A stretch of 55,934 nt of DNA from positions 434,892 to 490,825 of the forward strand of contig JAXLYJ010000005.1 in NCBI GenBank assembly GCA_046351515.1. Reading direction: 5' to 3'. Position 1 is the first letter of the stretch. Every line of letters begins with the position of its first letter. This document shows, in pieces, positions 1-55,934 of this stretch. A program made the position numbers and the translations under genes. The notes beneath the pieces are model-generated. The model had not been told where the DNA came from. It ran no database searches and worked only from the letters and a program-made list of their open reading frames with translations. The stretch comes from Polyangiales bacterium. GTDB lineage: Bacteria; Myxococcota_A; Polyangia; Polyangiales; Ga0077539.

Positions 1-5
1 CGCGG

Positions 6-1112
6 GTGCTGCTCGCGACCAACGACGTCGATCACGTCAGCGCTGCGGGAGAGCGCTCGCCGCTCACCGCGCGGTCTCGCGTTCGATCCGGTGATCGATT
101 GCACGGCCGCAGCGCCACCTCGCGCGCCCTCATCGCGGCGGCGCACGGTCAGCGACTCGACGCGCGCGGCGAGAGCGAGCTGCACATCGGCGCGATGCAG
201 GGCGGTGAGAGCGCCGCAGAGCTCGTGCGCGGAGAGGCGCGCGTCGACGTGAGCCCTGGCTCAGCGAAGCTCTCGCTCGACGCCCACGAGTGGCGCGTGG
301 TGGCCAAGCGCGGGACGTTCGTCGCGAAGATCGAAGGCGACAACGTGCGCGTTCGAGTGCTCTCGGGCGTGGTCGACGCCGCGCACCGAGGAGGCGCTCC
401 GTCCTCGCTCGCCGCGGGCAGCGAGTTCGTCCTCGACAAAAACGGGCAGCGCGTCGAGTCGCCGCTCGCGCAGACGCCGGACGGCGCCGTCGATGATCGC
501 GCGCTCGGCTTGAGCGAAGACGGCGAGCTCGTCGAGCTTCCCGCGCTTCCCGAGGGCGCAGAGCTCACGGTCGAGGGCGTGTCCGTCCCGCGTTCGGCCA
601 GGGTGTTTCGCGTCTCTCGCGCGGTGCGCGCCGTGGCCCGTCGCGGGAGCGACGAGTGGTCGATCGAGCTCGACCCTCGCCGCGCGGCGCGCGACGAGCT
701 TCACTGGACCGCTTCGTCGAGCACCGTGGCGAGCGCGCAGGGCCCGTCGAACAGCGAGCCGCACCCGGCGCCGCACGCTCCTCTCAACGTGCGTCGCGCG
801 CAGCCGTCGCGGACGGTGCTGACGGCGGCGACCGTCCCTCCGCAAGCGCAGCTTGGATTTCGCGCGGTGCAGCGCTCGCTTGGTCAGCGCGCGCGACACT
901 GCTTCGACGCGTGCGAGCGCAACAACTCCTGCGGAGACGCGTCCGGCATCGCTCCGATCGTCGACTTCGACGCCGAGGGAAGGGTCGGCGCGGTCCGCCT
1001 CGAAGGCTCGCCGTCGCCGACGCTCTCTGCGTGCATCGACCGCGAAGTGCGCGCGCTGCGCTTGCCCTTGCTCGCGAACGAGCGCGTGAATCTCGGGCGA
1101 TTCTCGCGATAG
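6..1112 (+). CDS. Hypothetical protein with a C-terminal Cys-pair domain resembling the AgmX/PglI (TonB-C-like) C-terminal domain. The frame is open to the window edge, so the gene may start upstream.
   Basis: High GC3 coding frame. C-terminal segment ...CFDACERNNSCGDASGIAPIVDFDAEGRVGAVRLEGSPSPTLSACIDREVRALRLP matches the pattern of the second copy at 43734..44225. N-terminal region has a weak FecR-like beta-rich character. Confidence 0.5.
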   Translation: MLLATNDVDHVSAAGERSPLTARSRVRSGDRLHGRSATSRALIAAAHGQRLDARGESELHIGAMQGGESAAELVRGEARVDVSPGSAKLSLDAHEWRVVAKRGTFVAKIEGDNVRVRVLSGVVDAAHRGGAPSSLAAGSEFVLDKNGQRVESPLAQTPDGAVDDRALGLSEDGELVELPALPEGAELTVEGVSVPRSARVFRVSRAVRAVARRGSDEWSIELDPRRAARDELHWTASSSTVASAQGPSNSEPHPAPHAPLNVRRAQPSRTVLTAATVPPQAQLGFRAVQRSLGQRARHCFDACERNNSCGDASGIAPIVDFDAEGRVGAVRLEGSPSPTLSACIDREVRALRLPLLANERVNLGRFSR

Positions 1113-1215
1113 ACGGCGGTCTGCCGAGCGCGCTCGATCCGCTGATTTCCGCGATGCCATGGTGGGTGCGCGATGCACCCACGCGCGCCGCGCGCCAGTG
1201 GTTCGCGGTTGCGGG

Positions 1216-2397
1216 CTATCGCGCGGCGAGCAGCGAGTATGGGGGAAGGCCCATCGCGATCGGGTTCGCCGAGAGCCGCTCGCCCGTTCGCGCGTCGAAC
1301 GCGACCACGCCCGAGGCGCGCGCGGGCATGAGCCGCCCGCGGTCGCCGATGTACACGCGGCCATCGACGCCGAGCACCGGCGCGGTGAGCGAGTACTCGG
1401 GGACCTCGATCCAGGTCTTCGTGACGCGATTGCTCGAGAGCGACCACTCGACGAGCCTGGTCGATCCGACGGACATCTCGCGGTCGAGCGCGGGCTCGGT
1501 CATGACCACCAGCAAGACGCGATCGGCGTCGAGCCACAACGCGTGCAGCGGGTTGCCGCCGAGCGTCGTTTCGTCAGCGAAAGTGCCGGTGACCTGCATC
1601 GTCGCCGTGTCGACACGCACGACGCCTCCGTCTCCGACCCGCTGCAACGACCCCGCACACGGAATCAAGAGCGCGTGCTCGCGCAGCGAGCTCTGACCGA
1701 ACGGGTTGGCGAGCGGCAGCTCGATGGCGTCGACGCTGGGCGTCGCGGGCGCAGCGTCCATGACCGCGAGCGTCGTCGTGTCGACCACAGCGATCGCGGC
1801 GTTGCGCGGAGCGCTCAGCGCTGCGCCGTCCCAGCGCTGCAGCGTGACGAACGCGCGAGCGCCGTCCGCGACGATCGTCGAAGGAGCCGCGCGGATGGAT
1901 CCAGCCTTGAAGTCATCGAGCGCGACGTGACCGACGACCGCGCGCGCCTCGACATCGAATACGCCGAGCGACGAGTAGTCGTTGCGCGAGAACAGCGCGC
2001 GGCGCGCGTCGATCGGGAGGTAGGCGCGAGCGTTTGCCGTCGCTTCTCCTTGTGCGCGGATCGCCTGGCTGCTGCCCTCGAACATCACCCTTCCGCCGTC
2101 GAGCGGGCGGTAGACGCGGATCTGATCCACCGAGCCGCGCACGTAGTCGAGCGAGACGATTCGAGACCCGTGCGCGAAGAGGATCGAGTCTCCGGTGAGC
2201 GTGTCGAGCTCGCTCTGGACGCAGGACGACTCCGTCGCGAGCGAGCACAAATGCCCGCTCGCATAGTCGCTGGTCGAGACCCACAGCCGCGCGGTGGGCG
2301 AAGACGATGGACAGCCGCTGGGGCTCGGCGTCGGTGCGCCACACGAGAGCGCGAGCGCCGAGATCAACGCGAGGGCGGGGCTGCTTCGAAGGTCCAC
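1216..2397 (-). CDS. YncE-like beta-propeller lipoprotein. Lipoprotein signal is (M)DLRSSPALALISALALSC|G. Start set at an in-frame GTG by residue counting.
   Basis: The C-terminal 393 codons of tracked ORF 1216..3876 read as beta-propeller repeats. Upstream of 2397 the same ORF turns Arg-rich and overlaps the TonB receptor gene, so that part is spurious. Signal peptide with a lipobox lies immediately after the receptor gene. Confidence 0.6.
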   Translation of the reverse strand: MDLRSSPALALISALALSCGAPTPSPSGCPSSSPTARLWVSTSDYASGHLCSLATESSCVQSELDTLTGDSILFAHGSRIVSLDYVRGSVDQIRVYRPLDGGRVMFEGSSQAIRAQGEATANARAYLPIDARRALFSRNDYSSLGVFDVEARAVVGHVALDDFKAGSIRAAPSTIVADGARAFVTLQRWDGAALSAPRNAAIAVVDTTTLAVMDAAPATPSVDAIELPLANPFGQSSLREHALLIPCAGSLQRVGDGGVVRVDTATMQVTGTFADETTLGGNPLHALWLDADRVLLVVMTEPALDREMSVGSTRLVEWSLSSNRVTKTWIEVPEYSLTAPVLGVDGRVYIGDRGRLMPARASGVVAFDARTGERLSANPIAMGLPPYSLLAAR

Positions 2398-4355
2398 GAC
2401 AACGAGAGGTACACCCCTCGCGACGGAAGCGGAAATCCCCCGAAGTCCGAGACGGCGACGCGCTCGCTGCGGCCGCTCGGGTAGCGGACGATCCCCTCGC
2501 GAACGTCGAGCAGGTTCGTCGCCGAGACGTCCGCTGAGAGCCCGCGAACCCAGGGAATCTCCGCTCCGATCGACGCACCCAAGAGCAGCCTCGGCGGGGA
2601 CGCATAGGCGTTGGCCATGTCGAAGAACAGCCCTGCGATGCCCGAGGCCTCGACGCTCGCGCGAAGAAAGCTCCAACGTCCTTCGGCGCGCACATACGCG
2701 TCGTGCTCGGGGATGTTCGGGACGCGCTTCGCGTCGGTCGGACCCGTGGATCGCTGCGTCGCCGAGGTGAACGAATAGCTCGCGGTGACCGTGAAATACC
2801 GGGACACCGAGACCCTCGCGCTCGCCTCGAATCCGAAGACGTCGGCGCTCTGGAGATTGAGCGCCTTCATCGCCAGCGCGCTCGTTCGGGTGAGCACGAT
2901 CAACCGATCGGCGCGGCGCGCGAACGCGCCGACTTCGACGCGCGCAGAGAGCGCTCTCCACGCGGTGGTCACGATGGCCGTGAGGTCGACGGTCGAACTC
3001 GTCTCGGACTCGAGGGACGAATTCGAGCGCAAATACTCGCCGAGTCCATACAGCTCGATGAGCGACGGAGCGCGCTCGAGCATCGAGCCCGTCAAGCGCA
3101 GGGCCAGCCACGAGCTGGGCTGCCAGCGAAGGGCGAGGCGAGGGGAGGCGAGCGCGCGTGAGCGCGCCGTTCCGCGAAGCTCGGGGCGATCGTCGATGAG
3201 GTCGAAGCCGAATCCACCGCTCAGCTCCAAGCTCGAGAGCGGCTGCGCTCGAAGCTCGATGCCCGCGAGAACGCTCGTGCGCGCCGCTCGCGCAGCGCCG
3301 CTCGCAGCCCCGCCGTCGCTGGTCTCGAAGCGGTCGTAGCGCGCTCGCAGCACAGCGTCGACGGTGATCGCGCGCTCGCGCACGGTCGCGTTGATCCCCG
3401 ATTCGACCGCGAATCCTCCGCTCAACGCGCCGCTCGGGGACTGCTCTTGCAGCGGGTCTCCGAACGAGTCGCGTCGCCACTGCACCGCCGCGAACGGCTC
3501 GATGCGCAGCGAGCCGCGACGAATCACCGCGAAGAGCCGAGAGAGCCAGCGCGCCTGCGCCACGTACGTTCGTCGAAACTGCAGCGCGCCCGGTCCAGGC
3601 TGCCCCGCCCATCGCACGTCGCCGAGCGCTTGGACGCACACGACGCTCACGCACGCGCGAGCGAGCAGATCGAGCGCGTCGCCGCCAGCGTTGCGCCGGA
3701 CTTGATCGCGATTGTCGTCGTCGAGGTTGGCGGGCGTGGCGTTGTCGTCGAAGAAGAGAAAGTCCCCGTTGCTGCCGCGGTACGCCAGCGCGACGAGGCC
3801 GCGCACGACGCGACCGCCGCTCGCGAACGCGCTCGCTCTTCGCTGCGCAAACGAGCCGCCGCCCGCGCTGACCCAAGCCGCTCCGCGCGCGGTGGACTCG
3901 CGCGTGTGCAGCTCGATGACGCCGCCGACGCCCTGCATTCCGAGGCGGAGCGGACCTGCGCCGCGGTACACGTCGGCCCGAGAGAACGCGGACGGAGCGA
4001 GCTGCGACAGGTCGACGCTCGGAGCGAACGCGTCGTTGAGCACCATTCCATCGACCGCGACGGTGACTTGCGCCGTGGGCGCGCCGCGCATCGAGACGTA
4101 GGCCGGAGCGAGCCCGTCGCCGGTCGAGCGCGGGTGCATCGACGGCGCTTCATCGAGCAAGAGCGCGAGCGAGGGGGCGTTGCGTCCGCGCTCACGAAGG
4201 TCGACGACGGTGCCCGAGCGCGTGGAGTCTTCGACGTCGCGTCGCGCGTCACGGACGGGATCGCCGCGAACGGTCGCTCCTTCGCGCGACTGCGCCTGCG
4301 CGTTGCGTGCGCAGAGCGCGAGCGAAGCGAGTGCGATCAGCGAGCGGCGAGACAC
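2364..4355 (-). CDS. TonB-dependent outer-membrane receptor
   Basis: Signal peptide MSRRSLIALASLALCARNAQAQS. Plug-domain motifs (VDGMVLNDAF...ADVYRGAGPLRLG...GGVIELHTRE). 663 aa, beta-barrel-like C-terminus ending ...LSLSWTF(EAAPPSR). Confidence 0.85.
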   Translation of the reverse strand: MSRRSLIALASLALCARNAQAQSREGATVRGDPVRDARRDVEDSTRSGTVVDLRERGRNAPSLALLLDEAPSMHPRSTGDGLAPAYVSMRGAPTAQVTVAVDGMVLNDAFAPSVDLSQLAPSAFSRADVYRGAGPLRLGMQGVGGVIELHTRESTARGAAWVSAGGGSFAQRRASAFASGGRVVRGLVALAYRGSNGDFLFFDDNATPANLDDDNRDQVRRNAGGDALDLLARACVSVVCVQALGDVRWAGQPGPGALQFRRTYVAQARWLSRLFAVIRRGSLRIEPFAAVQWRRDSFGDPLQEQSPSGALSGGFAVESGINATVRERAITVDAVLRARYDRFETSDGGAASGAARAARTSVLAGIELRAQPLSSLELSGGFGFDLIDDRPELRGTARSRALASPRLALRWQPSSWLALRLTGSMLERAPSLIELYGLGEYLRSNSSLESETSSTVDLTAIVTTAWRALSARVEVGAFARRADRLIVLTRTSALAMKALNLQSADVFGFEASARVSVSRYFTVTASYSFTSATQRSTGPTDAKRVPNIPEHDAYVRAEGRWSFLRASVEASGIAGLFFDMANAYASPPRLLLGASIGAEIPWVRGLSADVSATNLLDVREGIVRYPSGRSERVAVSDFGGFPLPSRGVYLSLSWTFEAAPPSR

Positions 4356-6496
4356 GCGAGGGGGTGATACACCGAGCGCGCTCGCGCGGGGGTGCGAAGC
4401 GCGACGACCGCGCCGAAGCCGTCCATCGCGCTCGCTCCTTCGAGCGTCGTCGCGAGCGTGAGCTGCGTTGCCGAGCCCGAGTAGATCGCTGCGGTTCCTG
4501 CTTGAGAGCGCCCGCCGGGGCTCGCGTTGAACGCGCCGATGATCGCGTCTGCGAAGCCGTCGCCGTTGAAGTCACCGCTGCCTCCGACGCTGATGCCGAA
4601 GCTCGCGCTCATCACCGCTCCGTCGATGGTCTGCGACGCCATCGCAGGCAAGCCCGACGCAGAGCCGCGAAAGATGAACGCCGAGCCCGCGTTCGAGAGA
4701 CCGCCGGGGCGATTTTGCGGCGCGCCCACGACGAGGTCGTCGAAGCCGTCGCGGTTGGTGTCCCCCGGCGAAGCGAGCGAGAAGCCGAACGAGCTCAGGT
4801 TCTGAATCGCAGGGAGACTGTTCGTCGCGGTGGAAGCGAGTCCCGTCGCTTGTCCGAGAAAAAGCGACACATTTCCAGCGTCGACTCCGACTGAAGGACT
4901 GGTGCCCATCGGCACGCCCACGACGATGTCTCCGCGGCCATCACCGTTGAAATCACCAGCTACGATCGACGCCCCGAACGAATCGGGAGTCGATGGACCA
5001 GTGAGAGTGACCGACGCAGTCGAAGGCAGTCCGGCGCCACTTCCAAGGAACACCAATGCGTTTCCCGCCCCGCCGTTGAAACCGGTCGCTCCAACGATCA
5101 CGTCCGAGAATCCGTCACCGTTCACGTCGATCGAAGGCGCCACGGCCGCACCGAAGAAACCACCCGAGGTTGGCCCCGAGAGAGTCCACCGAGGCGAGGG
5201 CTCGAAGCCCATGCGGCTGCCGCGGTGAACACCGACCGCTCCGGCATCAACCATTCCGCGAACATCGGCTTGAGACGCGGCGATGGCGACGTCGGCGTAG
5301 CCGTCGTGATCGATGTCTCCGACGCCTGCGACCGCCACACCAAGCACGTCACTGTTGGCCATACCGCACACCGTCTGAGCCGCTGTCGTTTGCACTCCCG
5401 ACGCGCTTCCGAGATAGAGGCGCGCGCAGCCTGCAAACATGGTCGCGCCCATCGACTCGGCGGGAAACCCGACGAGCAAATCTCCGTATCCATCGCCATT
5501 GGTGTCTCCTGCAGGGGCGACTGGATGTTGCGCGATGGGAAGCGGGTTGATTCGAACTCCTGTGATGGTCGCGCTCGCGCTGCGCGCGAGTCCGGTCGCA
5601 GAACCCTGATGCAGCGTGTAGTTGCCGTTGCGTGCACCGATGGCCGCATCCGTGAACCCATCTCCGTTCACGTCGAGCTCGACGCCGTGCGCGGTGTCCA
5701 CCATGGCTCCGTTCGCGCGCGTGCGAAACTGCCACGTCGGGCTCGTCCGTGTGCCCGTCGTCGCTCCGACGCGGCCTTTGATGCGCCAGAAGAGCACCGT
5801 CGATCGCGGCAGATCCATCGCGGGCTGCGCGCTCGTGCCTGTCGCGTCGATCGTCGCGACCACCATCGTGCACGCGCGATCTCGACACACTTCGACGCGC
5901 GCCCCGTCGACGCCCATCGCTGACTCCCACCGCAGCGTCGGACGCAGGCTGGTCACCGTGCTCGTCCCTGGCGGCCAGATGGGGCGCGGCGCGATCACTT
6001 CGCACGCCGCGCCGACGCGCTCGAACCCCGCGAGGCACTCGGTGGCACACGAATTCATGACGCACGTCGCGCGCTCGCCCGCTCCCGCAGGGCACGGCTC
6101 GCAGCGGGCTCCGCACGTCGTGGGGCTGTCACTCGCAACGCACGATCCTCCGCACGCGTGACTGCCGCTCGGGCACTGCACCTCGCACGCTCCAGCGTTG
6201 CAGCTCGCCGGGCCTCCGTCGCTCGCTGCGCAGCTGTTTGCGCAGCGGCCGCAGTTGGCAGGGTCGCTCTGCGTGTTGACGCAGCGACCGCCGCACATCG
6301 TCTCGTTCGCGGCGCACGCGCTCGCGTCCACGCCCGTCTCTCCGCAGCGAGGAATGGTCAGCTCGTTACACGTCCCCACGCACATTCGGAGTTGCGTGTG
6401 CCAGACACCAGCGTCGCACGTCATCGACGGCGCGCCGGGGCATCCCCACAGCGCGACGACGCTCAACGCACCCACTCCCCACAACACTCGGTTCAT
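4337..6496 (-). CDS. FG-GAP (integrin-alpha-like) repeat lipoprotein with an N-terminal array of myxobacterial-type Cys-rich repeats
   Basis: Signal peptide with lipobox (VVALWGC). About six CxxCxxxC-type repeats, then repeated DxNGDGxxD FG-GAP calcium-binding motifs. AAGGAG-like RBS read upstream of the internal ATG. Confidence 0.8.
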   Translation of the reverse strand: MNRVLWGVGALSVVALWGCPGAPSMTCDAGVWHTQLRMCVGTCNELTIPRCGETGVDASACAANETMCGGRCVNTQSDPANCGRCANSCAASDGGPASCNAGACEVQCPSGSHACGGSCVASDSPTTCGARCEPCPAGAGERATCVMNSCATECLAGFERVGAACEVIAPRPIWPPGTSTVTSLRPTLRWESAMGVDGARVEVCRDRACTMVVATIDATGTSAQPAMDLPRSTVLFWRIKGRVGATTGTRTSPTWQFRTRANGAMVDTAHGVELDVNGDGFTDAAIGARNGNYTLHQGSATGLARSASATITGVRINPLPIAQHPVAPAGDTNGDGYGDLLVGFPAESMGATMFAGCARLYLGSASGVQTTAAQTVCGMANSDVLGVAVAGVGDIDHDGYADVAIAASQADVRGMVDAGAVGVHRGSRMGFEPSPRWTLSGPTSGGFFGAAVAPSIDVNGDGFSDVIVGATGFNGGAGNALVFLGSGAGLPSTASVTLTGPSTPDSFGASIVAGDFNGDGRGDIVVGVPMGTSPSVGVDAGNVSLFLGQATGLASTATNSLPAIQNLSSFGFSLASPGDTNRDGFDDLVVGAPQNRPGGLSNAGSAFIFRGSASGLPAMASQTIDGAVMSASFGISVGGSGDFNGDGFADAIIGAFNASPGGRSQAGTAAIYSGSATQLTLATTLEGASAMDGFGAVVALRTPARARSVYHPLACLAAR

Positions 6497-6607
6497 CACA
6501 GCTTCTCCTTCGAACTCACGGCCTGAGCACAGGGTGAGACGAATCGCTCAACCCCCGACGCGCGATGGTGGCAGCGCTCGGCGCTTGGCGCAACGGTCCC
6601 TCGACCG

Positions 6608-7426
6608 TCAATTGAGCGCCGAACGCCCGCTCGCCGCGTTGTCGATCGCCGCACGAATCCGCGCGGCGTCCGAGGCCTCGGGCGCCAATTCGAGGTAGCG
6701 CTTCAAGTCGCTGACAGCGCTCTCGTTCGCGCGCAGCGCGAGGGCGTGCAAGCCCCGATCGCGCACGCGCTCGGGGCGACCGTCGAGGGCGAACAGACGA
6801 TCGCACACCACCATCGCGTGCGCGTGCTCGCCACGCGAAGAGTAGATCACGTCGAGGTTGGTGAGCATTCGCGTTGCGATCGCGCGGGCATCGACCACGG
6901 CGAGCTGCTGCGCGGTGACCGTCGCGCGCGGCCCGAGCGCGCGTCGCGCGAGCCGCTCGAGCGCGGGGACGTCGAGCATCTGACCCCGCGCGAACGGGTC
7001 GACGAGATAACCGTCGTCTCCGCCGATTCGCGCGAGAAAATGCCCGGGAAAACCCACTCCATCGACGGCGACTCCGACGCGTCGCCCGACGGCCATCAGC
7101 ACGATCGCCAGCGTGATCGGGATGCCTTTGCGGCGCTCGATCACGCGGTGGATGAAGCTGTTCTGCGGGTCGTAGTAGTGCTCTTCGTCGCCGCGAAAGC
7201 CGAGCGCGCCGTACACGTGCGAGGTCAGCGCGAGCGCGCGTTGCCTGCGGTCCGAGCTTCGAGCAACCCGCGCGGCCAGCGGCTCGGCGAGCTCGTCGAG
7301 CGCCTGGGAGAGCGACGCGTAGCTGGCGGACGGATAGAAGTCCTCCGCGATCGCGAACGCGACGCGCTCGATCGGCGTCGAGGGATCGACGAGCAGAGGG
7401 TCGAGCTGCGAAGAGGAGTTCGTCAC
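6608..7426 (-). CDS. SirB1/YchA-family protein (transglutaminase-like N-terminal domain plus TPR-like C-terminus)
   Basis: 272 aa. Overall architecture and motifs (…GIPITLAIVLMAVGRRVGVAVDGVGFPGHFLARI…) are typical of the SirB1/YchA family that often sits beside prfA/hemA in other bacteria. Confidence 0.65.
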   Translation of the reverse strand: MTNSSSQLDPLLVDPSTPIERVAFAIAEDFYPSASYASLSQALDELAEPLAARVARSSDRRQRALALTSHVYGALGFRGDEEHYYDPQNSFIHRVIERRKGIPITLAIVLMAVGRRVGVAVDGVGFPGHFLARIGGDDGYLVDPFARGQMLDVPALERLARRALGPRATVTAQQLAVVDARAIATRMLTNLDVIYSSRGEHAHAMVVCDRLFALDGRPERVRDRGLHALALRANESAVSDLKRYLELAPEASDAARIRAAIDNAASGRSALN

Positions 7427-7520
7427 TTGATTGCGTGTGCGCGAAATGAAGAACGCCCCCCGAGAGTGCTCTCGAGGGGCGTCGGATCGTACGCGATCGC
7501 GCTGCGATTCGCGTGGCGGA

Positions 7521-8663
7521 TCAGCCGTTGCCGCCGCCCGCGTCGCTGCCCGACGAGGCGCCGCAGGTGCCCGCGCCGCGCGAGGGCGCAGACATCGCCG
7601 CGGTGGTCGCGGGGACGAGCGAGAAGCCGAGGCCCACGCCGATGCCGCCGAACATGGGGTTCATCGAGCCCGGCATCGGACGGCAGATGCCGTTCTCTTC
7701 GATGTCGACGAAGCCGCCGATGATCGTGGCCGCTTGCATCGCGAAGTCCGGCGCGAGGCTCTGGATCGCGGTGAGGAGCTGGCTGCCGTTGAACGAGCCG
7801 CCGAGGTTTCCGCCCGTGCCGCCGGTGGCGGTGAGGTTCACGCGGAGCTGAGCGTTGGTGAGGGTGAGCATCACCGAGCGGCCCATGATCTCGGGCAGCG
7901 GCAGCGGGAACATGCCCGGCGCCGTGACCTGCAGACGTCCGCCGACGATGCGGCCGGGGAACTGGATCTTCGCCGACTCGATGTCCGACGCGGTGTTGAG
8001 CGAGTCCGCCGCGATCGCGTACTCGCGCATCGGCTGCACGCTGTCGCAGCCGGTCGTGAACGTGGGGTAGCCGTTGTAGACCTTGACCGTCACTTCGTTG
8101 TCGTCGGTGAGGCTGTTGACGCCGGTCACGCGCACGACGAGCGAGATCTTGTTCTGGTTGATCTGGCTGGTGAGCTCGCTGCGGATGCCCATCGGGAACG
8201 AGCTGCTCGCAGCGGCCTCGATCGCGTCGAGGATGCCCGGCAGCTGGTTGTCGACGCCGCCGCGGCAGCCCGCGCCCGGAGCGCAGCGCATGTTCATGCC
8301 GCACGCGCCGGTCGCCATGTTCCATCCGCCCATGGGGCAGTTCTGGTCCTGGTCGAGCATCGAGGGCGAGTCGGGACGATCACACGAGCGAGGGGTGTCC
8401 GGCAGCGAGCCTTCGCTGTTCACCGAGTAGATGTTGTCGAGGTTGAAGCCGGTGATCGCCGAGTTCGAGTCGAGCGGAACAGGGCTCACCGTGAGCTCGC
8501 TGATCACGTACGTGTACGTCATGCCCGGACCGCCGCCGCCGCCGTCCGTCGGCGTGCTCGAGTCCGGGTTGTTGCCGCCGTCGGGATTGTTGACGGGGCC
8601 TCCACAGCCCACGAGGCCGATAAGAGCGCCAGCAGTCGCGAGGGTGAGAAGTCGCTTGGTCAT
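7521..8663 (-). CDS. Hypothetical lipoprotein (Gly/Met-rich, Cys-containing)
   Basis: Internal ATG gives MTKRLLTLATAGALIGLVGC|GG (SPase II lipobox). AGGAG-like RBS read about 8 nt upstream. Coherent coding composition. Confidence 0.7.
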   Translation of the reverse strand: MTKRLLTLATAGALIGLVGCGGPVNNPDGGNNPDSSTPTDGGGGGPGMTYTYVISELTVSPVPLDSNSAITGFNLDNIYSVNSEGSLPDTPRSCDRPDSPSMLDQDQNCPMGGWNMATGACGMNMRCAPGAGCRGGVDNQLPGILDAIEAAASSSFPMGIRSELTSQINQNKISLVVRVTGVNSLTDDNEVTVKVYNGYPTFTTGCDSVQPMREYAIAADSLNTASDIESAKIQFPGRIVGGRLQVTAPGMFPLPLPEIMGRSVMLTLTNAQLRVNLTATGGTGGNLGGSFNGSQLLTAIQSLAPDFAMQAATIIGGFVDIEENGICRPMPGSMNPMFGGIGVGLGFSLVPATTAAMSAPSRGAGTCGASSGSDAGGGNG

Positions 8664-8982
8664 GTACGGAACTCCTGAGTCGAGCGGTGCTCGTCGAGCG
8701 AAACGTAGAGGTGTGCGCAAAGCGCGAGGCGTCGCTTAGGTACCACCGGAAAAAATCGCGCTCAAGCGCTTCTCGTGCGCTCAGTGTGCGACAGGACACG
8801 GATGTCAGGGCGGCCCGCGCTCGGACTCGCGCCTCGACGCGGTGCGCCGCGCGCGCTGAATCACCGTTCATTCTCGGGCGGGACCGCGCTCGATCGCTGG
8901 AGCTCTGCGTCGGTGCGCGCGGTGAGTTCTGTCGCTTTCGTGATCGCGCCGGGGTCTCCGTGCTACCCGCGATGAACCCCCC

Positions 8983-11900
8983 ATGGCGGACTTCGCTCAT
9001 CTGCACGTGCACTCGCAGTACTCCATGCTCGACGGCGCGATTCGAGTGAAAGACCTCGTGAAGCGCACCGCTGAGCTCGGCATGAAGGCCGTCGCGCTCA
9101 CCGATCACAACAACATGCACGGCGCCATCGACTTCTACAAAAAGGCGAAAGAAGTCGGCGTAAAACCGCTGCTCGGGTGCGAGCTCGGGTTTCTGTTTCC
9201 GGGGCAAGAGAAGAAGCTCGACGCCAAGGGGCTCGATCGAACGCCCGCGCATCACATGGTCTGCATCGCCCGCAACATGACGGGCTACAAGAACTTGATC
9301 GCGCTCGTATCGAAGGCCTGGGTCGACACTCCGTCGCACCTCGAGCCGCGCGTGACGCTCGAAGACCTCGCGGCCAAGCGCGACGGAATCATCGTGCTCA
9401 CCGGCTGCCTCGGAGGGCTCGTCCCGCAGTCGGTGCTGCAGTTCTCGCCGAAGGCGGGCGCGGACCTTCTCGCGAACCTGCGCGACGTCGTCGAGAAGGA
9501 CATGCTCTTCGTCGAGCTGCAAAATCACGGGCTCTACGAGCAGCCGATCGTCAACGAGATCTTGATCAACGCCGCGAAGGACCTCGGCTTGCCCTTCGTC
9601 GCCACCAACGATTGCCACTACCTCAAGCGCGACGACTCCATCGCAGGAAAGCTCCTCGGCTGCATCGCCGGAGGCATGACCCTCGACGACTACAACCGCA
9701 CCGATCACGGCTCGACCGAGATGTACTTGAAGAGCCCGGACGAGATGTTCGAGGCCTTCAAAGACTTTCCTGACGCCGTGAAGAACACGATGGGCGTGCT
9801 CGAGCGGTTGGAGCACGTGGACCCCACGCACAAGCCCATGTTGCCGAAGTACCGCGACGAGGTCGGCAACGTCGTCGACAACGTCGATGACTACTTTCGC
9901 GAGCTCTCTCGCGCGGGTCTTCAGAAGCGCTTCGACGGCTTCAAGAAGATCGGCAAGAAGGTCGACGAGCAGGCGTACCGCGATCGACTCGAGATCGAGG
10001 TCAACGTCATCAACAAGATGGGGTTTCCTGGGTACTTCTTGATCGTCCAGGACTTCATCAATTGGTCCAAGGCCAACGGAATCCCCGTCGGTCCGGGCCG
10101 CGGCTCCGGCGCGGGTTCGCTCGTCGCGTACTCGCTCGGCATCACCGACCTCGATCCGCTTCCGTACAACCTCCTCTTCGAGCGCTTCTTGAACCCCGAG
10201 CGCGTGTCCATGCCGGACTTCGACGTGGACTTCTGCATGCTCAAGCGCGAGCGCTCGATCCAGTACGTCCGAGAGAAATACGGGACGCTCTCGGTCGGTC
10301 AGATCGCGACGTTTCAGCTCTTGAAGAGCAAGAGCGTCGTGCGCGACGTCGGACGCGCGCTCGGAATGCCGTTCAGCGAAGTCGACGCGGTCGCCAAGCT
10401 CGTTCCCGATCCCGTGCAAGGGAAGAACGTCTCGATCGCCGAGGCCATGGAGCAAGAGCCCAGGCTCAAGGCCATGTACCAAGAAGGCGGCAGCACGAAA
10501 GAGCTGCTCGACCTCGCGCAGAAGGTCGAGAACATGAACCGCCACGCCGGCATGCACGCCGCCGGCATCGTGATCTCCGAAGGACCGTTGTGGGAGACCG
10601 TTCCGGTCTTCAAGGGCTCGTCGGGCGAGCTCGTCACGCAGTACGCGAAAGAAGAGGTCGAATACGCGGGGCTCGTGAAGTTCGACTTTCTCGGGCTCAC
10701 GACGCTCACGGTGCTCGACATCGCGGTCGCGCTCATCAACAAGCGGCCCGACATCGTCGCGTCGGGCCAGGGCTTCGATCACAACACGATCCCCGTCGAC
10801 GTGAAGGACGTGCCCGAGTCGAACCCCGATCTCAAGCGCAAGGTCGCAGAGACGTACGAGCTGCTGCAGAGCGGTGAGACCACGGGCGTGTTTCAGCTCG
10901 AATCGACGGGCATGCAGAAGCTCTTCAAAGACCTTCGGCCCAAGCGCTTCGAAGACATCGTCGCCGCCGTGGCGCTCTACCGTCCGGGCCCGCTCGGGAC
11001 GGGAATGGTCGAAGACTTCGTCAACCGCGTGAACGGCCGCGCCAAGACCGAGTACCCGCACCCCGACCTCGAAGACATCCTCCAAGACACGTACGGCGTC
11101 ATCACGTACCAGGAGCAAGTGATGATGATCGCCCGCAAAATGGGCGGTTATTCGCTGGGCGGCGCCGACATGCTCCGCCGCGCCATGGGCAAGAAGAAGC
11201 CCGAGGAGATGGCCAAGCAGAAGAGCATCTTCGTCGATGGCGCGAAGAAGAACGGCTACGACGAGGCCACCGCGGTTCGCATCTTCGATCTGCTCGAGTA
11301 CTTCGCGGGCTACGGCTTCAACAAGAGCCACTCTGCGGCGTACGCGCTGATCACCTATCAAACCGCGTTTCTCAAGGCGCACTACCCCGCGGAGTTCTGC
11401 TGCGGGACGCTCACGAGCGACCTCGGCAAGATCGACAAGCTCGTCGGCACGATCGCAGAAGCGCGCTCGTTGGGCATTCCGGTGCTTCCACCGGACGTCA
11501 ACGAATCGCAGCGCGAGTTCGCTGTCATCTACGACGAGCGCCCGCGCAAAGTGAACCCGAAGGCCAAGCTGCGCGCCGAGCGCGACCCGTGGCGTCCTCG
11601 CATTCGCATCGGGCTCGGCGGCGTTCGCGGCGTGGGCGACGGCGCGGTGGACGCGATCCTCGAGCAGCGCGCGAGCGGAGGGCCGTTTCAAGACCTCTTC
11701 GACTTCTGCGCGCGCGTGGACATGCGACGGGTGAACAAGGCGGTGGTCGAGGCGCTCGTGCAATCGGGCGCGTTCGACCAGAGCCTCGAGCGCGTGGGCG
11801 CGACGAGGGCGCAGGCCTTTCACGCGATCGACCAGGCGATCGAGCGCGGAAAAGGCGTGGCGAAAGAGCGCGCCTCGGGCCAGATGGGCTTGTTCGCGGT

Positions 11901-12681
11901 GACCGAGATCGTCGCGCCGAGCGCGGGCTATCCCGAGCTCAAGCCCGAGGACACGTGGGACAGCGCGGATCAGCTCAAGCGCGAGCGGTCGTACCTCGGG
12001 TTTTATCTCTCGGGGCACCCGCTCGATCGCTTTCAAGAAGAGGTCAAGCGCGTGTCCAACTGCGCGGTGTCCGAGCTTCCGACGCGACGGCACAACGACG
12101 AGGTCTCGCTCGTGGGGGTGGTCGAGGGCTATCGCGAGAAGCCCATCAAGACCGGAGGACGCATGGCGTTCTTCATGCTCGAGGACAAGAGCGGCCGCGT
12201 CGAGGTGATCGTGCGCGCGCGCACGCTGCAAGAGATCACGGACACGCTGAAGCTCGACAGCAAGCAGACGCTCGACACGGTGCTCTTCAAGCCCGGCGAA
12301 GCGGTGCTCGTGAACGGAAAGGTTCAAGTCGAGATCAAGCGCGACGAGAACGGCGAGATCGCCGAGGACCAGGGCGACGAAGAGCCCGAGCGCAAGGTGA
12401 CGCTGCTCTCAGCGACGCTCTTGTCCGAGGCGCTGAAGAACCGCGCGCGCGAGGTGCACCTGCGCCTCGATCCCACGGTCGCCACCGAGACGAGGCTCGC
12501 CGCGCTGAAAAAAGCGCTCAGCGAACACAGCGGAAAGATCCCGGTGCGAGCGTTTCTCGCGCTGCCCGACGGCGCGACGGTCACCGTGCTGCTTCCTCGC
12601 GATCTGTGCGTCGATCCCGGCGAAGCGTTCATGTCGCGGGTCGAGAAGATCTTCGGTCAGAAGGTAGCAGAGCTCCGGTAG
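8983..12681 (+). CDS. dnaE: DNA polymerase III alpha subunit
   Basis: PHP domain MADFAHLHVHSQYSMLDGA…LTDHNNMHG. Polymerase core and OB-fold regions throughout. 1232 aa. Confidence 0.97.
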   Translation: MADFAHLHVHSQYSMLDGAIRVKDLVKRTAELGMKAVALTDHNNMHGAIDFYKKAKEVGVKPLLGCELGFLFPGQEKKLDAKGLDRTPAHHMVCIARNMTGYKNLIALVSKAWVDTPSHLEPRVTLEDLAAKRDGIIVLTGCLGGLVPQSVLQFSPKAGADLLANLRDVVEKDMLFVELQNHGLYEQPIVNEILINAAKDLGLPFVATNDCHYLKRDDSIAGKLLGCIAGGMTLDDYNRTDHGSTEMYLKSPDEMFEAFKDFPDAVKNTMGVLERLEHVDPTHKPMLPKYRDEVGNVVDNVDDYFRELSRAGLQKRFDGFKKIGKKVDEQAYRDRLEIEVNVINKMGFPGYFLIVQDFINWSKANGIPVGPGRGSGAGSLVAYSLGITDLDPLPYNLLFERFLNPERVSMPDFDVDFCMLKRERSIQYVREKYGTLSVGQIATFQLLKSKSVVRDVGRALGMPFSEVDAVAKLVPDPVQGKNVSIAEAMEQEPRLKAMYQEGGSTKELLDLAQKVENMNRHAGMHAAGIVISEGPLWETVPVFKGSSGELVTQYAKEEVEYAGLVKFDFLGLTTLTVLDIAVALINKRPDIVASGQGFDHNTIPVDVKDVPESNPDLKRKVAETYELLQSGETTGVFQLESTGMQKLFKDLRPKRFEDIVAAVALYRPGPLGTGMVEDFVNRVNGRAKTEYPHPDLEDILQDTYGVITYQEQVMMIARKMGGYSLGGADMLRRAMGKKKPEEMAKQKSIFVDGAKKNGYDEATAVRIFDLLEYFAGYGFNKSHSAAYALITYQTAFLKAHYPAEFCCGTLTSDLGKIDKLVGTIAEARSLGIPVLPPDVNESQREFAVIYDERPRKVNPKAKLRAERDPWRPRIRIGLGGVRGVGDGAVDAILEQRASGGPFQDLFDFCARVDMRRVNKAVVEALVQSGAFDQSLERVGATRAQAFHAIDQAIERGKGVAKERASGQMGLFAVTEIVAPSAGYPELKPEDTWDSADQLKRERSYLGFYLSGHPLDRFQEEVKRVSNCAVSELPTRRHNDEVSLVGVVEGYREKPIKTGGRMAFFMLEDKSGRVEVIVRARTLQEITDTLKLDSKQTLDTVLFKPGEAVLVNGKVQVEIKRDENGEIAEDQGDEEPERKVTLLSATLLSEALKNRAREVHLRLDPTVATETRLAALKKALSEHSGKIPVRAFLALPDGATVTVLLPRDLCVDPGEAFMSRVEKIFGQKVAELR

Positions 12682-12743
12682 CAGACGCATTCGGGTGCTT
12701 GTGATCGCGCGTCGTTCGGGGTTAGACAGGATGGGTCGCCTCG

Positions 12744-13892
12744 ATGAGCACCACGCGCACCTGCACTGTTTGTGGCAAGGGCTTCGAGCCCCGCCTGCGC
12801 TTCCAGGTCGAAGAGAGTGAGGGTCGCGTTCGATACTTCTGTTCGCAGAAGTGTCAGCAAGCCTCGATGCTCGCCGGCGAGGGCGAGGGCGGCGTCCGCT
12901 GCTCGACCTGTGACAGCGAGTTTCGCCCTGAATTTGCCTGGCAAGTGAGCATCACCGACAGCGGGCGAAGGTACTTCTGCACGCAGGACTGCAAGGCCAA
13001 GGCGCCCGTGCCGACCGCCGCCGCAACGGGGCCCAAGCGCATCGCGGTCTTCAACCACAAGGGCGGCACTGGCAAGACCACCACGGCGGTGTCCGTCGCC
13101 TCGGGCCTCGCTGAAGCAGGCAAGCGCGTGCTGCTGGTGGACGTCGACGCGCAGGGCAACGTCGGCGTCTCGCTCGGCGTTCGCGGTGAGCGCACGCTCT
13201 ATCACGTCCTCGTGCTCGGCACCGATCCGCGCGAGGCGGCCATTCCGGTGACGGACAAGCTCGACGTGATCACCAGCAACGAGTCGCTCGCGGCGGCGGA
13301 GCTGTACCTCGCGGGCAGGCCGCACCGCGATCGCATTCTGCGCGAGCGAATGCTGGGCGCGGACGCGTACGACTACATCATCCTCGACTGCTCGCCGTCC
13401 CTCTCGCTGCTCAATCAAAACGCGCTGGTGTACGCGGACAACGTGCTCGTCCCGGTCTCGTGCGACTACCTCTCGCTCGTCGGAGTGAAGCAGGTGATCA
13501 AGACGCTGCGCGACGTCTACGAGCACTTGAAGCACCCGGTGCAGATCCTCGGGGTGATCCCGACGATGTACGACTCGCGCCACAAGATCGGTCGCGAGGT
13601 GATCGAGACGTTGCAGCAGAAGTTCGGCGAGCTGTGCTTTCCGCCGGTGCGCGCGAACATCAAGCTCCGCGAGGCGCCCGCGTCGCGGCAGTCGATCTTC
13701 GAGTACGCCTCGGACTCGTCGGGCGCCGAGGACTATCGCGCGGTCGTGCAGCGGGTGATCGCGCTCACCAGCCCGCAGAAGAAGCGCAAGAGCGCCGCGC
13801 CCGTCACGCCTGGCAAGGGAGTCACCAAGCCCGCGGCGACGCCTGAGCGCGGCGTGACCGTCGCGAGCGCCGATCGCGGAGTCTCGCAGTGA
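12744..13892 (+). CDS. ParA/MinD-family ATPase with an N-terminal tandem C4 zinc-ribbon (MJ0042-like CxxC…CxxxC x2) domain
   Basis: Deviant Walker A KGGTGKTT. ParA-like Walker A', Walker B and other motifs (LLVDVDAQGN, ILDCSPSLS). Two CxxC-(n)-CxxxC units in the first about 90 aa. Basic C-terminal tail. Confidence 0.85.
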   Translation: MSTTRTCTVCGKGFEPRLRFQVEESEGRVRYFCSQKCQQASMLAGEGEGGVRCSTCDSEFRPEFAWQVSITDSGRRYFCTQDCKAKAPVPTAAATGPKRIAVFNHKGGTGKTTTAVSVASGLAEAGKRVLLVDVDAQGNVGVSLGVRGERTLYHVLVLGTDPREAAIPVTDKLDVITSNESLAAAELYLAGRPHRDRILRERMLGADAYDYIILDCSPSLSLLNQNALVYADNVLVPVSCDYLSLVGVKQVIKTLRDVYEHLKHPVQILGVIPTMYDSRHKIGREVIETLQQKFGELCFPPVRANIKLREAPASRQSIFEYASDSSGAEDYRAVVQRVIALTSPQKKRKSAAPVTPGKGVTKPAATPERGVTVASADRGVSQ

Positions 13893-14284
13893 GCACGTCC
13901 TCTCGCAGAAAGCCCGCGCCCGTGCGCGAGGTGCTCGAGAGCGACGACGTGCGCAACATCCTCCGTGACGGCTTCTTCTCGACGGTGCCAGACGCGCCCA
14001 ACGACCACGAAGACGCGCTCGAGGACGAGCCCGCGATCGAGGCGAGCGGCCGGCGCTCGCTGACCACCGCGCAGCGCGCGAAGAAGAGCTCGAAGAAGGC
14101 GGCCAAAGAGCGGCCCGATCACTACAAGGTGATCTGCATCTCGCTCTACAACGACGACCTCGCGCTGCTCGATCGCGTCGTCAAAGAGCTGAAGAAGCGG
14201 GGATTTACCAAGGCCAATCGCTCGGCGGTCCTGCGCGCGGCGATGCAGCAGTTCGACCCGAGCAAGGTCGCCAAGGGGCTCTGA
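13889..14284 (+). CDS. Ribbon-helix-helix (CopG/ParG-like) protein, translationally coupled to the ParA-like gene (GTGA overlap)
   Basis: C-terminal RHH signature HYKVICISLYNDDLALLDRVVKELKKRGFTKANRSAVLRAAMQQF. Basic/acidic disordered N-terminus. Start overlaps the upstream stop by 4 nt. Confidence 0.7.
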   Translation: MSTSSRRKPAPVREVLESDDVRNILRDGFFSTVPDAPNDHEDALEDEPAIEASGRRSLTTAQRAKKSSKKAAKERPDHYKVICISLYNDDLALLDRVVKELKKRGFTKANRSAVLRAAMQQFDPSKVAKGL

Positions 14285-14335
14285 GCGCTCGATTCCCCCG
14301 ATGCGCGGCGCTCGCGCGGACGAGCGGCAGGCGCC

Positions 14336-15121
14336 TCAGTCGATGCCGGCGACGTGGACGATCAGCGCGGTGATGTTGTCGGGGCCGCCGTTTTCGTTGG
14401 CCCGGCCGATGAGCTTCGAGCACGCCGTCTTGTAGTCGCCGTGGTGGTCTTCGATGATCTGCAGGATGTCCTCGTCCGAGACGGGGCCGCACAGACCGTC
14501 GGAGCAGAGCATGAACACGTCGCCCACGCGCGGAGACTCGAGCCTCGTGTCCACCTTGACGGTGTCCTTCATGCCGAGCGCTCGCACGATCACGTTTTTG
14601 TGCGGAAAGTTCGCGATCTCTTCCGCCGAGAGCTTGCGCATCTTCAGGTAGTCGTTGAGCAGCGAGTGGTCCTCGGTCATCTGCTCGATCTGGTGATCGC
14701 GCACGCGATACACGCGCGAGTCGCCGACGTGCGCGATGTAGATCCCCTCGCGCGTCCCGATGACGGTGACGACCGTGGTGCCCATACCGCGGTAGCGCGG
14801 CTCGCGCTGCGAACACTCGTAGATGCGGAGGTTCGCCAGCTTGATCGCGGTGACGAGACGGTTCTCTTCGTACCCGCGGTGCTTGTCCATCTTGTACGGC
14901 CACGTCGCGTCCGGGTCCTTCGACGTGGCGTCGAAGAACTCGCGCATCGAGTCGACCGCCATCTTCGAGGCGACCTCACCCGAGGCGTGCCCGCCCATGC
15001 CGTCCGCAACGACGACGAGGTTTTCGTCCGCAAAAATCGCGTACGAATCCTCGTTGTGCGTGCGCTTCATCCCGACGTTGGTCTCGCCGGCAAATTCGAG
15101 ACGCACGACTCCGTTCGCCAC
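14336..15121 (-). CDS. PP2C-family Ser/Thr protein phosphatase
   Basis: Motifs FADENLVVVADGMGGHASGEVAS, HVGDSRVY, DGLCGPVSDED, GGPDNITALIV. 261 aa. Confidence 0.9.
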   Translation of the reverse strand: MANGVVRLEFAGETNVGMKRTHNEDSYAIFADENLVVVADGMGGHASGEVASKMAVDSMREFFDATSKDPDATWPYKMDKHRGYEENRLVTAIKLANLRIYECSQREPRYRGMGTTVVTVIGTREGIYIAHVGDSRVYRVRDHQIEQMTEDHSLLNDYLKMRKLSAEEIANFPHKNVIVRALGMKDTVKVDTRLESPRVGDVFMLCSDGLCGPVSDEDILQIIEDHHGDYKTACSKLIGRANENGGPDNITALIVHVAGID

Positions 15122-15339
15122 AGTGCTCTACCTCTCGCTGATCGTGATTCGTGTCGCGCCGCCATCGTGACGGCGCTCGACGTTCGGTGAATGCTGCCGA
15201 GGACGGGCCGCAGAGTCAATCAAAGCGTGAGGGGCCTTGTCCGCATACCCGAACGGCGGGCGCCGCGTGGTTCGCCGCAGCCTCGACGAGTCCAGCGTCG
15301 AGAGCGATCTCGATCGCAGCCGGTCTGGCGACGCTCGGG

Positions 15340-18300
15340 TCAGGCGCTTCGGGCGCGTTCGATCCTCGCGCGCAGCCATTGCGGGTCGACAGGACCGGCG
15401 CCCTCGTGCTCGAGGGCGAGCAGCGCGGCCCGCAGCGGGGCGTGTCCGCGGTGCAGTCCGCGAGCAAAAAAGCCGCTCAACGCCCGTTCGGCGTCGGCCT
15501 CTGAGCTCCACCGCTGCGCAGGCGCGAGCAGCGTCCAGTCGACCCACAGAACCCGCGCCCGTCCGTCGCGTCCTCCCGTGGCCGCCACACGACCGCACGG
15601 CGTCAACGCGACATCGTGCACGAAGGTCTCGTGTCCGCCGAGCGCGAAGGGCCGCTCGCGATCGACGTCCCAGACGCGCACCTGACCGGCGGCGTCGACG
15701 GCGACGAGCACTTTTCCGTCGCGTGAAATCGAGACGCCTGTGACCACGGCCCCTTGCGGAAGCACCGCCACGGGCTCGAGCGTCGCGAGGGCGTAGACCC
15801 GCGCTGTTCCGTCGCGCAGGCCCACGGCGGCGAAGCGCCCGTCCGTCGTGCACACGACATCGAGCGCGTTGGAAGCGTTTGGCAGCGCGCCGATCGGTCT
15901 CAGCTCGCTGTCGTGCACGGTGGTCGGACCGTTGAGCCTCGCCACCAGCAACGAGTCCGTCTCGCTCACGATCGCCGCCCGCGAGACGTGCGCGATCGCG
16001 TGCGCCCGCGAAGCGCCCGCGATGGTGTGCAGCTCGATCGCGTCCTGCCCCACCAGCGCCACTCGGCGCGCGGTCGGGTCCGTCGCGAGCCTCCGCGTCA
16101 CGATCGCCGTCGGCGCGCTCGCCACCAGGGCGCCGGTGATCGGCTCGCGCCACTCGAGCACCGCGCCGCGCGCGATGGCCAGGAGCCCGCCGCACGGCGC
16201 GACTTGAAAAGTGCGCACGGATTCAGCGAGCCTGAGCTCGGACAGCACGCGTCCGCTGCGGGTCTCGATCGCCAGCACTCGGGTGTCGCCCGTGGTGACG
16301 TAGAGAATTTCTCCGTCCGGCGAAAGTTCGACCGTGTGCGCCGCGCCCGCGACCGCTTCGAAGCTCGCGCCCGTCCACGCGCCGCGCAGCGCGCCCCGAC
16401 CGCACACCGCCGAGAGCCTGCGCCACGACCGACGCACGGCAGGCGAGCGAGCGTAGCCTTCGACGCTCTCTGCCGCTTCGAGCGCTCGCACCGCGTCGGA
16501 CCAGCGCTGCTCGTGCGTCGCGCGCTCGCAGCGCTCGAGCGCGTCCGCGAGGGACTCTTCGCGCGCGAAGGCCTCTTCGCTCGTCGTGGGGCGAAGGATC
16601 GGCGCCGCCGCTCGAACGCCTCGGCGCTCAGTGGAGAACACGTCGATGGTCCCCGCGCGAACGACGGCGATCCGAGGCCGGTCCGCCGCCGCTGCGAGCG
16701 CGATCGGTCGCTCGGCGATCGACGATCGCTCGGTGCGAACACAGCGATGCTCTCCCAAGCTCCACAGCCGCATCGCGCCTTCGGACGAGAGCGCGACCGC
16801 GAGCTGGGCGTCGCTCGTGGTGATCAACGCGCGAGGCGGAGAAGGGTCGCGCAGCGTCGCGACGCGCTCGAAGTCCTTCGTGCGCCACACGGCGATCGCG
16901 CCCCGCGCTCCCGCTTCGTCCAAGCCGCCGACGAGCAGCGCGCGGCCATCGGTCGAAAACGCAAGGCTCTCGGGCTCGCGGGTGAGCGCGAGGTGCGAGC
17001 GGCGCTCCATCGTTCGACCATCGAACAGCTGCACGCCGTGGGCGTGTCCGACGGCGACGAGCGCTCCGTGCGGGGCGACCGCGAGCGCGCTCACCTTCGC
17101 GTTGACCGTCGCGGTGCGCTCGGCGCCGGTGCCCGCTTCGATCAGCGTGAGCGTCGTGCGCTCGCCCTCGATGGACGCGACGACGAGCTCGGCCGTGGGC
17201 GCGAAGCTCGCGCAATCGTACGTCCCCTGCCGCGCGAGATGCGCTCCTTGGCTCGAGGCGTGAACGAGCGATCGATCCGTCACCACCCACACTGAGCCAT
17301 CGCGACCGGTCCGCATCGCGCGAACGACGCCGTCGATCGACCACTCGCCGCGCAGCGAACCGTCGCTCGTCGCAAAGACCCTCAGCCACGATGAGCCTTC
17401 GGCGGTCGGACCGCTCGCCGCGAGCACCTCTCCGTCCCGCGAGAGCGCGGCGATCGACGCGGCCGCCGGCGTCTCCGCTGTGCAGACATGCGCGAGCGAA
17501 TCGCGAAGCGCTGGGCTCACGCGCGCGACGGCGGCGATCGCCTCGGGTGAGCTCGCTCCGAGCGAGCTGACCTCGGACAGGGCCGCTCGCGCGTCGATCA
17601 GGTCGCCGCGCTCTGCGTGCAGCGAAGCCGCGAGCAGCGCTGACTCCCACGAGGGCTCGCGCATCGCGCGCGCCTCGCTCAACGCGCGGACCGCTTCGTC
17701 GTCCGTGCATTCTCCGCGTCGCCAGCGCAGCAGCGAGCGCGCGAAGGTGGCTTGGGGGTGCGTCGGATCCGAGCGAAGGGCCTCGTCGAAGAGCACGAGC
17801 GCGAGGTCGGGCTCTTCGAGGTCGAGCTTGGAAGCGCCTCGGTTGTAGAGCGCGTCCGCTGGCGAGCGACGGACGCGCGTGGTGTCCGCGATGTGCCCGC
17901 CGCAGTGCCTCGCGAAGATCGCGCGCACTTCGTCGGCGGCGGCCTCGAGCGTGTTGGGCCTGGCGCTCTGCCGAGGCGCGAAGCACCGCTCGAGCAGCGC
18001 CGCGAGCTCTTGGGGAATCACCGGGATGTGCGGCAACGGCGGCCCTTCGAGCAGCAGCTGCGCGAGCGCGTCGGGCGCGGCGGGGCCCGACATCCATGTG
18101 AGCGCTCCGGTGAACATCTCGAGCACCGTCGCGGCCCACGAGAACAAGTCCGTGCGGCGAGTGATGGCCACCTGCGTGCCTTGCGAGGCCGCGAGCTGCT
18201 CGGGCGAGGCGTACGCGGGAGTCATGCCCGAGAAGCGAACGATGAGCGTCCCGTCATTGGTGGGCCGCGGACCGTTTTGCGTCGGGGCGTGCGCGGCGCG

Positions 18301-19038
18301 CGCGAGGCCGAAGTCCGTCACCTTGGCGATGAAATCGTGGGTGAGCAGGACGTTGGCGGGTTTGACGTCCTGGTGGACGAGCCCTCGCTCGTGCGCGTGG
18401 TGCAGCCCGCGCGCAGACTGCATCGCGATCGCGAGCATGCGGGCGAGGGGCGCGTCGCACTGATAGAGCTTTCCGCTGCGAATCGCCTGCTGAAGTGAGC
18501 CGCCGTCGACAAACTCTGCGAACAGCCACGGAACGCCGTCGCGCACCCGCGTGTAGTAGCAAGTCGTGACGAACGGATGCAGCCCGAGCCCGCTCCACGC
18601 TTCTGCCTCGCGCACCACGGTCTTCTTCGCTCGCTCGTCGAGCGCGCTCTTTCGAGGGACCTTCACCGCGAGGTCGATCCCCCAGCCGCGGTGAAACACA
18701 CGGTACACCCGCCCCATCCCGCCCTCGCCGAGCAGCGTGCGCGGCTCGTACAGATCCCAGTCCGAAGGGATCTCGGAGGGAGGCTCGGCCGCGGAGTGTG
18801 AAGGCTCCGCCGCTGGCTGCGCTCTGCCGTCCCGCTGCGCGTACGCCCGTCGCGCCTCTTCGAAGATCGCGCCGTTGTTGACCTGCTCGAGCGCGAGCGC
18901 CGCGTTGATCGCCTCGACCTCTCGATCGATGCGCCCGCGATCCGCCGTGGCCGAGCGCGCGCGCGCTTCGAGCTCGTCCCTTCGCGTGAGCAACGCGACG
19001 ATGCGCTGAATGTCCGGTGAGTCTCGGTTGCTTCCCAT
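15340..19038 (-). CDS. Ser/Thr protein kinase (1233 aa) with helical/TPR-like middle region and C-terminal WD40/beta-propeller repeats
   Basis: Hanks kinase domain (GEGGMGRVYRV…VKV…HRDVKPANVLL…DFGLA…) starting at internal ATG (MGSNRDSP). Long repeat region with …VRVWDV… and …RLWSL… type beta-propeller blades. The Arg-rich N-terminal 394 aa of the tracked ORF is antisense to the neighbouring kinase gene and is rejected. Confidence 0.85.
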   Translation of the reverse strand: MGSNRDSPDIQRIVALLTRRDELEARARSATADRGRIDREVEAINAALALEQVNNGAIFEEARRAYAQRDGRAQPAAEPSHSAAEPPSEIPSDWDLYEPRTLLGEGGMGRVYRVFHRGWGIDLAVKVPRKSALDERAKKTVVREAEAWSGLGLHPFVTTCYYTRVRDGVPWLFAEFVDGGSLQQAIRSGKLYQCDAPLARMLAIAMQSARGLHHAHERGLVHQDVKPANVLLTHDFIAKVTDFGLARAAHAPTQNGPRPTNDGTLIVRFSGMTPAYASPEQLAASQGTQVAITRRTDLFSWAATVLEMFTGALTWMSGPAAPDALAQLLLEGPPLPHIPVIPQELAALLERCFAPRQSARPNTLEAAADEVRAIFARHCGGHIADTTRVRRSPADALYNRGASKLDLEEPDLALVLFDEALRSDPTHPQATFARSLLRWRRGECTDDEAVRALSEARAMREPSWESALLAASLHAERGDLIDARAALSEVSSLGASSPEAIAAVARVSPALRDSLAHVCTAETPAAASIAALSRDGEVLAASGPTAEGSSWLRVFATSDGSLRGEWSIDGVVRAMRTGRDGSVWVVTDRSLVHASSQGAHLARQGTYDCASFAPTAELVVASIEGERTTLTLIEAGTGAERTATVNAKVSALAVAPHGALVAVGHAHGVQLFDGRTMERRSHLALTREPESLAFSTDGRALLVGGLDEAGARGAIAVWRTKDFERVATLRDPSPPRALITTSDAQLAVALSSEGAMRLWSLGEHRCVRTERSSIAERPIALAAAADRPRIAVVRAGTIDVFSTERRGVRAAAPILRPTTSEEAFAREESLADALERCERATHEQRWSDAVRALEAAESVEGYARSPAVRRSWRRLSAVCGRGALRGAWTGASFEAVAGAAHTVELSPDGEILYVTTGDTRVLAIETRSGRVLSELRLAESVRTFQVAPCGGLLAIARGAVLEWREPITGALVASAPTAIVTRRLATDPTARRVALVGQDAIELHTIAGASRAHAIAHVSRAAIVSETDSLLVARLNGPTTVHDSELRPIGALPNASNALDVVCTTDGRFAAVGLRDGTARVYALATLEPVAVLPQGAVVTGVSISRDGKVLVAVDAAGQVRVWDVDRERPFALGGHETFVHDVALTPCGRVAATGGRDGRARVLWVDWTLLAPAQRWSSEADAERALSGFFARGLHRGHAPLRAALLALEHEGAGPVDPQWLRARIERARSA

Positions 19039-19089
19039 CCGTGTCTCGGCCGAAGCGACGGTATCATCGAGCGACGAGGACCGCGCTGA
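19039..19089. promoter_or_regulatory. 51-bp head-to-head intergenic region between two divergent Ser/Thr kinase genes. The promoters and 5'-UTRs must overlap.
   Basis: Start codons at 19038 (minus strand) and 19090 (plus strand) by residue counting. Confidence 0.5.
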
Positions 19090-20490
19090 ATGTCCAAGGT
19101 GATCATCGACGCGATCGACGGGCCGATGGCCGGCAAACGCTGGGAGTTCGTCGAGCCCGACGCGTGGGTCGTGGGACGTAGCCCCGACTGCCACGCGCAG
19201 CTCGACGTATCCGACGCGACCGTCTCGCGTCATCACATGCTGCTCGAAGTGCGTCCGCCCGAGGTGCGCGTGCGGGACCTTGGCTCGCGCAACGGAACGT
19301 TCGTCAACGACAAGAAGATCGGAGGGCGCGCGCGGGGCGAGAGCGCCGAGTCTGGGCGCAAACGGCTGTTTCCTGAGCGCGAGGTCGAGCACGGCGACGA
19401 GCTGCGCGTGGGGGCCAATCGATTTCGCGTGCGGATCGAGGGCGCGAGCGACGAGCACCGGACGATCCTTCGATGTCAGCGCTGCTCGGCAGAGCTCGAG
19501 CGGTGGGTCCATCGCTCGTCGGTCGCGGTGCTGTGCGACGAGTGCGTCGCGCGTGAAGCGATGGACCCGATCGCGCTGCTCGAGCGCGCGATCGAGCAGC
19601 GCGGGCTCGGTCCGAGCGACACGAGCGTCGAGCTCGCCGCGCCCACGCTCGACGGAGAGCGAAAGACCGCCCCTCCGACGGTCGAGGGGCTCACGGTGCT
19701 TCGCAAGCTGGGCGAGGGCGGCACCGGCGCTGTCTACGAAGCGCGCGACGAGCGCGGCCGCTCGTTCGCCGTCAAGGTCCTGCTCTCGCGCGTCGCGGTC
19801 GACAGCGGGATGCGCGCGATGTTCGTGCGCGAGATCGAAGCGCTCGGCGAGCTCGACCACGAGCGCATCGTGCGGCTCGTCCGGGCTGGCTCGAGCGGGT
19901 CGTCGTTTTACTTCGTGATGGAGATGTGCGCGGGCGGAAGCCTCGCCGCGCTCGTTGGAAAGTCGGGCAAGCCGCTGCCCGCTTCGCGCGCGGTCGCGAT
20001 CCTGTGCGACGCGCTCGAGGGGCTGGCGTACGCGCACGCGCGGGGCCTCGTCCATCGCGACGTGAAGCCCGGCAACATCCTCATCGACGCCGACGGCCGC
20101 GGAAAGATCAGCGACTTCGGCCTCGCCAAGAGCTTCGAGCGCGCGGGGCTCTCGGGCTTCACGATGACCGGGTCTTTTGCAGGCACGTTCGAGTTCATGC
20201 CGCGCGAGCAGCTGACGCACTACCGCGACGTGCGTCCGTCGAGCGATGTGTTCTCGGCGGGCGCGACGCTCTACTGGGCGCTCACGCGAAAGACGCCGAT
20301 CGATTTCAGCGCGGATGAGGATCGAATCACGACGCTGCTGCAGCGCGCGCCATCGCCGATCTCGACTCGCTTGGTGGGGCTGAACCCAGCGCTGTGCGCG
20401 GTCGTCGATCGAGCGTGCGCGCTCGAGCCGAGCGATCGCTATCCTGACGCGGGCGCGCTGCTCTCGGCGCTGCGCGAGATCAACCTGTAA
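19090..20490 (+). CDS. FHA-domain Ser/Thr protein kinase
   Basis: N-terminal FHA (VVGRSPDCHAQLDVSDATVSRHHMLLEV…RDLGSRNGTFVN). C-terminal Hanks kinase (GEGGTGAVYEA…HRDVKPGNILI…DFGLAK). Confidence 0.9.
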   Translation: MSKVIIDAIDGPMAGKRWEFVEPDAWVVGRSPDCHAQLDVSDATVSRHHMLLEVRPPEVRVRDLGSRNGTFVNDKKIGGRARGESAESGRKRLFPEREVEHGDELRVGANRFRVRIEGASDEHRTILRCQRCSAELERWVHRSSVAVLCDECVAREAMDPIALLERAIEQRGLGPSDTSVELAAPTLDGERKTAPPTVEGLTVLRKLGEGGTGAVYEARDERGRSFAVKVLLSRVAVDSGMRAMFVREIEALGELDHERIVRLVRAGSSGSSFYFVMEMCAGGSLAALVGKSGKPLPASRAVAILCDALEGLAYAHARGLVHRDVKPGNILIDADGRGKISDFGLAKSFERAGLSGFTMTGSFAGTFEFMPREQLTHYRDVRPSSDVFSAGATLYWALTRKTPIDFSADEDRITTLLQRAPSPISTRLVGLNPALCAVVDRACALEPSDRYPDAGALLSALREINL

Positions 20491-20491
20491 T

Positions 20492-22825
20492 TTACCAGTG
20501 AATTGCGATTTCGCCGTCGCGCGCGTCGACGGTGATGCGGGCCTTCGCCGGGATCTTGCGCTCGACCTTCGCGCGCGAGAGGGGCTGAATCACGCAGCGC
20601 TCGACGATCCGGTCGAGCTCTCGCGCGCCGAGCTCTTCGCGCCGCTCTTGCGCGAGCAGCACACGCACGGCCTGCTCGGTGACGACGAGCTCGTGGCCCT
20701 GCGTCGAGAGCTGCTCGACCAGCGGCTGAATCAGCTTGCGCACGACGCCGTCGAGCTGCGCTTCGCCGAGGGCGACGAACTCGACGACGGCGCTGATTCG
20801 ACCGATGAGCTCGGGGCGAAACACGCCCGCGAGCGCGTCGCGCAGCTGCGCGTCCGATCGCGCGGAGATCGGCTTTCCCTCGTCTTGCACGCCGAAGCCC
20901 ACGCGCCGATGCGGTGCCGCGGCGCGCGCGATGGCGTTGCTGGTCATCACGATGAAGGCGTTGGTGAAGTCTCCCACGCGGCCGTGCGAGTCGGTGAGGC
21001 GGCCTTCGTCGAACAGCTGCAAGAACACGTCGGTGACTTGCGGATCGGCCTTCTCGATCTCGTCGAAGAGAACGACGCTGTACGGATTGCGGCGGATCGC
21101 GTTGACGAGCTGCCCGCCCTCGTCGTGCCCCACGTAGCCCGGCGGCGCGCCGAGCAGTCGCTGCACCGTGTGGCGGTCGTGAAACTCGCTCATGTCGAAG
21201 CGAATCAGCGCCTTGTCGTCGCCGAAGAGCAGCTCGGCCAGCGCCTTTGCGAGCTCGGTCTTGCCGACGCCCGTGGGGCCGAGGAAGAGAAGAACCGCCC
21301 GCGGCTTGCCTGGGCGAACGAGGCCCGCGGCCGAGGCGCGCACCGCGTTGCCGACGACCGAGAGCGCAGCCTCTTGTCCGAGCACGCGACGACGAAGAAA
21401 CGCTTCGGCGTTCGAGAGTTGCTCCTGCTGCTCTTCAGCCATCGTCGCGACCGGAACGCCGGTCCACTCCTCGACCACCCGCGCGATGTCCTCGCGTCGA
21501 AGCATCGTCGGCTGCGTGGCGTTTTCTCCGCGCGGAGAAAACGTCACGAATCGCCGCGCCGAGCTCGCCTGATCGACCAGGTCGCGCGCCTTGTCCGGCA
21601 GGCGCCGATCGGGCAAGTAGCGAACCGACAGCTCGACCGCGGCGTCGATGGCCTCGTCACTGATCGCGATGTCGTGGTGCGCTTCGAGCCCGGCGCGCGC
21701 GGCGCGTAGCATCGTCCGCGCTTGATCGGGCGTCGGCTCTTCGACGCGCACGGGCTGAAACCTCCGCGAGAGCGCGGGGTCCTTTTCGATTCGCTCGCGA
21801 AACTCTTCGGGCGTGGTCGCGCCGATGCATCGCAGGTCGCCGCGCGCGAGCGCGGGCTTGAGCAAATTGGCGGCGTCGACTCCGCCTGCGGTCGCGCCAG
21901 CGCCGACCACGGTGTGCAGCTCGTCGATGAACAAGACCACGTTGGGATCGGCCGCCGCGGCGCGAACGATCGTGTCGATCCGCTCTTCGAAGTCTCCGCG
22001 ATACTTGGTCCCCGAGAGGACCGCGGCGAGCGAGAGCTCGATGATGCGCAGCGAGCGCACTTCTTCGGGAGCGTCGTCGCGCGCGCACTTCTGCGCGAGC
22101 CCCTCGACGATCGCGGTCTTGCCGACGCCCGCCTCGCCGACGAGCACCGCGTTGGACTTGCTCTTTCGCAGCAGGATTCGCGCGACGAGCTTGATCTCTT
22201 CGTCGCGGCCCACGACGGGGTCGAGCTTGTGCGAGCGCCCGAGCGCGCTGAGGTCGCGACCGTACTTCTCGAGCGGTCCCTGCGTGGCCGGAGGCGCCGA
22301 CGCGACGCGCGGTCGAAGCATCTCGCCGACGACGCTCGAGCCCTCCGCGATCGTCCCCTTCGCTTCGCGCTCTTCGCTCGAGCTTCGCGCGGGGCGCGCG
22401 CGCTCGGTGAGGTTCTCGATGCGGTCGACCAGGACCGAAGGGCTCACGCCGGCCTCGCGCAGGACCAGCTCGACGATGCGGTCGCCGACGCCGATCAGCG
22501 CCGCGGTGACGCCTTCGATGGACAGGGATTTTCCTGCTCGTTCGGCGCGGGTCCGCGCGTGCTCGAGCGCCGCGCGCGCCGCGACGCTGGTGCCCACGGG
22601 GCTCTCGTTGCCCGTGCTCCCGTTGGTGCCCGCGAAGCAGAGAGCGCGAGCGCGTCGGCGGGCCCGAACCGGGTCGATGCCGAGCGAGGTCATGGCGCGA
22701 ACGAGCGTCGGAGGCTCGAGCTTGCACGCAGCGATGAACAGGTGCGCGACTTCGACGCATCCTGCTCCTGCGCGTCGCGCCTCTCCAACGGCGACGTTCA
22801 TGAGCGTGTCCAGCGACGGTTCCAC
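20492..22825 (-). CDS. ClpA/ClpC-like AAA+ chaperone ATPase (two Clp_N repeats, NBD1, NBD2)
   Basis: Clp_N repeats. NBD1 GEAGVGKT + DELH. NBD2 GPTGVGKTELAKALA + sensor motifs. Start placed at in-frame GTG just before LDTLMNVAVGEAR. The upstream Arg-rich part of the tracked ORF is rejected. Confidence 0.85.
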   Translation of the reverse strand: MEPSLDTLMNVAVGEARRAGAGCVEVAHLFIAACKLEPPTLVRAMTSLGIDPVRARRRARALCFAGTNGSTGNESPVGTSVAARAALEHARTRAERAGKSLSIEGVTAALIGVGDRIVELVLREAGVSPSVLVDRIENLTERARPARSSSEEREAKGTIAEGSSVVGEMLRPRVASAPPATQGPLEKYGRDLSALGRSHKLDPVVGRDEEIKLVARILLRKSKSNAVLVGEAGVGKTAIVEGLAQKCARDDAPEEVRSLRIIELSLAAVLSGTKYRGDFEERIDTIVRAAAADPNVVLFIDELHTVVGAGATAGGVDAANLLKPALARGDLRCIGATTPEEFRERIEKDPALSRRFQPVRVEEPTPDQARTMLRAARAGLEAHHDIAISDEAIDAAVELSVRYLPDRRLPDKARDLVDQASSARRFVTFSPRGENATQPTMLRREDIARVVEEWTGVPVATMAEEQQEQLSNAEAFLRRRVLGQEAALSVVGNAVRASAAGLVRPGKPRAVLLFLGPTGVGKTELAKALAELLFGDDKALIRFDMSEFHDRHTVQRLLGAPPGYVGHDEGGQLVNAIRRNPYSVVLFDEIEKADPQVTDVFLQLFDEGRLTDSHGRVGDFTNAFIVMTSNAIARAAAPHRRVGFGVQDEGKPISARSDAQLRDALAGVFRPELIGRISAVVEFVALGEAQLDGVVRKLIQPLVEQLSTQGHELVVTEQAVRVLLAQERREELGARELDRIVERCVIQPLSRAKVERKIPAKARITVDARDGEIAIHW

Positions 22826-22890
22826 TACGCGAAGAGCGTAGCGCAGCGAGGTCCGTCTGTGATCTCCACCCGAACGCGTGTCATACCAAG

Positions 22891-23835
22891 TCAGCGCAAA
22901 AACGACTCGATCGCCTGCGCGACTTCTGAAGGCTTTTCGACGAACGGCAAGTGACCCGCGCCCTGCACTTCCACGAAGCGTCCGTGCGCGACGGTGTCGG
23001 CGATCTCGCGTGACTCGGACGGAAGAAACGTGCGGTCCTGCGCCCCGCTCAGCACCAGCGTCGCGGCGCGGACGTCGCGCGCGACCCGGCGGCCGTCCCA
23101 GCTGAGCAATTGCACGAGAAAATGCTCGTCTGCCGAAGGTCGATAGCGCACCGACCGAGTGATCGTCTCGAGGGTGGTCGCGCTCGGAGGGCTCGCCCAC
23201 CAAAGCGGCCCCAGCGCGCGAAACAGCTGCGAAAGCTGCCGCGGATCGCGCAGCGTCCCTTGCGGAGTGGTGAGCGCGCGCAGCGCGGCTGCGCCCGATT
23301 CACCGAGCGCCTCGCGCGTTCGCGCGCCGATCGACCGGATCTGCACGCCGTCTCGGACGGGCGCGATCAGCACGAGCCTGCGCACCTGATCGGGGTGCGC
23401 CGCGGCGAACTCGAGCGCCACGGCGGCGCCGAAATCATGGGCGATCACGTCGATCGGAGCGCGCGGAGACAGCCGCGTCGCGAGCATCGAGAGGTCGCCG
23501 GACGCAGCCGCGAGCGTGTAGCCACCGGCGTCCGGCGGAGCGTCGCTCCGCCCGTGCCCTCGCAGATCGACGTACACGAGTCGCGCGCGCGGAGTCGCCA
23601 GCGCGTCGAGCGACGGGCGCAAGTAGTTGTGATCGAGCCCCGGACCGCCGTGAAGGACCAGTCGAACGGACCCATCGACCGCGCCGAGCTGAACGGTCTC
23701 GAGCGTCACAGCTCCGACCCGAACGCGCTCGGTGACCGTGCGCGTCGCCGAGCCGCTCGTGCTCGGTTTGCACGCCGCGAGTGACGCGAGCGCGAGGCAT
23801 GTCCAGAGGGCTGCGACTCGACACCGGCGACGCAC
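22891..23835 (-). CDS. Alpha/beta-hydrolase-fold lipoprotein
   Basis: GTG start gives (M)RRRCRVAALWTCLALASLAAC|K lipoprotein signal. HGGPG oxyanion motif. Nucleophile-elbow-like AHDFGAA. C-terminal GAGHLPFVE His motif. Upstream part of tracked ORF is Arg-rich junk. Confidence 0.75.
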   Translation of the reverse strand: MRRRCRVAALWTCLALASLAACKPSTSGSATRTVTERVRVGAVTLETVQLGAVDGSVRLVLHGGPGLDHNYLRPSLDALATPRARLVYVDLRGHGRSDAPPDAGGYTLAAASGDLSMLATRLSPRAPIDVIAHDFGAAVALEFAAAHPDQVRRLVLIAPVRDGVQIRSIGARTREALGESGAAALRALTTPQGTLRDPRQLSQLFRALGPLWWASPPSATTLETITRSVRYRPSADEHFLVQLLSWDGRRVARDVRAATLVLSGAQDRTFLPSESREIADTVAHGRFVEVQGAGHLPFVEKPSEVAQAIESFLR

Positions 23836-23954
23836 GGGCGAGTCACTGCAACGTCCTCGGGGCGGACGCAAGTTCGACGCAGCCCAGACCGCAGAATCGA
23901 CGGCGATCGTCGACCGTTTGCTTGCCTCACAGTCGCGGTGGTAGTGCCCGATGG

Positions 23955-24905
23955 ATGTCCGACGGCGAACGAGAAGAGCTCGCGGCGCTCGTGCGCGGGT
24001 GGTCTGCGTACTTCGAGTGGGCGCGCGAGTCCGGAGCCGCTTCGCTCTCGCGCACCGAGGGAATCTCCTTGCGCGCGACGCTCTCGACCGAAGCAGCGAC
24101 GCCCGCCGAGCCCGTGGCGCAACCGTCCGCGGCCGCGCGCCCGCAGCCTGCGCCCGTCGCGCCCTCTTCGCCTGCGCCCGTCGCGCGACTCGCAGAGGAC
24201 TCGCCGCGCGTGTCGGTGAGCGCGCCTTCGCGCGTCGAGCCGCCGCAGCGCGAGCCGGTCGCGTCGATCGAGCGTCCTGCACCTGCGCCGCCGACGGTGG
24301 TGACCGCCGCGCCGGTACACGGAGAACACCGCTTGCGCGCGCTCAGCGTCCTCGAAGACGAGGCTCGCGCGTGCAAGCGGTGTCGGCTCTGCGAAGGTCG
24401 CACGCAGGCCGTCTTCTCTCGAGGCAACTGCGAGGCCGAGCTCTTCTTCGTTGGTGAAGCTCCGGGCGCCGACGAAGACCGCGTCGGAAAGCCCTTCGTC
24501 GGCGCCGCCGGTCGCCTGCTCGATCGGATCCTCACGGCGATGGGGATGAGCGAAGACGACGTGTACATCGCCAACGTGGCCAAGTGCCGCCCGCCCAACA
24601 ATCGTCCTCCTGAAGACGACGAGGCTGCGGCGTGCGGTCCGTTCTTGGATCGTCAGCTCGCCCTCGTGCGCCCGAAGGTGATCGTCGCGTGGGGACGAAC
24701 GCCGACGCGCTATCTGCTGAAGAAGACCGAATCGATGTCGAAGCTGCGCGGAAACTGGTATTCGGTCGACGGCGTCCCTGTGCTGCCCACGTGGCACCCT
24801 GCTTATTTGCTGCGCAATCCGGACGCGAAGAAAGACACATGGGCGGACATGAAGCGCGTCCTCGAGAAGCTCGGCCGACCGCTCCCTGCGCCAACTCGAG
24901 GGTGA
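23955..24905 (+). CDS. Family 4 uracil-DNA glycosylase (UdgA-type, Fe-S) with an about 150-aa Pro/Ala-rich N-terminal extension
   Basis: Motifs CKRCRLCEGRTQAVFSRGN, GEAPGADED, VAKCRPPNNR, WHPAYLLRNP. Confidence 0.85.
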   Translation: MSDGEREELAALVRGWSAYFEWARESGAASLSRTEGISLRATLSTEAATPAEPVAQPSAAARPQPAPVAPSSPAPVARLAEDSPRVSVSAPSRVEPPQREPVASIERPAPAPPTVVTAAPVHGEHRLRALSVLEDEARACKRCRLCEGRTQAVFSRGNCEAELFFVGEAPGADEDRVGKPFVGAAGRLLDRILTAMGMSEDDVYIANVAKCRPPNNRPPEDDEAAACGPFLDRQLALVRPKVIVAWGRTPTRYLLKKTESMSKLRGNWYSVDGVPVLPTWHPAYLLRNPDAKKDTWADMKRVLEKLGRPLPAPTRG

Positions 24906-24912
24906 GGCAACG

Positions 24913-25863
24913 ATGAGCGTCGAACGCAACGTGCAGCTCGGGGACGAAGAGCCTCTGGGCGTCGAGGGGCTTCCGCCGATCGTGTTCGACGAGCAATCGA
25001 TCGGGCTCGATGACGCCGACTCGCGCGAGCTCGCCATCGACGTTGAACTCGACGTTCGCGCGAGTATTTCTGCGCTCGATCTGTCCGACGAAGGGCCGCT
25101 CGACGCCGAGCACGAGGTGCTCAGCGAGAGCACCGCGCGCGGCTCGTGGCTGCAGTCGCAGCCCGACGAGCCGGACGCCTCGGACGAGCCGATCGTCCTC
25201 GACGCGTTGCCCGACAACGGCGGCTCGGACGACGTCGAGGGGCCCGATGACTCCGCGATCGTGCTCGGCGCAGCGCCGCCGCTCGATCGTAGCGAAGACG
25301 ACTCCGACGGGCCCTCGACCGTGGACTCGAGCGAGGCGGTCGCGCTCGGCGGAGCTCCGTACGCGTTCTCGATGGCCGCCGCCGATCGATGCTCGTTCGT
25401 GCTCGTTCACGAGCGAGACGCTGATGTCCTCGCCGCTGAGCGACGCGACGCCCTCCGCACCGATGATGGCGCAGAGCGCTCGCCGCGTCGGCACGACGAC
25501 CCGATCCTCTCGGCTCGCGCCGACGAGACGCTCGCGTTCGCGTTCGGAGCGAGCTGCGGCAAAGTGAGCTTCGACGGCGGTGAGACCTTCGCAGACGCGC
25601 GATGGCTCGAGCACGCGACGGCGATCGCGGCGGTCTCTGGTGTCGTGTTCGCGGCGGTGTACGACTCGGCCGTCGACCGATGCACGATCGTTCGAGCCAC
25701 GGTCTCGGAGGCGCGACGCGTCGCCGATCTTCACGTTCTGTTCGAAGGACAGATCGACGACGAGACCGGCTTTCTCGTTCGGGCGATGGTCGCGCTCGAC
25801 GACCACGGCGCGAAGCTGCTCATCCGGCTGCGTTCGGTGTCTTTCGCGCTGTCTGTGCGCTGA
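24913..25863 (+). CDS. Hypothetical highly acidic protein (Asp/Glu-rich N-terminal half, folded C-terminal half)
   Basis: Starts 8 nt after the UDG stop. High GC3. N-terminal half has a net negative charge of more than 40. No recognisable family. Confidence 0.5.
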   Translation: MSVERNVQLGDEEPLGVEGLPPIVFDEQSIGLDDADSRELAIDVELDVRASISALDLSDEGPLDAEHEVLSESTARGSWLQSQPDEPDASDEPIVLDALPDNGGSDDVEGPDDSAIVLGAAPPLDRSEDDSDGPSTVDSSEAVALGGAPYAFSMAAADRCSFVLVHERDADVLAAERRDALRTDDGAERSPRRHDDPILSARADETLAFAFGASCGKVSFDGGETFADARWLEHATAIAAVSGVVFAAVYDSAVDRCTIVRATVSEARRVADLHVLFEGQIDDETGFLVRAMVALDDHGAKLLIRLRSVSFALSVR

Positions 25864-25884
25864 TCGCTGATTGGCGAGCGGCGC

Positions 25885-26877
25885 TCAGGCGTCGACGACG
25901 TGGCGGTCGTACTTCGCGCGAAACACCGAGAGCGCGACGAACCCCACGATCACCGCGAACCAGAGCGTCGCGAGTCGCACGAGCAACGTCGCAGCAGCAG
26001 CGGGCGCCGCGCTCACGCCGCCGAGCCCTGTCAGCATCGTGCGCATCGTGAGCTCGGTCCCGCCGAGTCCGCCCGGAAGCATCGCGATCGCCCCCGCGAC
26101 GGTGGCCGTCCCGTACACGAAGAACGAGAGCGCCATGTTCGAAGGCTGCGCGAGCCCGCGGAGGATCACCCAGAGCGCGATGCACTCGAGCCCCCACGCG
26201 ACGATCGAGAGCGCTGTCATCGCGACGACCGCGCCCGGTGACATGACCGCGCGCAGCGCTTCGTACGCTTCGACGAGCTTCGGAGCGATGCGCTGCGTGG
26301 GCCCGAAGCGCCCGACCCACCCGAGCACCGCGTGCGCTGCCTTCGGGACGAAGACGAAGAAGAACACGACGGACACCAGCGCCAATGCAGCGGCGGCGAT
26401 CCAACCGTAGCCCGGAAAATACGCGCTTCCGACGGCCACGAGCGCGACGAGCGCGAGCAGGTCCGTCACGCGATCGGCGATCACGATGGGCGCCGAGCGC
26501 GCGACGGGCGTGCCGCGGGCGCTCGCGAGCAGGGCGCTGCGAAACACCTCACCAGCCTTGCCGGGCGTGATGCTCATCGAGAATCCCGCGAGAAAAATCG
26601 CAAAGGACTCACCGCGCGGGACGCGCTCGAACGGCGCTCCGTCGTCGCTGTTGGGCCGAGCGCCGATGCCGAGGCGCCGAAGGTAGTACTCCCACTTGGC
26701 GAAGCGCAGGACGTAGTTCGCGAACGCGAGCGCGATCGCTGCGCCGAACGTCCACCAGGCGTACTCGCCGAGCACGACCTTGAGCGAGCGCACGTCGGAC
26801 GCGAGCGCGAGCACCGCGTAGACGAACACCGCGAACAGCGTGACGAGAAAAATCGTGCGGCCGATGCGAGGCTTCAA
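25885..26877 (-). CDS. UPF0104 / flippase-like integral membrane protein (homologous to the transmembrane flippase domain of MprF lysyl-PG synthase)
   Basis: 330 aa, about 8 predicted TM helices, conserved ...FLAGFSMSITPGKAGE...R... motif typical of this family. Confidence 0.8.
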   Translation of the reverse strand: MKPRIGRTIFLVTLFAVFVYAVLALASDVRSLKVVLGEYAWWTFGAAIALAFANYVLRFAKWEYYLRRLGIGARPNSDDGAPFERVPRGESFAIFLAGFSMSITPGKAGEVFRSALLASARGTPVARSAPIVIADRVTDLLALVALVAVGSAYFPGYGWIAAAALALVSVVFFFVFVPKAAHAVLGWVGRFGPTQRIAPKLVEAYEALRAVMSPGAVVAMTALSIVAWGLECIALWVILRGLAQPSNMALSFFVYGTATVAGAIAMLPGGLGGTELTMRTMLTGLGGVSAAPAAAATLLVRLATLWFAVIVGFVALSVFRAKYDRHVVDA

Positions 26878-27140
26878 CGCTTTCGCACCCTTCGAACGAC
26901 GGCGACGACGAGCACGAGCACGACGATCGCGACGGTCACAGAGAGCACGAGTGTGGGCGCGCGCGGAGAATCCAGCCCGATGACGCCGCGACGAAGCGTT
27001 CCGGGTGGAGGACGGTCGATGCGAACGCCTTGCGCTAGTGAAAGCAGCAGCGCTGTTGCCTGTACCAACACGGCGGCGGAAGGTACGCCCCGCGCGAACC
27101 GTCGTCGAGCGCGGCTCGACTCGCGCTACATTCGAGCCCG

Positions 27141-28412
27141 TTGATGATGACCAAGACGCGCAACTCGTCCGAGGTCGACGCAGAAGACTTTCTCTATCAC
27201 CTGTACCGAGGCAGCGAATCGCTGTCTGAAGGCAGGCTCGACCTCGCGCGCGACTCCCTCGAAACAGCGCTCAAGATGCAGCCGCGCGACCCCTCGGCGC
27301 AGGACCTCTTGGGCAAGCTGTACTTCAAGCTCGGCGTCTATCCCCGCGCGATCGAGCTGTATCAAGAGATCGTTCGTCAGTACCCAGACTCGCTTCCTCC
27401 TCGCATCAACCTCGCGCTCGCGTACCTCAAGACCGCGCAGCTGAGAGACGCCGTCGCGCAGCTGCTACCCGTGATCGAGCGCGATCCGACGCACACTCGC
27501 GCGTGGGGCTACCTCGGGCTGTGCTGGTCGCGGCTCTCTGAGTACGCCAAGGCCCGCGAGGCGTTTCTTCGCGCCGGCCACGATGGGATGGCTCGCCGCA
27601 TGGAAGAAGCGCTCGAGGCGCAGTACGGAAGCGGGAGCGGGACGTTCATTCCGACGCACCCCGCGCCGCCGGGCGACGCTGCGCTGCGCGAGCCAGACGA
27701 GATCGACACGGGCGCGCTCGAGCCGGGGCACGTGCAGATCCCCTCGGACACGCCGTCGGCGCCGGGGCGGTGGGTGACGCGCATTCCGGGCGAGCCGCTG
27801 AGGGATGGACGCGTGCCTGCTGCGACGCTCTCTGCGTGGTCGAGCGAGCGCGTGTTCGTCGCGCAAGGCAGGACCATCGAGCTGGTCGACGGGATGCTGG
27901 TGGCATACGAAGGCTGCGCGATCCGCTGCGAGACCAACGTCTTCGGAGTTGGCTTCACGCGCGGTCCGTCCGTGCGCAGCCGTGAAGGCGAGGCGTTCGA
28001 AGGCTCACCCGGTCTCTTCTGGGTGGGCGACGGATGGTGCGCGCTTCCGCCGCAGCCAGGCTTCGAGCGGACGCTGCTCGCGCTGCGCGACGAAGCGCTC
28101 TGGGTGCTCGAGCGTCACGTGCTCGGATTCGATGGAGGGCTGCACGTCGATCACGCCACGGTGGCCGCAGGGCTTCGCGCGGCGAGCTTCGTCGGTCGAG
28201 GCGTCGTCGCCTTCGAAGCGCGCGGCGACATCCGTATCCTGCGCGTGCAGGGCGAAGAAGCGCTCGTCGCGCCAGAGCTCCTCGTCGCCTGGTCACCAGG
28301 GATCACGCCGGGCGAGCGCGACGGCTCGGTCTCGCTCGTCGGCGACGGCGTCGTCGCAGTGCGCGTCGAGCGCGCGACCGCCGAGTACAGCGCTTCGAAG
28401 GACCCACGATGA
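27141..28412 (+). CDS. TPR-repeat protein with an about 230-aa C-terminal domain of unknown function
   Basis: N-terminal TPR helices (LGKLYFKLGVYPRAIELYQEIVRQYPD… AYLKTAQLRDAVAQLLPVIERDPTHTRAWGYLGLCWSRLSEYAKAREAF). Stop overlaps the pgsA start (ATGA). Confidence 0.75.
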   Translation: MMMTKTRNSSEVDAEDFLYHLYRGSESLSEGRLDLARDSLETALKMQPRDPSAQDLLGKLYFKLGVYPRAIELYQEIVRQYPDSLPPRINLALAYLKTAQLRDAVAQLLPVIERDPTHTRAWGYLGLCWSRLSEYAKAREAFLRAGHDGMARRMEEALEAQYGSGSGTFIPTHPAPPGDAALREPDEIDTGALEPGHVQIPSDTPSAPGRWVTRIPGEPLRDGRVPAATLSAWSSERVFVAQGRTIELVDGMLVAYEGCAIRCETNVFGVGFTRGPSVRSREGEAFEGSPGLFWVGDGWCALPPQPGFERTLLALRDEALWVLERHVLGFDGGLHVDHATVAAGLRAASFVGRGVVAFEARGDIRILRVQGEEALVAPELLVAWSPGITPGERDGSVSLVGDGVVAVRVERATAEYSASKDPR

Positions 28413-29035
28413 ACAAGCCACGATTGAAGCGCAAAGCGTTCTGGGCGGACGCGCTCAACATCCCCAACGCGCTCACGATGGCGCGCATCGTCGCGATCCC
28501 CGCGGTGCTGCACTTCGTCGCGCTCGCAACGCCGCTGGGCGCGATGATCGCCGCGCACCTGTGGGGCGCGCTCTCGATCACGGATTTTCTCGACGGATAT
28601 CTCGCGCGCAAGATGGGCGTCGAGAGCGTGGTCGGAAAGTTTCTCGACCCGCTCGCGGACAAGCTGTTCGTGATGGCGCTGCTGGTCTATCTCGTTCCGA
28701 TGGGGAGAATCCCAGCGTGGATGGTGGTGGTGCTCGTCGCAAGAGAGATCACCATCACCGGGCTTCGCGCGATCGCTTCGTCCGAGGGGATCGTGATGGC
28801 GGCGCAGTCCGGCGGTAAGTGGAAGACCGCGATCCAGATGCTCGGGATCTTGTTCTTGATCATTCACTTCCCGCACAAAGCGATCCCGTTCTACGACAAG
28901 CCCGTGGACTTCAACGTCGTGGGGCAGTGGCTCATGCTGATCAGCGTGGGCCTCTCGCTCATGAGCTTCGTCGAGTACGGCAAGTTCTTCGCGGACGGAA
29001 TCGAAGCGCGCGAGCGCGCTGATCAAGCGGGCTGA
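28409..29035 (+). CDS. pgsA: CDP-diacylglycerol--glycerol-3-phosphate 3-phosphatidyltransferase (CDP-alcohol phosphatidyltransferase)
   Basis: Motif DFLDGYLARKMGVESVVGKFLDPLADK (D-G-x2-A-R…G…D-x3-D). Four to five TM helices. Internal ATG by residue counting. Upstream part of tracked ORF is Arg-rich. Confidence 0.9.
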   Translation: MNKPRLKRKAFWADALNIPNALTMARIVAIPAVLHFVALATPLGAMIAAHLWGALSITDFLDGYLARKMGVESVVGKFLDPLADKLFVMALLVYLVPMGRIPAWMVVVLVAREITITGLRAIASSEGIVMAAQSGGKWKTAIQMLGILFLIIHFPHKAIPFYDKPVDFNVVGQWLMLISVGLSLMSFVEYGKFFADGIEARERADQAG

Positions 29036-30735
29036 TCGCTCGGCGCCGAGAGCTTCACGACGAAGAGCGTCCCGCCGCCATCTCGCTCGCGCGGCTCGAC
29101 CGTGCCGTGATGCCCGTCGATGATCTGCCGAACAACCGCGAGCCCGAGCCCCGTCCCTCGCGCGTTTCCCTCGGAGTAGAACGACTCGAAGATCCGCTCG
29201 CGCGACTCGCGCGCCACGCCGGGACCGCGATCTGCCACGAAAATCGCAGGAGATCCGTCGTCCATCGCCGCCCACAAATCCACGGTCCCGCCCTCGTGCG
29301 AGACCTGCGAAGCGTTGCGAAACAAGTTCCACAACACTTGGAGCAGCAGCTGTCGGTCGGCCATCGCGACGATCGATTCCGCGCAGCGCTCTTCGTCGAG
29401 CGTGGCCGTCGCGCGGCTCGGCTCGTGCGCGGCGATCTCGACAAATTCGCGGAGCAGCGCGCGAAGATCCAGCGGCTTGAGCTCCGCTGCGCGCGGCCGC
29501 GCGAACGCGAGCATGTCGCCCACGAGCCGGTTGAGCCGCTGCGACTCGCGCAGCACCGTCCCGAGCAGCGCGCGGTCCTCGTCGCTCATCGAAGCGCCCT
29601 CGCGCACGAGCTCGACGCAGCCCGAGATCGCGCCCAGCGGGTTGCGGATCTCGTGCGCGAGCCCAGCGGCGAGTCGGCCGAGCACCGCGAGCTTCTCCGC
29701 GCGCTCGACCTGCGCGCGCAGGGCCGCGGACTGCGTGCGGTCCTCGAGCACGACGAGCTGTCCGCGCACCGAGTCGTTGGCGCGACGCAGCTTCGAGACG
29801 GACCACGCGAGCAGCCGAGCGTCGCTGTCGTCGCTCGCCCGAGCCTCGCCGTGCACCACCTCGTCGCTGCTCCACGCGCTCGGATCGATGAACGGCAACG
29901 CCTCGCTCGCTCGCTTTCCGAGCAGCGACGGAACGCCCATCCCCAACAACAACTCCACCTCCGGATTCGCCCCGTCGACGCGCCCGTCTGCATCCACCGT
30001 GAGCAGCCCCACAGGGATCGACCGCAGCACATCCTCGTGCAGCGCAGCGAGGTCCGCTCGCTGCTCTTCGAGCCTCGCCAGCGCGCCACCGGCTCGCTTC
30101 AGACGCTCGGCCAGCGCGCTTCCAAGCGAAGCAACCACGGGGATCGCCACGACGTGAGCGATCAACTGCAGCGCCAGCTCGTCGCGCGAGAGATCGACCT
30201 TCGTCATCGGCCACAGCGCGCGCGGCCATCGATTCAGGTACGCGATCGTGATCAGCCCGTACGCGATCGTCGAGGCGACCGCGGTCGAGCGTGACGCAGC
30301 GCCGCCCAACACCAGCGCGGCGCTGAGCGCAGGCAGCGCGACGAAGAAGCCAAGAGGAGAGATCGGCCCGCCCGTCACGACCGCGACCGCCACGTACGCC
30401 GACAGATCGATCACGATCTGCAGCCACGCGAGCAACTTCAGGTCGCTGCCTCGTCGCAGCCACGCTGCGTACGAGATCGAGCCGATGTACAGCGCGACGA
30501 TCGTCGCGAGCAGCGGCGTGTTGGGCGCGCCGGCCGAGCCGACGAGCACGACCGCGAGCAGGATCGTCACGACCACCAATCGCGCGAGCGTGAGGCGAAC
30601 GAGCCGCGAGCGGAGGCGCTCGTCGGAGCCAACGGTGCTCTCGGAGCGCGTCGCGAAGAGCTGCTCAGCGCGCGTCGTCTGCGTAGTCGTCAGCGCTGGA
30701 AGCCGCTTGGGCGGCGGGATCGTGGGGTGCGGCAT
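29023..30735 (-). CDS. Membrane sensor histidine kinase (multi-TM N-terminus, PAS, HisKA, HATPase_c). By position it is PilS-like.
   Basis: H-box LAAGLAHEIRNPLGAISG. N/G1/G2 boxes (LWNLFRNASQ…DRGPGV…GTGLGLAVV). Immediately downstream of pilC on the same strand, as in the Myxococcus pilB-pilT-pilC-pilS order. Confidence 0.8.
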   Translation of the reverse strand: MPHPTIPPPKRLPALTTTQTTRAEQLFATRSESTVGSDERLRSRLVRLTLARLVVVTILLAVVLVGSAGAPNTPLLATIVALYIGSISYAAWLRRGSDLKLLAWLQIVIDLSAYVAVAVVTGGPISPLGFFVALPALSAALVLGGAASRSTAVASTIAYGLITIAYLNRWPRALWPMTKVDLSRDELALQLIAHVVAIPVVASLGSALAERLKRAGGALARLEEQRADLAALHEDVLRSIPVGLLTVDADGRVDGANPEVELLLGMGVPSLLGKRASEALPFIDPSAWSSDEVVHGEARASDDSDARLLAWSVSKLRRANDSVRGQLVVLEDRTQSAALRAQVERAEKLAVLGRLAAGLAHEIRNPLGAISGCVELVREGASMSDEDRALLGTVLRESQRLNRLVGDMLAFARPRAAELKPLDLRALLREFVEIAAHEPSRATATLDEERCAESIVAMADRQLLLQVLWNLFRNASQVSHEGGTVDLWAAMDDGSPAIFVADRGPGVARESRERIFESFYSEGNARGTGLGLAVVRQIIDGHHGTVEPRERDGGGTLFVVKLSAPSDQPA

Positions 30736-30775
30736 GGCGTCGATCGAGGCTGGCCGCGCGCGAGAACGAGCGCGA

Positions 30776-32026
30776 TCAGCTCGCCTTCACCTTTCCTGCG
30801 ATTTCGAAGATCGGCAGGTACATCGCGATGAGGATGACGCCGCAGATGCCGCCGATGCCGACCATCATGATGGGCTCGAGCAGCGAGGTGAGGGCGGCGA
30901 CCGCGACGTCGACTTCTTCTTCGTAGAAGTCAGCGATCTTGTTGAGCATGGTGTCGAGCGCGCCGGTCTGCTCTCCGACGCCGATCATCTGCACGACCAT
31001 CGGAGGAAACGCCTTCGTCTCCATCAATGGCTCCGACAGGTTGCGACCCTCAGCGATGCGCGCGCGCGCGGTCTGAATGGCCTTCTCGATCACCACGTTG
31101 CCGGCGCTCGCCGCGACGATGTCGAGCGCGTCGAGGATCGGAACGCCCGAGGACAGCAGCGTCCCGAGCGTGCGCGTGAAGCGCGCGACGGCGATCTTGC
31201 GCATCACCGGCCCGATCAGCGGCATCTCGAGCAGCGCGCGGTGCACGAGCTCTTTGCCCGCGGGCTGTCGATACGCCCACGAAGCGCCAGCGCTCGTTCC
31301 GATGATCGCGATCAGCATGAAGGGAAACCACCGGATGAACCCCTTCGAGATGCTGATCACGAGCTTCGTCAGGCCTGGCATATCGTCGGCTGCGCCGAAG
31401 TCCGCGAACATCTGCGAGAACGTCGGGATCACCCACGTCATCAACACGGCGATGACGATGAACGAGATGCCCACGATCGCCGACGGATACACGAGCGCGC
31501 CGCGCACCTGCCGCGCGAGCTTGACGTTCTTCTCGATGTAGATCGCGAGGCGATTGAGGATCGTGTCGAGAATACCGCCGATTTCGCCGGCCTTGACGAG
31601 GTTGCAGTACAGGTGATCGAACACCTTGGGGTGCTTCGCGAGCGACTCGCTGAAGTTGCGCCCCTGCTCGACGCTGTTCTTCACGTCGCGGAGGATGTTC
31701 GCGAAGAACGGGTTGTCGTTCTGGTTGGCGAGGATGTCCAAGCACTGAACGAGCGGCAGACCCGCGTCGATCATCGTCGAGAACTGCCGGGTGAAGATCA
31801 CGAGGTCCTTCGGCGTGACGCCCTGACCGATCGTGATGTTGATCTCGCGCGGCTTCTTCTTGATCTTCACCACCGCGAGCTGCTGCGAGCGAAGCCAGTT
31901 CGAGACGGCGTCCTCGTTCTCCGCTTCTCGCACGCCACGACGGAGCTCGCCGTTGCGGTTCTTCGCCTCGTACACAAACTCGGGCATCGCCCGAATATCG
32001 TACGGACTCGCGCGGGGCGCGGTCAA
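30776..32026 (-). CDS. pilC: Type IV pilus platform protein PilC (GspF family). Alternative start MPEFVYEAK… at 31987.
   Basis: Two GspF repeats. Conserved …LSSGVPILDAL…, …EQTGALD…. Three TM segments. Confidence 0.9.
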   Translation of the reverse strand: MTAPRASPYDIRAMPEFVYEAKNRNGELRRGVREAENEDAVSNWLRSQQLAVVKIKKKPREINITIGQGVTPKDLVIFTRQFSTMIDAGLPLVQCLDILANQNDNPFFANILRDVKNSVEQGRNFSESLAKHPKVFDHLYCNLVKAGEIGGILDTILNRLAIYIEKNVKLARQVRGALVYPSAIVGISFIVIAVLMTWVIPTFSQMFADFGAADDMPGLTKLVISISKGFIRWFPFMLIAIIGTSAGASWAYRQPAGKELVHRALLEMPLIGPVMRKIAVARFTRTLGTLLSSGVPILDALDIVAASAGNVVIEKAIQTARARIAEGRNLSEPLMETKAFPPMVVQMIGVGEQTGALDTMLNKIADFYEEEVDVAVAALTSLLEPIMMVGIGGICGVILIAMYLPIFEIAGKVKAS

Positions 32027-32080
32027 AATCTCCAGGCGCTTCGCGCCGTAGATTTGCGGCGACAGGCCCCCACAGCGCGC

Positions 32081-33205
32081 TCAGCGCGTGCGCTGGTGCC
32101 CCGGAATCTGCGCAGAACCCTGCTCGATCAGCATCCGAAGCTCGTCGACGTCCGACGATCGCCCCAGCGCTTCTTCGTACGAAATCAGCCGCCGCAAGTA
32201 CAAGTGCGCCAGCGATTGATTGAGCGTCTGCATCCCGGTGCCCGCCTGACCGGTCTGCATGATCGAGTACATCTGGTGGATCTTGTCCTCGCGGATGAGG
32301 TTTCGGATCGCGGCGTTGGGCACCATGATCTCGAGCGCGAGCACGCGACCGGGCGCCCCCATCCGCGGCAACAAGAGCTGCGTCACGACGCCCGAGAGCA
32401 CAAACGAGAGCTGCGCCCGGATCTGCGGCTGCTGGTGCGCGGGAAACACGTCCACCACGCGGTTGATCGACTGCACTGCGGAGTTGGTGTGCAGCGTGGC
32501 GAACACGAGGTGGCCCGTCTCAGCGATGGTGAGCGCGGCCTCCATCGTCTCGAGGTCGCGCATCTCGCCGACGAGCACGACGTCGGGGTCTTGGCGCAGC
32601 ACGTACTTCAGCGCGTCTTTGAACGAGTGCGTGTCGGTCCCGACCTCGCGCTGGTTGACCAGCGAGAGCTTGTGCGGGTGCAGGTACTCGATCGGGTCTT
32701 CGACGGTGATGATGTGCTGCCGAGTCTCGTTGTTGATCTTGTCGATCACCGCGGCGAGGGTGGTGCTCTTGCCCGAACCCGTGGGGCCGGTAATCAAGAT
32801 GAGCCCGCGCGGACGGGAGGCGAGCTCGGCGATCACCGGCGGAAGTCCGAGCTCTTCGAACGTGAGCACCTTGAAGGGGATCGCGCGAAACGCTCCGGCG
32901 ACGGCGCCGCGCTGCATGAAGATGTTCGCTCGAAAACGCGCGAGGTTCTTCACGCCGAACGACAGGTCGAGCTCCCACTTTCGCTCGAACTCCGCGCGCT
33001 GCTCCTCGGTGAGCACCGAGTAGCACAGCCGCTGCGTGTCCTCGAAATTGAGCGGCGGAACCTTCAGTGGAACGAGCGAGTCGTCGATGCGCAGCTGCGG
33101 AGGCGACCCCGTGGTGATGTGAAGGTCCGATGCACCCTTCTCGATCATCGCCTTGAGCAGCATGTGCAGGTTGATCTGCTGCGCTTCGCCTCCGGTCACG
33201 GACAT
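32081..33205 (-). CDS. pilT: Twitching-motility (retraction) ATPase PilT
   Basis: Walker A GPTGSGKSTT, Asp box, Walker B VLVGEMRD, His box TLHTNSA. Internal ATG (MSVTGG…) with a GGAGG-like RBS read upstream. Confidence 0.93.
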   Translation of the reverse strand: MSVTGGEAQQINLHMLLKAMIEKGASDLHITTGSPPQLRIDDSLVPLKVPPLNFEDTQRLCYSVLTEEQRAEFERKWELDLSFGVKNLARFRANIFMQRGAVAGAFRAIPFKVLTFEELGLPPVIAELASRPRGLILITGPTGSGKSTTLAAVIDKINNETRQHIITVEDPIEYLHPHKLSLVNQREVGTDTHSFKDALKYVLRQDPDVVLVGEMRDLETMEAALTIAETGHLVFATLHTNSAVQSINRVVDVFPAHQQPQIRAQLSFVLSGVVTQLLLPRMGAPGRVLALEIMVPNAAIRNLIREDKIHQMYSIMQTGQAGTGMQTLNQSLAHLYLRRLISYEEALGRSSDVDELRMLIEQGSAQIPGHQRTR

Positions 33206-33230
33206 CGCATTCCTCCAGTTGAGCTGATCG

Positions 33231-34988
33231 TCACACGATTCCCGCGGCGGCGAGCACGCGAGGATCATCGGGCGCCGTGGTGCGCGTGATCTCTTCGACC
33301 GTCGTGGTGCCTTCGAGGATCTTTCGGATGCCCGACATGCGCAGCGTGCGAACGCCCTCGCGAATCATCGCGCCCTTGAGCTCTGCCGCGCTGACGCCCT
33401 GGAGCACCTGCTCCTTGAGCGCCTCGTTGAAGGGCATCACCTCGTAGAGCGCGATGCGGCCCTTGTAGCCCTTGTCTCCGCAGGTCTTGCAGCCGCGACC
33501 CTTGTAGACCTTCGACGTCTTCGCTTGCTCGGTGCTGAACCCGAGCTCGCGCAGCACTTCGAAGGGAACCTTCGTCTCTTCTTTGCAGTCGTTGCAGATC
33601 TTGCGAGCGAGGCGCTGCGCGAGGATCAGGTTCACCGACGCGGTCACGAGGAAGGGCTCGACGCCCATGTTGAGCAAGCGCGAGATCGTCGCGGGCGCGT
33701 CGTTGGTGTGCAGCGTCGAGAGCACGAGGTGACCCGTGAGCGCGGCTTTGACCGCGATCTCAGCGGTCTCGAAGTCGCGGATCTCGCCCACCATGATGAT
33801 GTCGGGGTCCTGACGAAGAAACGAGCGCAGCGCCGCAGCGAAGTTGAGCCCGATGTCGTCCTTCATCTGCACCTGGTTGATGCCCTGGAGGTTGAACTCG
33901 ACGGGGTCTTCGGCGGTGCTGATGTTCTCGGTGACCTTGTTGAGCTCGCTGAGCGCGGAGTAGAGCGTCGTGGTCTTTCCGGATCCCGTGGGGCCCGTCA
34001 CGAGCACCATGCCGAACGGCAGGTGAATCGCCTTCATGAAGTGATCGAGCTGATCGCGCTCGAAGCCGAGCTTGGTCATGTCGAGCTGCAGGTTCGACTT
34101 GTCGAGCAGACGAAGAACGGTCTTCTCGCCCCACAGCGTCGGCAGAACGCTCACGCGAAAGTCCATCTCCCGTCCCTGCGGGAGCTTGAGCTTGATGCGT
34201 CCGTCCTGCGGCAGTCGTCGCTCGGCGATGTCGAGCTGCGACATGATCTTCATGCGCGAGATCACCGCGTTCTTCATCTTCAGCGGGATCTGCATCTCTT
34301 CGTGCATCACGCCGTCGATGCGGTAGCGCACGCGCATCGATTTCTCGTAGCACTCGATGTGAATGTCGCTGGCCTTCTTCTCGATGGCCTTGAGCAAGAT
34401 GCCGTTGCACAGGCGCACGACCGGCGCGTCTTCGCTCGCGCGCTCGAGCTCGAGGACGTTGTTCGAGTCCTCCTCGGCGTCGACCACGTCGACGTCCTCG
34501 GTGCCGAGGTCGCCGAAGAGCGAGTCGACGTCGAAGGGCTTCTCCGCCCACAGGCGCTGGATCGTCTCGAGCAGCGCGTTTTCGCTCGCGACGACGGGCT
34601 CGACCGCGTACCGCGTGAGCGCGCGAATGTCGTCGATCGCGTGGAGGTTGGTCGGGTCCGCCATCGCGAGGATCAGCGAGTTGCCCGCGCGCGAGATCGG
34701 CAGCACGCGATAGCGCTCGCAGATCTCTTTGGGGACGAGCTTGACGACCTCGAGCTCGAACTCGACCGCGTTCAAGTCCACCGCGGGCACGCGGTACTGC
34801 TGCGAGAGGAAGTTGGTGATCTCGTTGTCCGAGAGCACCCCCATCTTCGAGAGTGTGTACCCGAGGTTCTGCCCGGTTTTTCGCTGCTCGTCTTGCGCTG
34901 CTCGCAGTTGTTGAAGCGAGATCAAGCGCTCGCGCACGAGCAGTTCACCCAGACGATTGCCCGCTCCGCCACCGCCGCCTGTCGTCAT
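33231..34988 (-). CDS. pilB: Type IV pilus assembly (extension) ATPase PilB
   Basis: N-terminal GSPII_E_N-like region, Walker A GPTGSGKTTT, Walker B IMVGEIRD, His box TLHTNDA, C-terminal tetra-Cys CNDC…CKTCGDKGYKGR. Start at internal ATG (MTTGGGGG…) by residue counting. Confidence 0.93.
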   Translation of the reverse strand: MTTGGGGGAGNRLGELLVRERLISLQQLRAAQDEQRKTGQNLGYTLSKMGVLSDNEITNFLSQQYRVPAVDLNAVEFELEVVKLVPKEICERYRVLPISRAGNSLILAMADPTNLHAIDDIRALTRYAVEPVVASENALLETIQRLWAEKPFDVDSLFGDLGTEDVDVVDAEEDSNNVLELERASEDAPVVRLCNGILLKAIEKKASDIHIECYEKSMRVRYRIDGVMHEEMQIPLKMKNAVISRMKIMSQLDIAERRLPQDGRIKLKLPQGREMDFRVSVLPTLWGEKTVLRLLDKSNLQLDMTKLGFERDQLDHFMKAIHLPFGMVLVTGPTGSGKTTTLYSALSELNKVTENISTAEDPVEFNLQGINQVQMKDDIGLNFAAALRSFLRQDPDIIMVGEIRDFETAEIAVKAALTGHLVLSTLHTNDAPATISRLLNMGVEPFLVTASVNLILAQRLARKICNDCKEETKVPFEVLRELGFSTEQAKTSKVYKGRGCKTCGDKGYKGRIALYEVMPFNEALKEQVLQGVSAAELKGAMIREGVRTLRMSGIRKILEGTTTVEEITRTTAPDDPRVLAAAGIV

Positions 34989-35094
34989 CTTGTCGCATTT
35001 CCTCGAAGTCGAAGTGCGTCTGCATCGCGTCGTCGGATCGCCGCGCGCGCAGCGGCGCACAGTTCAATCCGAGAGCGTGTTATCTGTACCATGC

Positions 35095-36246
35095 ATGAGC
35101 GGCTTCTGGTCCAAGCTCTTTCGCTCGCGCTCCGAGGCGGAGGCCGAGCGCGCCGAGGTCGAAGGGCGCTTCGATGACGCGGCGCGGTTGTATGTCGAAG
35201 CAGGACAGCGGGACGAGGCGTTTCGCGTGCTCATTCAAGCGGCTGAGGGCGCCGAGAGCCTGAGCCGACGCAGGGACTTTCTCGCGCGCGCCATCACCGT
35301 CGCGCGCACCGAAGCGCAGCGCGACGTCGCCCGCGGCTCGCTCGCGAGGGTCATCGTCGCCGAGTACGAAGCGCGCCCGCCCAACACCGACGACGACCGA
35401 GCGCGGCTCTTCGAAGCGGCGGGCGACCTGGAAAAATCCGGACAATTTCGCGAAGCCGCGACCGCGTTCAAGGTGCTCGGCGAGCGCGAGAGCATGGAGC
35501 GCTGCCTCGTGTCCGCGGGCGACATCGAGGGCTTCGAGCGCGAGGCGTCCGAGGCGCAATCGCAAGATCGCCAGCGATTGCGAAGGCGAAACGCGTTCGA
35601 ATCGTTCGAAGAGTTCTGGGCGACCGGCGAGCGCGAGGGCGCGCTCAACACGATGGACGCTTGGGTCCGCGAACACACCGAGGACCACGAGGCCCGCGCG
35701 CTCGCCGACGAACGTCGCGCGACGCTCGTCGATCGAGCGCGCTTCGAGGCGAAGCTCGACGGAGTGTTGCTCGCCGTCGTGGGGACGATTCCCTGCGCGA
35801 TCGGGCGCGAAGCCGACGTCACCGTGCGCGGCGCCGGCGTCTCGCGCGAGCACTGCGTGGTCGAGCGCGGCCTCGGCTCGCTGCAGCTTCGAGACAACGG
35901 ATCACGCAACGGGACCACGCTGCGCGGGCTCGCGATGTCGGGCCCCGTCGCGTTCGAAGAGGGCGCGCAGTTCGGGCTCGGGCCCGATCTCGTGCTCGAG
36001 GTGCAGACGTTTCACGGAGCTCCGTCGCTCGTCGTCGCGCGCGGAATGGACCGAGGAAAGCGCATCGTCTTCGTCACCGAGCGGTGGAAGAGCCCCGTCG
36101 GCACGATCGAGTTTCGCAACGGTCGCGCGGTGCTCACCCCGGACGGCGCGGTGAAGCTCACCGGACAGCGCGTGGTCGCGCCGATCGTGCTCGCGCGCGG
36201 TGACCGCGTCGACGGCGCGGCGAGCTCGCTCGAGATCCTTCGCTAG
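35095..36246 (+). CDS. FHA-domain protein (helical N-terminal region plus C-terminal FHA), divergent from pilB
   Basis: FHA core AIGREADVTVRGAGVSREHCVVER…LRDNGSRNGTTL. Start MSGFWSKLF by residue counting. The stop TAG coincides with the IS630 TA target. Confidence 0.75.
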   Translation: MSGFWSKLFRSRSEAEAERAEVEGRFDDAARLYVEAGQRDEAFRVLIQAAEGAESLSRRRDFLARAITVARTEAQRDVARGSLARVIVAEYEARPPNTDDDRARLFEAAGDLEKSGQFREAATAFKVLGERESMERCLVSAGDIEGFEREASEAQSQDRQRLRRRNAFESFEEFWATGEREGALNTMDAWVREHTEDHEARALADERRATLVDRARFEAKLDGVLLAVVGTIPCAIGREADVTVRGAGVSREHCVVERGLGSLQLRDNGSRNGTTLRGLAMSGPVAFEEGAQFGLGPDLVLEVQTFHGAPSLVVARGMDRGKRIVFVTERWKSPVGTIEFRNGRAVLTPDGAVKLTGQRVVAPIVLARGDRVDGAASSLEILR

Positions 36247-37061
36247 TGCCGCCCGTCAGCGGCGGGGGCAGGTTTCGTCGGCCAAGACTTCGGGCGGTAG
36301 GTCCACTCGAACGCCTCGGCGTGTTCGTCGCACCAGAGCATGTAGTCCAGCACGGCATCCTTGAGCGCGTCGCGTGTGGCGAACGAGCCGCGCCGAATGA
36401 CTCGCGCCTGGAGCTGTCCGAACCAGCACTCGATCTGGTTGAGCCACGACGCGTGCTTTGGTGTGAAGTGCCGCTGCCAGCGCGGGTGCTCTTCGAACCA
36501 CGCGTCGATCTCGTCGGTGTCGTGCGCTGACAGGTTGTCCATCACGATGTGGCCGCGGCCATCGGGATACACTGCGGCGATCAGGTTCAGCAGGTCGAGG
36601 AACGTGTACTCGTTGTGCTCCTCGCACACGAAGCCGAACACCTTGCCGCTGCGTACGTCGAACGCGCCGTGCAGCACGAGTGTGCCGTGCCGGATGTACT
36701 CCCATTCACGGCGCACGGGCTGCCCGGGCCCCATCGGCACGTCGGTGTAGCGGCGCTCGAGCGCCTGCATCATCGTCTTCTCATCCACGCAGACGACATG
36801 CTCATCGTCCGGTGTGTCGTAGTAGACGCGCAGCACGTCGTCGCGCTTCGCACGGAACTCGTCGTCCTGCGACGTCAGCCACATCTTCTGACGGTGTGGC
36901 TTCAGTGCCGCCGCAGCGAGGATGCGTTGCACACTACGCGCGCTTACGCATACGCCGACGGCAGCCATGTGCTCGGCGAGCAATGCGCCCGACCAGTGCG
37001 TGACAGGAAGGCCTACGTCGCGCGGCAGTTGGCATGCAGCGGCGACGATCTGCGCGCACAC
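36243..37061 (-). CDS. IS630-family transposase DDE catalytic part (orfB). Probably fused to orfA by frameshifting, or else a frameshifted pseudogene.
   Basis: DDE motifs HVVCVDEK…, MDNLSAHDT…, SWLNQIECWF (Tc1/mariner-like DD34E). No plausible own start; the tracked M is a GTG inside the overlap. Confidence 0.8.
   Translation of the reverse strand: MCAQIVAAACQLPRDVGLPVTHWSGALLAEHMAAVGVCVSARSVQRILAAAALKPHRQKMWLTSQDDEFRAKRDDVLRVYYDTPDDEHVVCVDEKTMMQALERRYTDVPMGPGQPVRREWEYIRHGTLVLHGAFDVRSGKVFGFVCEEHNEYTFLDLLNLIAAVYPDGRGHIVMDNLSAHDTDEIDAWFEEHPRWQRHFTPKHASWLNQIECWFGQLQARVIRRGSFATRDALKDAVLDYMLWCDEHAEAFEWTYRPKSWPTKPAPAADGRH
36246..36278. repeat. IS630 left terminal inverted repeat (33 bp). Exact position plus or minus 1-2 nt.
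   Basis: Exact reverse complement of 37401..37433 as read from the sequence. Anchored by the ctag at 36243-36246. Confidence 0.8.
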
Positions 37062-37378
37062 TGCGCTCGAAAGAGAGAGCGCGGCCGCCGCGGCGGGGCG
37101 GCGTCCGTGAGCAGGGCGAGCGGGTCAGCGTCCGTTCGAACGCGATGTCGCCAGTCCTCGATCGTTCGCACATGGACGCCGACGAGTTGTGCGACGTCGG
37201 GACCACAAACGCCGTCGGCGAGGAGCACGAGCGCCTGCGCGCGCCGCGCGACCCGCTGTTCGAGGGTGCGCAGCCGAAGCAGCGCTTCACAGTGCGCGCG
37301 CTGCTCGGGCGTAAGCGCGAGCGGGATCGTCTTGCGACCGGGATGCGCGCGGCCGACGAAAGGCGTGGAGTCGATCAC
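37013..37378 (-). CDS. IS630-family transposase N-terminal HTH part (orfA)
   Basis: HTH-containing 121 aa (…LTPEQRAHCEALLRLRTLEQRVARRAQALVLLADGVCGPDVAQLVGVHVRTIEDWRHR…). Overlaps orfB by about 49 nt in another frame. Confidence 0.8.
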   Translation of the reverse strand: MIDSTPFVGRAHPGRKTIPLALTPEQRAHCEALLRLRTLEQRVARRAQALVLLADGVCGPDVAQLVGVHVRTIEDWRHRVRTDADPLALLTDAAPPRRPRSLFRAQCARRSSPLHANCRAT

Positions 37379-37400
37379 GGCCTGTCATACGACGGGGTTT

Positions 37401-37433
37401 ACGAAACCTGCCCCCGCCGCTGACGGGCGGCAC
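37401..37433. repeat. IS630 right terminal inverted repeat (33 bp)
   Basis: acgaaacctgcccccgccgctgacgggcggcac followed by the TA (37434-37435). Confidence 0.8.
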
Positions 37434-37461
37434 TAGCGCCCGCCACGTCGCATCGTCTCGC

Positions 37462-39000
37462 TCACAGACACGGAACGCCCGGCCGCGGCACGCACCCGCC
37501 GCGGGGCGCCGTTCGTGCACTGCCTCCGGTGCCCGTGTTGCTGTTGCGCGCTGCGTTCTGCCTCGGATTCACACGGGGCTGCGTCGCAACGCCCGAGTCG
37601 TGCGGCTCGTTGCTCTGCGCGACTGCCACGCCCGCGTCCTCGCTCACTTCTTGCGCGGCGATGCCCGAGTCCGCGGCGACCGCCTCAGAGGGACCGTTCG
37701 CCGCGGCGTTGCTCGGCGCTCCGGCGTCCGCGACCGCGCTCGTGGCTGCGCCTCGATCTCGCGCGGCGTTGCCTTCGCTGTTCGCGTTGGCGTTGCCGCT
37801 CTTCATCGCCATCGCGATTCCGACGCCCCCGAGCACCAACGCGAGCACGCCCACTCCGATGAGGACAGGAACGGCCTTCGACTTCGGCTTCTCGGGGATC
37901 TGCGTCGCGACGCCTTGCACCATCGAGGCTTGCGACGGTTCGGCGCCTGGCAGCCCCTTGCTCTTGATCGAGTTGAGCCCCGAGACGCCGGAGTGCGCGG
38001 CGATTCCGCTCACCTTCGAGATCGAGGCGCTGCCGGTCATATGCCGCTCGCGGATCTGCTGCGGCATCTTCACGCCTTCGCACAGCGGTCGAATCGCGGT
38101 GAGCAGCTCGGCGACCGCCATCGCGCTCGGCGGTCGCTGCTCTCGATCACGAGCCAGCGTTTGCAGGACCACTTGCTCGAGCTCGACGGGGAGCCACGGA
38201 GAGATCTCGCGAGGCATCGCGAAGGCGGCGCCCTGAAGAACCTTCGCCATGGCCACGCCGGTCTCGTCGTTTTCGTACGGTCGCTTGCGGGTGAGCAGCA
38301 GGTAGAGCATCACGCCGAGCGCATACACGTCGACGCGAAGATCGATGTCTTTGCGTCCAGCGGCCTGCTCGATCGGCATGTAGTGCGCAGAGCCGATGAC
38401 AGCGCCGGTCGAGGTCTGCTCGCCCGCGTCGATGTCGCGCGCCGCGCCCAAGTCAATGAGCTTCGGAACGACGTTTCCCTGCGGATCCTTCGCGAGAAAC
38501 ACGTTCGCTGGCTTCACGTCGCGGTGGATGATGCCGGCGTCGTGGATCGCCTGCAGCCCCGCGCACACCGGGATGATCAGGTCGATCGCGACCGTCGGAT
38601 GCAGCGGCGTCTCGCGCTTGGCGAGGTCTTGCAGCGACTCGCCTTCGAGCAGCTCCATCGGCAAGAACATGGTCTGGCCGTCCATCGCTGGCTCGAGCAT
38701 CTTGACCACGTTGGGGTGCGAGATTCGCGCGGCGAGCTGCGCTTCACGGACGAAGCGCTGCACGAACTCGGGGTTCGACGAGAGCGACGGAAGGATCACC
38801 TTCACCGCGCGAAGATCACCGAGGATGCGGTTGCGAGCTCGATACACAGAGCCCATTCCGCCGGCGGCGATGAACGAGATGATCTCGTAGGCTCCGAGGA
38901 TGGTTCCGGGGGCGAGGCGATCTGTTTGGTTCATCGACGGGTCCGCGCGATCCGGCGAAATGTATCGCGGATCAGAAGCGCGCGCCGCAGATAACTCCAT
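37462..39000 (-). CDS. Membrane-anchored Ser/Thr protein kinase (kinase domain, one TM segment, low-complexity Ala/Asn/Ser C-terminal tail)
   Basis: Hanks motifs GAYEIISFIAAGGMGSVYRA…AVKVI…HRDVKPANVFL…DLGAARD…. TM VPVLIGVGVLALVLGGVGIAMA. Start ATG (MEL…) by residue counting; alternative MNQTD at 38934. Confidence 0.8.
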   Translation of the reverse strand: MELSAARASDPRYISPDRADPSMNQTDRLAPGTILGAYEIISFIAAGGMGSVYRARNRILGDLRAVKVILPSLSSNPEFVQRFVREAQLAARISHPNVVKMLEPAMDGQTMFLPMELLEGESLQDLAKRETPLHPTVAIDLIIPVCAGLQAIHDAGIIHRDVKPANVFLAKDPQGNVVPKLIDLGAARDIDAGEQTSTGAVIGSAHYMPIEQAAGRKDIDLRVDVYALGVMLYLLLTRKRPYENDETGVAMAKVLQGAAFAMPREISPWLPVELEQVVLQTLARDREQRPPSAMAVAELLTAIRPLCEGVKMPQQIRERHMTGSASISKVSGIAAHSGVSGLNSIKSKGLPGAEPSQASMVQGVATQIPEKPKSKAVPVLIGVGVLALVLGGVGIAMAMKSGNANANSEGNAARDRGAATSAVADAGAPSNAAANGPSEAVAADSGIAAQEVSEDAGVAVAQSNEPHDSGVATQPRVNPRQNAARNSNTGTGGSARTAPRGGCVPRPGVPCL

Positions 39001-40168
39001 GCTGCGCGCCAACTTGCGGAGCGCAGTACGGCGCCGCGCTCTGGGCGCTCGACGCTCTCGGCGCGCTCGCGAACCACAGTCCTAGCGTCACGCCCGCGCC
39101 GATGAGCAGACCGCCCGCGACCACGCCCGTCGTGATCTGCGTGGCAAATACCGCGTCGCGCTCGCCCGCCACCGCACGGCACGCCGAGACGATGTCGGGG
39201 TCTGTTGGGTTGGTGCACTCGGGCTTGCTGAGCTCTGCGACGCGCCCTCCGTACCAGACCGTCGCGCCGACAAATCCGCCCGCCACCGCGATCGCCCCCA
39301 CGCCGAGCGCGATCGGAACGATCGGCGCACCTCGCGCCCGCCTCGGCTCGGGCGTAGGCCCATCCACGGGCCCGCCGCCGCTCGCGCTCGATCCCGCGCT
39401 CCCAGTCTCGCCGTTGCCGTTGTTGCCGCTGCTCGCGCTGTTGCTCTGCGAGGCGCTGGTCGCGCTCGCGCCGCTGCTCCCGCTGGTGTTCGCGTTCGAC
39501 GCGCTCGTGCCGCTCGTGCTCGTGCCGCTCGCGCTCGTGCTGCCGCTCGAGGCGCTTCCGGGCTCGAACAGCTCGCGCCGCGTTTCTCCGGGGCGCATCG
39601 TGAAGACTCGCCGCACCGCGCCGATGCTCGGCGCGAAGACTTGCACTGCGATTTCTCCGGGCGCGAGACGAATATTCGCTCGCGGAAGCGTCCCGTATCC
39701 GCGCCCGTTCACCATCACGCTCGAGTCCGCGACGTTGCCCTCGAGCGAGAGCGTCGCGATGCGCGTCTGAATCACGGCGAACTGCGTCGCCACGCGCTCG
39801 CGCGTTCCCTCGTCCAGCGTGTGCAGCGGACGCGCCTCGAGAAACGCGTCCAAGCTCTCGGCCGCGTCGACGTAGCGACCGAGTCCCGCGAGCGCATACG
39901 CGCGCATCTCGAGCGCGTTGATGTCACCCGCGAGGCACTGCGCTTCGAACGCTTCGAGCGCCGCCGCCATCTCGACGCGGTTCACCGGATCGCGCGCGAT
40001 CGCCGTTCGATAGCGGCGCAATCCCTCGGTGCGAGAGCGCGCTTGCGTCGCAGCGTCGCTGCCCGAGCACCGCGGGGCCTGGGCGATCGCCGTGTTGCTC
40101 GCCACCGTCGCGAGCACCGCCACCACACCCGCGATCGTCGATCGCATCAAAGCCATTCGAGCCGTCAT
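38972..40168 (-). CDS. Hypothetical secreted/membrane-anchored protein with an about 60-aa Ser/Gly/Thr/Asn low-complexity linker and a C-terminal TM segment
   Basis: Signal peptide MTARMALMRSTIAGVVAVLATVASNTAIAQA. Helical domain, then SGSTSASGTSTSGTSASNANTSGSS… linker, then TM helices (VVAGGLLIGAGVTLGLWF). Overlaps the downstream kinase start by about 29 nt. The C-terminal tail may be partly frame artefact. Confidence 0.55.
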   Translation of the reverse strand: MTARMALMRSTIAGVVAVLATVASNTAIAQAPRCSGSDAATQARSRTEGLRRYRTAIARDPVNRVEMAAALEAFEAQCLAGDINALEMRAYALAGLGRYVDAAESLDAFLEARPLHTLDEGTRERVATQFAVIQTRIATLSLEGNVADSSVMVNGRGYGTLPRANIRLAPGEIAVQVFAPSIGAVRRVFTMRPGETRRELFEPGSASSGSTSASGTSTSGTSASNANTSGSSGASATSASQSNSASSGNNGNGETGSAGSSASGGGPVDGPTPEPRRARGAPIVPIALGVGAIAVAGGFVGATVWYGGRVAELSKPECTNPTDPDIVSACRAVAGERDAVFATQITTGVVAGGLLIGAGVTLGLWFASAPRASSAQSAAPYCAPQVGAQHGVICGARF

Positions 40169-40296
40169 CGTTGCCGCGCACGGTAGCAACGTCGAATCGG
40201 CGCGGTCTACCGTCGGCGAATCATCGCTCGCGATCGATCGAACCGCGCTTCGATCGCCGATCAAAGGTCGGTGCGCGGTGTACACTTCACGCGCAG

Positions 40297-41586
40297 ATGG
40301 GCGTTCGAGACTGGTTCAAACGCGTGTTCGGCGGCGGAAATAGCACCGAGGGAGCGGAGAGCGAGAGCGGCGACGCGGCCGAGGTTCCGCCGGTGGTCAC
40401 GGCGTCGCAGAGCGCGCCAAAACCCGCGCCCGTCGACGCGTCGCGACGGCTCGCAGAGGTCTCTCAGCAGCTTCGAAAGCTCGCTCCAGCACAGGCGATC
40501 GCGCAGGCCATCGCGACGCTCGACGCGACGCAAGACCAGGCCGAAGCCGCCGCGCTCACCGAGTACCTTCGACGCATCGCCGAAGAGCCCACCCTCAACG
40601 CCGACGCACGCATCCGCCTGTCCGATTGGTTCGCCGCCCGCGGTGATGGCTCGCTCGCGAGCCGAGTGCTCGTCGCGCTCGTCACCGAAGGGGACGCCGC
40701 TGCGCTGCCCGCGCTCGTGCGCCTCGCAGACCTCGCCAGTCAGCGCGGAGACTCACCCGAGCAAGTGCGCTTGTACGACGAGATCCTCGCGATCGACGTG
40801 GGATTTCCCGGCGTGCGCGAGCGATTGGCGCGGCTGAGGGCGCCCGCGAAGGCCGGCGAAGCTGGAGCGACGCTCATCGCGCCCGAAGCGACGCGCCTCG
40901 GCGCAGGACGGTTCGAGCTCATCAGCGAGCTCGGTCGCGGTGGCGCGGGCGCGGTGTTCGTCGCGCGTGACTCCAAGACCCAGCGCGTCGTCGCACTCAA
41001 GCTCTATCACCCTGGATCGCGCGGCGATCGCAACGCGCGACTCCGCACCGAAGCGCAGGTCGCTTGCGCGAACGGCAGCCGTCACGTCGTCAAGGTCTTC
41101 GATCTGCTCGACGACATCGGCGCGATCACGATGGAGCACTGCGCGGCTCCCACGCTGCGGCGCATGATCGCTCGCGGAGAAGGCGGCGTCGGACAACGCC
41201 GAGCGTGGGCGAGGGGCGTCGCTCACGCGCTCGCGGTCACGCACGGCAACGGATGGGTGCACCGAGACCTCAAACCCGGCAACGTCCTTCAGCGCGCCGA
41301 CGGGAGCGCGGTGCTCACAGACTTCGGCCTCGCCGCGAAGATCGGCGCGGCGGTCGAGCCCGCTGAAGGCACCGCCGGATACACCCCGCCCGAGGCGCGA
41401 ACCACGCGCCTCGCCGATCCGCGCGCGGACGTCTTCGCCTTCGGCGCGCTCGTCCGGGAGCTCGCCGCAGGACGCGACCCGTCGCTCGAGTCCATCGCGA
41501 CCACGTGCACCGCGGCCGACCCTTCGCAGCGACCTCGTGACGGAGCGGCGCTGCTCGCGGCGATCGACGCGCTGAGCCTCTCGTGA
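40297..41586 (+). CDS. Ser/Thr protein kinase with an about 230-aa N-terminal helical regulatory region. The kinase domain is degenerate at the Gly-loop.
   Basis: C-terminal Hanks motifs (FELISELGRGGAGAVFVARD…ALKLY…HRDLKPGNVL…TDFGLA…GYTPPE). Start MGVRDWFKRVFGG by residue counting. Confidence 0.8.
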   Translation: MGVRDWFKRVFGGGNSTEGAESESGDAAEVPPVVTASQSAPKPAPVDASRRLAEVSQQLRKLAPAQAIAQAIATLDATQDQAEAAALTEYLRRIAEEPTLNADARIRLSDWFAARGDGSLASRVLVALVTEGDAAALPALVRLADLASQRGDSPEQVRLYDEILAIDVGFPGVRERLARLRAPAKAGEAGATLIAPEATRLGAGRFELISELGRGGAGAVFVARDSKTQRVVALKLYHPGSRGDRNARLRTEAQVACANGSRHVVKVFDLLDDIGAITMEHCAAPTLRRMIARGEGGVGQRRAWARGVAHALAVTHGNGWVHRDLKPGNVLQRADGSAVLTDFGLAAKIGAAVEPAEGTAGYTPPEARTTRLADPRADVFAFGALVRELAAGRDPSLESIATTCTAADPSQRPRDGAALLAAIDALSLS

Positions 41587-42899
41587 CCGCCTCGCTTCGC
41601 TCGCGCGCGCTCGCGGCGACGATCGACGCCGCGCTCGTGGTCGCGCTCGTCGAGGCCTCGCGGCTGCTCATCAACGTCCCCTCGACGCGCTCGGTCGCCC
41701 TTTGGTCGAGCGCGCTCTTCGCCTCGATGGGCGTCGCGATCATCTGCTTGTTCGCTGCTGGGTTGATTGTGTGTGCGTTGCCAGCGCCGTCGGCGTCCGT
41801 CCGCCGCGCGCTTCGGTGGGCGCTCGCGCTCGGCGCGCTGGCCGCGTTGTTCGCAGGGCGCCCGATCGCCTTCGCGCTCTGCGTGCTCGGCGCGCGGGGC
41901 TGGGGCGCGAGCGCGGCGGGCGCGGGCTTCACTCGCGCGCTGGCCGCAGCGTTTTCAGCGCTCTTCGCGATCGCGAGCCTCGGGTCGAGCCACGTGCTTC
42001 GCGCGCATCTCTCGCAGGACACGCTCGTGATCGGTCCGCCGATTCGATGGCTCGCTGCGCGTGCTCCCGCGCCTTCGCTGCTCCCGCTCGCCGCGCCTCG
42101 TCCTGCGCTCGAACCGCCGTTCGGCCACGCGCTGGTCATCGTGATCGAGCTGCGCGCGCTCGCGCCGGAGCTCGCGATGTCCATGGGCTCTGCGCAGCTC
42201 GTCGCGCGCAACGGAGCGCTGTTCATCGACGCGCGTCGCGCGACCGAGGGCCGCTCAGCGCTCTCGGCGTGGGACGCGCGGTTCTCGGGTACGGGCGCGA
42301 CCCGCTACGTTCGCTGCGACGAGGGGCGCTCGATCGAGCCATGCGCGCTCGCCGCGCTCGCGTCGCGCGATCCGCTCGTCCTCTGGCTGCGCACGCGCGA
42401 GCGCAACCCTGCGATCATCGACCGCCAGCTCGCGACGGTCCTTCGCGCCGCGCACGCGCGGACGCCGTTGTCTTCTGCGCTCGTCGCGATGACGAGCGAG
42501 CGCGAGCCGAGCGGCTCGTGGCTCGACGACCGAAACACGCGCGCGCTGGTGCTTCTGTCGGCGCGCGGGATTTCGCGGGGCGTCGTTCGAGGCGCGATTC
42601 GCGTCGACGAGGTGGCCTCGGCGCTCGACGCGATCGAAGCGCGCGTCGATGATCCTGTGCTGGCGCTCGCGCAGCGCCGCGTCCCGTGGTTCGACCGAAC
42701 GGTGGTGCTCACGACGACGCGGGGCGCGGTCTCTGTTCGCTCGGCGCACAGCGCGCGGGCGTCTCTCGTGGTGGCGCCGACGCGGTGGGGCGTCGCGCTG
42801 TTCGACCACGAGCTCGACCCGAACGAGCGCGTCAATCGCGCGGACGTGCTGCGGTCCGTGGTGCGCTCGATGGGCGCGCGCATGGGCGCGGCGCTGTGA
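41583..42899 (+). CDS. Hypothetical polytopic membrane protein with a soluble C-terminal half, translationally coupled to the upstream kinase (GTGA overlap)
   Basis: Four to five hydrophobic helices in the first about 170 aa. Coding-like GC3 throughout. No recognisable family motifs. Confidence 0.5.
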   Translation: MTASLRSRALAATIDAALVVALVEASRLLINVPSTRSVALWSSALFASMGVAIICLFAAGLIVCALPAPSASVRRALRWALALGALAALFAGRPIAFALCVLGARGWGASAAGAGFTRALAAAFSALFAIASLGSSHVLRAHLSQDTLVIGPPIRWLAARAPAPSLLPLAAPRPALEPPFGHALVIVIELRALAPELAMSMGSAQLVARNGALFIDARRATEGRSALSAWDARFSGTGATRYVRCDEGRSIEPCALAALASRDPLVLWLRTRERNPAIIDRQLATVLRAAHARTPLSSALVAMTSEREPSGSWLDDRNTRALVLLSARGISRGVVRGAIRVDEVASALDAIEARVDDPVLALAQRRVPWFDRTVVLTTTRGAVSVRSAHSARASLVVAPTRWGVALFDHELDPNERVNRADVLRSVVRSMGARMGAAL

Positions 42900-42958
42900 C
42901 TCTGCAGCTCTCGTGACAAACGATCGCGCGCTCGGCGATCTTCGCTCGTCCACACCCC

Positions 42959-43726
42959 ATGAAGCTCGTCACCTGGAACGTGAACTCAGTCCGCGTGCGG
43001 CACGATCGGCTGCTCGCCTTCGTGCAACGACACGAGCCCGACGTGCTCTGCCTGCAAGAGCTCAAGTGCGTCGATGAGCAGTTTCCTCGAGACGCGCTGC
43101 GGTCGAAGGGCTACTCGACGGCGCTCTTCGGGCAGAAGACGTACAACGGCGTGGCTGTGATTTCGCGAGGAGAAATCCAGTCGATTCGACGATCGTTCGA
43201 GGACGGCGCAGACGATCCGCAGGCGCGGTTCATCGTCGTCGAGACCCTGGGCGTGCGCGTCGCGAGCGCGTACATCCCGAACGGCTCCGAGGTCGGAAGC
43301 GACAAATGGACGTACAAGCTGCAGTGGCTCGGTCGCCTTCGCCGCTGGCTCACCGCCAACGTGAAGCGCGACGAGAGCTTCGCGCTGTGCGGTGACTTCA
43401 ACATCGCGCCCGACGACACCGACGTGAAGAACCCCAAGGACTGGGCGGACGGAACGCTCTGCCACGACGACGTTCGCTCGGCCTATCGCGCGCTGTTGTC
43501 CGACGGATACGAAGACCTCGTGCGGAGGTTTCACCCCGAGGGCGGTCCGCTCACGTGGTGGGACTATCGCCGCGGCGCGTTTCCGAAGGACGACGGCCTG
43601 CGCATCGATCACGTGCTCGCGACCGAGCCGCTCGCTCGCCGAGCCACGGCCGCGAGCGTCGATCGCGAAGAGCGCAAAGGCGAGGGGGCGTCCGACCACG
43701 CCCCGGTGATCGTGACCTTCGACTGA
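42959..43726 (+). CDS. xthA: Exodeoxyribonuclease III (AP endonuclease)
   Basis: MKLVTWNVNS…LCLQELK…GDFNIAPDD…SDHAPV. Full EEP-family catalytic motifs. 255 aa. Confidence 0.93.
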   Translation: MKLVTWNVNSVRVRHDRLLAFVQRHEPDVLCLQELKCVDEQFPRDALRSKGYSTALFGQKTYNGVAVISRGEIQSIRRSFEDGADDPQARFIVVETLGVRVASAYIPNGSEVGSDKWTYKLQWLGRLRRWLTANVKRDESFALCGDFNIAPDDTDVKNPKDWADGTLCHDDVRSAYRALLSDGYEDLVRRFHPEGGPLTWWDYRRGAFPKDDGLRIDHVLATEPLARRATAASVDREERKGEGASDHAPVIVTFD

Positions 43727-43733
43727 GCCGCGT

Positions 43734-44225
43734 TCAGAGCGCTGGCAGGTCGAAGTACAGCTCGAACGACGCGGTGATCTCGGGCGCGTCGGTCGCCGGC
43801 GGATGAATGCGCTCGACCGCGCCGCGCACGCACTGACGCAGCGTCGCGTTGCGCGCGACGGGCGCGCCCGACAGCTCGGTGACGCGCATGCCGCGCCCCT
43901 CGGCGTTGAAGAACACGCGCGCCACCCCGCGGGCGCCCGCGCCGTTCGCGCACGCCACGAGCTGCGGCCACGCGTCGCGCGCGATCGCGTGGAGCACCGC
44001 GCGCATGCGCACTCCGTCGTTGACCCGAAGCGCCGTGAGCTGCAGCGCCACTCTCGGCGCGGGCGCGCTCGGCGCTCGGGTCGTTGCGCGCGCGGTGGCC
44101 ACGCGCCCTGCTCGTCCGGCTCGGCCAATGGCCTCGCTCGGCGCGCTGCTCGAGAGCAGCGACGCCGCGACGAGCGCCGCCAAGGGCCAACGCGTGGCCC
44201 TCGATGAACGTCGCGAGAGACTCAT
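43734..44225 (-). CDS. Small secreted protein consisting essentially of an AgmX/PglI-like (TonB-C-like) Cys-pair domain
   Basis: Signal peptide MSLSRRSSRATRWPLAALVAASLLSSSAPSEA. The domain …LVACANGAGARGVARVFFNAEGRGMRVTELSGAPVARNATLRQCVRGAVERIHPP aligns with the C-terminus of the CDS at 6..1112. Upstream Arg-rich part of the tracked ORF is rejected. Confidence 0.55.
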   Translation of the reverse strand: MSLSRRSSRATRWPLAALVAASLLSSSAPSEAIGRAGRAGRVATARATTRAPSAPAPRVALQLTALRVNDGVRMRAVLHAIARDAWPQLVACANGAGARGVARVFFNAEGRGMRVTELSGAPVARNATLRQCVRGAVERIHPPATDAPEITASFELYFDLPAL

Positions 44226-44287
44226 GCTCTCGCCGCTACCACTGACACCCACACGCGATCGAATTTGTTGCGAGACGACGTCGCTCT

Positions 44288-45283
44288 CTACGCCGTCGCG
44301 CGCTGCAGTCGATCGCGCGCGCCGTCCCACGCGCTGGTGCTCGGGACGCGCTCGCACACGATCGCGACGCAGCCCTGCTCATCGAGCCAGTGCAACCGCT
44401 CGTACAACGCCGCGGCGTACTCTTTGGCGTCCGCGCTCATCTCGACGACGAGCACGCCGTCGCTCGCGCTCACGGGCCCCGATCCCACCGTGAGCACGCC
44501 GGTGATGCCGGAGCTCTCGCGGACGAGCTCGCTGAGCTGCGCGCGCTCGGCGAGGATCAACTTCGCGCGCGGCGCGTAGTGCTTCGCGTCCATCCCCGGC
44601 GACGGTCGCGCTTGTCCGTCGCGCAGCACCGCGGAGCGCTGCTCGGCGCGCGGCGCGATCGCGCGAAGCTCGTCGATGGTGATCGTCCCGGGGCGCAGGA
44701 TCACCGGGTGATCGCCGCACAGATCGACGACGGTGCTCTCGATCCCGACGCGGCACGGCCCGCCGTCGAGCACCACGTCGATGCGCCCGTCGAGCGCGCG
44801 CAGCACGTGCGCGGCGGTCGTGGGAGACAGCTCGTTCGATCGGTTGGCGCTCGGCGCGGCGATCGGTCGATCCACCGCGCGCAAGAGCGCGAGCGCGACG
44901 GGATGCGCTGGCACCCGGATCGCCATCGCGTCCAATCCGCCGCACACCGAGCGAGGAATCTTCGTCGCGCGCGGGACCACCAAGGTGAGCGGCCCCGGCC
45001 AGAATCGCTCGGCGAGCGCTTCGGCCACGTCGCTCCATGACGGGGCGAGCTCGCGCGCTGCGTGCACGCTGCCGACGTGCGTGATCAGCGGGTTGTGCGA
45101 GGGCCTGCCTTTGGCCTCGTAGATCTTCTTCGCCGCGGCCTCGTCGTCCGCCAGCGCGCCCAGGCCGTACACCGTCTCTGTGGGAAACGCCACGAGCCCG
45201 CGACGCAGCAACACCTGCGCGCAGCGCTCGATGCGGTCGGGCTCGGGCGAGCGCGGATCGACGGCGATCAGTTCAGTTTGCAT
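44288..45283 (-). CDS. tsaC: L-threonylcarbamoyladenylate synthase (Sua5/YrdC/YwlC family, long form with a Sua5 C-terminal domain)
   Basis: YrdC-domain motifs …VAFPTETVYGLGA…KGRPSHNPLI…AAPSANRSNELSPTTA…. 331 aa. Confidence 0.9.
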   Translation of the reverse strand: MQTELIAVDPRSPEPDRIERCAQVLLRRGLVAFPTETVYGLGALADDEAAAKKIYEAKGRPSHNPLITHVGSVHAARELAPSWSDVAEALAERFWPGPLTLVVPRATKIPRSVCGGLDAMAIRVPAHPVALALLRAVDRPIAAPSANRSNELSPTTAAHVLRALDGRIDVVLDGGPCRVGIESTVVDLCGDHPVILRPGTITIDELRAIAPRAEQRSAVLRDGQARPSPGMDAKHYAPRAKLILAERAQLSELVRESSGITGVLTVGSGPVSASDGVLVVEMSADAKEYAAALYERLHWLDEQGCVAIVCERVPSTSAWDGARDRLQRATA

Positions 45284-45338
45284 TGTAAATTCTCAGGCGA
45301 TTCAACAGCGCCACCGTTCGACGCTACCATCGACGGCG

Positions 45339-46562
45339 ATGCACGGCGCTCTTCGTAGGTCTCGGCGCGACGCGATCGCCTCGCTCGCGCTCTCCGCTGC
45401 TACTCCTTGCCTCTCGTGGGCGCGCAGGGCAAGCGCGCAGAGCGCGACGCGCCCCAGCGGCTTCGATCCGAGCAAGACACGCGCGTTGATCGTGGGGATC
45501 TTGTCGTGGCGCGACCGGCGATTTCGATCGTTTCCGACCGAGGGCCGACGGGACGCGACGCTCGTCGAGCTGTTGCGTCGAAAGGGCGTCCCGAGCGCGA
45601 ACGTGACGTTTCTTCGCGATCAACAAGCGACGAAGCAGAACATCCAGCGAGCGTTCGACGCGGCGCTTCGCGCGACGCAGCCCGACGAGACGCTGCTCGT
45701 GTACTACGCGGGGCACGGCGCGCGGGTCGAGAGCGGCGAGGCGTTCTTCGTGGCGCACGACGCGACGAGCGGGCAGCTCGAGCGCACGGGCTGGTCGATG
45801 CGCTCGGTGGTCGACGCTGTGACGCGCAGTGATTTTCGCGGCCGATCGCTGCTCGCCGCGGACTGCTGCTACTCGGGATCGCTCACGCAAGAGGTCCGAG
45901 CGCGCACGAGCGGCCGACCTGTCGCCACGCTCACCAGCTCGATGGCGAGCGTCGTGAGCACGGGCAATTGGACCTTCACTGAGTGCCTGCTCGCGGGATT
46001 CGAAGGGCAGGGGGTCTGCGATCTCGCGCGGGACGGAAGAGTCACGCTCGATGACCTCGGGCGGTTCACCGACGCGCAGATGGCGTTCGCAGAAGAGCAG
46101 CTCGCGACGTGGAGCGCGCACAACGGATTCGCCGCGGATTGGGTGCTCGCTTCGGCTGCGGCGCGGAGCTGCGCCCGAGAAGGCGAGCGGATCGAGGTGC
46201 TCTACCGTGGCCAGTGGTATCGCGCACAGATCGAAGGCGAGCGCCCTGGCGCGGTCCGAGTGCACTACATCGGGTACAGGCGAGACTGGGACGAGTGGGT
46301 CACCGCGGATCGGTGCAGGCGCTTCGCGCCGCAGCGCTTCGCGATCGGCTCGTCGATCGACGTCGAGTGGAACGGCGCGTGGTACCCAGCCTCCGTCCTC
46401 GCCGAACGCGACGGGATCCACCACGTTCACTACGACGGATTCACGTCGGTGTGGGACGAGTGGGTCGCATCGCGCCGGTGCCGAGCGCGCGGCGTTGCAG
46501 CCGCTCGCAGCGCTCCCTCGAGCGCGGGCTCCAATCGCAACATCGGCCGCAGAAGTCGCTGA
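45339..46562 (+). CDS. Secreted (probable Tat signal) caspase-like peptidase (C14 family) with two C-terminal Tudor/Agenet-like domains
   Basis: Twin-Arg signal MHGALRRSRRDAIASLALSAA…ASA. Caspase His/Cys dyad context LVYYAGHGA…LLAADCCYSGS. Two repeats of …YRGQWYRAQIEG…VHYIGYRRDWDEWVTADRCR… and …VEWNGAWYPASVLAE…VHYDGFTSVWDEWVASRRCR…. Confidence 0.8.
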   Translation: MHGALRRSRRDAIASLALSAATPCLSWARRASAQSATRPSGFDPSKTRALIVGILSWRDRRFRSFPTEGRRDATLVELLRRKGVPSANVTFLRDQQATKQNIQRAFDAALRATQPDETLLVYYAGHGARVESGEAFFVAHDATSGQLERTGWSMRSVVDAVTRSDFRGRSLLAADCCYSGSLTQEVRARTSGRPVATLTSSMASVVSTGNWTFTECLLAGFEGQGVCDLARDGRVTLDDLGRFTDAQMAFAEEQLATWSAHNGFAADWVLASAAARSCAREGERIEVLYRGQWYRAQIEGERPGAVRVHYIGYRRDWDEWVTADRCRRFAPQRFAIGSSIDVEWNGAWYPASVLAERDGIHHVHYDGFTSVWDEWVASRRCRARGVAAARSAPSSAGSNRNIGRRSR

Positions 46563-46609
46563 GCGCGCGCTGGACGCTCGCGGGGCGTTCAGGCAAAGGT
46601 TGCTATGAG

Positions 46610-48448
46610 ATGAAGCAATCGCGCGCCTTCGGTGTGTTGTCCGGTGTCTGCCTCACCGCGCTCGTGGGCTGTCCCAAACCTGTCGAGCCGCCTGCCGACG
46701 CGACGTCGGACATCGTCGAGAGCGACTCGACCATGGACGCCGCAGAAGCGGCTTGCGTCGACGGGTCTTGCAACAGCGCTGCGTTTCGAGCGGGACCGTA
46801 CGGCACGAGCCCGCGCGACCTCGCCGGGCCGTTCACGGTGCCGACCACGCAGGGGCCATGGTCATTCGAGCAGCAATTTACGGGACAAGATCACTACGTG
46901 TTCTTGGTCTACACGCCAGGCACGTTTCGGTTCTCGAACGGGACCGACCTGTCGCAAGCGCTCTTCGACGGCCCGCTCGACGAGCTGCTCAACAAGTCTC
47001 CGCGCAACGTCCACTACTTCTTCTTGTGGAACCGCAACGAGCAAGGCTTCAACGAGTTTGTCTCCAACGCGAACAACGCGTTCGCGCTCTTGTCGGCGGA
47101 CGATCAAGCGCACTGGCGTCCTCGCGTTCACTTCGTCACGCAGCAAGCGAACATGCTGCCCGGCTGGGTCGGAAACCTCGTGCGCACGCGCATCTCGGCG
47201 ATGCTCCCGTACAAGCGCTACGACCCGTTTCAGTTCGCGATCGACCGCAATCAACGCGTGCGCGAGGTCGGACAGCTCGGGACGCTCACGAACGGAGGGA
47301 TCGCTCCGGACCTGACGTTTCTCGCGCACGAGCCGCAGTACTACGAGTTCGAAGCGCAGCGCGAAGAGCGGCTTCGCGCGGACAACGCAACGGTCGTCAA
47401 CCTCGTGACCAACCAGCGCGTCGACTATTGGGAGGGGCCCCGCAACTGGCGCGACGCCGTTCAGTACGCCGAGGCCAACCTGCCCGACGCCGCGGCGATG
47501 GCGCGCTTCGATACGCTCGAGGTCGACTTCGAGATGCACTGCCCCTCGCATCGCGACGGCGAGTGCGGCGCGTGGGACTACATCGCTGACCTCCGCATCT
47601 GCGAAGACGTCGCTCCCTCGGCCGATGCGGGCGCGGACGGCGCGAGCGACGCAGCGAGCGCGGACGCCGCCGACACGGACGCGAGCGCCGGCGACGCCGC
47701 TGCCGATGCGAGCGGCGACGCGGCAGAAGAGACGTTTCGTCCTCGGCGCGCCGGCTGTGATCGCGAAGTGGCGCGCTGGATCACGCCGTACTGGCGCGAG
47801 GGACGATGGGTGACGGACATCTCGCAGATGCTCCCGCTCATCGCGCAGGGAGGGCGTCGGACGTTTCGTTGGTACAGCAAGCACCAGTTCGATCCGCGCG
47901 AGGTGCCGTACTACATCTCCCTGTCATTTCGCTTGTCGAATCGCAGTCGCGGGATGCGTCCGAGCGAGGTTCGCACGCTGTGGTCGAGCGAGGGCGAGGC
48001 CTTCAACAGCACGTACGACTCGAGGCACGCGCCGCAGACGTTCACCGTGCCCGCGGGCGTTCGCAAGGTCGAGCTGTACAGCTTGATCACCGGGCACGGC
48101 GCGGAGTCCGGCCAGTGCGCGGAGTTCTGCAATCACACGCACAGCTTCACCGTGAACGGCGCAGCACCTTCGGTGATCCGCTTCCCCGAAGCGCAGACGG
48201 GCGACGGCTGCGCGCTGCGCGTCAACGAAGGCGTCGCGCCCAACCAGCACGGAACCTGGTACTTCGGCCGCGGCGGCTGGTGCCCCGGTCAAGACGTGCG
48301 ACCGCACGTCACGGACATCACCGCGCAGCTCCGCATGGGCCAGAGCAACACCGTCGCGTACACGACCGGGCTCAACGGAAATCCGCTGACCGCAGGCCGC
48401 TCGTACGGCTCGATCAACCACGCCACGTACTTGATCTTCTGGCGCTGA
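46610..48448 (+). CDS. Hypothetical lipoprotein (612 aa) with an internal Ala/Asp-rich linker and a Cys-containing C-terminal domain
   Basis: Lipobox MKQSRAFGVLSGVCLTALVGC|P. RBS-like AAAGG read upstream. Linker ADAGADGASDAASADAADTDASAGDAAADASGDAAEE. C-terminal HGAESGQCAEFCNHTHSF…GGWCPGQDV. Confidence 0.75.
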   Translation: MKQSRAFGVLSGVCLTALVGCPKPVEPPADATSDIVESDSTMDAAEAACVDGSCNSAAFRAGPYGTSPRDLAGPFTVPTTQGPWSFEQQFTGQDHYVFLVYTPGTFRFSNGTDLSQALFDGPLDELLNKSPRNVHYFFLWNRNEQGFNEFVSNANNAFALLSADDQAHWRPRVHFVTQQANMLPGWVGNLVRTRISAMLPYKRYDPFQFAIDRNQRVREVGQLGTLTNGGIAPDLTFLAHEPQYYEFEAQREERLRADNATVVNLVTNQRVDYWEGPRNWRDAVQYAEANLPDAAAMARFDTLEVDFEMHCPSHRDGECGAWDYIADLRICEDVAPSADAGADGASDAASADAADTDASAGDAAADASGDAAEETFRPRRAGCDREVARWITPYWREGRWVTDISQMLPLIAQGGRRTFRWYSKHQFDPREVPYYISLSFRLSNRSRGMRPSEVRTLWSSEGEAFNSTYDSRHAPQTFTVPAGVRKVELYSLITGHGAESGQCAEFCNHTHSFTVNGAAPSVIRFPEAQTGDGCALRVNEGVAPNQHGTWYFGRGGWCPGQDVRPHVTDITAQLRMGQSNTVAYTTGLNGNPLTAGRSYGSINHATYLIFWR

Positions 48449-48470
48449 TTCTTCCCCGCGAATCGCGCGA

Positions 48471-48890
48471 TCAGCCCTTGCGTGTCTCGGGGTAGAGCAC
48501 CTCGCCCATCGTGCTCGTGAGCCAGGCGTACAGCTCGCTCTGCAGGCTCATCTCGATGAAGCTGTCGTCGCTCGCGCGGTGCACGAAGCGAAACGGTCCT
48601 GCGCTCTTGTCCATGCGCTCCCACGCCGTCACGATCGCGCCGATCGGCCGCTGCCACTCGATCGTGATCAGCCCCGGACGGTCCTTGCGAAACAGCTTCA
48701 GCTTGAGCCCGCCGTCGCGCTGAACGATCAGCCCCGCCGGAGCGTCTTCGCCCGTCAGGTCCGTCGCCAGGTCGATCATCGCCTCGACGCCGCGCTTGTG
48801 CGTGAGCTGCTCGCCGTCGTCGTTGAGCACCTCCTTCACCTGGCTCGAGAGGTTCTTCAGCAGGGTCTTTCCTTGCTCGCGTCCACTCAT
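48471..48890 (-). CDS. Hypothetical protein (139 aa)
   Basis: Clean high-GC3 frame with balanced composition (not Arg-rich), in a gap between convergent and divergent neighbours. No family recognised. Confidence 0.55.
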   Translation of the reverse strand: MSGREQGKTLLKNLSSQVKEVLNDDGEQLTHKRGVEAMIDLATDLTGEDAPAGLIVQRDGGLKLKLFRKDRPGLITIEWQRPIGAIVTAWERMDKSAGPFRFVHRASDDSFIEMSLQSELYAWLTSTMGEVLYPETRKG

Positions 48891-48919
48891 GCGGTGACGG
48901 TAGCATCCGCGCCGCTCTC

Positions 48920-51130
48920 ATGGCCCGCAACAAGCCCAGCAAGAACCCATCGACGACAACCCCTGAGCCCGCGCCGAGCAAGCCCGCGCGCGAAGAGCGC
49001 CCGAGCAAACAGTGGCTGCGCCGCGCGCACTTCGTCGCGCGATTGTCCCGCGCGTGGGACAGCCGCTTCGAAGCGATGGCGCGCACCGGCCGCATCGGTC
49101 GCTGGTACAGCGCCGTCGGCAACGAGATGACCACCGTCGGAGCCGCGCTCTTGCTCGAGCCCAACGACGCGCTCTCGACGGTGCACCGCGACCTCGGCTC
49201 GGTGCTCGCGACGTACCTCGACGTGACGCGATTGGCGCCCGCGCTGTTCGACGCGAGCGAGCGCACCGCGTGGGACGAGCGACGCGATGATCCCAAAGAG
49301 CTCGTGTATCGACTGTGCTGCCAGCTCTTGGGGCGACGCGATGGATTCACGCAGGGCGTGGACCGGTCGTTTCACTATGGGCAGATCGTTCCCGAGCGCG
49401 GCGTTCGCCACGTGGGGATGATCTCGCACCTCGGCTCGATGCTGCCCGTCGGCGCGGGGCTCTCGATGGCCTCGCTCATGGACGAGACGAAGAACCTCTG
49501 CTTGGGCTTCATCGGTGAGGGGGCGACTTCGCAAGGAGATTTCCACGAGACGCTCAACACCGTCGGCGTCGCCAGGCTGCCGTACGTGCTCGTGGTCGAG
49601 AACAACCAGTACGCGTTTTCGACGCCGATGGACGAGCAGTTCGCCTGTCGCTTCCTCGCCGATCGCGCCGCCGGCTACGGCATCGCCGGCGAGACCATCG
49701 ACGGAACGGACCTGTTCGCCGTCCACGACGCCATCGCTCGCGCCTACGATCGCGCGCGCTCGGGTCGCGGCGGAACGCTCATCGAAGCAGTCCTCCCGCG
49801 CATGCGCGGCCACGCCGAGGGCGACGGCAGCTACGAGCTGATCCCCGAGGACGTTCGCAAGGCGTTTCTCACACAAGATCCGCTGCCCAAGCTCGAAGCC
49901 AAGCTCATCGAGCGCGGCGTGATCGATCAAGCGCGCATCGACGCCGTGCAAGCCGCGGTGGTCGCGATCGTCGAAGAGGCGCTCGAGCGCGCGCTCGCGT
50001 GCCCCGAGCCCGATCTGTCCAACGCGACGCGGCCGATGTTCGCGCCCGGAGACGCGGCGGACGGCGAGGCGAAGCAGTTTCGCATCGAGGCCGGACGCGA
50101 CGTGCGCCCATCGTTGTGGAAGCCCGATTGGACGCCGGCGAGCGACGGTGCAGAGACCACGTACCTCGATGGAGTACGCCGCGCGATCCACGAAGAGATG
50201 CTCCGCGATCGCGGAGTGATGGTGATGGGCCAAGACGTCGCGCAGTTCGGCGGCGCGTTTCGCGCGACCAAGGGCCTGTACGAAGAGTTCGGGCGGCTTC
50301 GCGTGTTCAACACGCCGCTGCAAGAGTCAGCCACGATCGGAATGGCGCTCGGCCTCGCGCTCTCGGGCAAGCGACCGATCGTCGAGATGCAGTTCGCGGA
50401 CTTCGTCTCGTGCGGCTTCAACCAGATCGTGAACAACCTCGCGAAGACGTACTACCGCTGGAAGGGCGAGGTCCCCGTGGTGATTCGCTTGCCGTACGGC
50501 GGCGGCGTCGGCGCGGGGCCGTTTCACTCGCAGTCGCCCGAGGCGTGGTTCACGCACACGCCAGGGCTCGTCGTGCTCGCGCCGTCGACCGCGGCGGACG
50601 CATACGGAATGCTCAAGCGCGCGATCCGCGACCCCAACCCCGTGATCTTTCTCGAGCATCGGTTCTTGTATCGCCGCGAGAAGGACGTGCTGCCGTCGGG
50701 CGACGAGTACACCGTCGCGCTCGGCAAAGCGCGCGTGCTCCGCGAAGGCAACGAAGCAGGCGTCACGGTGCTCACCTGGGGCTGGTGCGTCGGAGAAGCG
50801 CTCGCCGCCGCAGAAGAGCTCGCGAAAGAGAACGTCGCCGTCGAAGTGGTCGACCTGCGCACGCTCTCGCCGCTCGACGAGGACACGATCTTCGCGAGCG
50901 TTCGAAAGACCGGAAAAGTCCTGGTCGTTCACGAAGCGACGATGACGGGCGGCTTCGGCGCCGAGCTCGTCGCGCGCATCGCCGATCGCTGCTTCGAGCA
51001 CCTCGACGGCCCCATTCGCCGCGTCGCGTACGCCGATCGCGCCGCGCCGTACAACAAGAAGCTCGAGGCGTCGCTGTTGCCCGATCGCGCGCGCGTGCTC
51101 GAGGCGCTGCGCAAGCTCGCTCGGTATTGA
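48920..51130 (+). CDS. Fused 2-oxoacid dehydrogenase E1 component, alpha (TPP-binding) plus beta (transketolase-like) subunits in one polypeptide
   Basis: TPP motif GFIGEGATSQGDFHETLN, then VVENNQYAFSTP. Beta part …EFGRLRVFNTPLQESATIGMALGLALSGKRPIVEMQFADF…. About 50-aa basic/Pro-rich N-terminal extension. Confidence 0.9.
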   Translation: MARNKPSKNPSTTTPEPAPSKPAREERPSKQWLRRAHFVARLSRAWDSRFEAMARTGRIGRWYSAVGNEMTTVGAALLLEPNDALSTVHRDLGSVLATYLDVTRLAPALFDASERTAWDERRDDPKELVYRLCCQLLGRRDGFTQGVDRSFHYGQIVPERGVRHVGMISHLGSMLPVGAGLSMASLMDETKNLCLGFIGEGATSQGDFHETLNTVGVARLPYVLVVENNQYAFSTPMDEQFACRFLADRAAGYGIAGETIDGTDLFAVHDAIARAYDRARSGRGGTLIEAVLPRMRGHAEGDGSYELIPEDVRKAFLTQDPLPKLEAKLIERGVIDQARIDAVQAAVVAIVEEALERALACPEPDLSNATRPMFAPGDAADGEAKQFRIEAGRDVRPSLWKPDWTPASDGAETTYLDGVRRAIHEEMLRDRGVMVMGQDVAQFGGAFRATKGLYEEFGRLRVFNTPLQESATIGMALGLALSGKRPIVEMQFADFVSCGFNQIVNNLAKTYYRWKGEVPVVIRLPYGGGVGAGPFHSQSPEAWFTHTPGLVVLAPSTAADAYGMLKRAIRDPNPVIFLEHRFLYRREKDVLPSGDEYTVALGKARVLREGNEAGVTVLTWGWCVGEALAAAEELAKENVAVEVVDLRTLSPLDEDTIFASVRKTGKVLVVHEATMTGGFGAELVARIADRCFEHLDGPIRRVAYADRAAPYNKKLEASLLPDRARVLEALRKLARY

Positions 51131-51138
51131 GCGACCGC

Positions 51139-51438
51139 TCAGCGCGCGACGCAGTGCCCCTGCTCGCAGCGTCCGCGGCGGGGCATGCAGAACGGGGCGG
51201 GCGTAACGTGGCACTCGGGCGTCTCGATCGCAGGGTCGTTCGCCGCGATGGGCTCGCCGCACGATTGGGCGCGGTAGCAGACGCCGCACTCGCCGTCGGC
51301 GGCGCACGCGATGGTCGAGCTCGACTGCAGTGACGCGGTCGGGCTCGCGGCCGCCGCCTGGTTGGCCGTGGCGGGCTGCTGACGCGAAGCACACGAAATC
51401 AAAGCGCTACCTGCGAGCACGAGGGCCAGGATTCTCAT
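51139..51438 (-). CDS. Small Cys-rich lipoprotein (about 80-aa mature, 9 Cys)
   Basis: MRILALVLAGSALISC|AS lipobox. Mature part …CAADGECGVCYRAQSCGEPI…ECHVTPAPFCMPRRGRCEQGHC. Placed 58 bp downstream of the cyclase gene on the same strand. Confidence 0.5.
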   Translation of the reverse strand: MRILALVLAGSALISCASRQQPATANQAAAASPTASLQSSSTIACAADGECGVCYRAQSCGEPIAANDPAIETPECHVTPAPFCMPRRGRCEQGHCVAR

Positions 51439-51496
51439 GGCCCAGGATTTCAGCACATCGCGCGCGACGCTGTCGCCTTTCTTGCGCGCGCAGCGC

Positions 51497-53110
51497 TCAC
51501 CCGAGAAGCGGAGAAAACCGCAGCGGCTCAGCGACGTTCTTCACCTTGGCGTCGCGCTCAGCGCCGAAGGTAAACCCGTGTGCGTCTCCGAGCGCCGCGA
51601 TGGCCTCGCGCATCACGAGGATCTCGTTGCGGTCGGCGCAGCCCTGCAGCCGCGCGGTGTTGTTCATCCCGGACGAGAACCCGGTGAAGTTGTCGTTGGG
51701 TCCGAAGCGGCCGACGAAGAGCGGCGCGAGATTGACGCCCGTGCTCACAGCGAGGCCCGACTCGCGCAGGTGCTCGAAGCCCGGCCGCGAGGGAAAATCC
51801 ACGGTCATCGCGCGAATGTCCCGCGCGCACTCGATCGCGCGCCGCGCTCGCTCGCCCTCGGAGACGTCGTAGAAGGGCGGGCCGAACAGCGCGATGATGC
51901 AGTCGCCGACCATCTTGTCGAAGACGCCGCCGTGCTTCCACACGAGGTCGACGGCCTCGTGCGACCAGCGCTCGACGAGCTCGGCGACGTTGCTGGGCGT
52001 CTTGAGCACGGTCTCCGAGAGCTTGGTGAAGCCCGAAATGTCGATGAAGACGATCCCGACGTTGGCCTCGCGGGGCGAGAGGTAGCGCTTCTCGTAGCCG
52101 TCCTCGATGAGCAATCGCGCGACGTCTTCAGCGCGAAACGAGCGGTGAAGCGTGCGCCACTCTTTGTTGAAGTCGACGACGCGCTGACGGATGAAGCCCG
52201 AGAAGCCCGAGAGCAGCTCGCGGTCGTAGGTGTTGAAGGCGCCGACGTTGGAGGTGACGAGGAGCTTGCCGACGACGGTGGTGGTCGTGACGCCGTTGAT
52301 GAGGACTTCTTCTTGCGCGCGCTCGAAGCCGAAGCGACGCAGGAGCGCGTCGTCGCCCGAGCGCAGATGGCTCCGCGCTTGTTCGCGGATGGCGTCCTCG
52401 TCGGGGTGCGCGGGAAGGGCGCCCATCGTGTCGACTTGGAGCTTTCCTTTCTCGAAGACCTGCACGTGCACGGTGCTCGATGCGTCCTCTTCTGCCACCA
52501 CCACGAGCAGCAATCGATCGAGCGGAACGCTCTTGGCCAGAACCCCCACCGCCTTCTGCAGCCCCTCGGCGAGCACGCGATGCTTGAGCGCGTCTCCGAG
52601 CGACATCATCACCTGATGCCGCTCTCTCGCCGCACGAATCGAATACAAAAAATTGTCGACCTCTTCGCACATCACGTTGAGCAGCGCCGCGATGTGCTCG
52701 GGGTCCTGCGCGGCCTTGCTGCTCGCGTCGAGCACGACGCCCGCCTGTCCGAACCACTCTCCCGCGACGTCCAACGGCTGCGCGACGACCACCACGTCGT
52801 TGCGCGCGAGCGTGATCGCGTCGCCGTCGCGCCCGGTCTTGTCGAGCACCTCGTCGTAGCAAGGCACGACGCTGTTGCGCGGGTGCGTCACGGTCGTGAG
52901 CGACAGATCCTCAGCAAAAGACCGGACAAACGCCTGCTTCGCCCCGACCATCGCGCACAGCGCAGGGAGCACGTGCGCCATCGTGTCCGCGAGCGAGCGC
53001 CGCGCCTGCAGCGACTCTTCGATGAGGTCATCGATGCGCTCGTTGAGCGCGATCATCTGCTTTGCCTTGTCGAGTTGGCGACGAAGCTCCCCTGCGTCCT
53101 CGGTGGTCAT
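51497..53110 (-). CDS. Class III adenylate/guanylate cyclase with N-terminal GAF-like sensory region
   Basis: CHD motifs VGIVFIDISGFTKLSE…MVGDCIIALFG…GVNLAPLFVGRFG…GMNNTARLQ. 537 aa. Confidence 0.85.
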   Translation of the reverse strand: MTTEDAGELRRQLDKAKQMIALNERIDDLIEESLQARRSLADTMAHVLPALCAMVGAKQAFVRSFAEDLSLTTVTHPRNSVVPCYDEVLDKTGRDGDAITLARNDVVVVAQPLDVAGEWFGQAGVVLDASSKAAQDPEHIAALLNVMCEEVDNFLYSIRAARERHQVMMSLGDALKHRVLAEGLQKAVGVLAKSVPLDRLLLVVVAEEDASSTVHVQVFEKGKLQVDTMGALPAHPDEDAIREQARSHLRSGDDALLRRFGFERAQEEVLINGVTTTTVVGKLLVTSNVGAFNTYDRELLSGFSGFIRQRVVDFNKEWRTLHRSFRAEDVARLLIEDGYEKRYLSPREANVGIVFIDISGFTKLSETVLKTPSNVAELVERWSHEAVDLVWKHGGVFDKMVGDCIIALFGPPFYDVSEGERARRAIECARDIRAMTVDFPSRPGFEHLRESGLAVSTGVNLAPLFVGRFGPNDNFTGFSSGMNNTARLQGCADRNEILVMREAIAALGDAHGFTFGAERDAKVKNVAEPLRFSPLLG

Positions 53111-53140
53111 AGCCGAGGATCGTACGCGAACGGCGCACGC

Positions 53141-53989
53141 TCAGGGGAGTGGCGACGCGTCAGAGTCGCTCGCATCGCGCTCTGCTCGAATGTCTTCTTC
53201 GCGCGTCTTGCAGAGGCGATCCCAGAGCGTAAACGCCTCGCCGAAGTTCACCTCGGCGTTGGCGTGGTGCCGGTTGTGAAACACCGAGCTGTTGAGCCGC
53301 ACCGGGGCGAGCAGCCGCTCGAGCAGCTCGATGCGCACGCCGCAGTGCAAGTAGTAGTTGAGCGCGATGAACCCTCCGACCATCGCGAAGTAGAGCGGCG
53401 CCCAGTGCGTCGCCTTCGGATGGGCCACGAGCAACAAGGGCCAGAACGTCAGCAGCGCTTCAACCGGCCCCACCGAGAATCCCGAGAGCGCGTTGGGGTC
53501 TCGGTACATGTGATGCCCGCGGTGAAACACGAAGAGCAAGCGTGAGTGCAAGATCCGGTGCTTCCAGTACAGCCACGCGTCGAGCACGAGGATCCCGAGC
53601 AGCGTCTGCGGAATCGCGATCCACCCGCCCGCTTCGTCGAGCGACCACACCAGACCGATGGGCCGCCCCGTCCACGCGCGCCACAACGGCCACGCGAGCA
53701 AGCACGCCGCGACCCACATCGCGAGGCTCGTGTCCCACAATCCCTCGCCCAGACGCGCGCTGCCGCGACGAACGCCCTGCAGTCGAACGACCTGCTTTTC
53801 TCCCCACCACGTGACCACCGCCGCGCCGCCCGCGACCGCGGTCACCACGCCCGCGAAGCCCGCGGCGAGCGCGAGGTACCACGTCGCTCGATGGTCTGGC
53901 GCGAGCAACCCCAGCAGCGGAAGCCCCACGACGACCAGCGCGTCGATCACCTGTCCAGTGCGCTTCGAGAGAGCGAGCGAAGAAGCCAA
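53141..53989 (-). CDS. Fatty-acid hydroxylase / sterol desaturase superfamily membrane enzyme
   Basis: Three His boxes (HRILHS, HRGHHMY, HNRHHAN) within four TM helices. Confidence 0.85.
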   Translation of the reverse strand: MASSLALSKRTGQVIDALVVVGLPLLGLLAPDHRATWYLALAAGFAGVVTAVAGGAAVVTWWGEKQVVRLQGVRRGSARLGEGLWDTSLAMWVAACLLAWPLWRAWTGRPIGLVWSLDEAGGWIAIPQTLLGILVLDAWLYWKHRILHSRLLFVFHRGHHMYRDPNALSGFSVGPVEALLTFWPLLLVAHPKATHWAPLYFAMVGGFIALNYYLHCGVRIELLERLLAPVRLNSSVFHNRHHANAEVNFGEAFTLWDRLCKTREEDIRAERDASDSDASPLP

Positions 53990-54117
53990 GCGAACCTCCG
54001 TGAATCGAACTTCGTTACTCCGTGTAACGCATATCGATACAGCGTGTCCATGCGACGGCGGCCTTGTGCAACTACCTGCCGACGAGCCTCGGACCGCTGT
54101 AGAGTGCGAGCGAATCG

Positions 54118-54831
54118 ATGGCGGTCGATCGCAAGCTGAAGGCGAAGAAGGGCGCGCGCGGGGCGAAGGGCGAGGCGGTGACGAGCCGGGTTCCGCCCGA
54201 CGAACGACGAGCGCAGCTGGTGCACGTCGCCTCGGAGCTGCTGACCGCGCACGGGCTCGAGATGGTGCAGATCAAAGAGGTCGCCGAGCGCGCGGGCGTC
54301 TCTCGACCGCTGGTGTACCGGCTGTTTCCCACGCGCAAGGCGCTCGTTCGCGCGGTGCTCGACGAGTTCGCGACGGACCTCGCGCGGCGCTTTCACCGCG
54401 CGCTCATCGAGGGGTGGCCTGGGACGCTCGAGCGCGCGACGGGCGCGTTCATCAGCGCGTGCTGCGACGCCATCGAAGCCAACGGCGCCGGACCGTGGCT
54501 CTTGCTCGACGCGCACGCGGTCGAACCCGAGCTCGCCCGCCTCGGGCGCGCCACGCTCGACTCGCTGCTCGAACCCTGGGAGCGCAAGCTCGCCGAGCTC
54601 GGGGGACTCGCGCCCCGCCGCGCGCGCGCCGTCCTGCGCATCGTGGTGGCCGCTGGACGAGCCGCGCTCGACGGCTGGCTCGAAGGCACGAGCTCGCGCG
54701 CGCAAGCGACGCAAGACGCCGTGCGAACCGTGACGGCGCTGCTGCAAGCGCTCGCGGTCGAGCGCGGCGAGGCAGCGAGCGAGAGCGCGCCCACGAAATC
54801 AACTGCGCGCAAGTCTGCTGCGCGTCGCTGA
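54118..54831 (+). CDS. TetR-family transcriptional regulator
   Basis: HTH IKEVAERAGVSRPLVYRLFPTRKAL with a helical ligand-binding C-terminal domain. Confidence 0.85.
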   Translation: MAVDRKLKAKKGARGAKGEAVTSRVPPDERRAQLVHVASELLTAHGLEMVQIKEVAERAGVSRPLVYRLFPTRKALVRAVLDEFATDLARRFHRALIEGWPGTLERATGAFISACCDAIEANGAGPWLLLDAHAVEPELARLGRATLDSLLEPWERKLAELGGLAPRRARAVLRIVVAAGRAALDGWLEGTSSRAQATQDAVRTVTALLQALAVERGEAASESAPTKSTARKSAARR

Positions 54832-54933
54832 GCTGCGACATTGCGCCGCAGCGCGATCGCGAAGCGCTCCCCAAGCACGCTGGCTCCTACGAATCGCCGC
54901 AGATCGAGCGGCGCTTCGAGAGTGAGGAGTCTC

Positions 54934-55626
54934 ATGATGTACCGGCTTGCTTCGGCGCTCGTGATCGCAGCGGGAGTTCACGCGTGTGGCGCGCCGCTCG
55001 TCTCGGGCGACGCCTCGAGCGACGCTGCGTCGACCGACGCCGTGAGCGTGTCCGACGCAGCGTCGGACCGCGCCGCTGACGCAGCGAGCGACGGAGGCGC
55101 GATCGCGGCGCTCTCCCAGCAAGAGTCCGACGATCTTCGCTTCTTGCGCGAAGAAGAGAAGCTCGCGCGCGACGTGTACACAGCGCTCGCGCCGCAGGTA
55201 GCGATGGTGTTCACGAACATCGCAATGAGCGAACAACGGCACATGGACCAGGTGCTCGGGTTGCTCACGACGTACGGGCTCGCCGATCCAGCCGCGGGAA
55301 TGGCCGCGGGTGCCTTCGCGAACCCCACGCTGCAGGCGCTCTCCACGACGCTCGTTCAGCGCGGATCGACCTCGGCCAACGCCGCGCTCGCGGTGGGCGC
55401 TGAGATCGAAGAGCTCGACATCGCGGACATCCGTCGCCTGCGAACGCACACGACCCGGCCGGACATCATCGCGGTGTACGACTCGCTCGAGCTCGGCTCA
55501 CGCAACCATCTGCGCACGTTCTACAGCCGAATTGTCGCGGCGGGATCGACGTACACGCCGACGCACCTCGATCAGGCTTCGTTCGACGCGATCGTGAACT
55601 CGCCCCGCGAAATGGGCGGCAACTGA
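54934..55626 (+). CDS. Secreted DUF2202 (ferritin-like superfamily) protein
   Basis: Signal peptide MMYRLASALVIAAGVHACGAP. Motifs EEEKLARDVY…FTNIAMSEQRHMD…LLTTYG. GAGGAG RBS read about 6 nt upstream of the ATG. Confidence 0.8.
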   Translation: MMYRLASALVIAAGVHACGAPLVSGDASSDAASTDAVSVSDAASDRAADAASDGGAIAALSQQESDDLRFLREEEKLARDVYTALAPQVAMVFTNIAMSEQRHMDQVLGLLTTYGLADPAAGMAAGAFANPTLQALSTTLVQRGSTSANAALAVGAEIEELDIADIRRLRTHTTRPDIIAVYDSLELGSRNHLRTFYSRIVAAGSTYTPTHLDQASFDAIVNSPREMGGN

Positions 55627-55630
55627 TCGA

Positions 55631-55934
55631 TCAACGCTGCAAGAGCGCGATCGCCGCCGCCGCGACGTGTTCGTCGAGCAACCCGCACTCGGGGCTCGTT
55701 CGAACGGCGTTGGCTTCGAGCGCGCCGAGCGGCTCTTTGTCTTCGAGGATGACGAACGAAGAGGCGCGCTCGCGGCCGTGGAGCCACTGCTGGATTTCGT
55801 CGCCGCGCGTGAGCCTCTGGCCGTCGGGCGCGCGATAGAGCGCTGGGGTTCGGTCGATGACCGCCGCGCGCAGATTGCGAGAAGCGAGCATCTCGCGCAG
55901 CTCGTCGAGCGCGAATCGCAGTCGCCAAGACGAG
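55631..55934 (-). CDS. Hypothetical protein, C-terminal part only (frame open to the window edge)
   Basis: High-GC3 frame continuing past the tracked Met at 55891 to the end of the window. Confidence 0.4.
   Translation of the reverse strand, partial: SSWRLRFALDELREMLASRNLRAAVIDRTPALYRAPDGQRLTRGDEIQQWLHGRERASSFVILEDKEPLGALEANAVRTSPECGLLDEHVAAAAIALLQR

Follow-up and report, generated by a model that had tools for sequence, protein, structure and literature searches.

A conserved two-gene module of polyangial myxobacteria joins a zinc-ribbon ParA-like ATPase to a small, probably ribbon-helix-helix, partner

RESULTS

A ParA-like ATPase gene overlaps a small partner gene downstream of dnaE

We analyzed a stretch of 55,934 nucleotides from a Polyangiales bacterium (contig JAXLYJ010000005.1, positions 434,892 to 490,825; hereafter the window), in which a ParA-like ATPase gene is directly followed by a gene for a small protein, here called the partner. 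The features of the locus are as follows.

8983..12681, + strand: dnaE, DNA polymerase III alpha subunit (Pfam PHP, DNA_pol3_alpha, finger and HHH_6); context, outside the module
12698..12728, + strand: promoter-like footprint in the dnaE-parA gap, CTTGTG (12698-12703), spacer, TAGACA (12723-12728); putative function
12744..13892, + strand: zinc-ribbon ParA-like ATPase gene, 382 aa, assigned by Pfam and PDB matches
12762..12854, + strand: zinc ribbon 1, aa 7-37, C-x2-C-x22-C-x3-C, TRASH/zf-FCS type; Pfam zf-FCS over aa 4-37
12900..12992, + strand: zinc ribbon 2, aa 53-83, tandem duplicate of ribbon 1 with the same internal spacing
13035..13766, + strand: Soj-like ATPase domain, aa 98-341; Pfam AAA_31 (3.6e-48) and CbiA
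13767..13889, + strand: C-terminal tail of the ATPase, aa 342-382, rich in Lys/Pro, variable and unconserved among homologues
13889..14284, + strand: partner gene, 131 aa, GTG start; N-terminal motif, disordered middle, C-terminal ribbon-helix-helix (RHH)-like core
13931..13978, + strand: partner N-terminal motif VLESDDVRNILRDGFF, aa 15-30, proposed ParA-docking/activating peptide
14114..14254, + strand: partner conserved core, aa 76-122, P-x-HYKVICISxY ... LKxRGFTKANRSAVLRAA, strand-helix-helix pattern

The GTG start codon of the partner overlaps the TGA stop codon of parA in the sequence GTGA at 13889-13892, and 62 nt separate the end of dnaE from the ATG of parA. This is the layout given in a preliminary description of this DNA, a ParA ORF coupled by GTGA to a 131-aa ORF 62 bp after dnaE. 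The GTGA overlap is restricted to the three closest loci (L001-L003). In other loci, the partner tblastn match mostly begins 14 to ~350 nt from the ParA stop codon, and in L007, L019 and L079 the ParA-frame ORF extends beyond the start of that match. Downstream of the pair, the window encodes a PP2C phosphatase and Ser/Thr kinases, and the flanks consist of ordinary housekeeping genes.

The CTTGTG and TAGACA blocks of the dnaE-parA gap are invariant in five loci whose ParA proteins are 80-92% identical; a scan for consensus sigma-70 promoters did not call the site at 12698..12728. In a motif search over 45 non-redundant loci, the sequence upstream of parA was enriched in an A-tract with TTGGCC(C) after it. 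We considered this element as an operator and rejected it; because of its position and form, we read it as an UP element plus a -35 box.

The ATPase domain is of the Soj type

The ATPase scored 164.3 bits against AAA_31 (cut-off 27) and 81.4 bits against CbiA (cut-off 25.4). Its Walker A motif, KGGTGKTT (aa 106-113, nt 13059-13082), lies within NHKGGTGKTT (aa 104-113) and is of the deviant form with the signature lysine (K106 and K111). Further along come VDVDAQGN at aa 132-139, ILDCSPS (Walker B) at aa 213-219 and YDSR at aa 276-279. The patterns KGGxGK[ST]T, D-x-D-x-QG, Walker B and [YF]D-x-R were found in all 120 homologues compared, and an arginine of the ATPase aligns with the DNA-binding arginine of Soj. 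The ParA/MinD identity proposed for this ORF is thus confirmed by Pfam scores and by the motifs, and the sequence carries all motifs expected of an active Soj-type enzyme that dimerises. Compared with close relatives, the gene has a dN/dS of 0.10-0.15.

The best solved relative in the PDB is Thermus thermophilus Soj (1wcv, E 4e-49). McdA matched weakly (E about 4e-12), and ParF was absent from the PDB matches at E<=1e-10. Against the NCBIfam equivalog ParA_partition (NF041546) the protein reached 86.5 bits, far under the cut-off of 180, and libraries of defence-system and phage families returned generic P-loop or ParA-like matches only.

Tandem TRASH-type ribbons precede the ATPase domain

In the window, a module of about 95-97 aa, made up of two ribbons and a short linker, precedes the ATPase domain. 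The two units, C7-x2-C10-x22-C33-x3-C37 and C53-x2-C56-x22-C79-x3-C83, were also visible as a DNA-level repeat (D4) in the repeat search. In an alignment of 29 sequences, C7, C10, F14, Q21, C33 and C37 of ribbon 1 and C53, C56, F60, Q67, C79 and C83 of ribbon 2 are invariant. Both units are retained in 113 of the 120 top homologues, the exceptions being mostly N-terminally truncated, so they are not a chance occurrence. The two N-terminal cysteine units, noted earlier as foreign to canonical Soj, are therefore real, and all eight cysteines are conserved in orthologues.

The ribbons satisfy both the TRASH signature C-x2-C-x19-22-C-x3-C and a profile match at gathering score (Pfam zf-FCS, PF06467, 23.1 against a cut-off of 22.4). 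An AF2 model of ribbon 1 matches the ZMYM5 TRASH domain and archaeal L24e (Foldseek probability 0.99, E 0.03), the latter, an RNA-binding protein, being the closest fold match. From profile and model, the ribbons are of the TRASH/zf-FCS (L24e-like) type and are predicted to bind zinc.

The linker between ribbon module and ATPase domain is very variable in homologues, from 21 to 420 aa. An exhaustive profile search of 1.84 billion representative proteins recovered only 223 relatives of the tandem ribbon module. The best 150 of these include at least 53 ParA fusions and 65 proteins shorter than 200 aa, many of which are N-terminal fragments of ribbon-ParA fusions. No description of a TRASH/zf-FCS domain fused to a ParA ATPase was found in the literature or family libraries searched, nor did literature searches turn up anything relevant on additional ParA-like proteins of Myxococcota.

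The partner is a conserved and probably DNA-binding protein

The 131-aa ORF is a real gene, since 103 homologues share an invariant core with it and its C-terminal domain shows a low dN/dS (0.05-0.19); 15 columns of the core are invariant in 104 sequences. The possibility, raised at the outset, that the ORF might lack conservation or coding signal in related genomes is thereby set aside. In the AF2 model, the core consists of an extended segment (aa 78-84) and two helices (aa 85-103 and 108-121). A disordered stretch separates it from the N-terminal motif, which is modeled as helical with a pLDDT of about 78.

Several features of the core fit an RHH fold, namely the strand-helix-helix pattern and a G-x-T...N-R-S loop. 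RHH_1 was the most frequent Pfam match, below threshold, in 14 of the 104 members (best E 0.008). In hhalign, the strand and helices of CopG fell in the expected register with E 0.015 and low probability; ParG and Arc gave nothing. The partner profile had no matches in the PDB, and searching by fold with the monomer model gave nothing informative. RHH proteins of the MetJ/Arc kind are obligate dimers whose N-terminal strands pair to make the ribbon that reads DNA; in the monomer model of the partner, the strand segment is unpaired. Judging from sequence pattern and model, the fold is probably RHH and the partner is probably a small DNA-binding protein. The RHH assignment made earlier thus held as regards conserved, RHH-compatible features, and is no more than probable as regards the fold.

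No ParB matches to the partner were found in Pfam or NCBIfam, and no match of any kind in the defence-system and phage family libraries. Identity with CdbA, a small RHH protein of Myxococcus xanthus, was rejected: searches of the PDB with family profiles A1 and A3 retrieved no CdbA chain at E up to 10.

The N-terminal motif, VL..DD...VLR..FF, occurs in all 80 genomic partners examined (69 by regular expression, 11 by eye), and is absent from ParA-less partner homologues in phage contexts. As it is present in every ParA-linked partner and missing from ParA-less relatives, we infer that it is an ATPase-docking peptide.

The pair is chromosomal and conserved across Polyangia

Relatives of the partner were found in 501 species genomes. 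ParA lies directly upstream of the partner in 78 of the 80 best loci, the 78 that reach far enough upstream to reveal the ParA gene, and all named genomes belong to Polyangia. The pair is thus co-conserved, as the preliminary description had proposed to check. No third gene conserved with the pair was found across the compared loci.

The adjacency to dnaE is not general. dnaE adjoins the pair in 13 of 80 loci, all in one sub-clade, that of the window, where the arrangement is kept over divergence down to 60% dnaE identity; the dnaE and PP2C links are both missing in the other 67, and the dnaE-parA gap holds the conserved promoter-like footprint. No link of the pair to dnaA or oriC was found, and the window has no ParB gene and no parS, even with 2 mismatches allowed.

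The chromosomes that carry the loci measure 10-16 Mb, and in ten Sorangium genomes the pair occupies a constant position at 33-37% of the record. No record in PLSDB or INPHARED contains the partner or the zinc-ribbon region; short homologues of the partner core occur in phage-like contigs.

Sorangium loci carry a palindromic array between the two genes

The preliminary description had proposed to look for direct-repeat, parS-like iterons flanking the genes. None were found near the pair in the window, where the repeat search gave chance-level matches only. All 10 Sorangium loci have a tandem array in the parA-partner gap, with 32-34-bp units in 3.4-8.8 copies; the 33-bp unit reads GTGAAGGGACCCGCGGACGCGGGGTCCCGCTGG. 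The units are non-coding and contain an internal palindrome, whose arms vary between strains, each unit staying largely self-complementary. On this pattern, the array is a candidate centromere.

Comparison with known ParA systems

In type Ib partition systems (ParF-ParG-parH of TP228, delta-omega of pSM19035, par2 of pB171), as here, a ParA-family ATPase gene is followed in a tight operon by a small partner, and that partner is a dimeric RHH-type DNA-binding protein with a flexible N-terminal tail that activates the ATPase. Type Ib ATPases are small, have no zinc ribbons or other N-terminal extra domain, belong to plasmids or low-copy replicons and have iterated centromere repeats beside their genes. 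In contrast, the module described here is chromosomal and confined to Polyangia among named genomes, lacks such repeats in the window, and has an ATPase that is Soj-like, not ParF-like, and carries tandem ribbons. ParG has no detectable sequence similarity to the partner. The earlier view of a ParF/ParG-like pair therefore stands as an architectural analogy, and fails as to the ATPase, whose nearest relatives are chromosomal Soj proteins, and as to the sequence of the partner.

The Soj/ParA-Spo0J/ParB-parS system has the closest ATPases, Soj of T. thermophilus and Helicobacter pylori, with motifs in common including the position of the DNA-binding arginine. It differs in having a ParB (CTPase/HTH) and parS, neither of which the window encodes, and in lacking zinc ribbons. 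Type Ia ATPases (P1 ParA, F SopA) share with the module an N-terminal extension of about 100 aa before the Walker domain; theirs is a helix-turn-helix operator-binding domain and their partner a large ParB/SopB, whereas the module has TRASH ribbons and a small partner.

PomZ of myxobacteria (with PomX/PomY) and McdA (with McdB) are nucleoid-bound ParA-like ATPases with small or disordered activators bearing N-terminal peptides. In contrast to the module, zinc ribbons are absent from these ATPases and RHH-like features from their partners; the module in turn has no conserved adjacent cargo gene. PadC, previously named beside PomZ as an orphan ParA-like ATPase, is an adaptor, and that statement was incorrect.

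SegA-SegB of Sulfolobus and HpaA-HpaB resemble the module in that a chromosomal ParA precedes a small, partly disordered partner, which has its RHH at the C-terminus and engages the ATPase through an N-terminal helix. They differ in being archaeal, with no sequence relationship shown, and in having ATPases without zinc ribbons. In HpaAB of Haloferax volcanii, the small disordered RHH protein engages ParA via its N-terminal helix (bioRxiv 10.1101/2025.11.19.689047). CdbA, like the partner a small myxobacterial RHH(-like) protein, is a nucleoid-associated c-di-GMP receptor involved in chromosome organisation (PMC7156744). It has 67 aa and no N-terminal extension, and PMC7156744 does not mention a ParA gene beside cdbA.

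DISCUSSION

We describe a conserved two-gene module of polyangial myxobacteria, so far undescribed in the literature and family libraries searched, that is most likely used for placing or separating something on the chromosome. Our best reading, to which we give a probability of about 0.5, is a self-contained chromosomal ParA-adaptor module similar to type Ib. This favors the earlier suggestion of an undescribed positioning or segregation module, in line with the conservation of the pair and the lack of a prior description in the sources searched.

In such a module, an ATP-bound dimer of the ATPase would coat the nucleoid. The partner would dimerise via its RHH-like core and bind specific DNA, while its N-terminal motif would dock on the ATPase and stimulate ATP hydrolysis. 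A ParA diffusion-ratchet of the usual kind could then move or space the DNA bound by the partner, or a complex assembled on that DNA, along the nucleoid, and the zinc ribbons on their flexible linker may act as a separate tether for a further ligand, nucleic acid or protein. The palindromic array between the genes would be the candidate binding site in Sorangium; in the lineage of the window, the site would lie away from the genes.

Alternatively, the cargo may not be DNA. The ribbons would then bind a protein complex or an organelle-like body, spaced by the nucleoid-bound ATPase as with PomZ and McdA, and the partner would be an operon autorepressor or a bridging factor. An invariant ribbon module on a variable linker is as expected of an independent tether, and centromere-like repeats are lacking near the genes in the window. 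We nevertheless regard this as unlikely: no third conserved gene that might encode the cargo accompanies the pair, the N-terminal motif of the partner tracks the presence of ParA, which suits an adaptor better than a plain repressor, and by fold the ribbons come closest to RNA-binding L24e. Fingers of the zf-FCS/MYM/FLZ type are known as protein-protein modules (PMC4047054), which would suit a protein cargo.

Still less probable is a regulatory switch, in which the ATPase, a zinc- or redox-sensing module and the DNA-binding partner would control transcription or replication, as Soj controls DnaA, and the adjacency to dnaE would reflect that role. The Soj-like ATPase agrees with this, as do the PP2C phosphatase and Ser/Thr kinases downstream and the persistence of the dnaE link in the sub-clade of the window; TRASH domains, moreover, were first proposed as metal sensors. 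However, the dnaE and PP2C links are absent from most loci, the gap after dnaE has its own promoter-like footprint, and neither a dnaA/oriC link nor a parS in the window was found.

Finally, the pair might be a relic of a partition cassette that integrated from a plasmid or prophage and now has no cellular role, as suggested by the typical plasmid type Ib layout of a small ParA with a small RHH-like protein and by the short core homologues in phage-like contigs. We regard this as largely refuted and very improbable, given the breadth of partner relatives, the linkage of the pair, strong purifying selection, the stable Sorangium position, the housekeeping flanks and the empty PLSDB and INPHARED searches. 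Since the ATPase is nearest to chromosomal Soj, not ParF, and no plasmid or phage record was found, the earlier idea of a recruited plasmid partition pair is unsupported.

One may tentatively go further. Polyangia might possess, beside ParABS, a second chromosomal system dedicated to partition or positioning. Its parts would be a ParA with zinc ribbons, a centromere-binding adaptor of RHH type that has its own docking peptide, and lineage-specific centromere arrays, seen in Sorangium as the 32-34-bp palindromic tandem repeats within the operon. It would organise or segregate part of the chromosome distant from the origin, with the ribbons as a new type of second contact, be it with DNA, RNA or a scaffold.

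ParA-family ATPases are a general bacterial means of placing chromosomes, plasmids and large complexes, and each new ParA adaptor or extra domain has tended to expose new cargo. Here, a Soj-type motor joins two features that are new in combination, tethered tandem TRASH ribbons and an RHH-like partner with a docking motif, in a module that is conserved across a class of large-genome myxobacteria, yet for which we found no family model or literature. Polyangia have the largest bacterial chromosomes (10-16 Mb), and a second segregation or organisation system, if true, would inform our view of how bacteria manage chromosomes of very large size.

Gene layout and linkage of the pair

In the window, the zinc-ribbon ParA-like ATPase gene and its partner gene lie as the preliminary description placed them, with the GTG start of the partner overlapping the TGA stop of the ParA ORF. 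The ParA start is 62 nt from the end of dnaE.

Genes in and around the pair in the window
8983-12681, plus strand, dnaE (PHP, DNA_pol3_alpha, finger and HHH_6 domains)
12744-13892, plus strand, zinc-ribbon parA-like gene (ORF, 382 aa)
13889-14284, plus strand, partner gene (ORF, GTG start, 131 aa)
14336-15121, minus strand, PP2C phosphatase, downstream of the pair
within ORF 15340-20220, minus strand, Ser/Thr kinase with WD40 repeats (propellers), downstream
19090-20490, plus strand, FHA-domain Ser/Thr kinase, downstream
20492-23299, minus strand, ClpB-like double-AAA ATPase, downstream

With each species represented by one genome, the scan turned up 501 loci encoding a partner relative; Sorangium, Labilithrix luteola and many metagenome-assembled genomes of Polyangiales or 'Myxococcales' are among the best 80. 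In 78 of these 80, a zinc-ribbon ParA is encoded directly upstream of the partner, and the remaining two end at a contig edge; the pair is co-conserved. No third gene travels with it across the 80 loci, where the other neighbours vary by clade. In ten Sorangium genomes the pair is found 33-37% of the way along the record, and this constant position indicates vertical inheritance. Neither a link to dnaE nor the recruited plasmid partition pair offered in the preliminary description is supported: dnaE is upstream in only 13 of the 80 loci, and neither the partner nor the ribbon region has a match among PLSDB plasmids or INPHARED phages.

The signalling cluster adjoining the pair (14336-23299; phosphatase, two kinases and ClpB-like ATPase) has its PP2C gene retained beside the pair in the closest relatives only. 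The 5' part of ORF 15340-20220 overlaps the FHA-kinase gene, and its true start is therefore probably downstream of the listed one. Upstream of dnaE, a 399-aa protein without a Pfam match (7521-8720, minus strand) begins with a hydrophobic stretch ending in GC that by eye resembles a lipoprotein signal; it is kept in the 13 dnaE-linked loci and in one further locus, L008. The window contains no tRNA, Rfam match, parS or second ParA.

The ATPase domain and its zinc ribbons

Residues 98-341 of the ATPase match the ParA/MinD family well over threshold (Pfam AAA_31, 3.6e-48; CbiA), and no NCBIfam equivalog cut-off was reached (ParA_partition, 86.5 vs a cut-off of 180). The nearest solved structures are chromosomal Soj proteins, led by T. 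thermophilus 1wcv (E 4e-49) and followed by 8ray, 4pfs and H. pylori Soj. McdA matches weakly, and no ParF occurs among the matches at E<=1e-10. The deviant Walker A, D-x-D-x-QG, Walker B and [YF]D-x-R motifs are each present in 120/120 top homologues, and the Arg in the last of these lines up with the one through which Soj binds DNA, which we take to be R189 of B. subtilis Soj. With this complete motif set, the domain looks, from its sequence, like an active, nucleoid-binding motor of Soj type.

The two N-terminal Cys units that had been noticed on this ParA were confirmed. They occupy aa 7-37 and aa 53-83, both reading C-x2-C-x3-F-x6-Q-x11-C-x3-C, and a 29-sequence alignment shows no variation in any of the eight Cys or in the F and Q of either unit. 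Both units are present in 113 of 120 homologues, most of the others being N-terminally truncated. The region matches Pfam zf-FCS over the gathering score and, more weakly, L24e, YHS and related small zinc-ribbon families. Its AlphaFold model (mean pLDDT 78) has archaeal ribosomal protein L24e as top fold match (Foldseek probability 0.99, E 0.03; ~33% identity across 46 residues) and also matches the TRASH domain of ZMYM5. Searched against 1.84 billion representative proteins, a profile of the module found only 223 relatives. The best 150 of these include at least 53 ParA fusions and 65 proteins shorter than 200 aa, of which many are fragments from the N-terminus of such fusions. Lower down the list come YHS/TRASH proteins, eukaryotic MYM fingers and phage HNH proteins.

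The ribbon-ATPase linker varies between 21 and 420 residues across related loci, with a Pro/Ala-rich composition in Sorangium and Labilithrix. This variability in length argues for ribbons that would act independently as a tethered module. Two complete genomes have the ribbons in another reading frame than the ATPase, the break falling within the Pro/Ala-rich linker:

L045 5350-5993, Sorangium cellulosum So0157-2
L069 5539-6132, Labilithrix luteola DSM 27648

The break reflects either an indel introduced in assembly or a genuine division into two genes. Separately, a conserved gene lies ~2-3 kb upstream of the pair in L028 (2256-3095) and 20 other Labilithrix/Polyangiaceae-type loci, and its basic product has a C-terminal part that by eye is sigma-70 region-4-like. 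The start of P0369, an 847-aa protein with a single TRASH-like unit at its C-terminus, resembles this sequence.

The partner protein

The partner has 103 homologues and belongs to no Pfam or NCBIfam family. Its C-terminal core is near-invariant among 104 sequences (P-x-H-Y-K-V-I-C-I-S-x-Y ... L-K-x-R-G-F-T-K-A-N-R-S-A-V-L-R-A-A). Against close relatives, dN/dS is 0.05-0.19 in the core and 0.4-0.66 in the N-terminal half, which marks a real gene with a fast-evolving spacer and upholds the ORF as first called.

The RHH fold first proposed is probable. The monomer model shows an extended stretch (aa 78-84) followed by two helices (aa 85-103 and 108-121), as well as short N-terminal helices at aa 12-29; the order of elements and the G-x-T...N-R-S turn are compatible with an RHH protein, and RHH_1 is the most frequent Pfam match among members. 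However, RHH_1 stays below threshold (14/104, best E 0.008), and neither the partner profile against PDB sequences nor fold searches with the monomer model gave a useful match, hence the grade.

The N-terminal motif (V/I)L-x-(D/G)(D/E)-x3-VL(R/S)-x2-F(F/Y) is present in 80/80 genomic partners (69 by regular expression, 11 by eye in printed sequences); in the window it is VLESDDVRNILRDGFF, at aa 15-30. It is absent from the ParA-less homologues, short relatives of the core (72-141 aa) that stand alone beside recombination/replication genes in phage-like contigs:

L086 5001-5249, short core homologue without motif or ParA gene
L087 4755-5180, as above
L088 6001-6231, as above
L090 6001-6231, as above

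Their neighbours encode a PD-(D/E)XK nuclease, RuvC, RecA, a helicase and sigma factors. One distant homologue is alone in a cellular context. The homologues in phage-like contigs indicate that the core is also a stand-alone module in likely myxophages. That the motif tracks the presence of ParA is the best evidence here for the partner as a putative adaptor of the ATPase. As a general rule, ParA partners use N-terminal peptides, and the motif agrees with this rule. The same holds for HpaB of Haloferax, for which use of an N-terminal peptide has been reported (bioRxiv 10.1101/2025.11.19.689047).

Repeats and promoter-like blocks

The parS-like iterons envisaged in the preliminary description do not flank the pair in the window, and the array type found in Sorangium is absent there. 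In 10/10 Sorangium loci, a tandem array of 32-34-bp units lies between parA and the partner gene, the copy number ranging by strain from 3.4 to 8.8.

Sorangium arrays, by locus
L040 6783-6941 (S. cellulosum So ce56, NC_010162)
L036 6816-6936; L041 6682-6931; L045 6822-6942
L047 6809-6929; L050 6786-6935; L064 6780-6926
L067 6741-6935; L075 6665-6929; L076 6643-6930

The array is non-coding, because its frame relative to the partner varies between strains, the 32- and 34-bp units disrupt the reading frame, and in So ce56 a stop codon precedes the last unit. Within each unit is a palindrome of 22-24 bp, such as GGGACCCGCG-GA-CGCGGGGTCCC, whose arms vary among strains with self-complementarity largely kept (e.g. 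GGATCCGC...GCGGGATCC in L050); no further copy of the full palindrome occurs elsewhere in the fetched loci. The layout is similar to that of sopC-type centromeres, and as RNA the array is predicted to form very stable hairpins. Either role, centromere or RNA hairpin array, is possible.

Other arrays near the pair, each in a single lineage, are units of 37-45 bp immediately after the partner gene (L024 3462-3756), 80 bp x 2 downstream in So0157-2 (L045 7356-7511) and, some 550 nt before parA, 82 bp x 3.2 (L038 4909-5171). Given how frequent tandem repeats are in these genomes, their proximity to the pair may be coincidental.

The dnaE-parA gap contains CTTGTG and, ~18 nt further, TAGACA (window 12698-12728); CTTGTG and TAGA(C/T) are invariant among five diverged relatives. 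Most clades outside that of the window have an A-tract and then TTGGCC(C) upstream of parA (e.g. CACTTATTTGGCCC in the Labilithrix group), ~38 nt from the start codon in locus L021 and ~75 nt in L010. Counted on either strand, GAAAA has a density of 3.2 per kb within 160 nt upstream of parA and of 0.6 per kb elsewhere in the loci. We read both features as the module's own promoter, the A-tract/TTGGCC(C) and CTTGTG/TAGACA blocks being probably an UP element and −35 box. The spacing to the start codon in some loci points to a transcript that is leaderless or has a very short leader.

Implications

The module is real and, in the literature and family libraries searched, undescribed, a possibility that the preliminary description had raised; the positioning or segregation role it offered is a candidate. 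Most likely, the module is a type-Ib-like ParA-adaptor system that would act on the nucleoid. Its parts are of known kinds, namely a Soj-like ParA, a probable RHH adaptor and TRASH zinc ribbons. What is new is their combination and its chromosomal, class-wide conservation.
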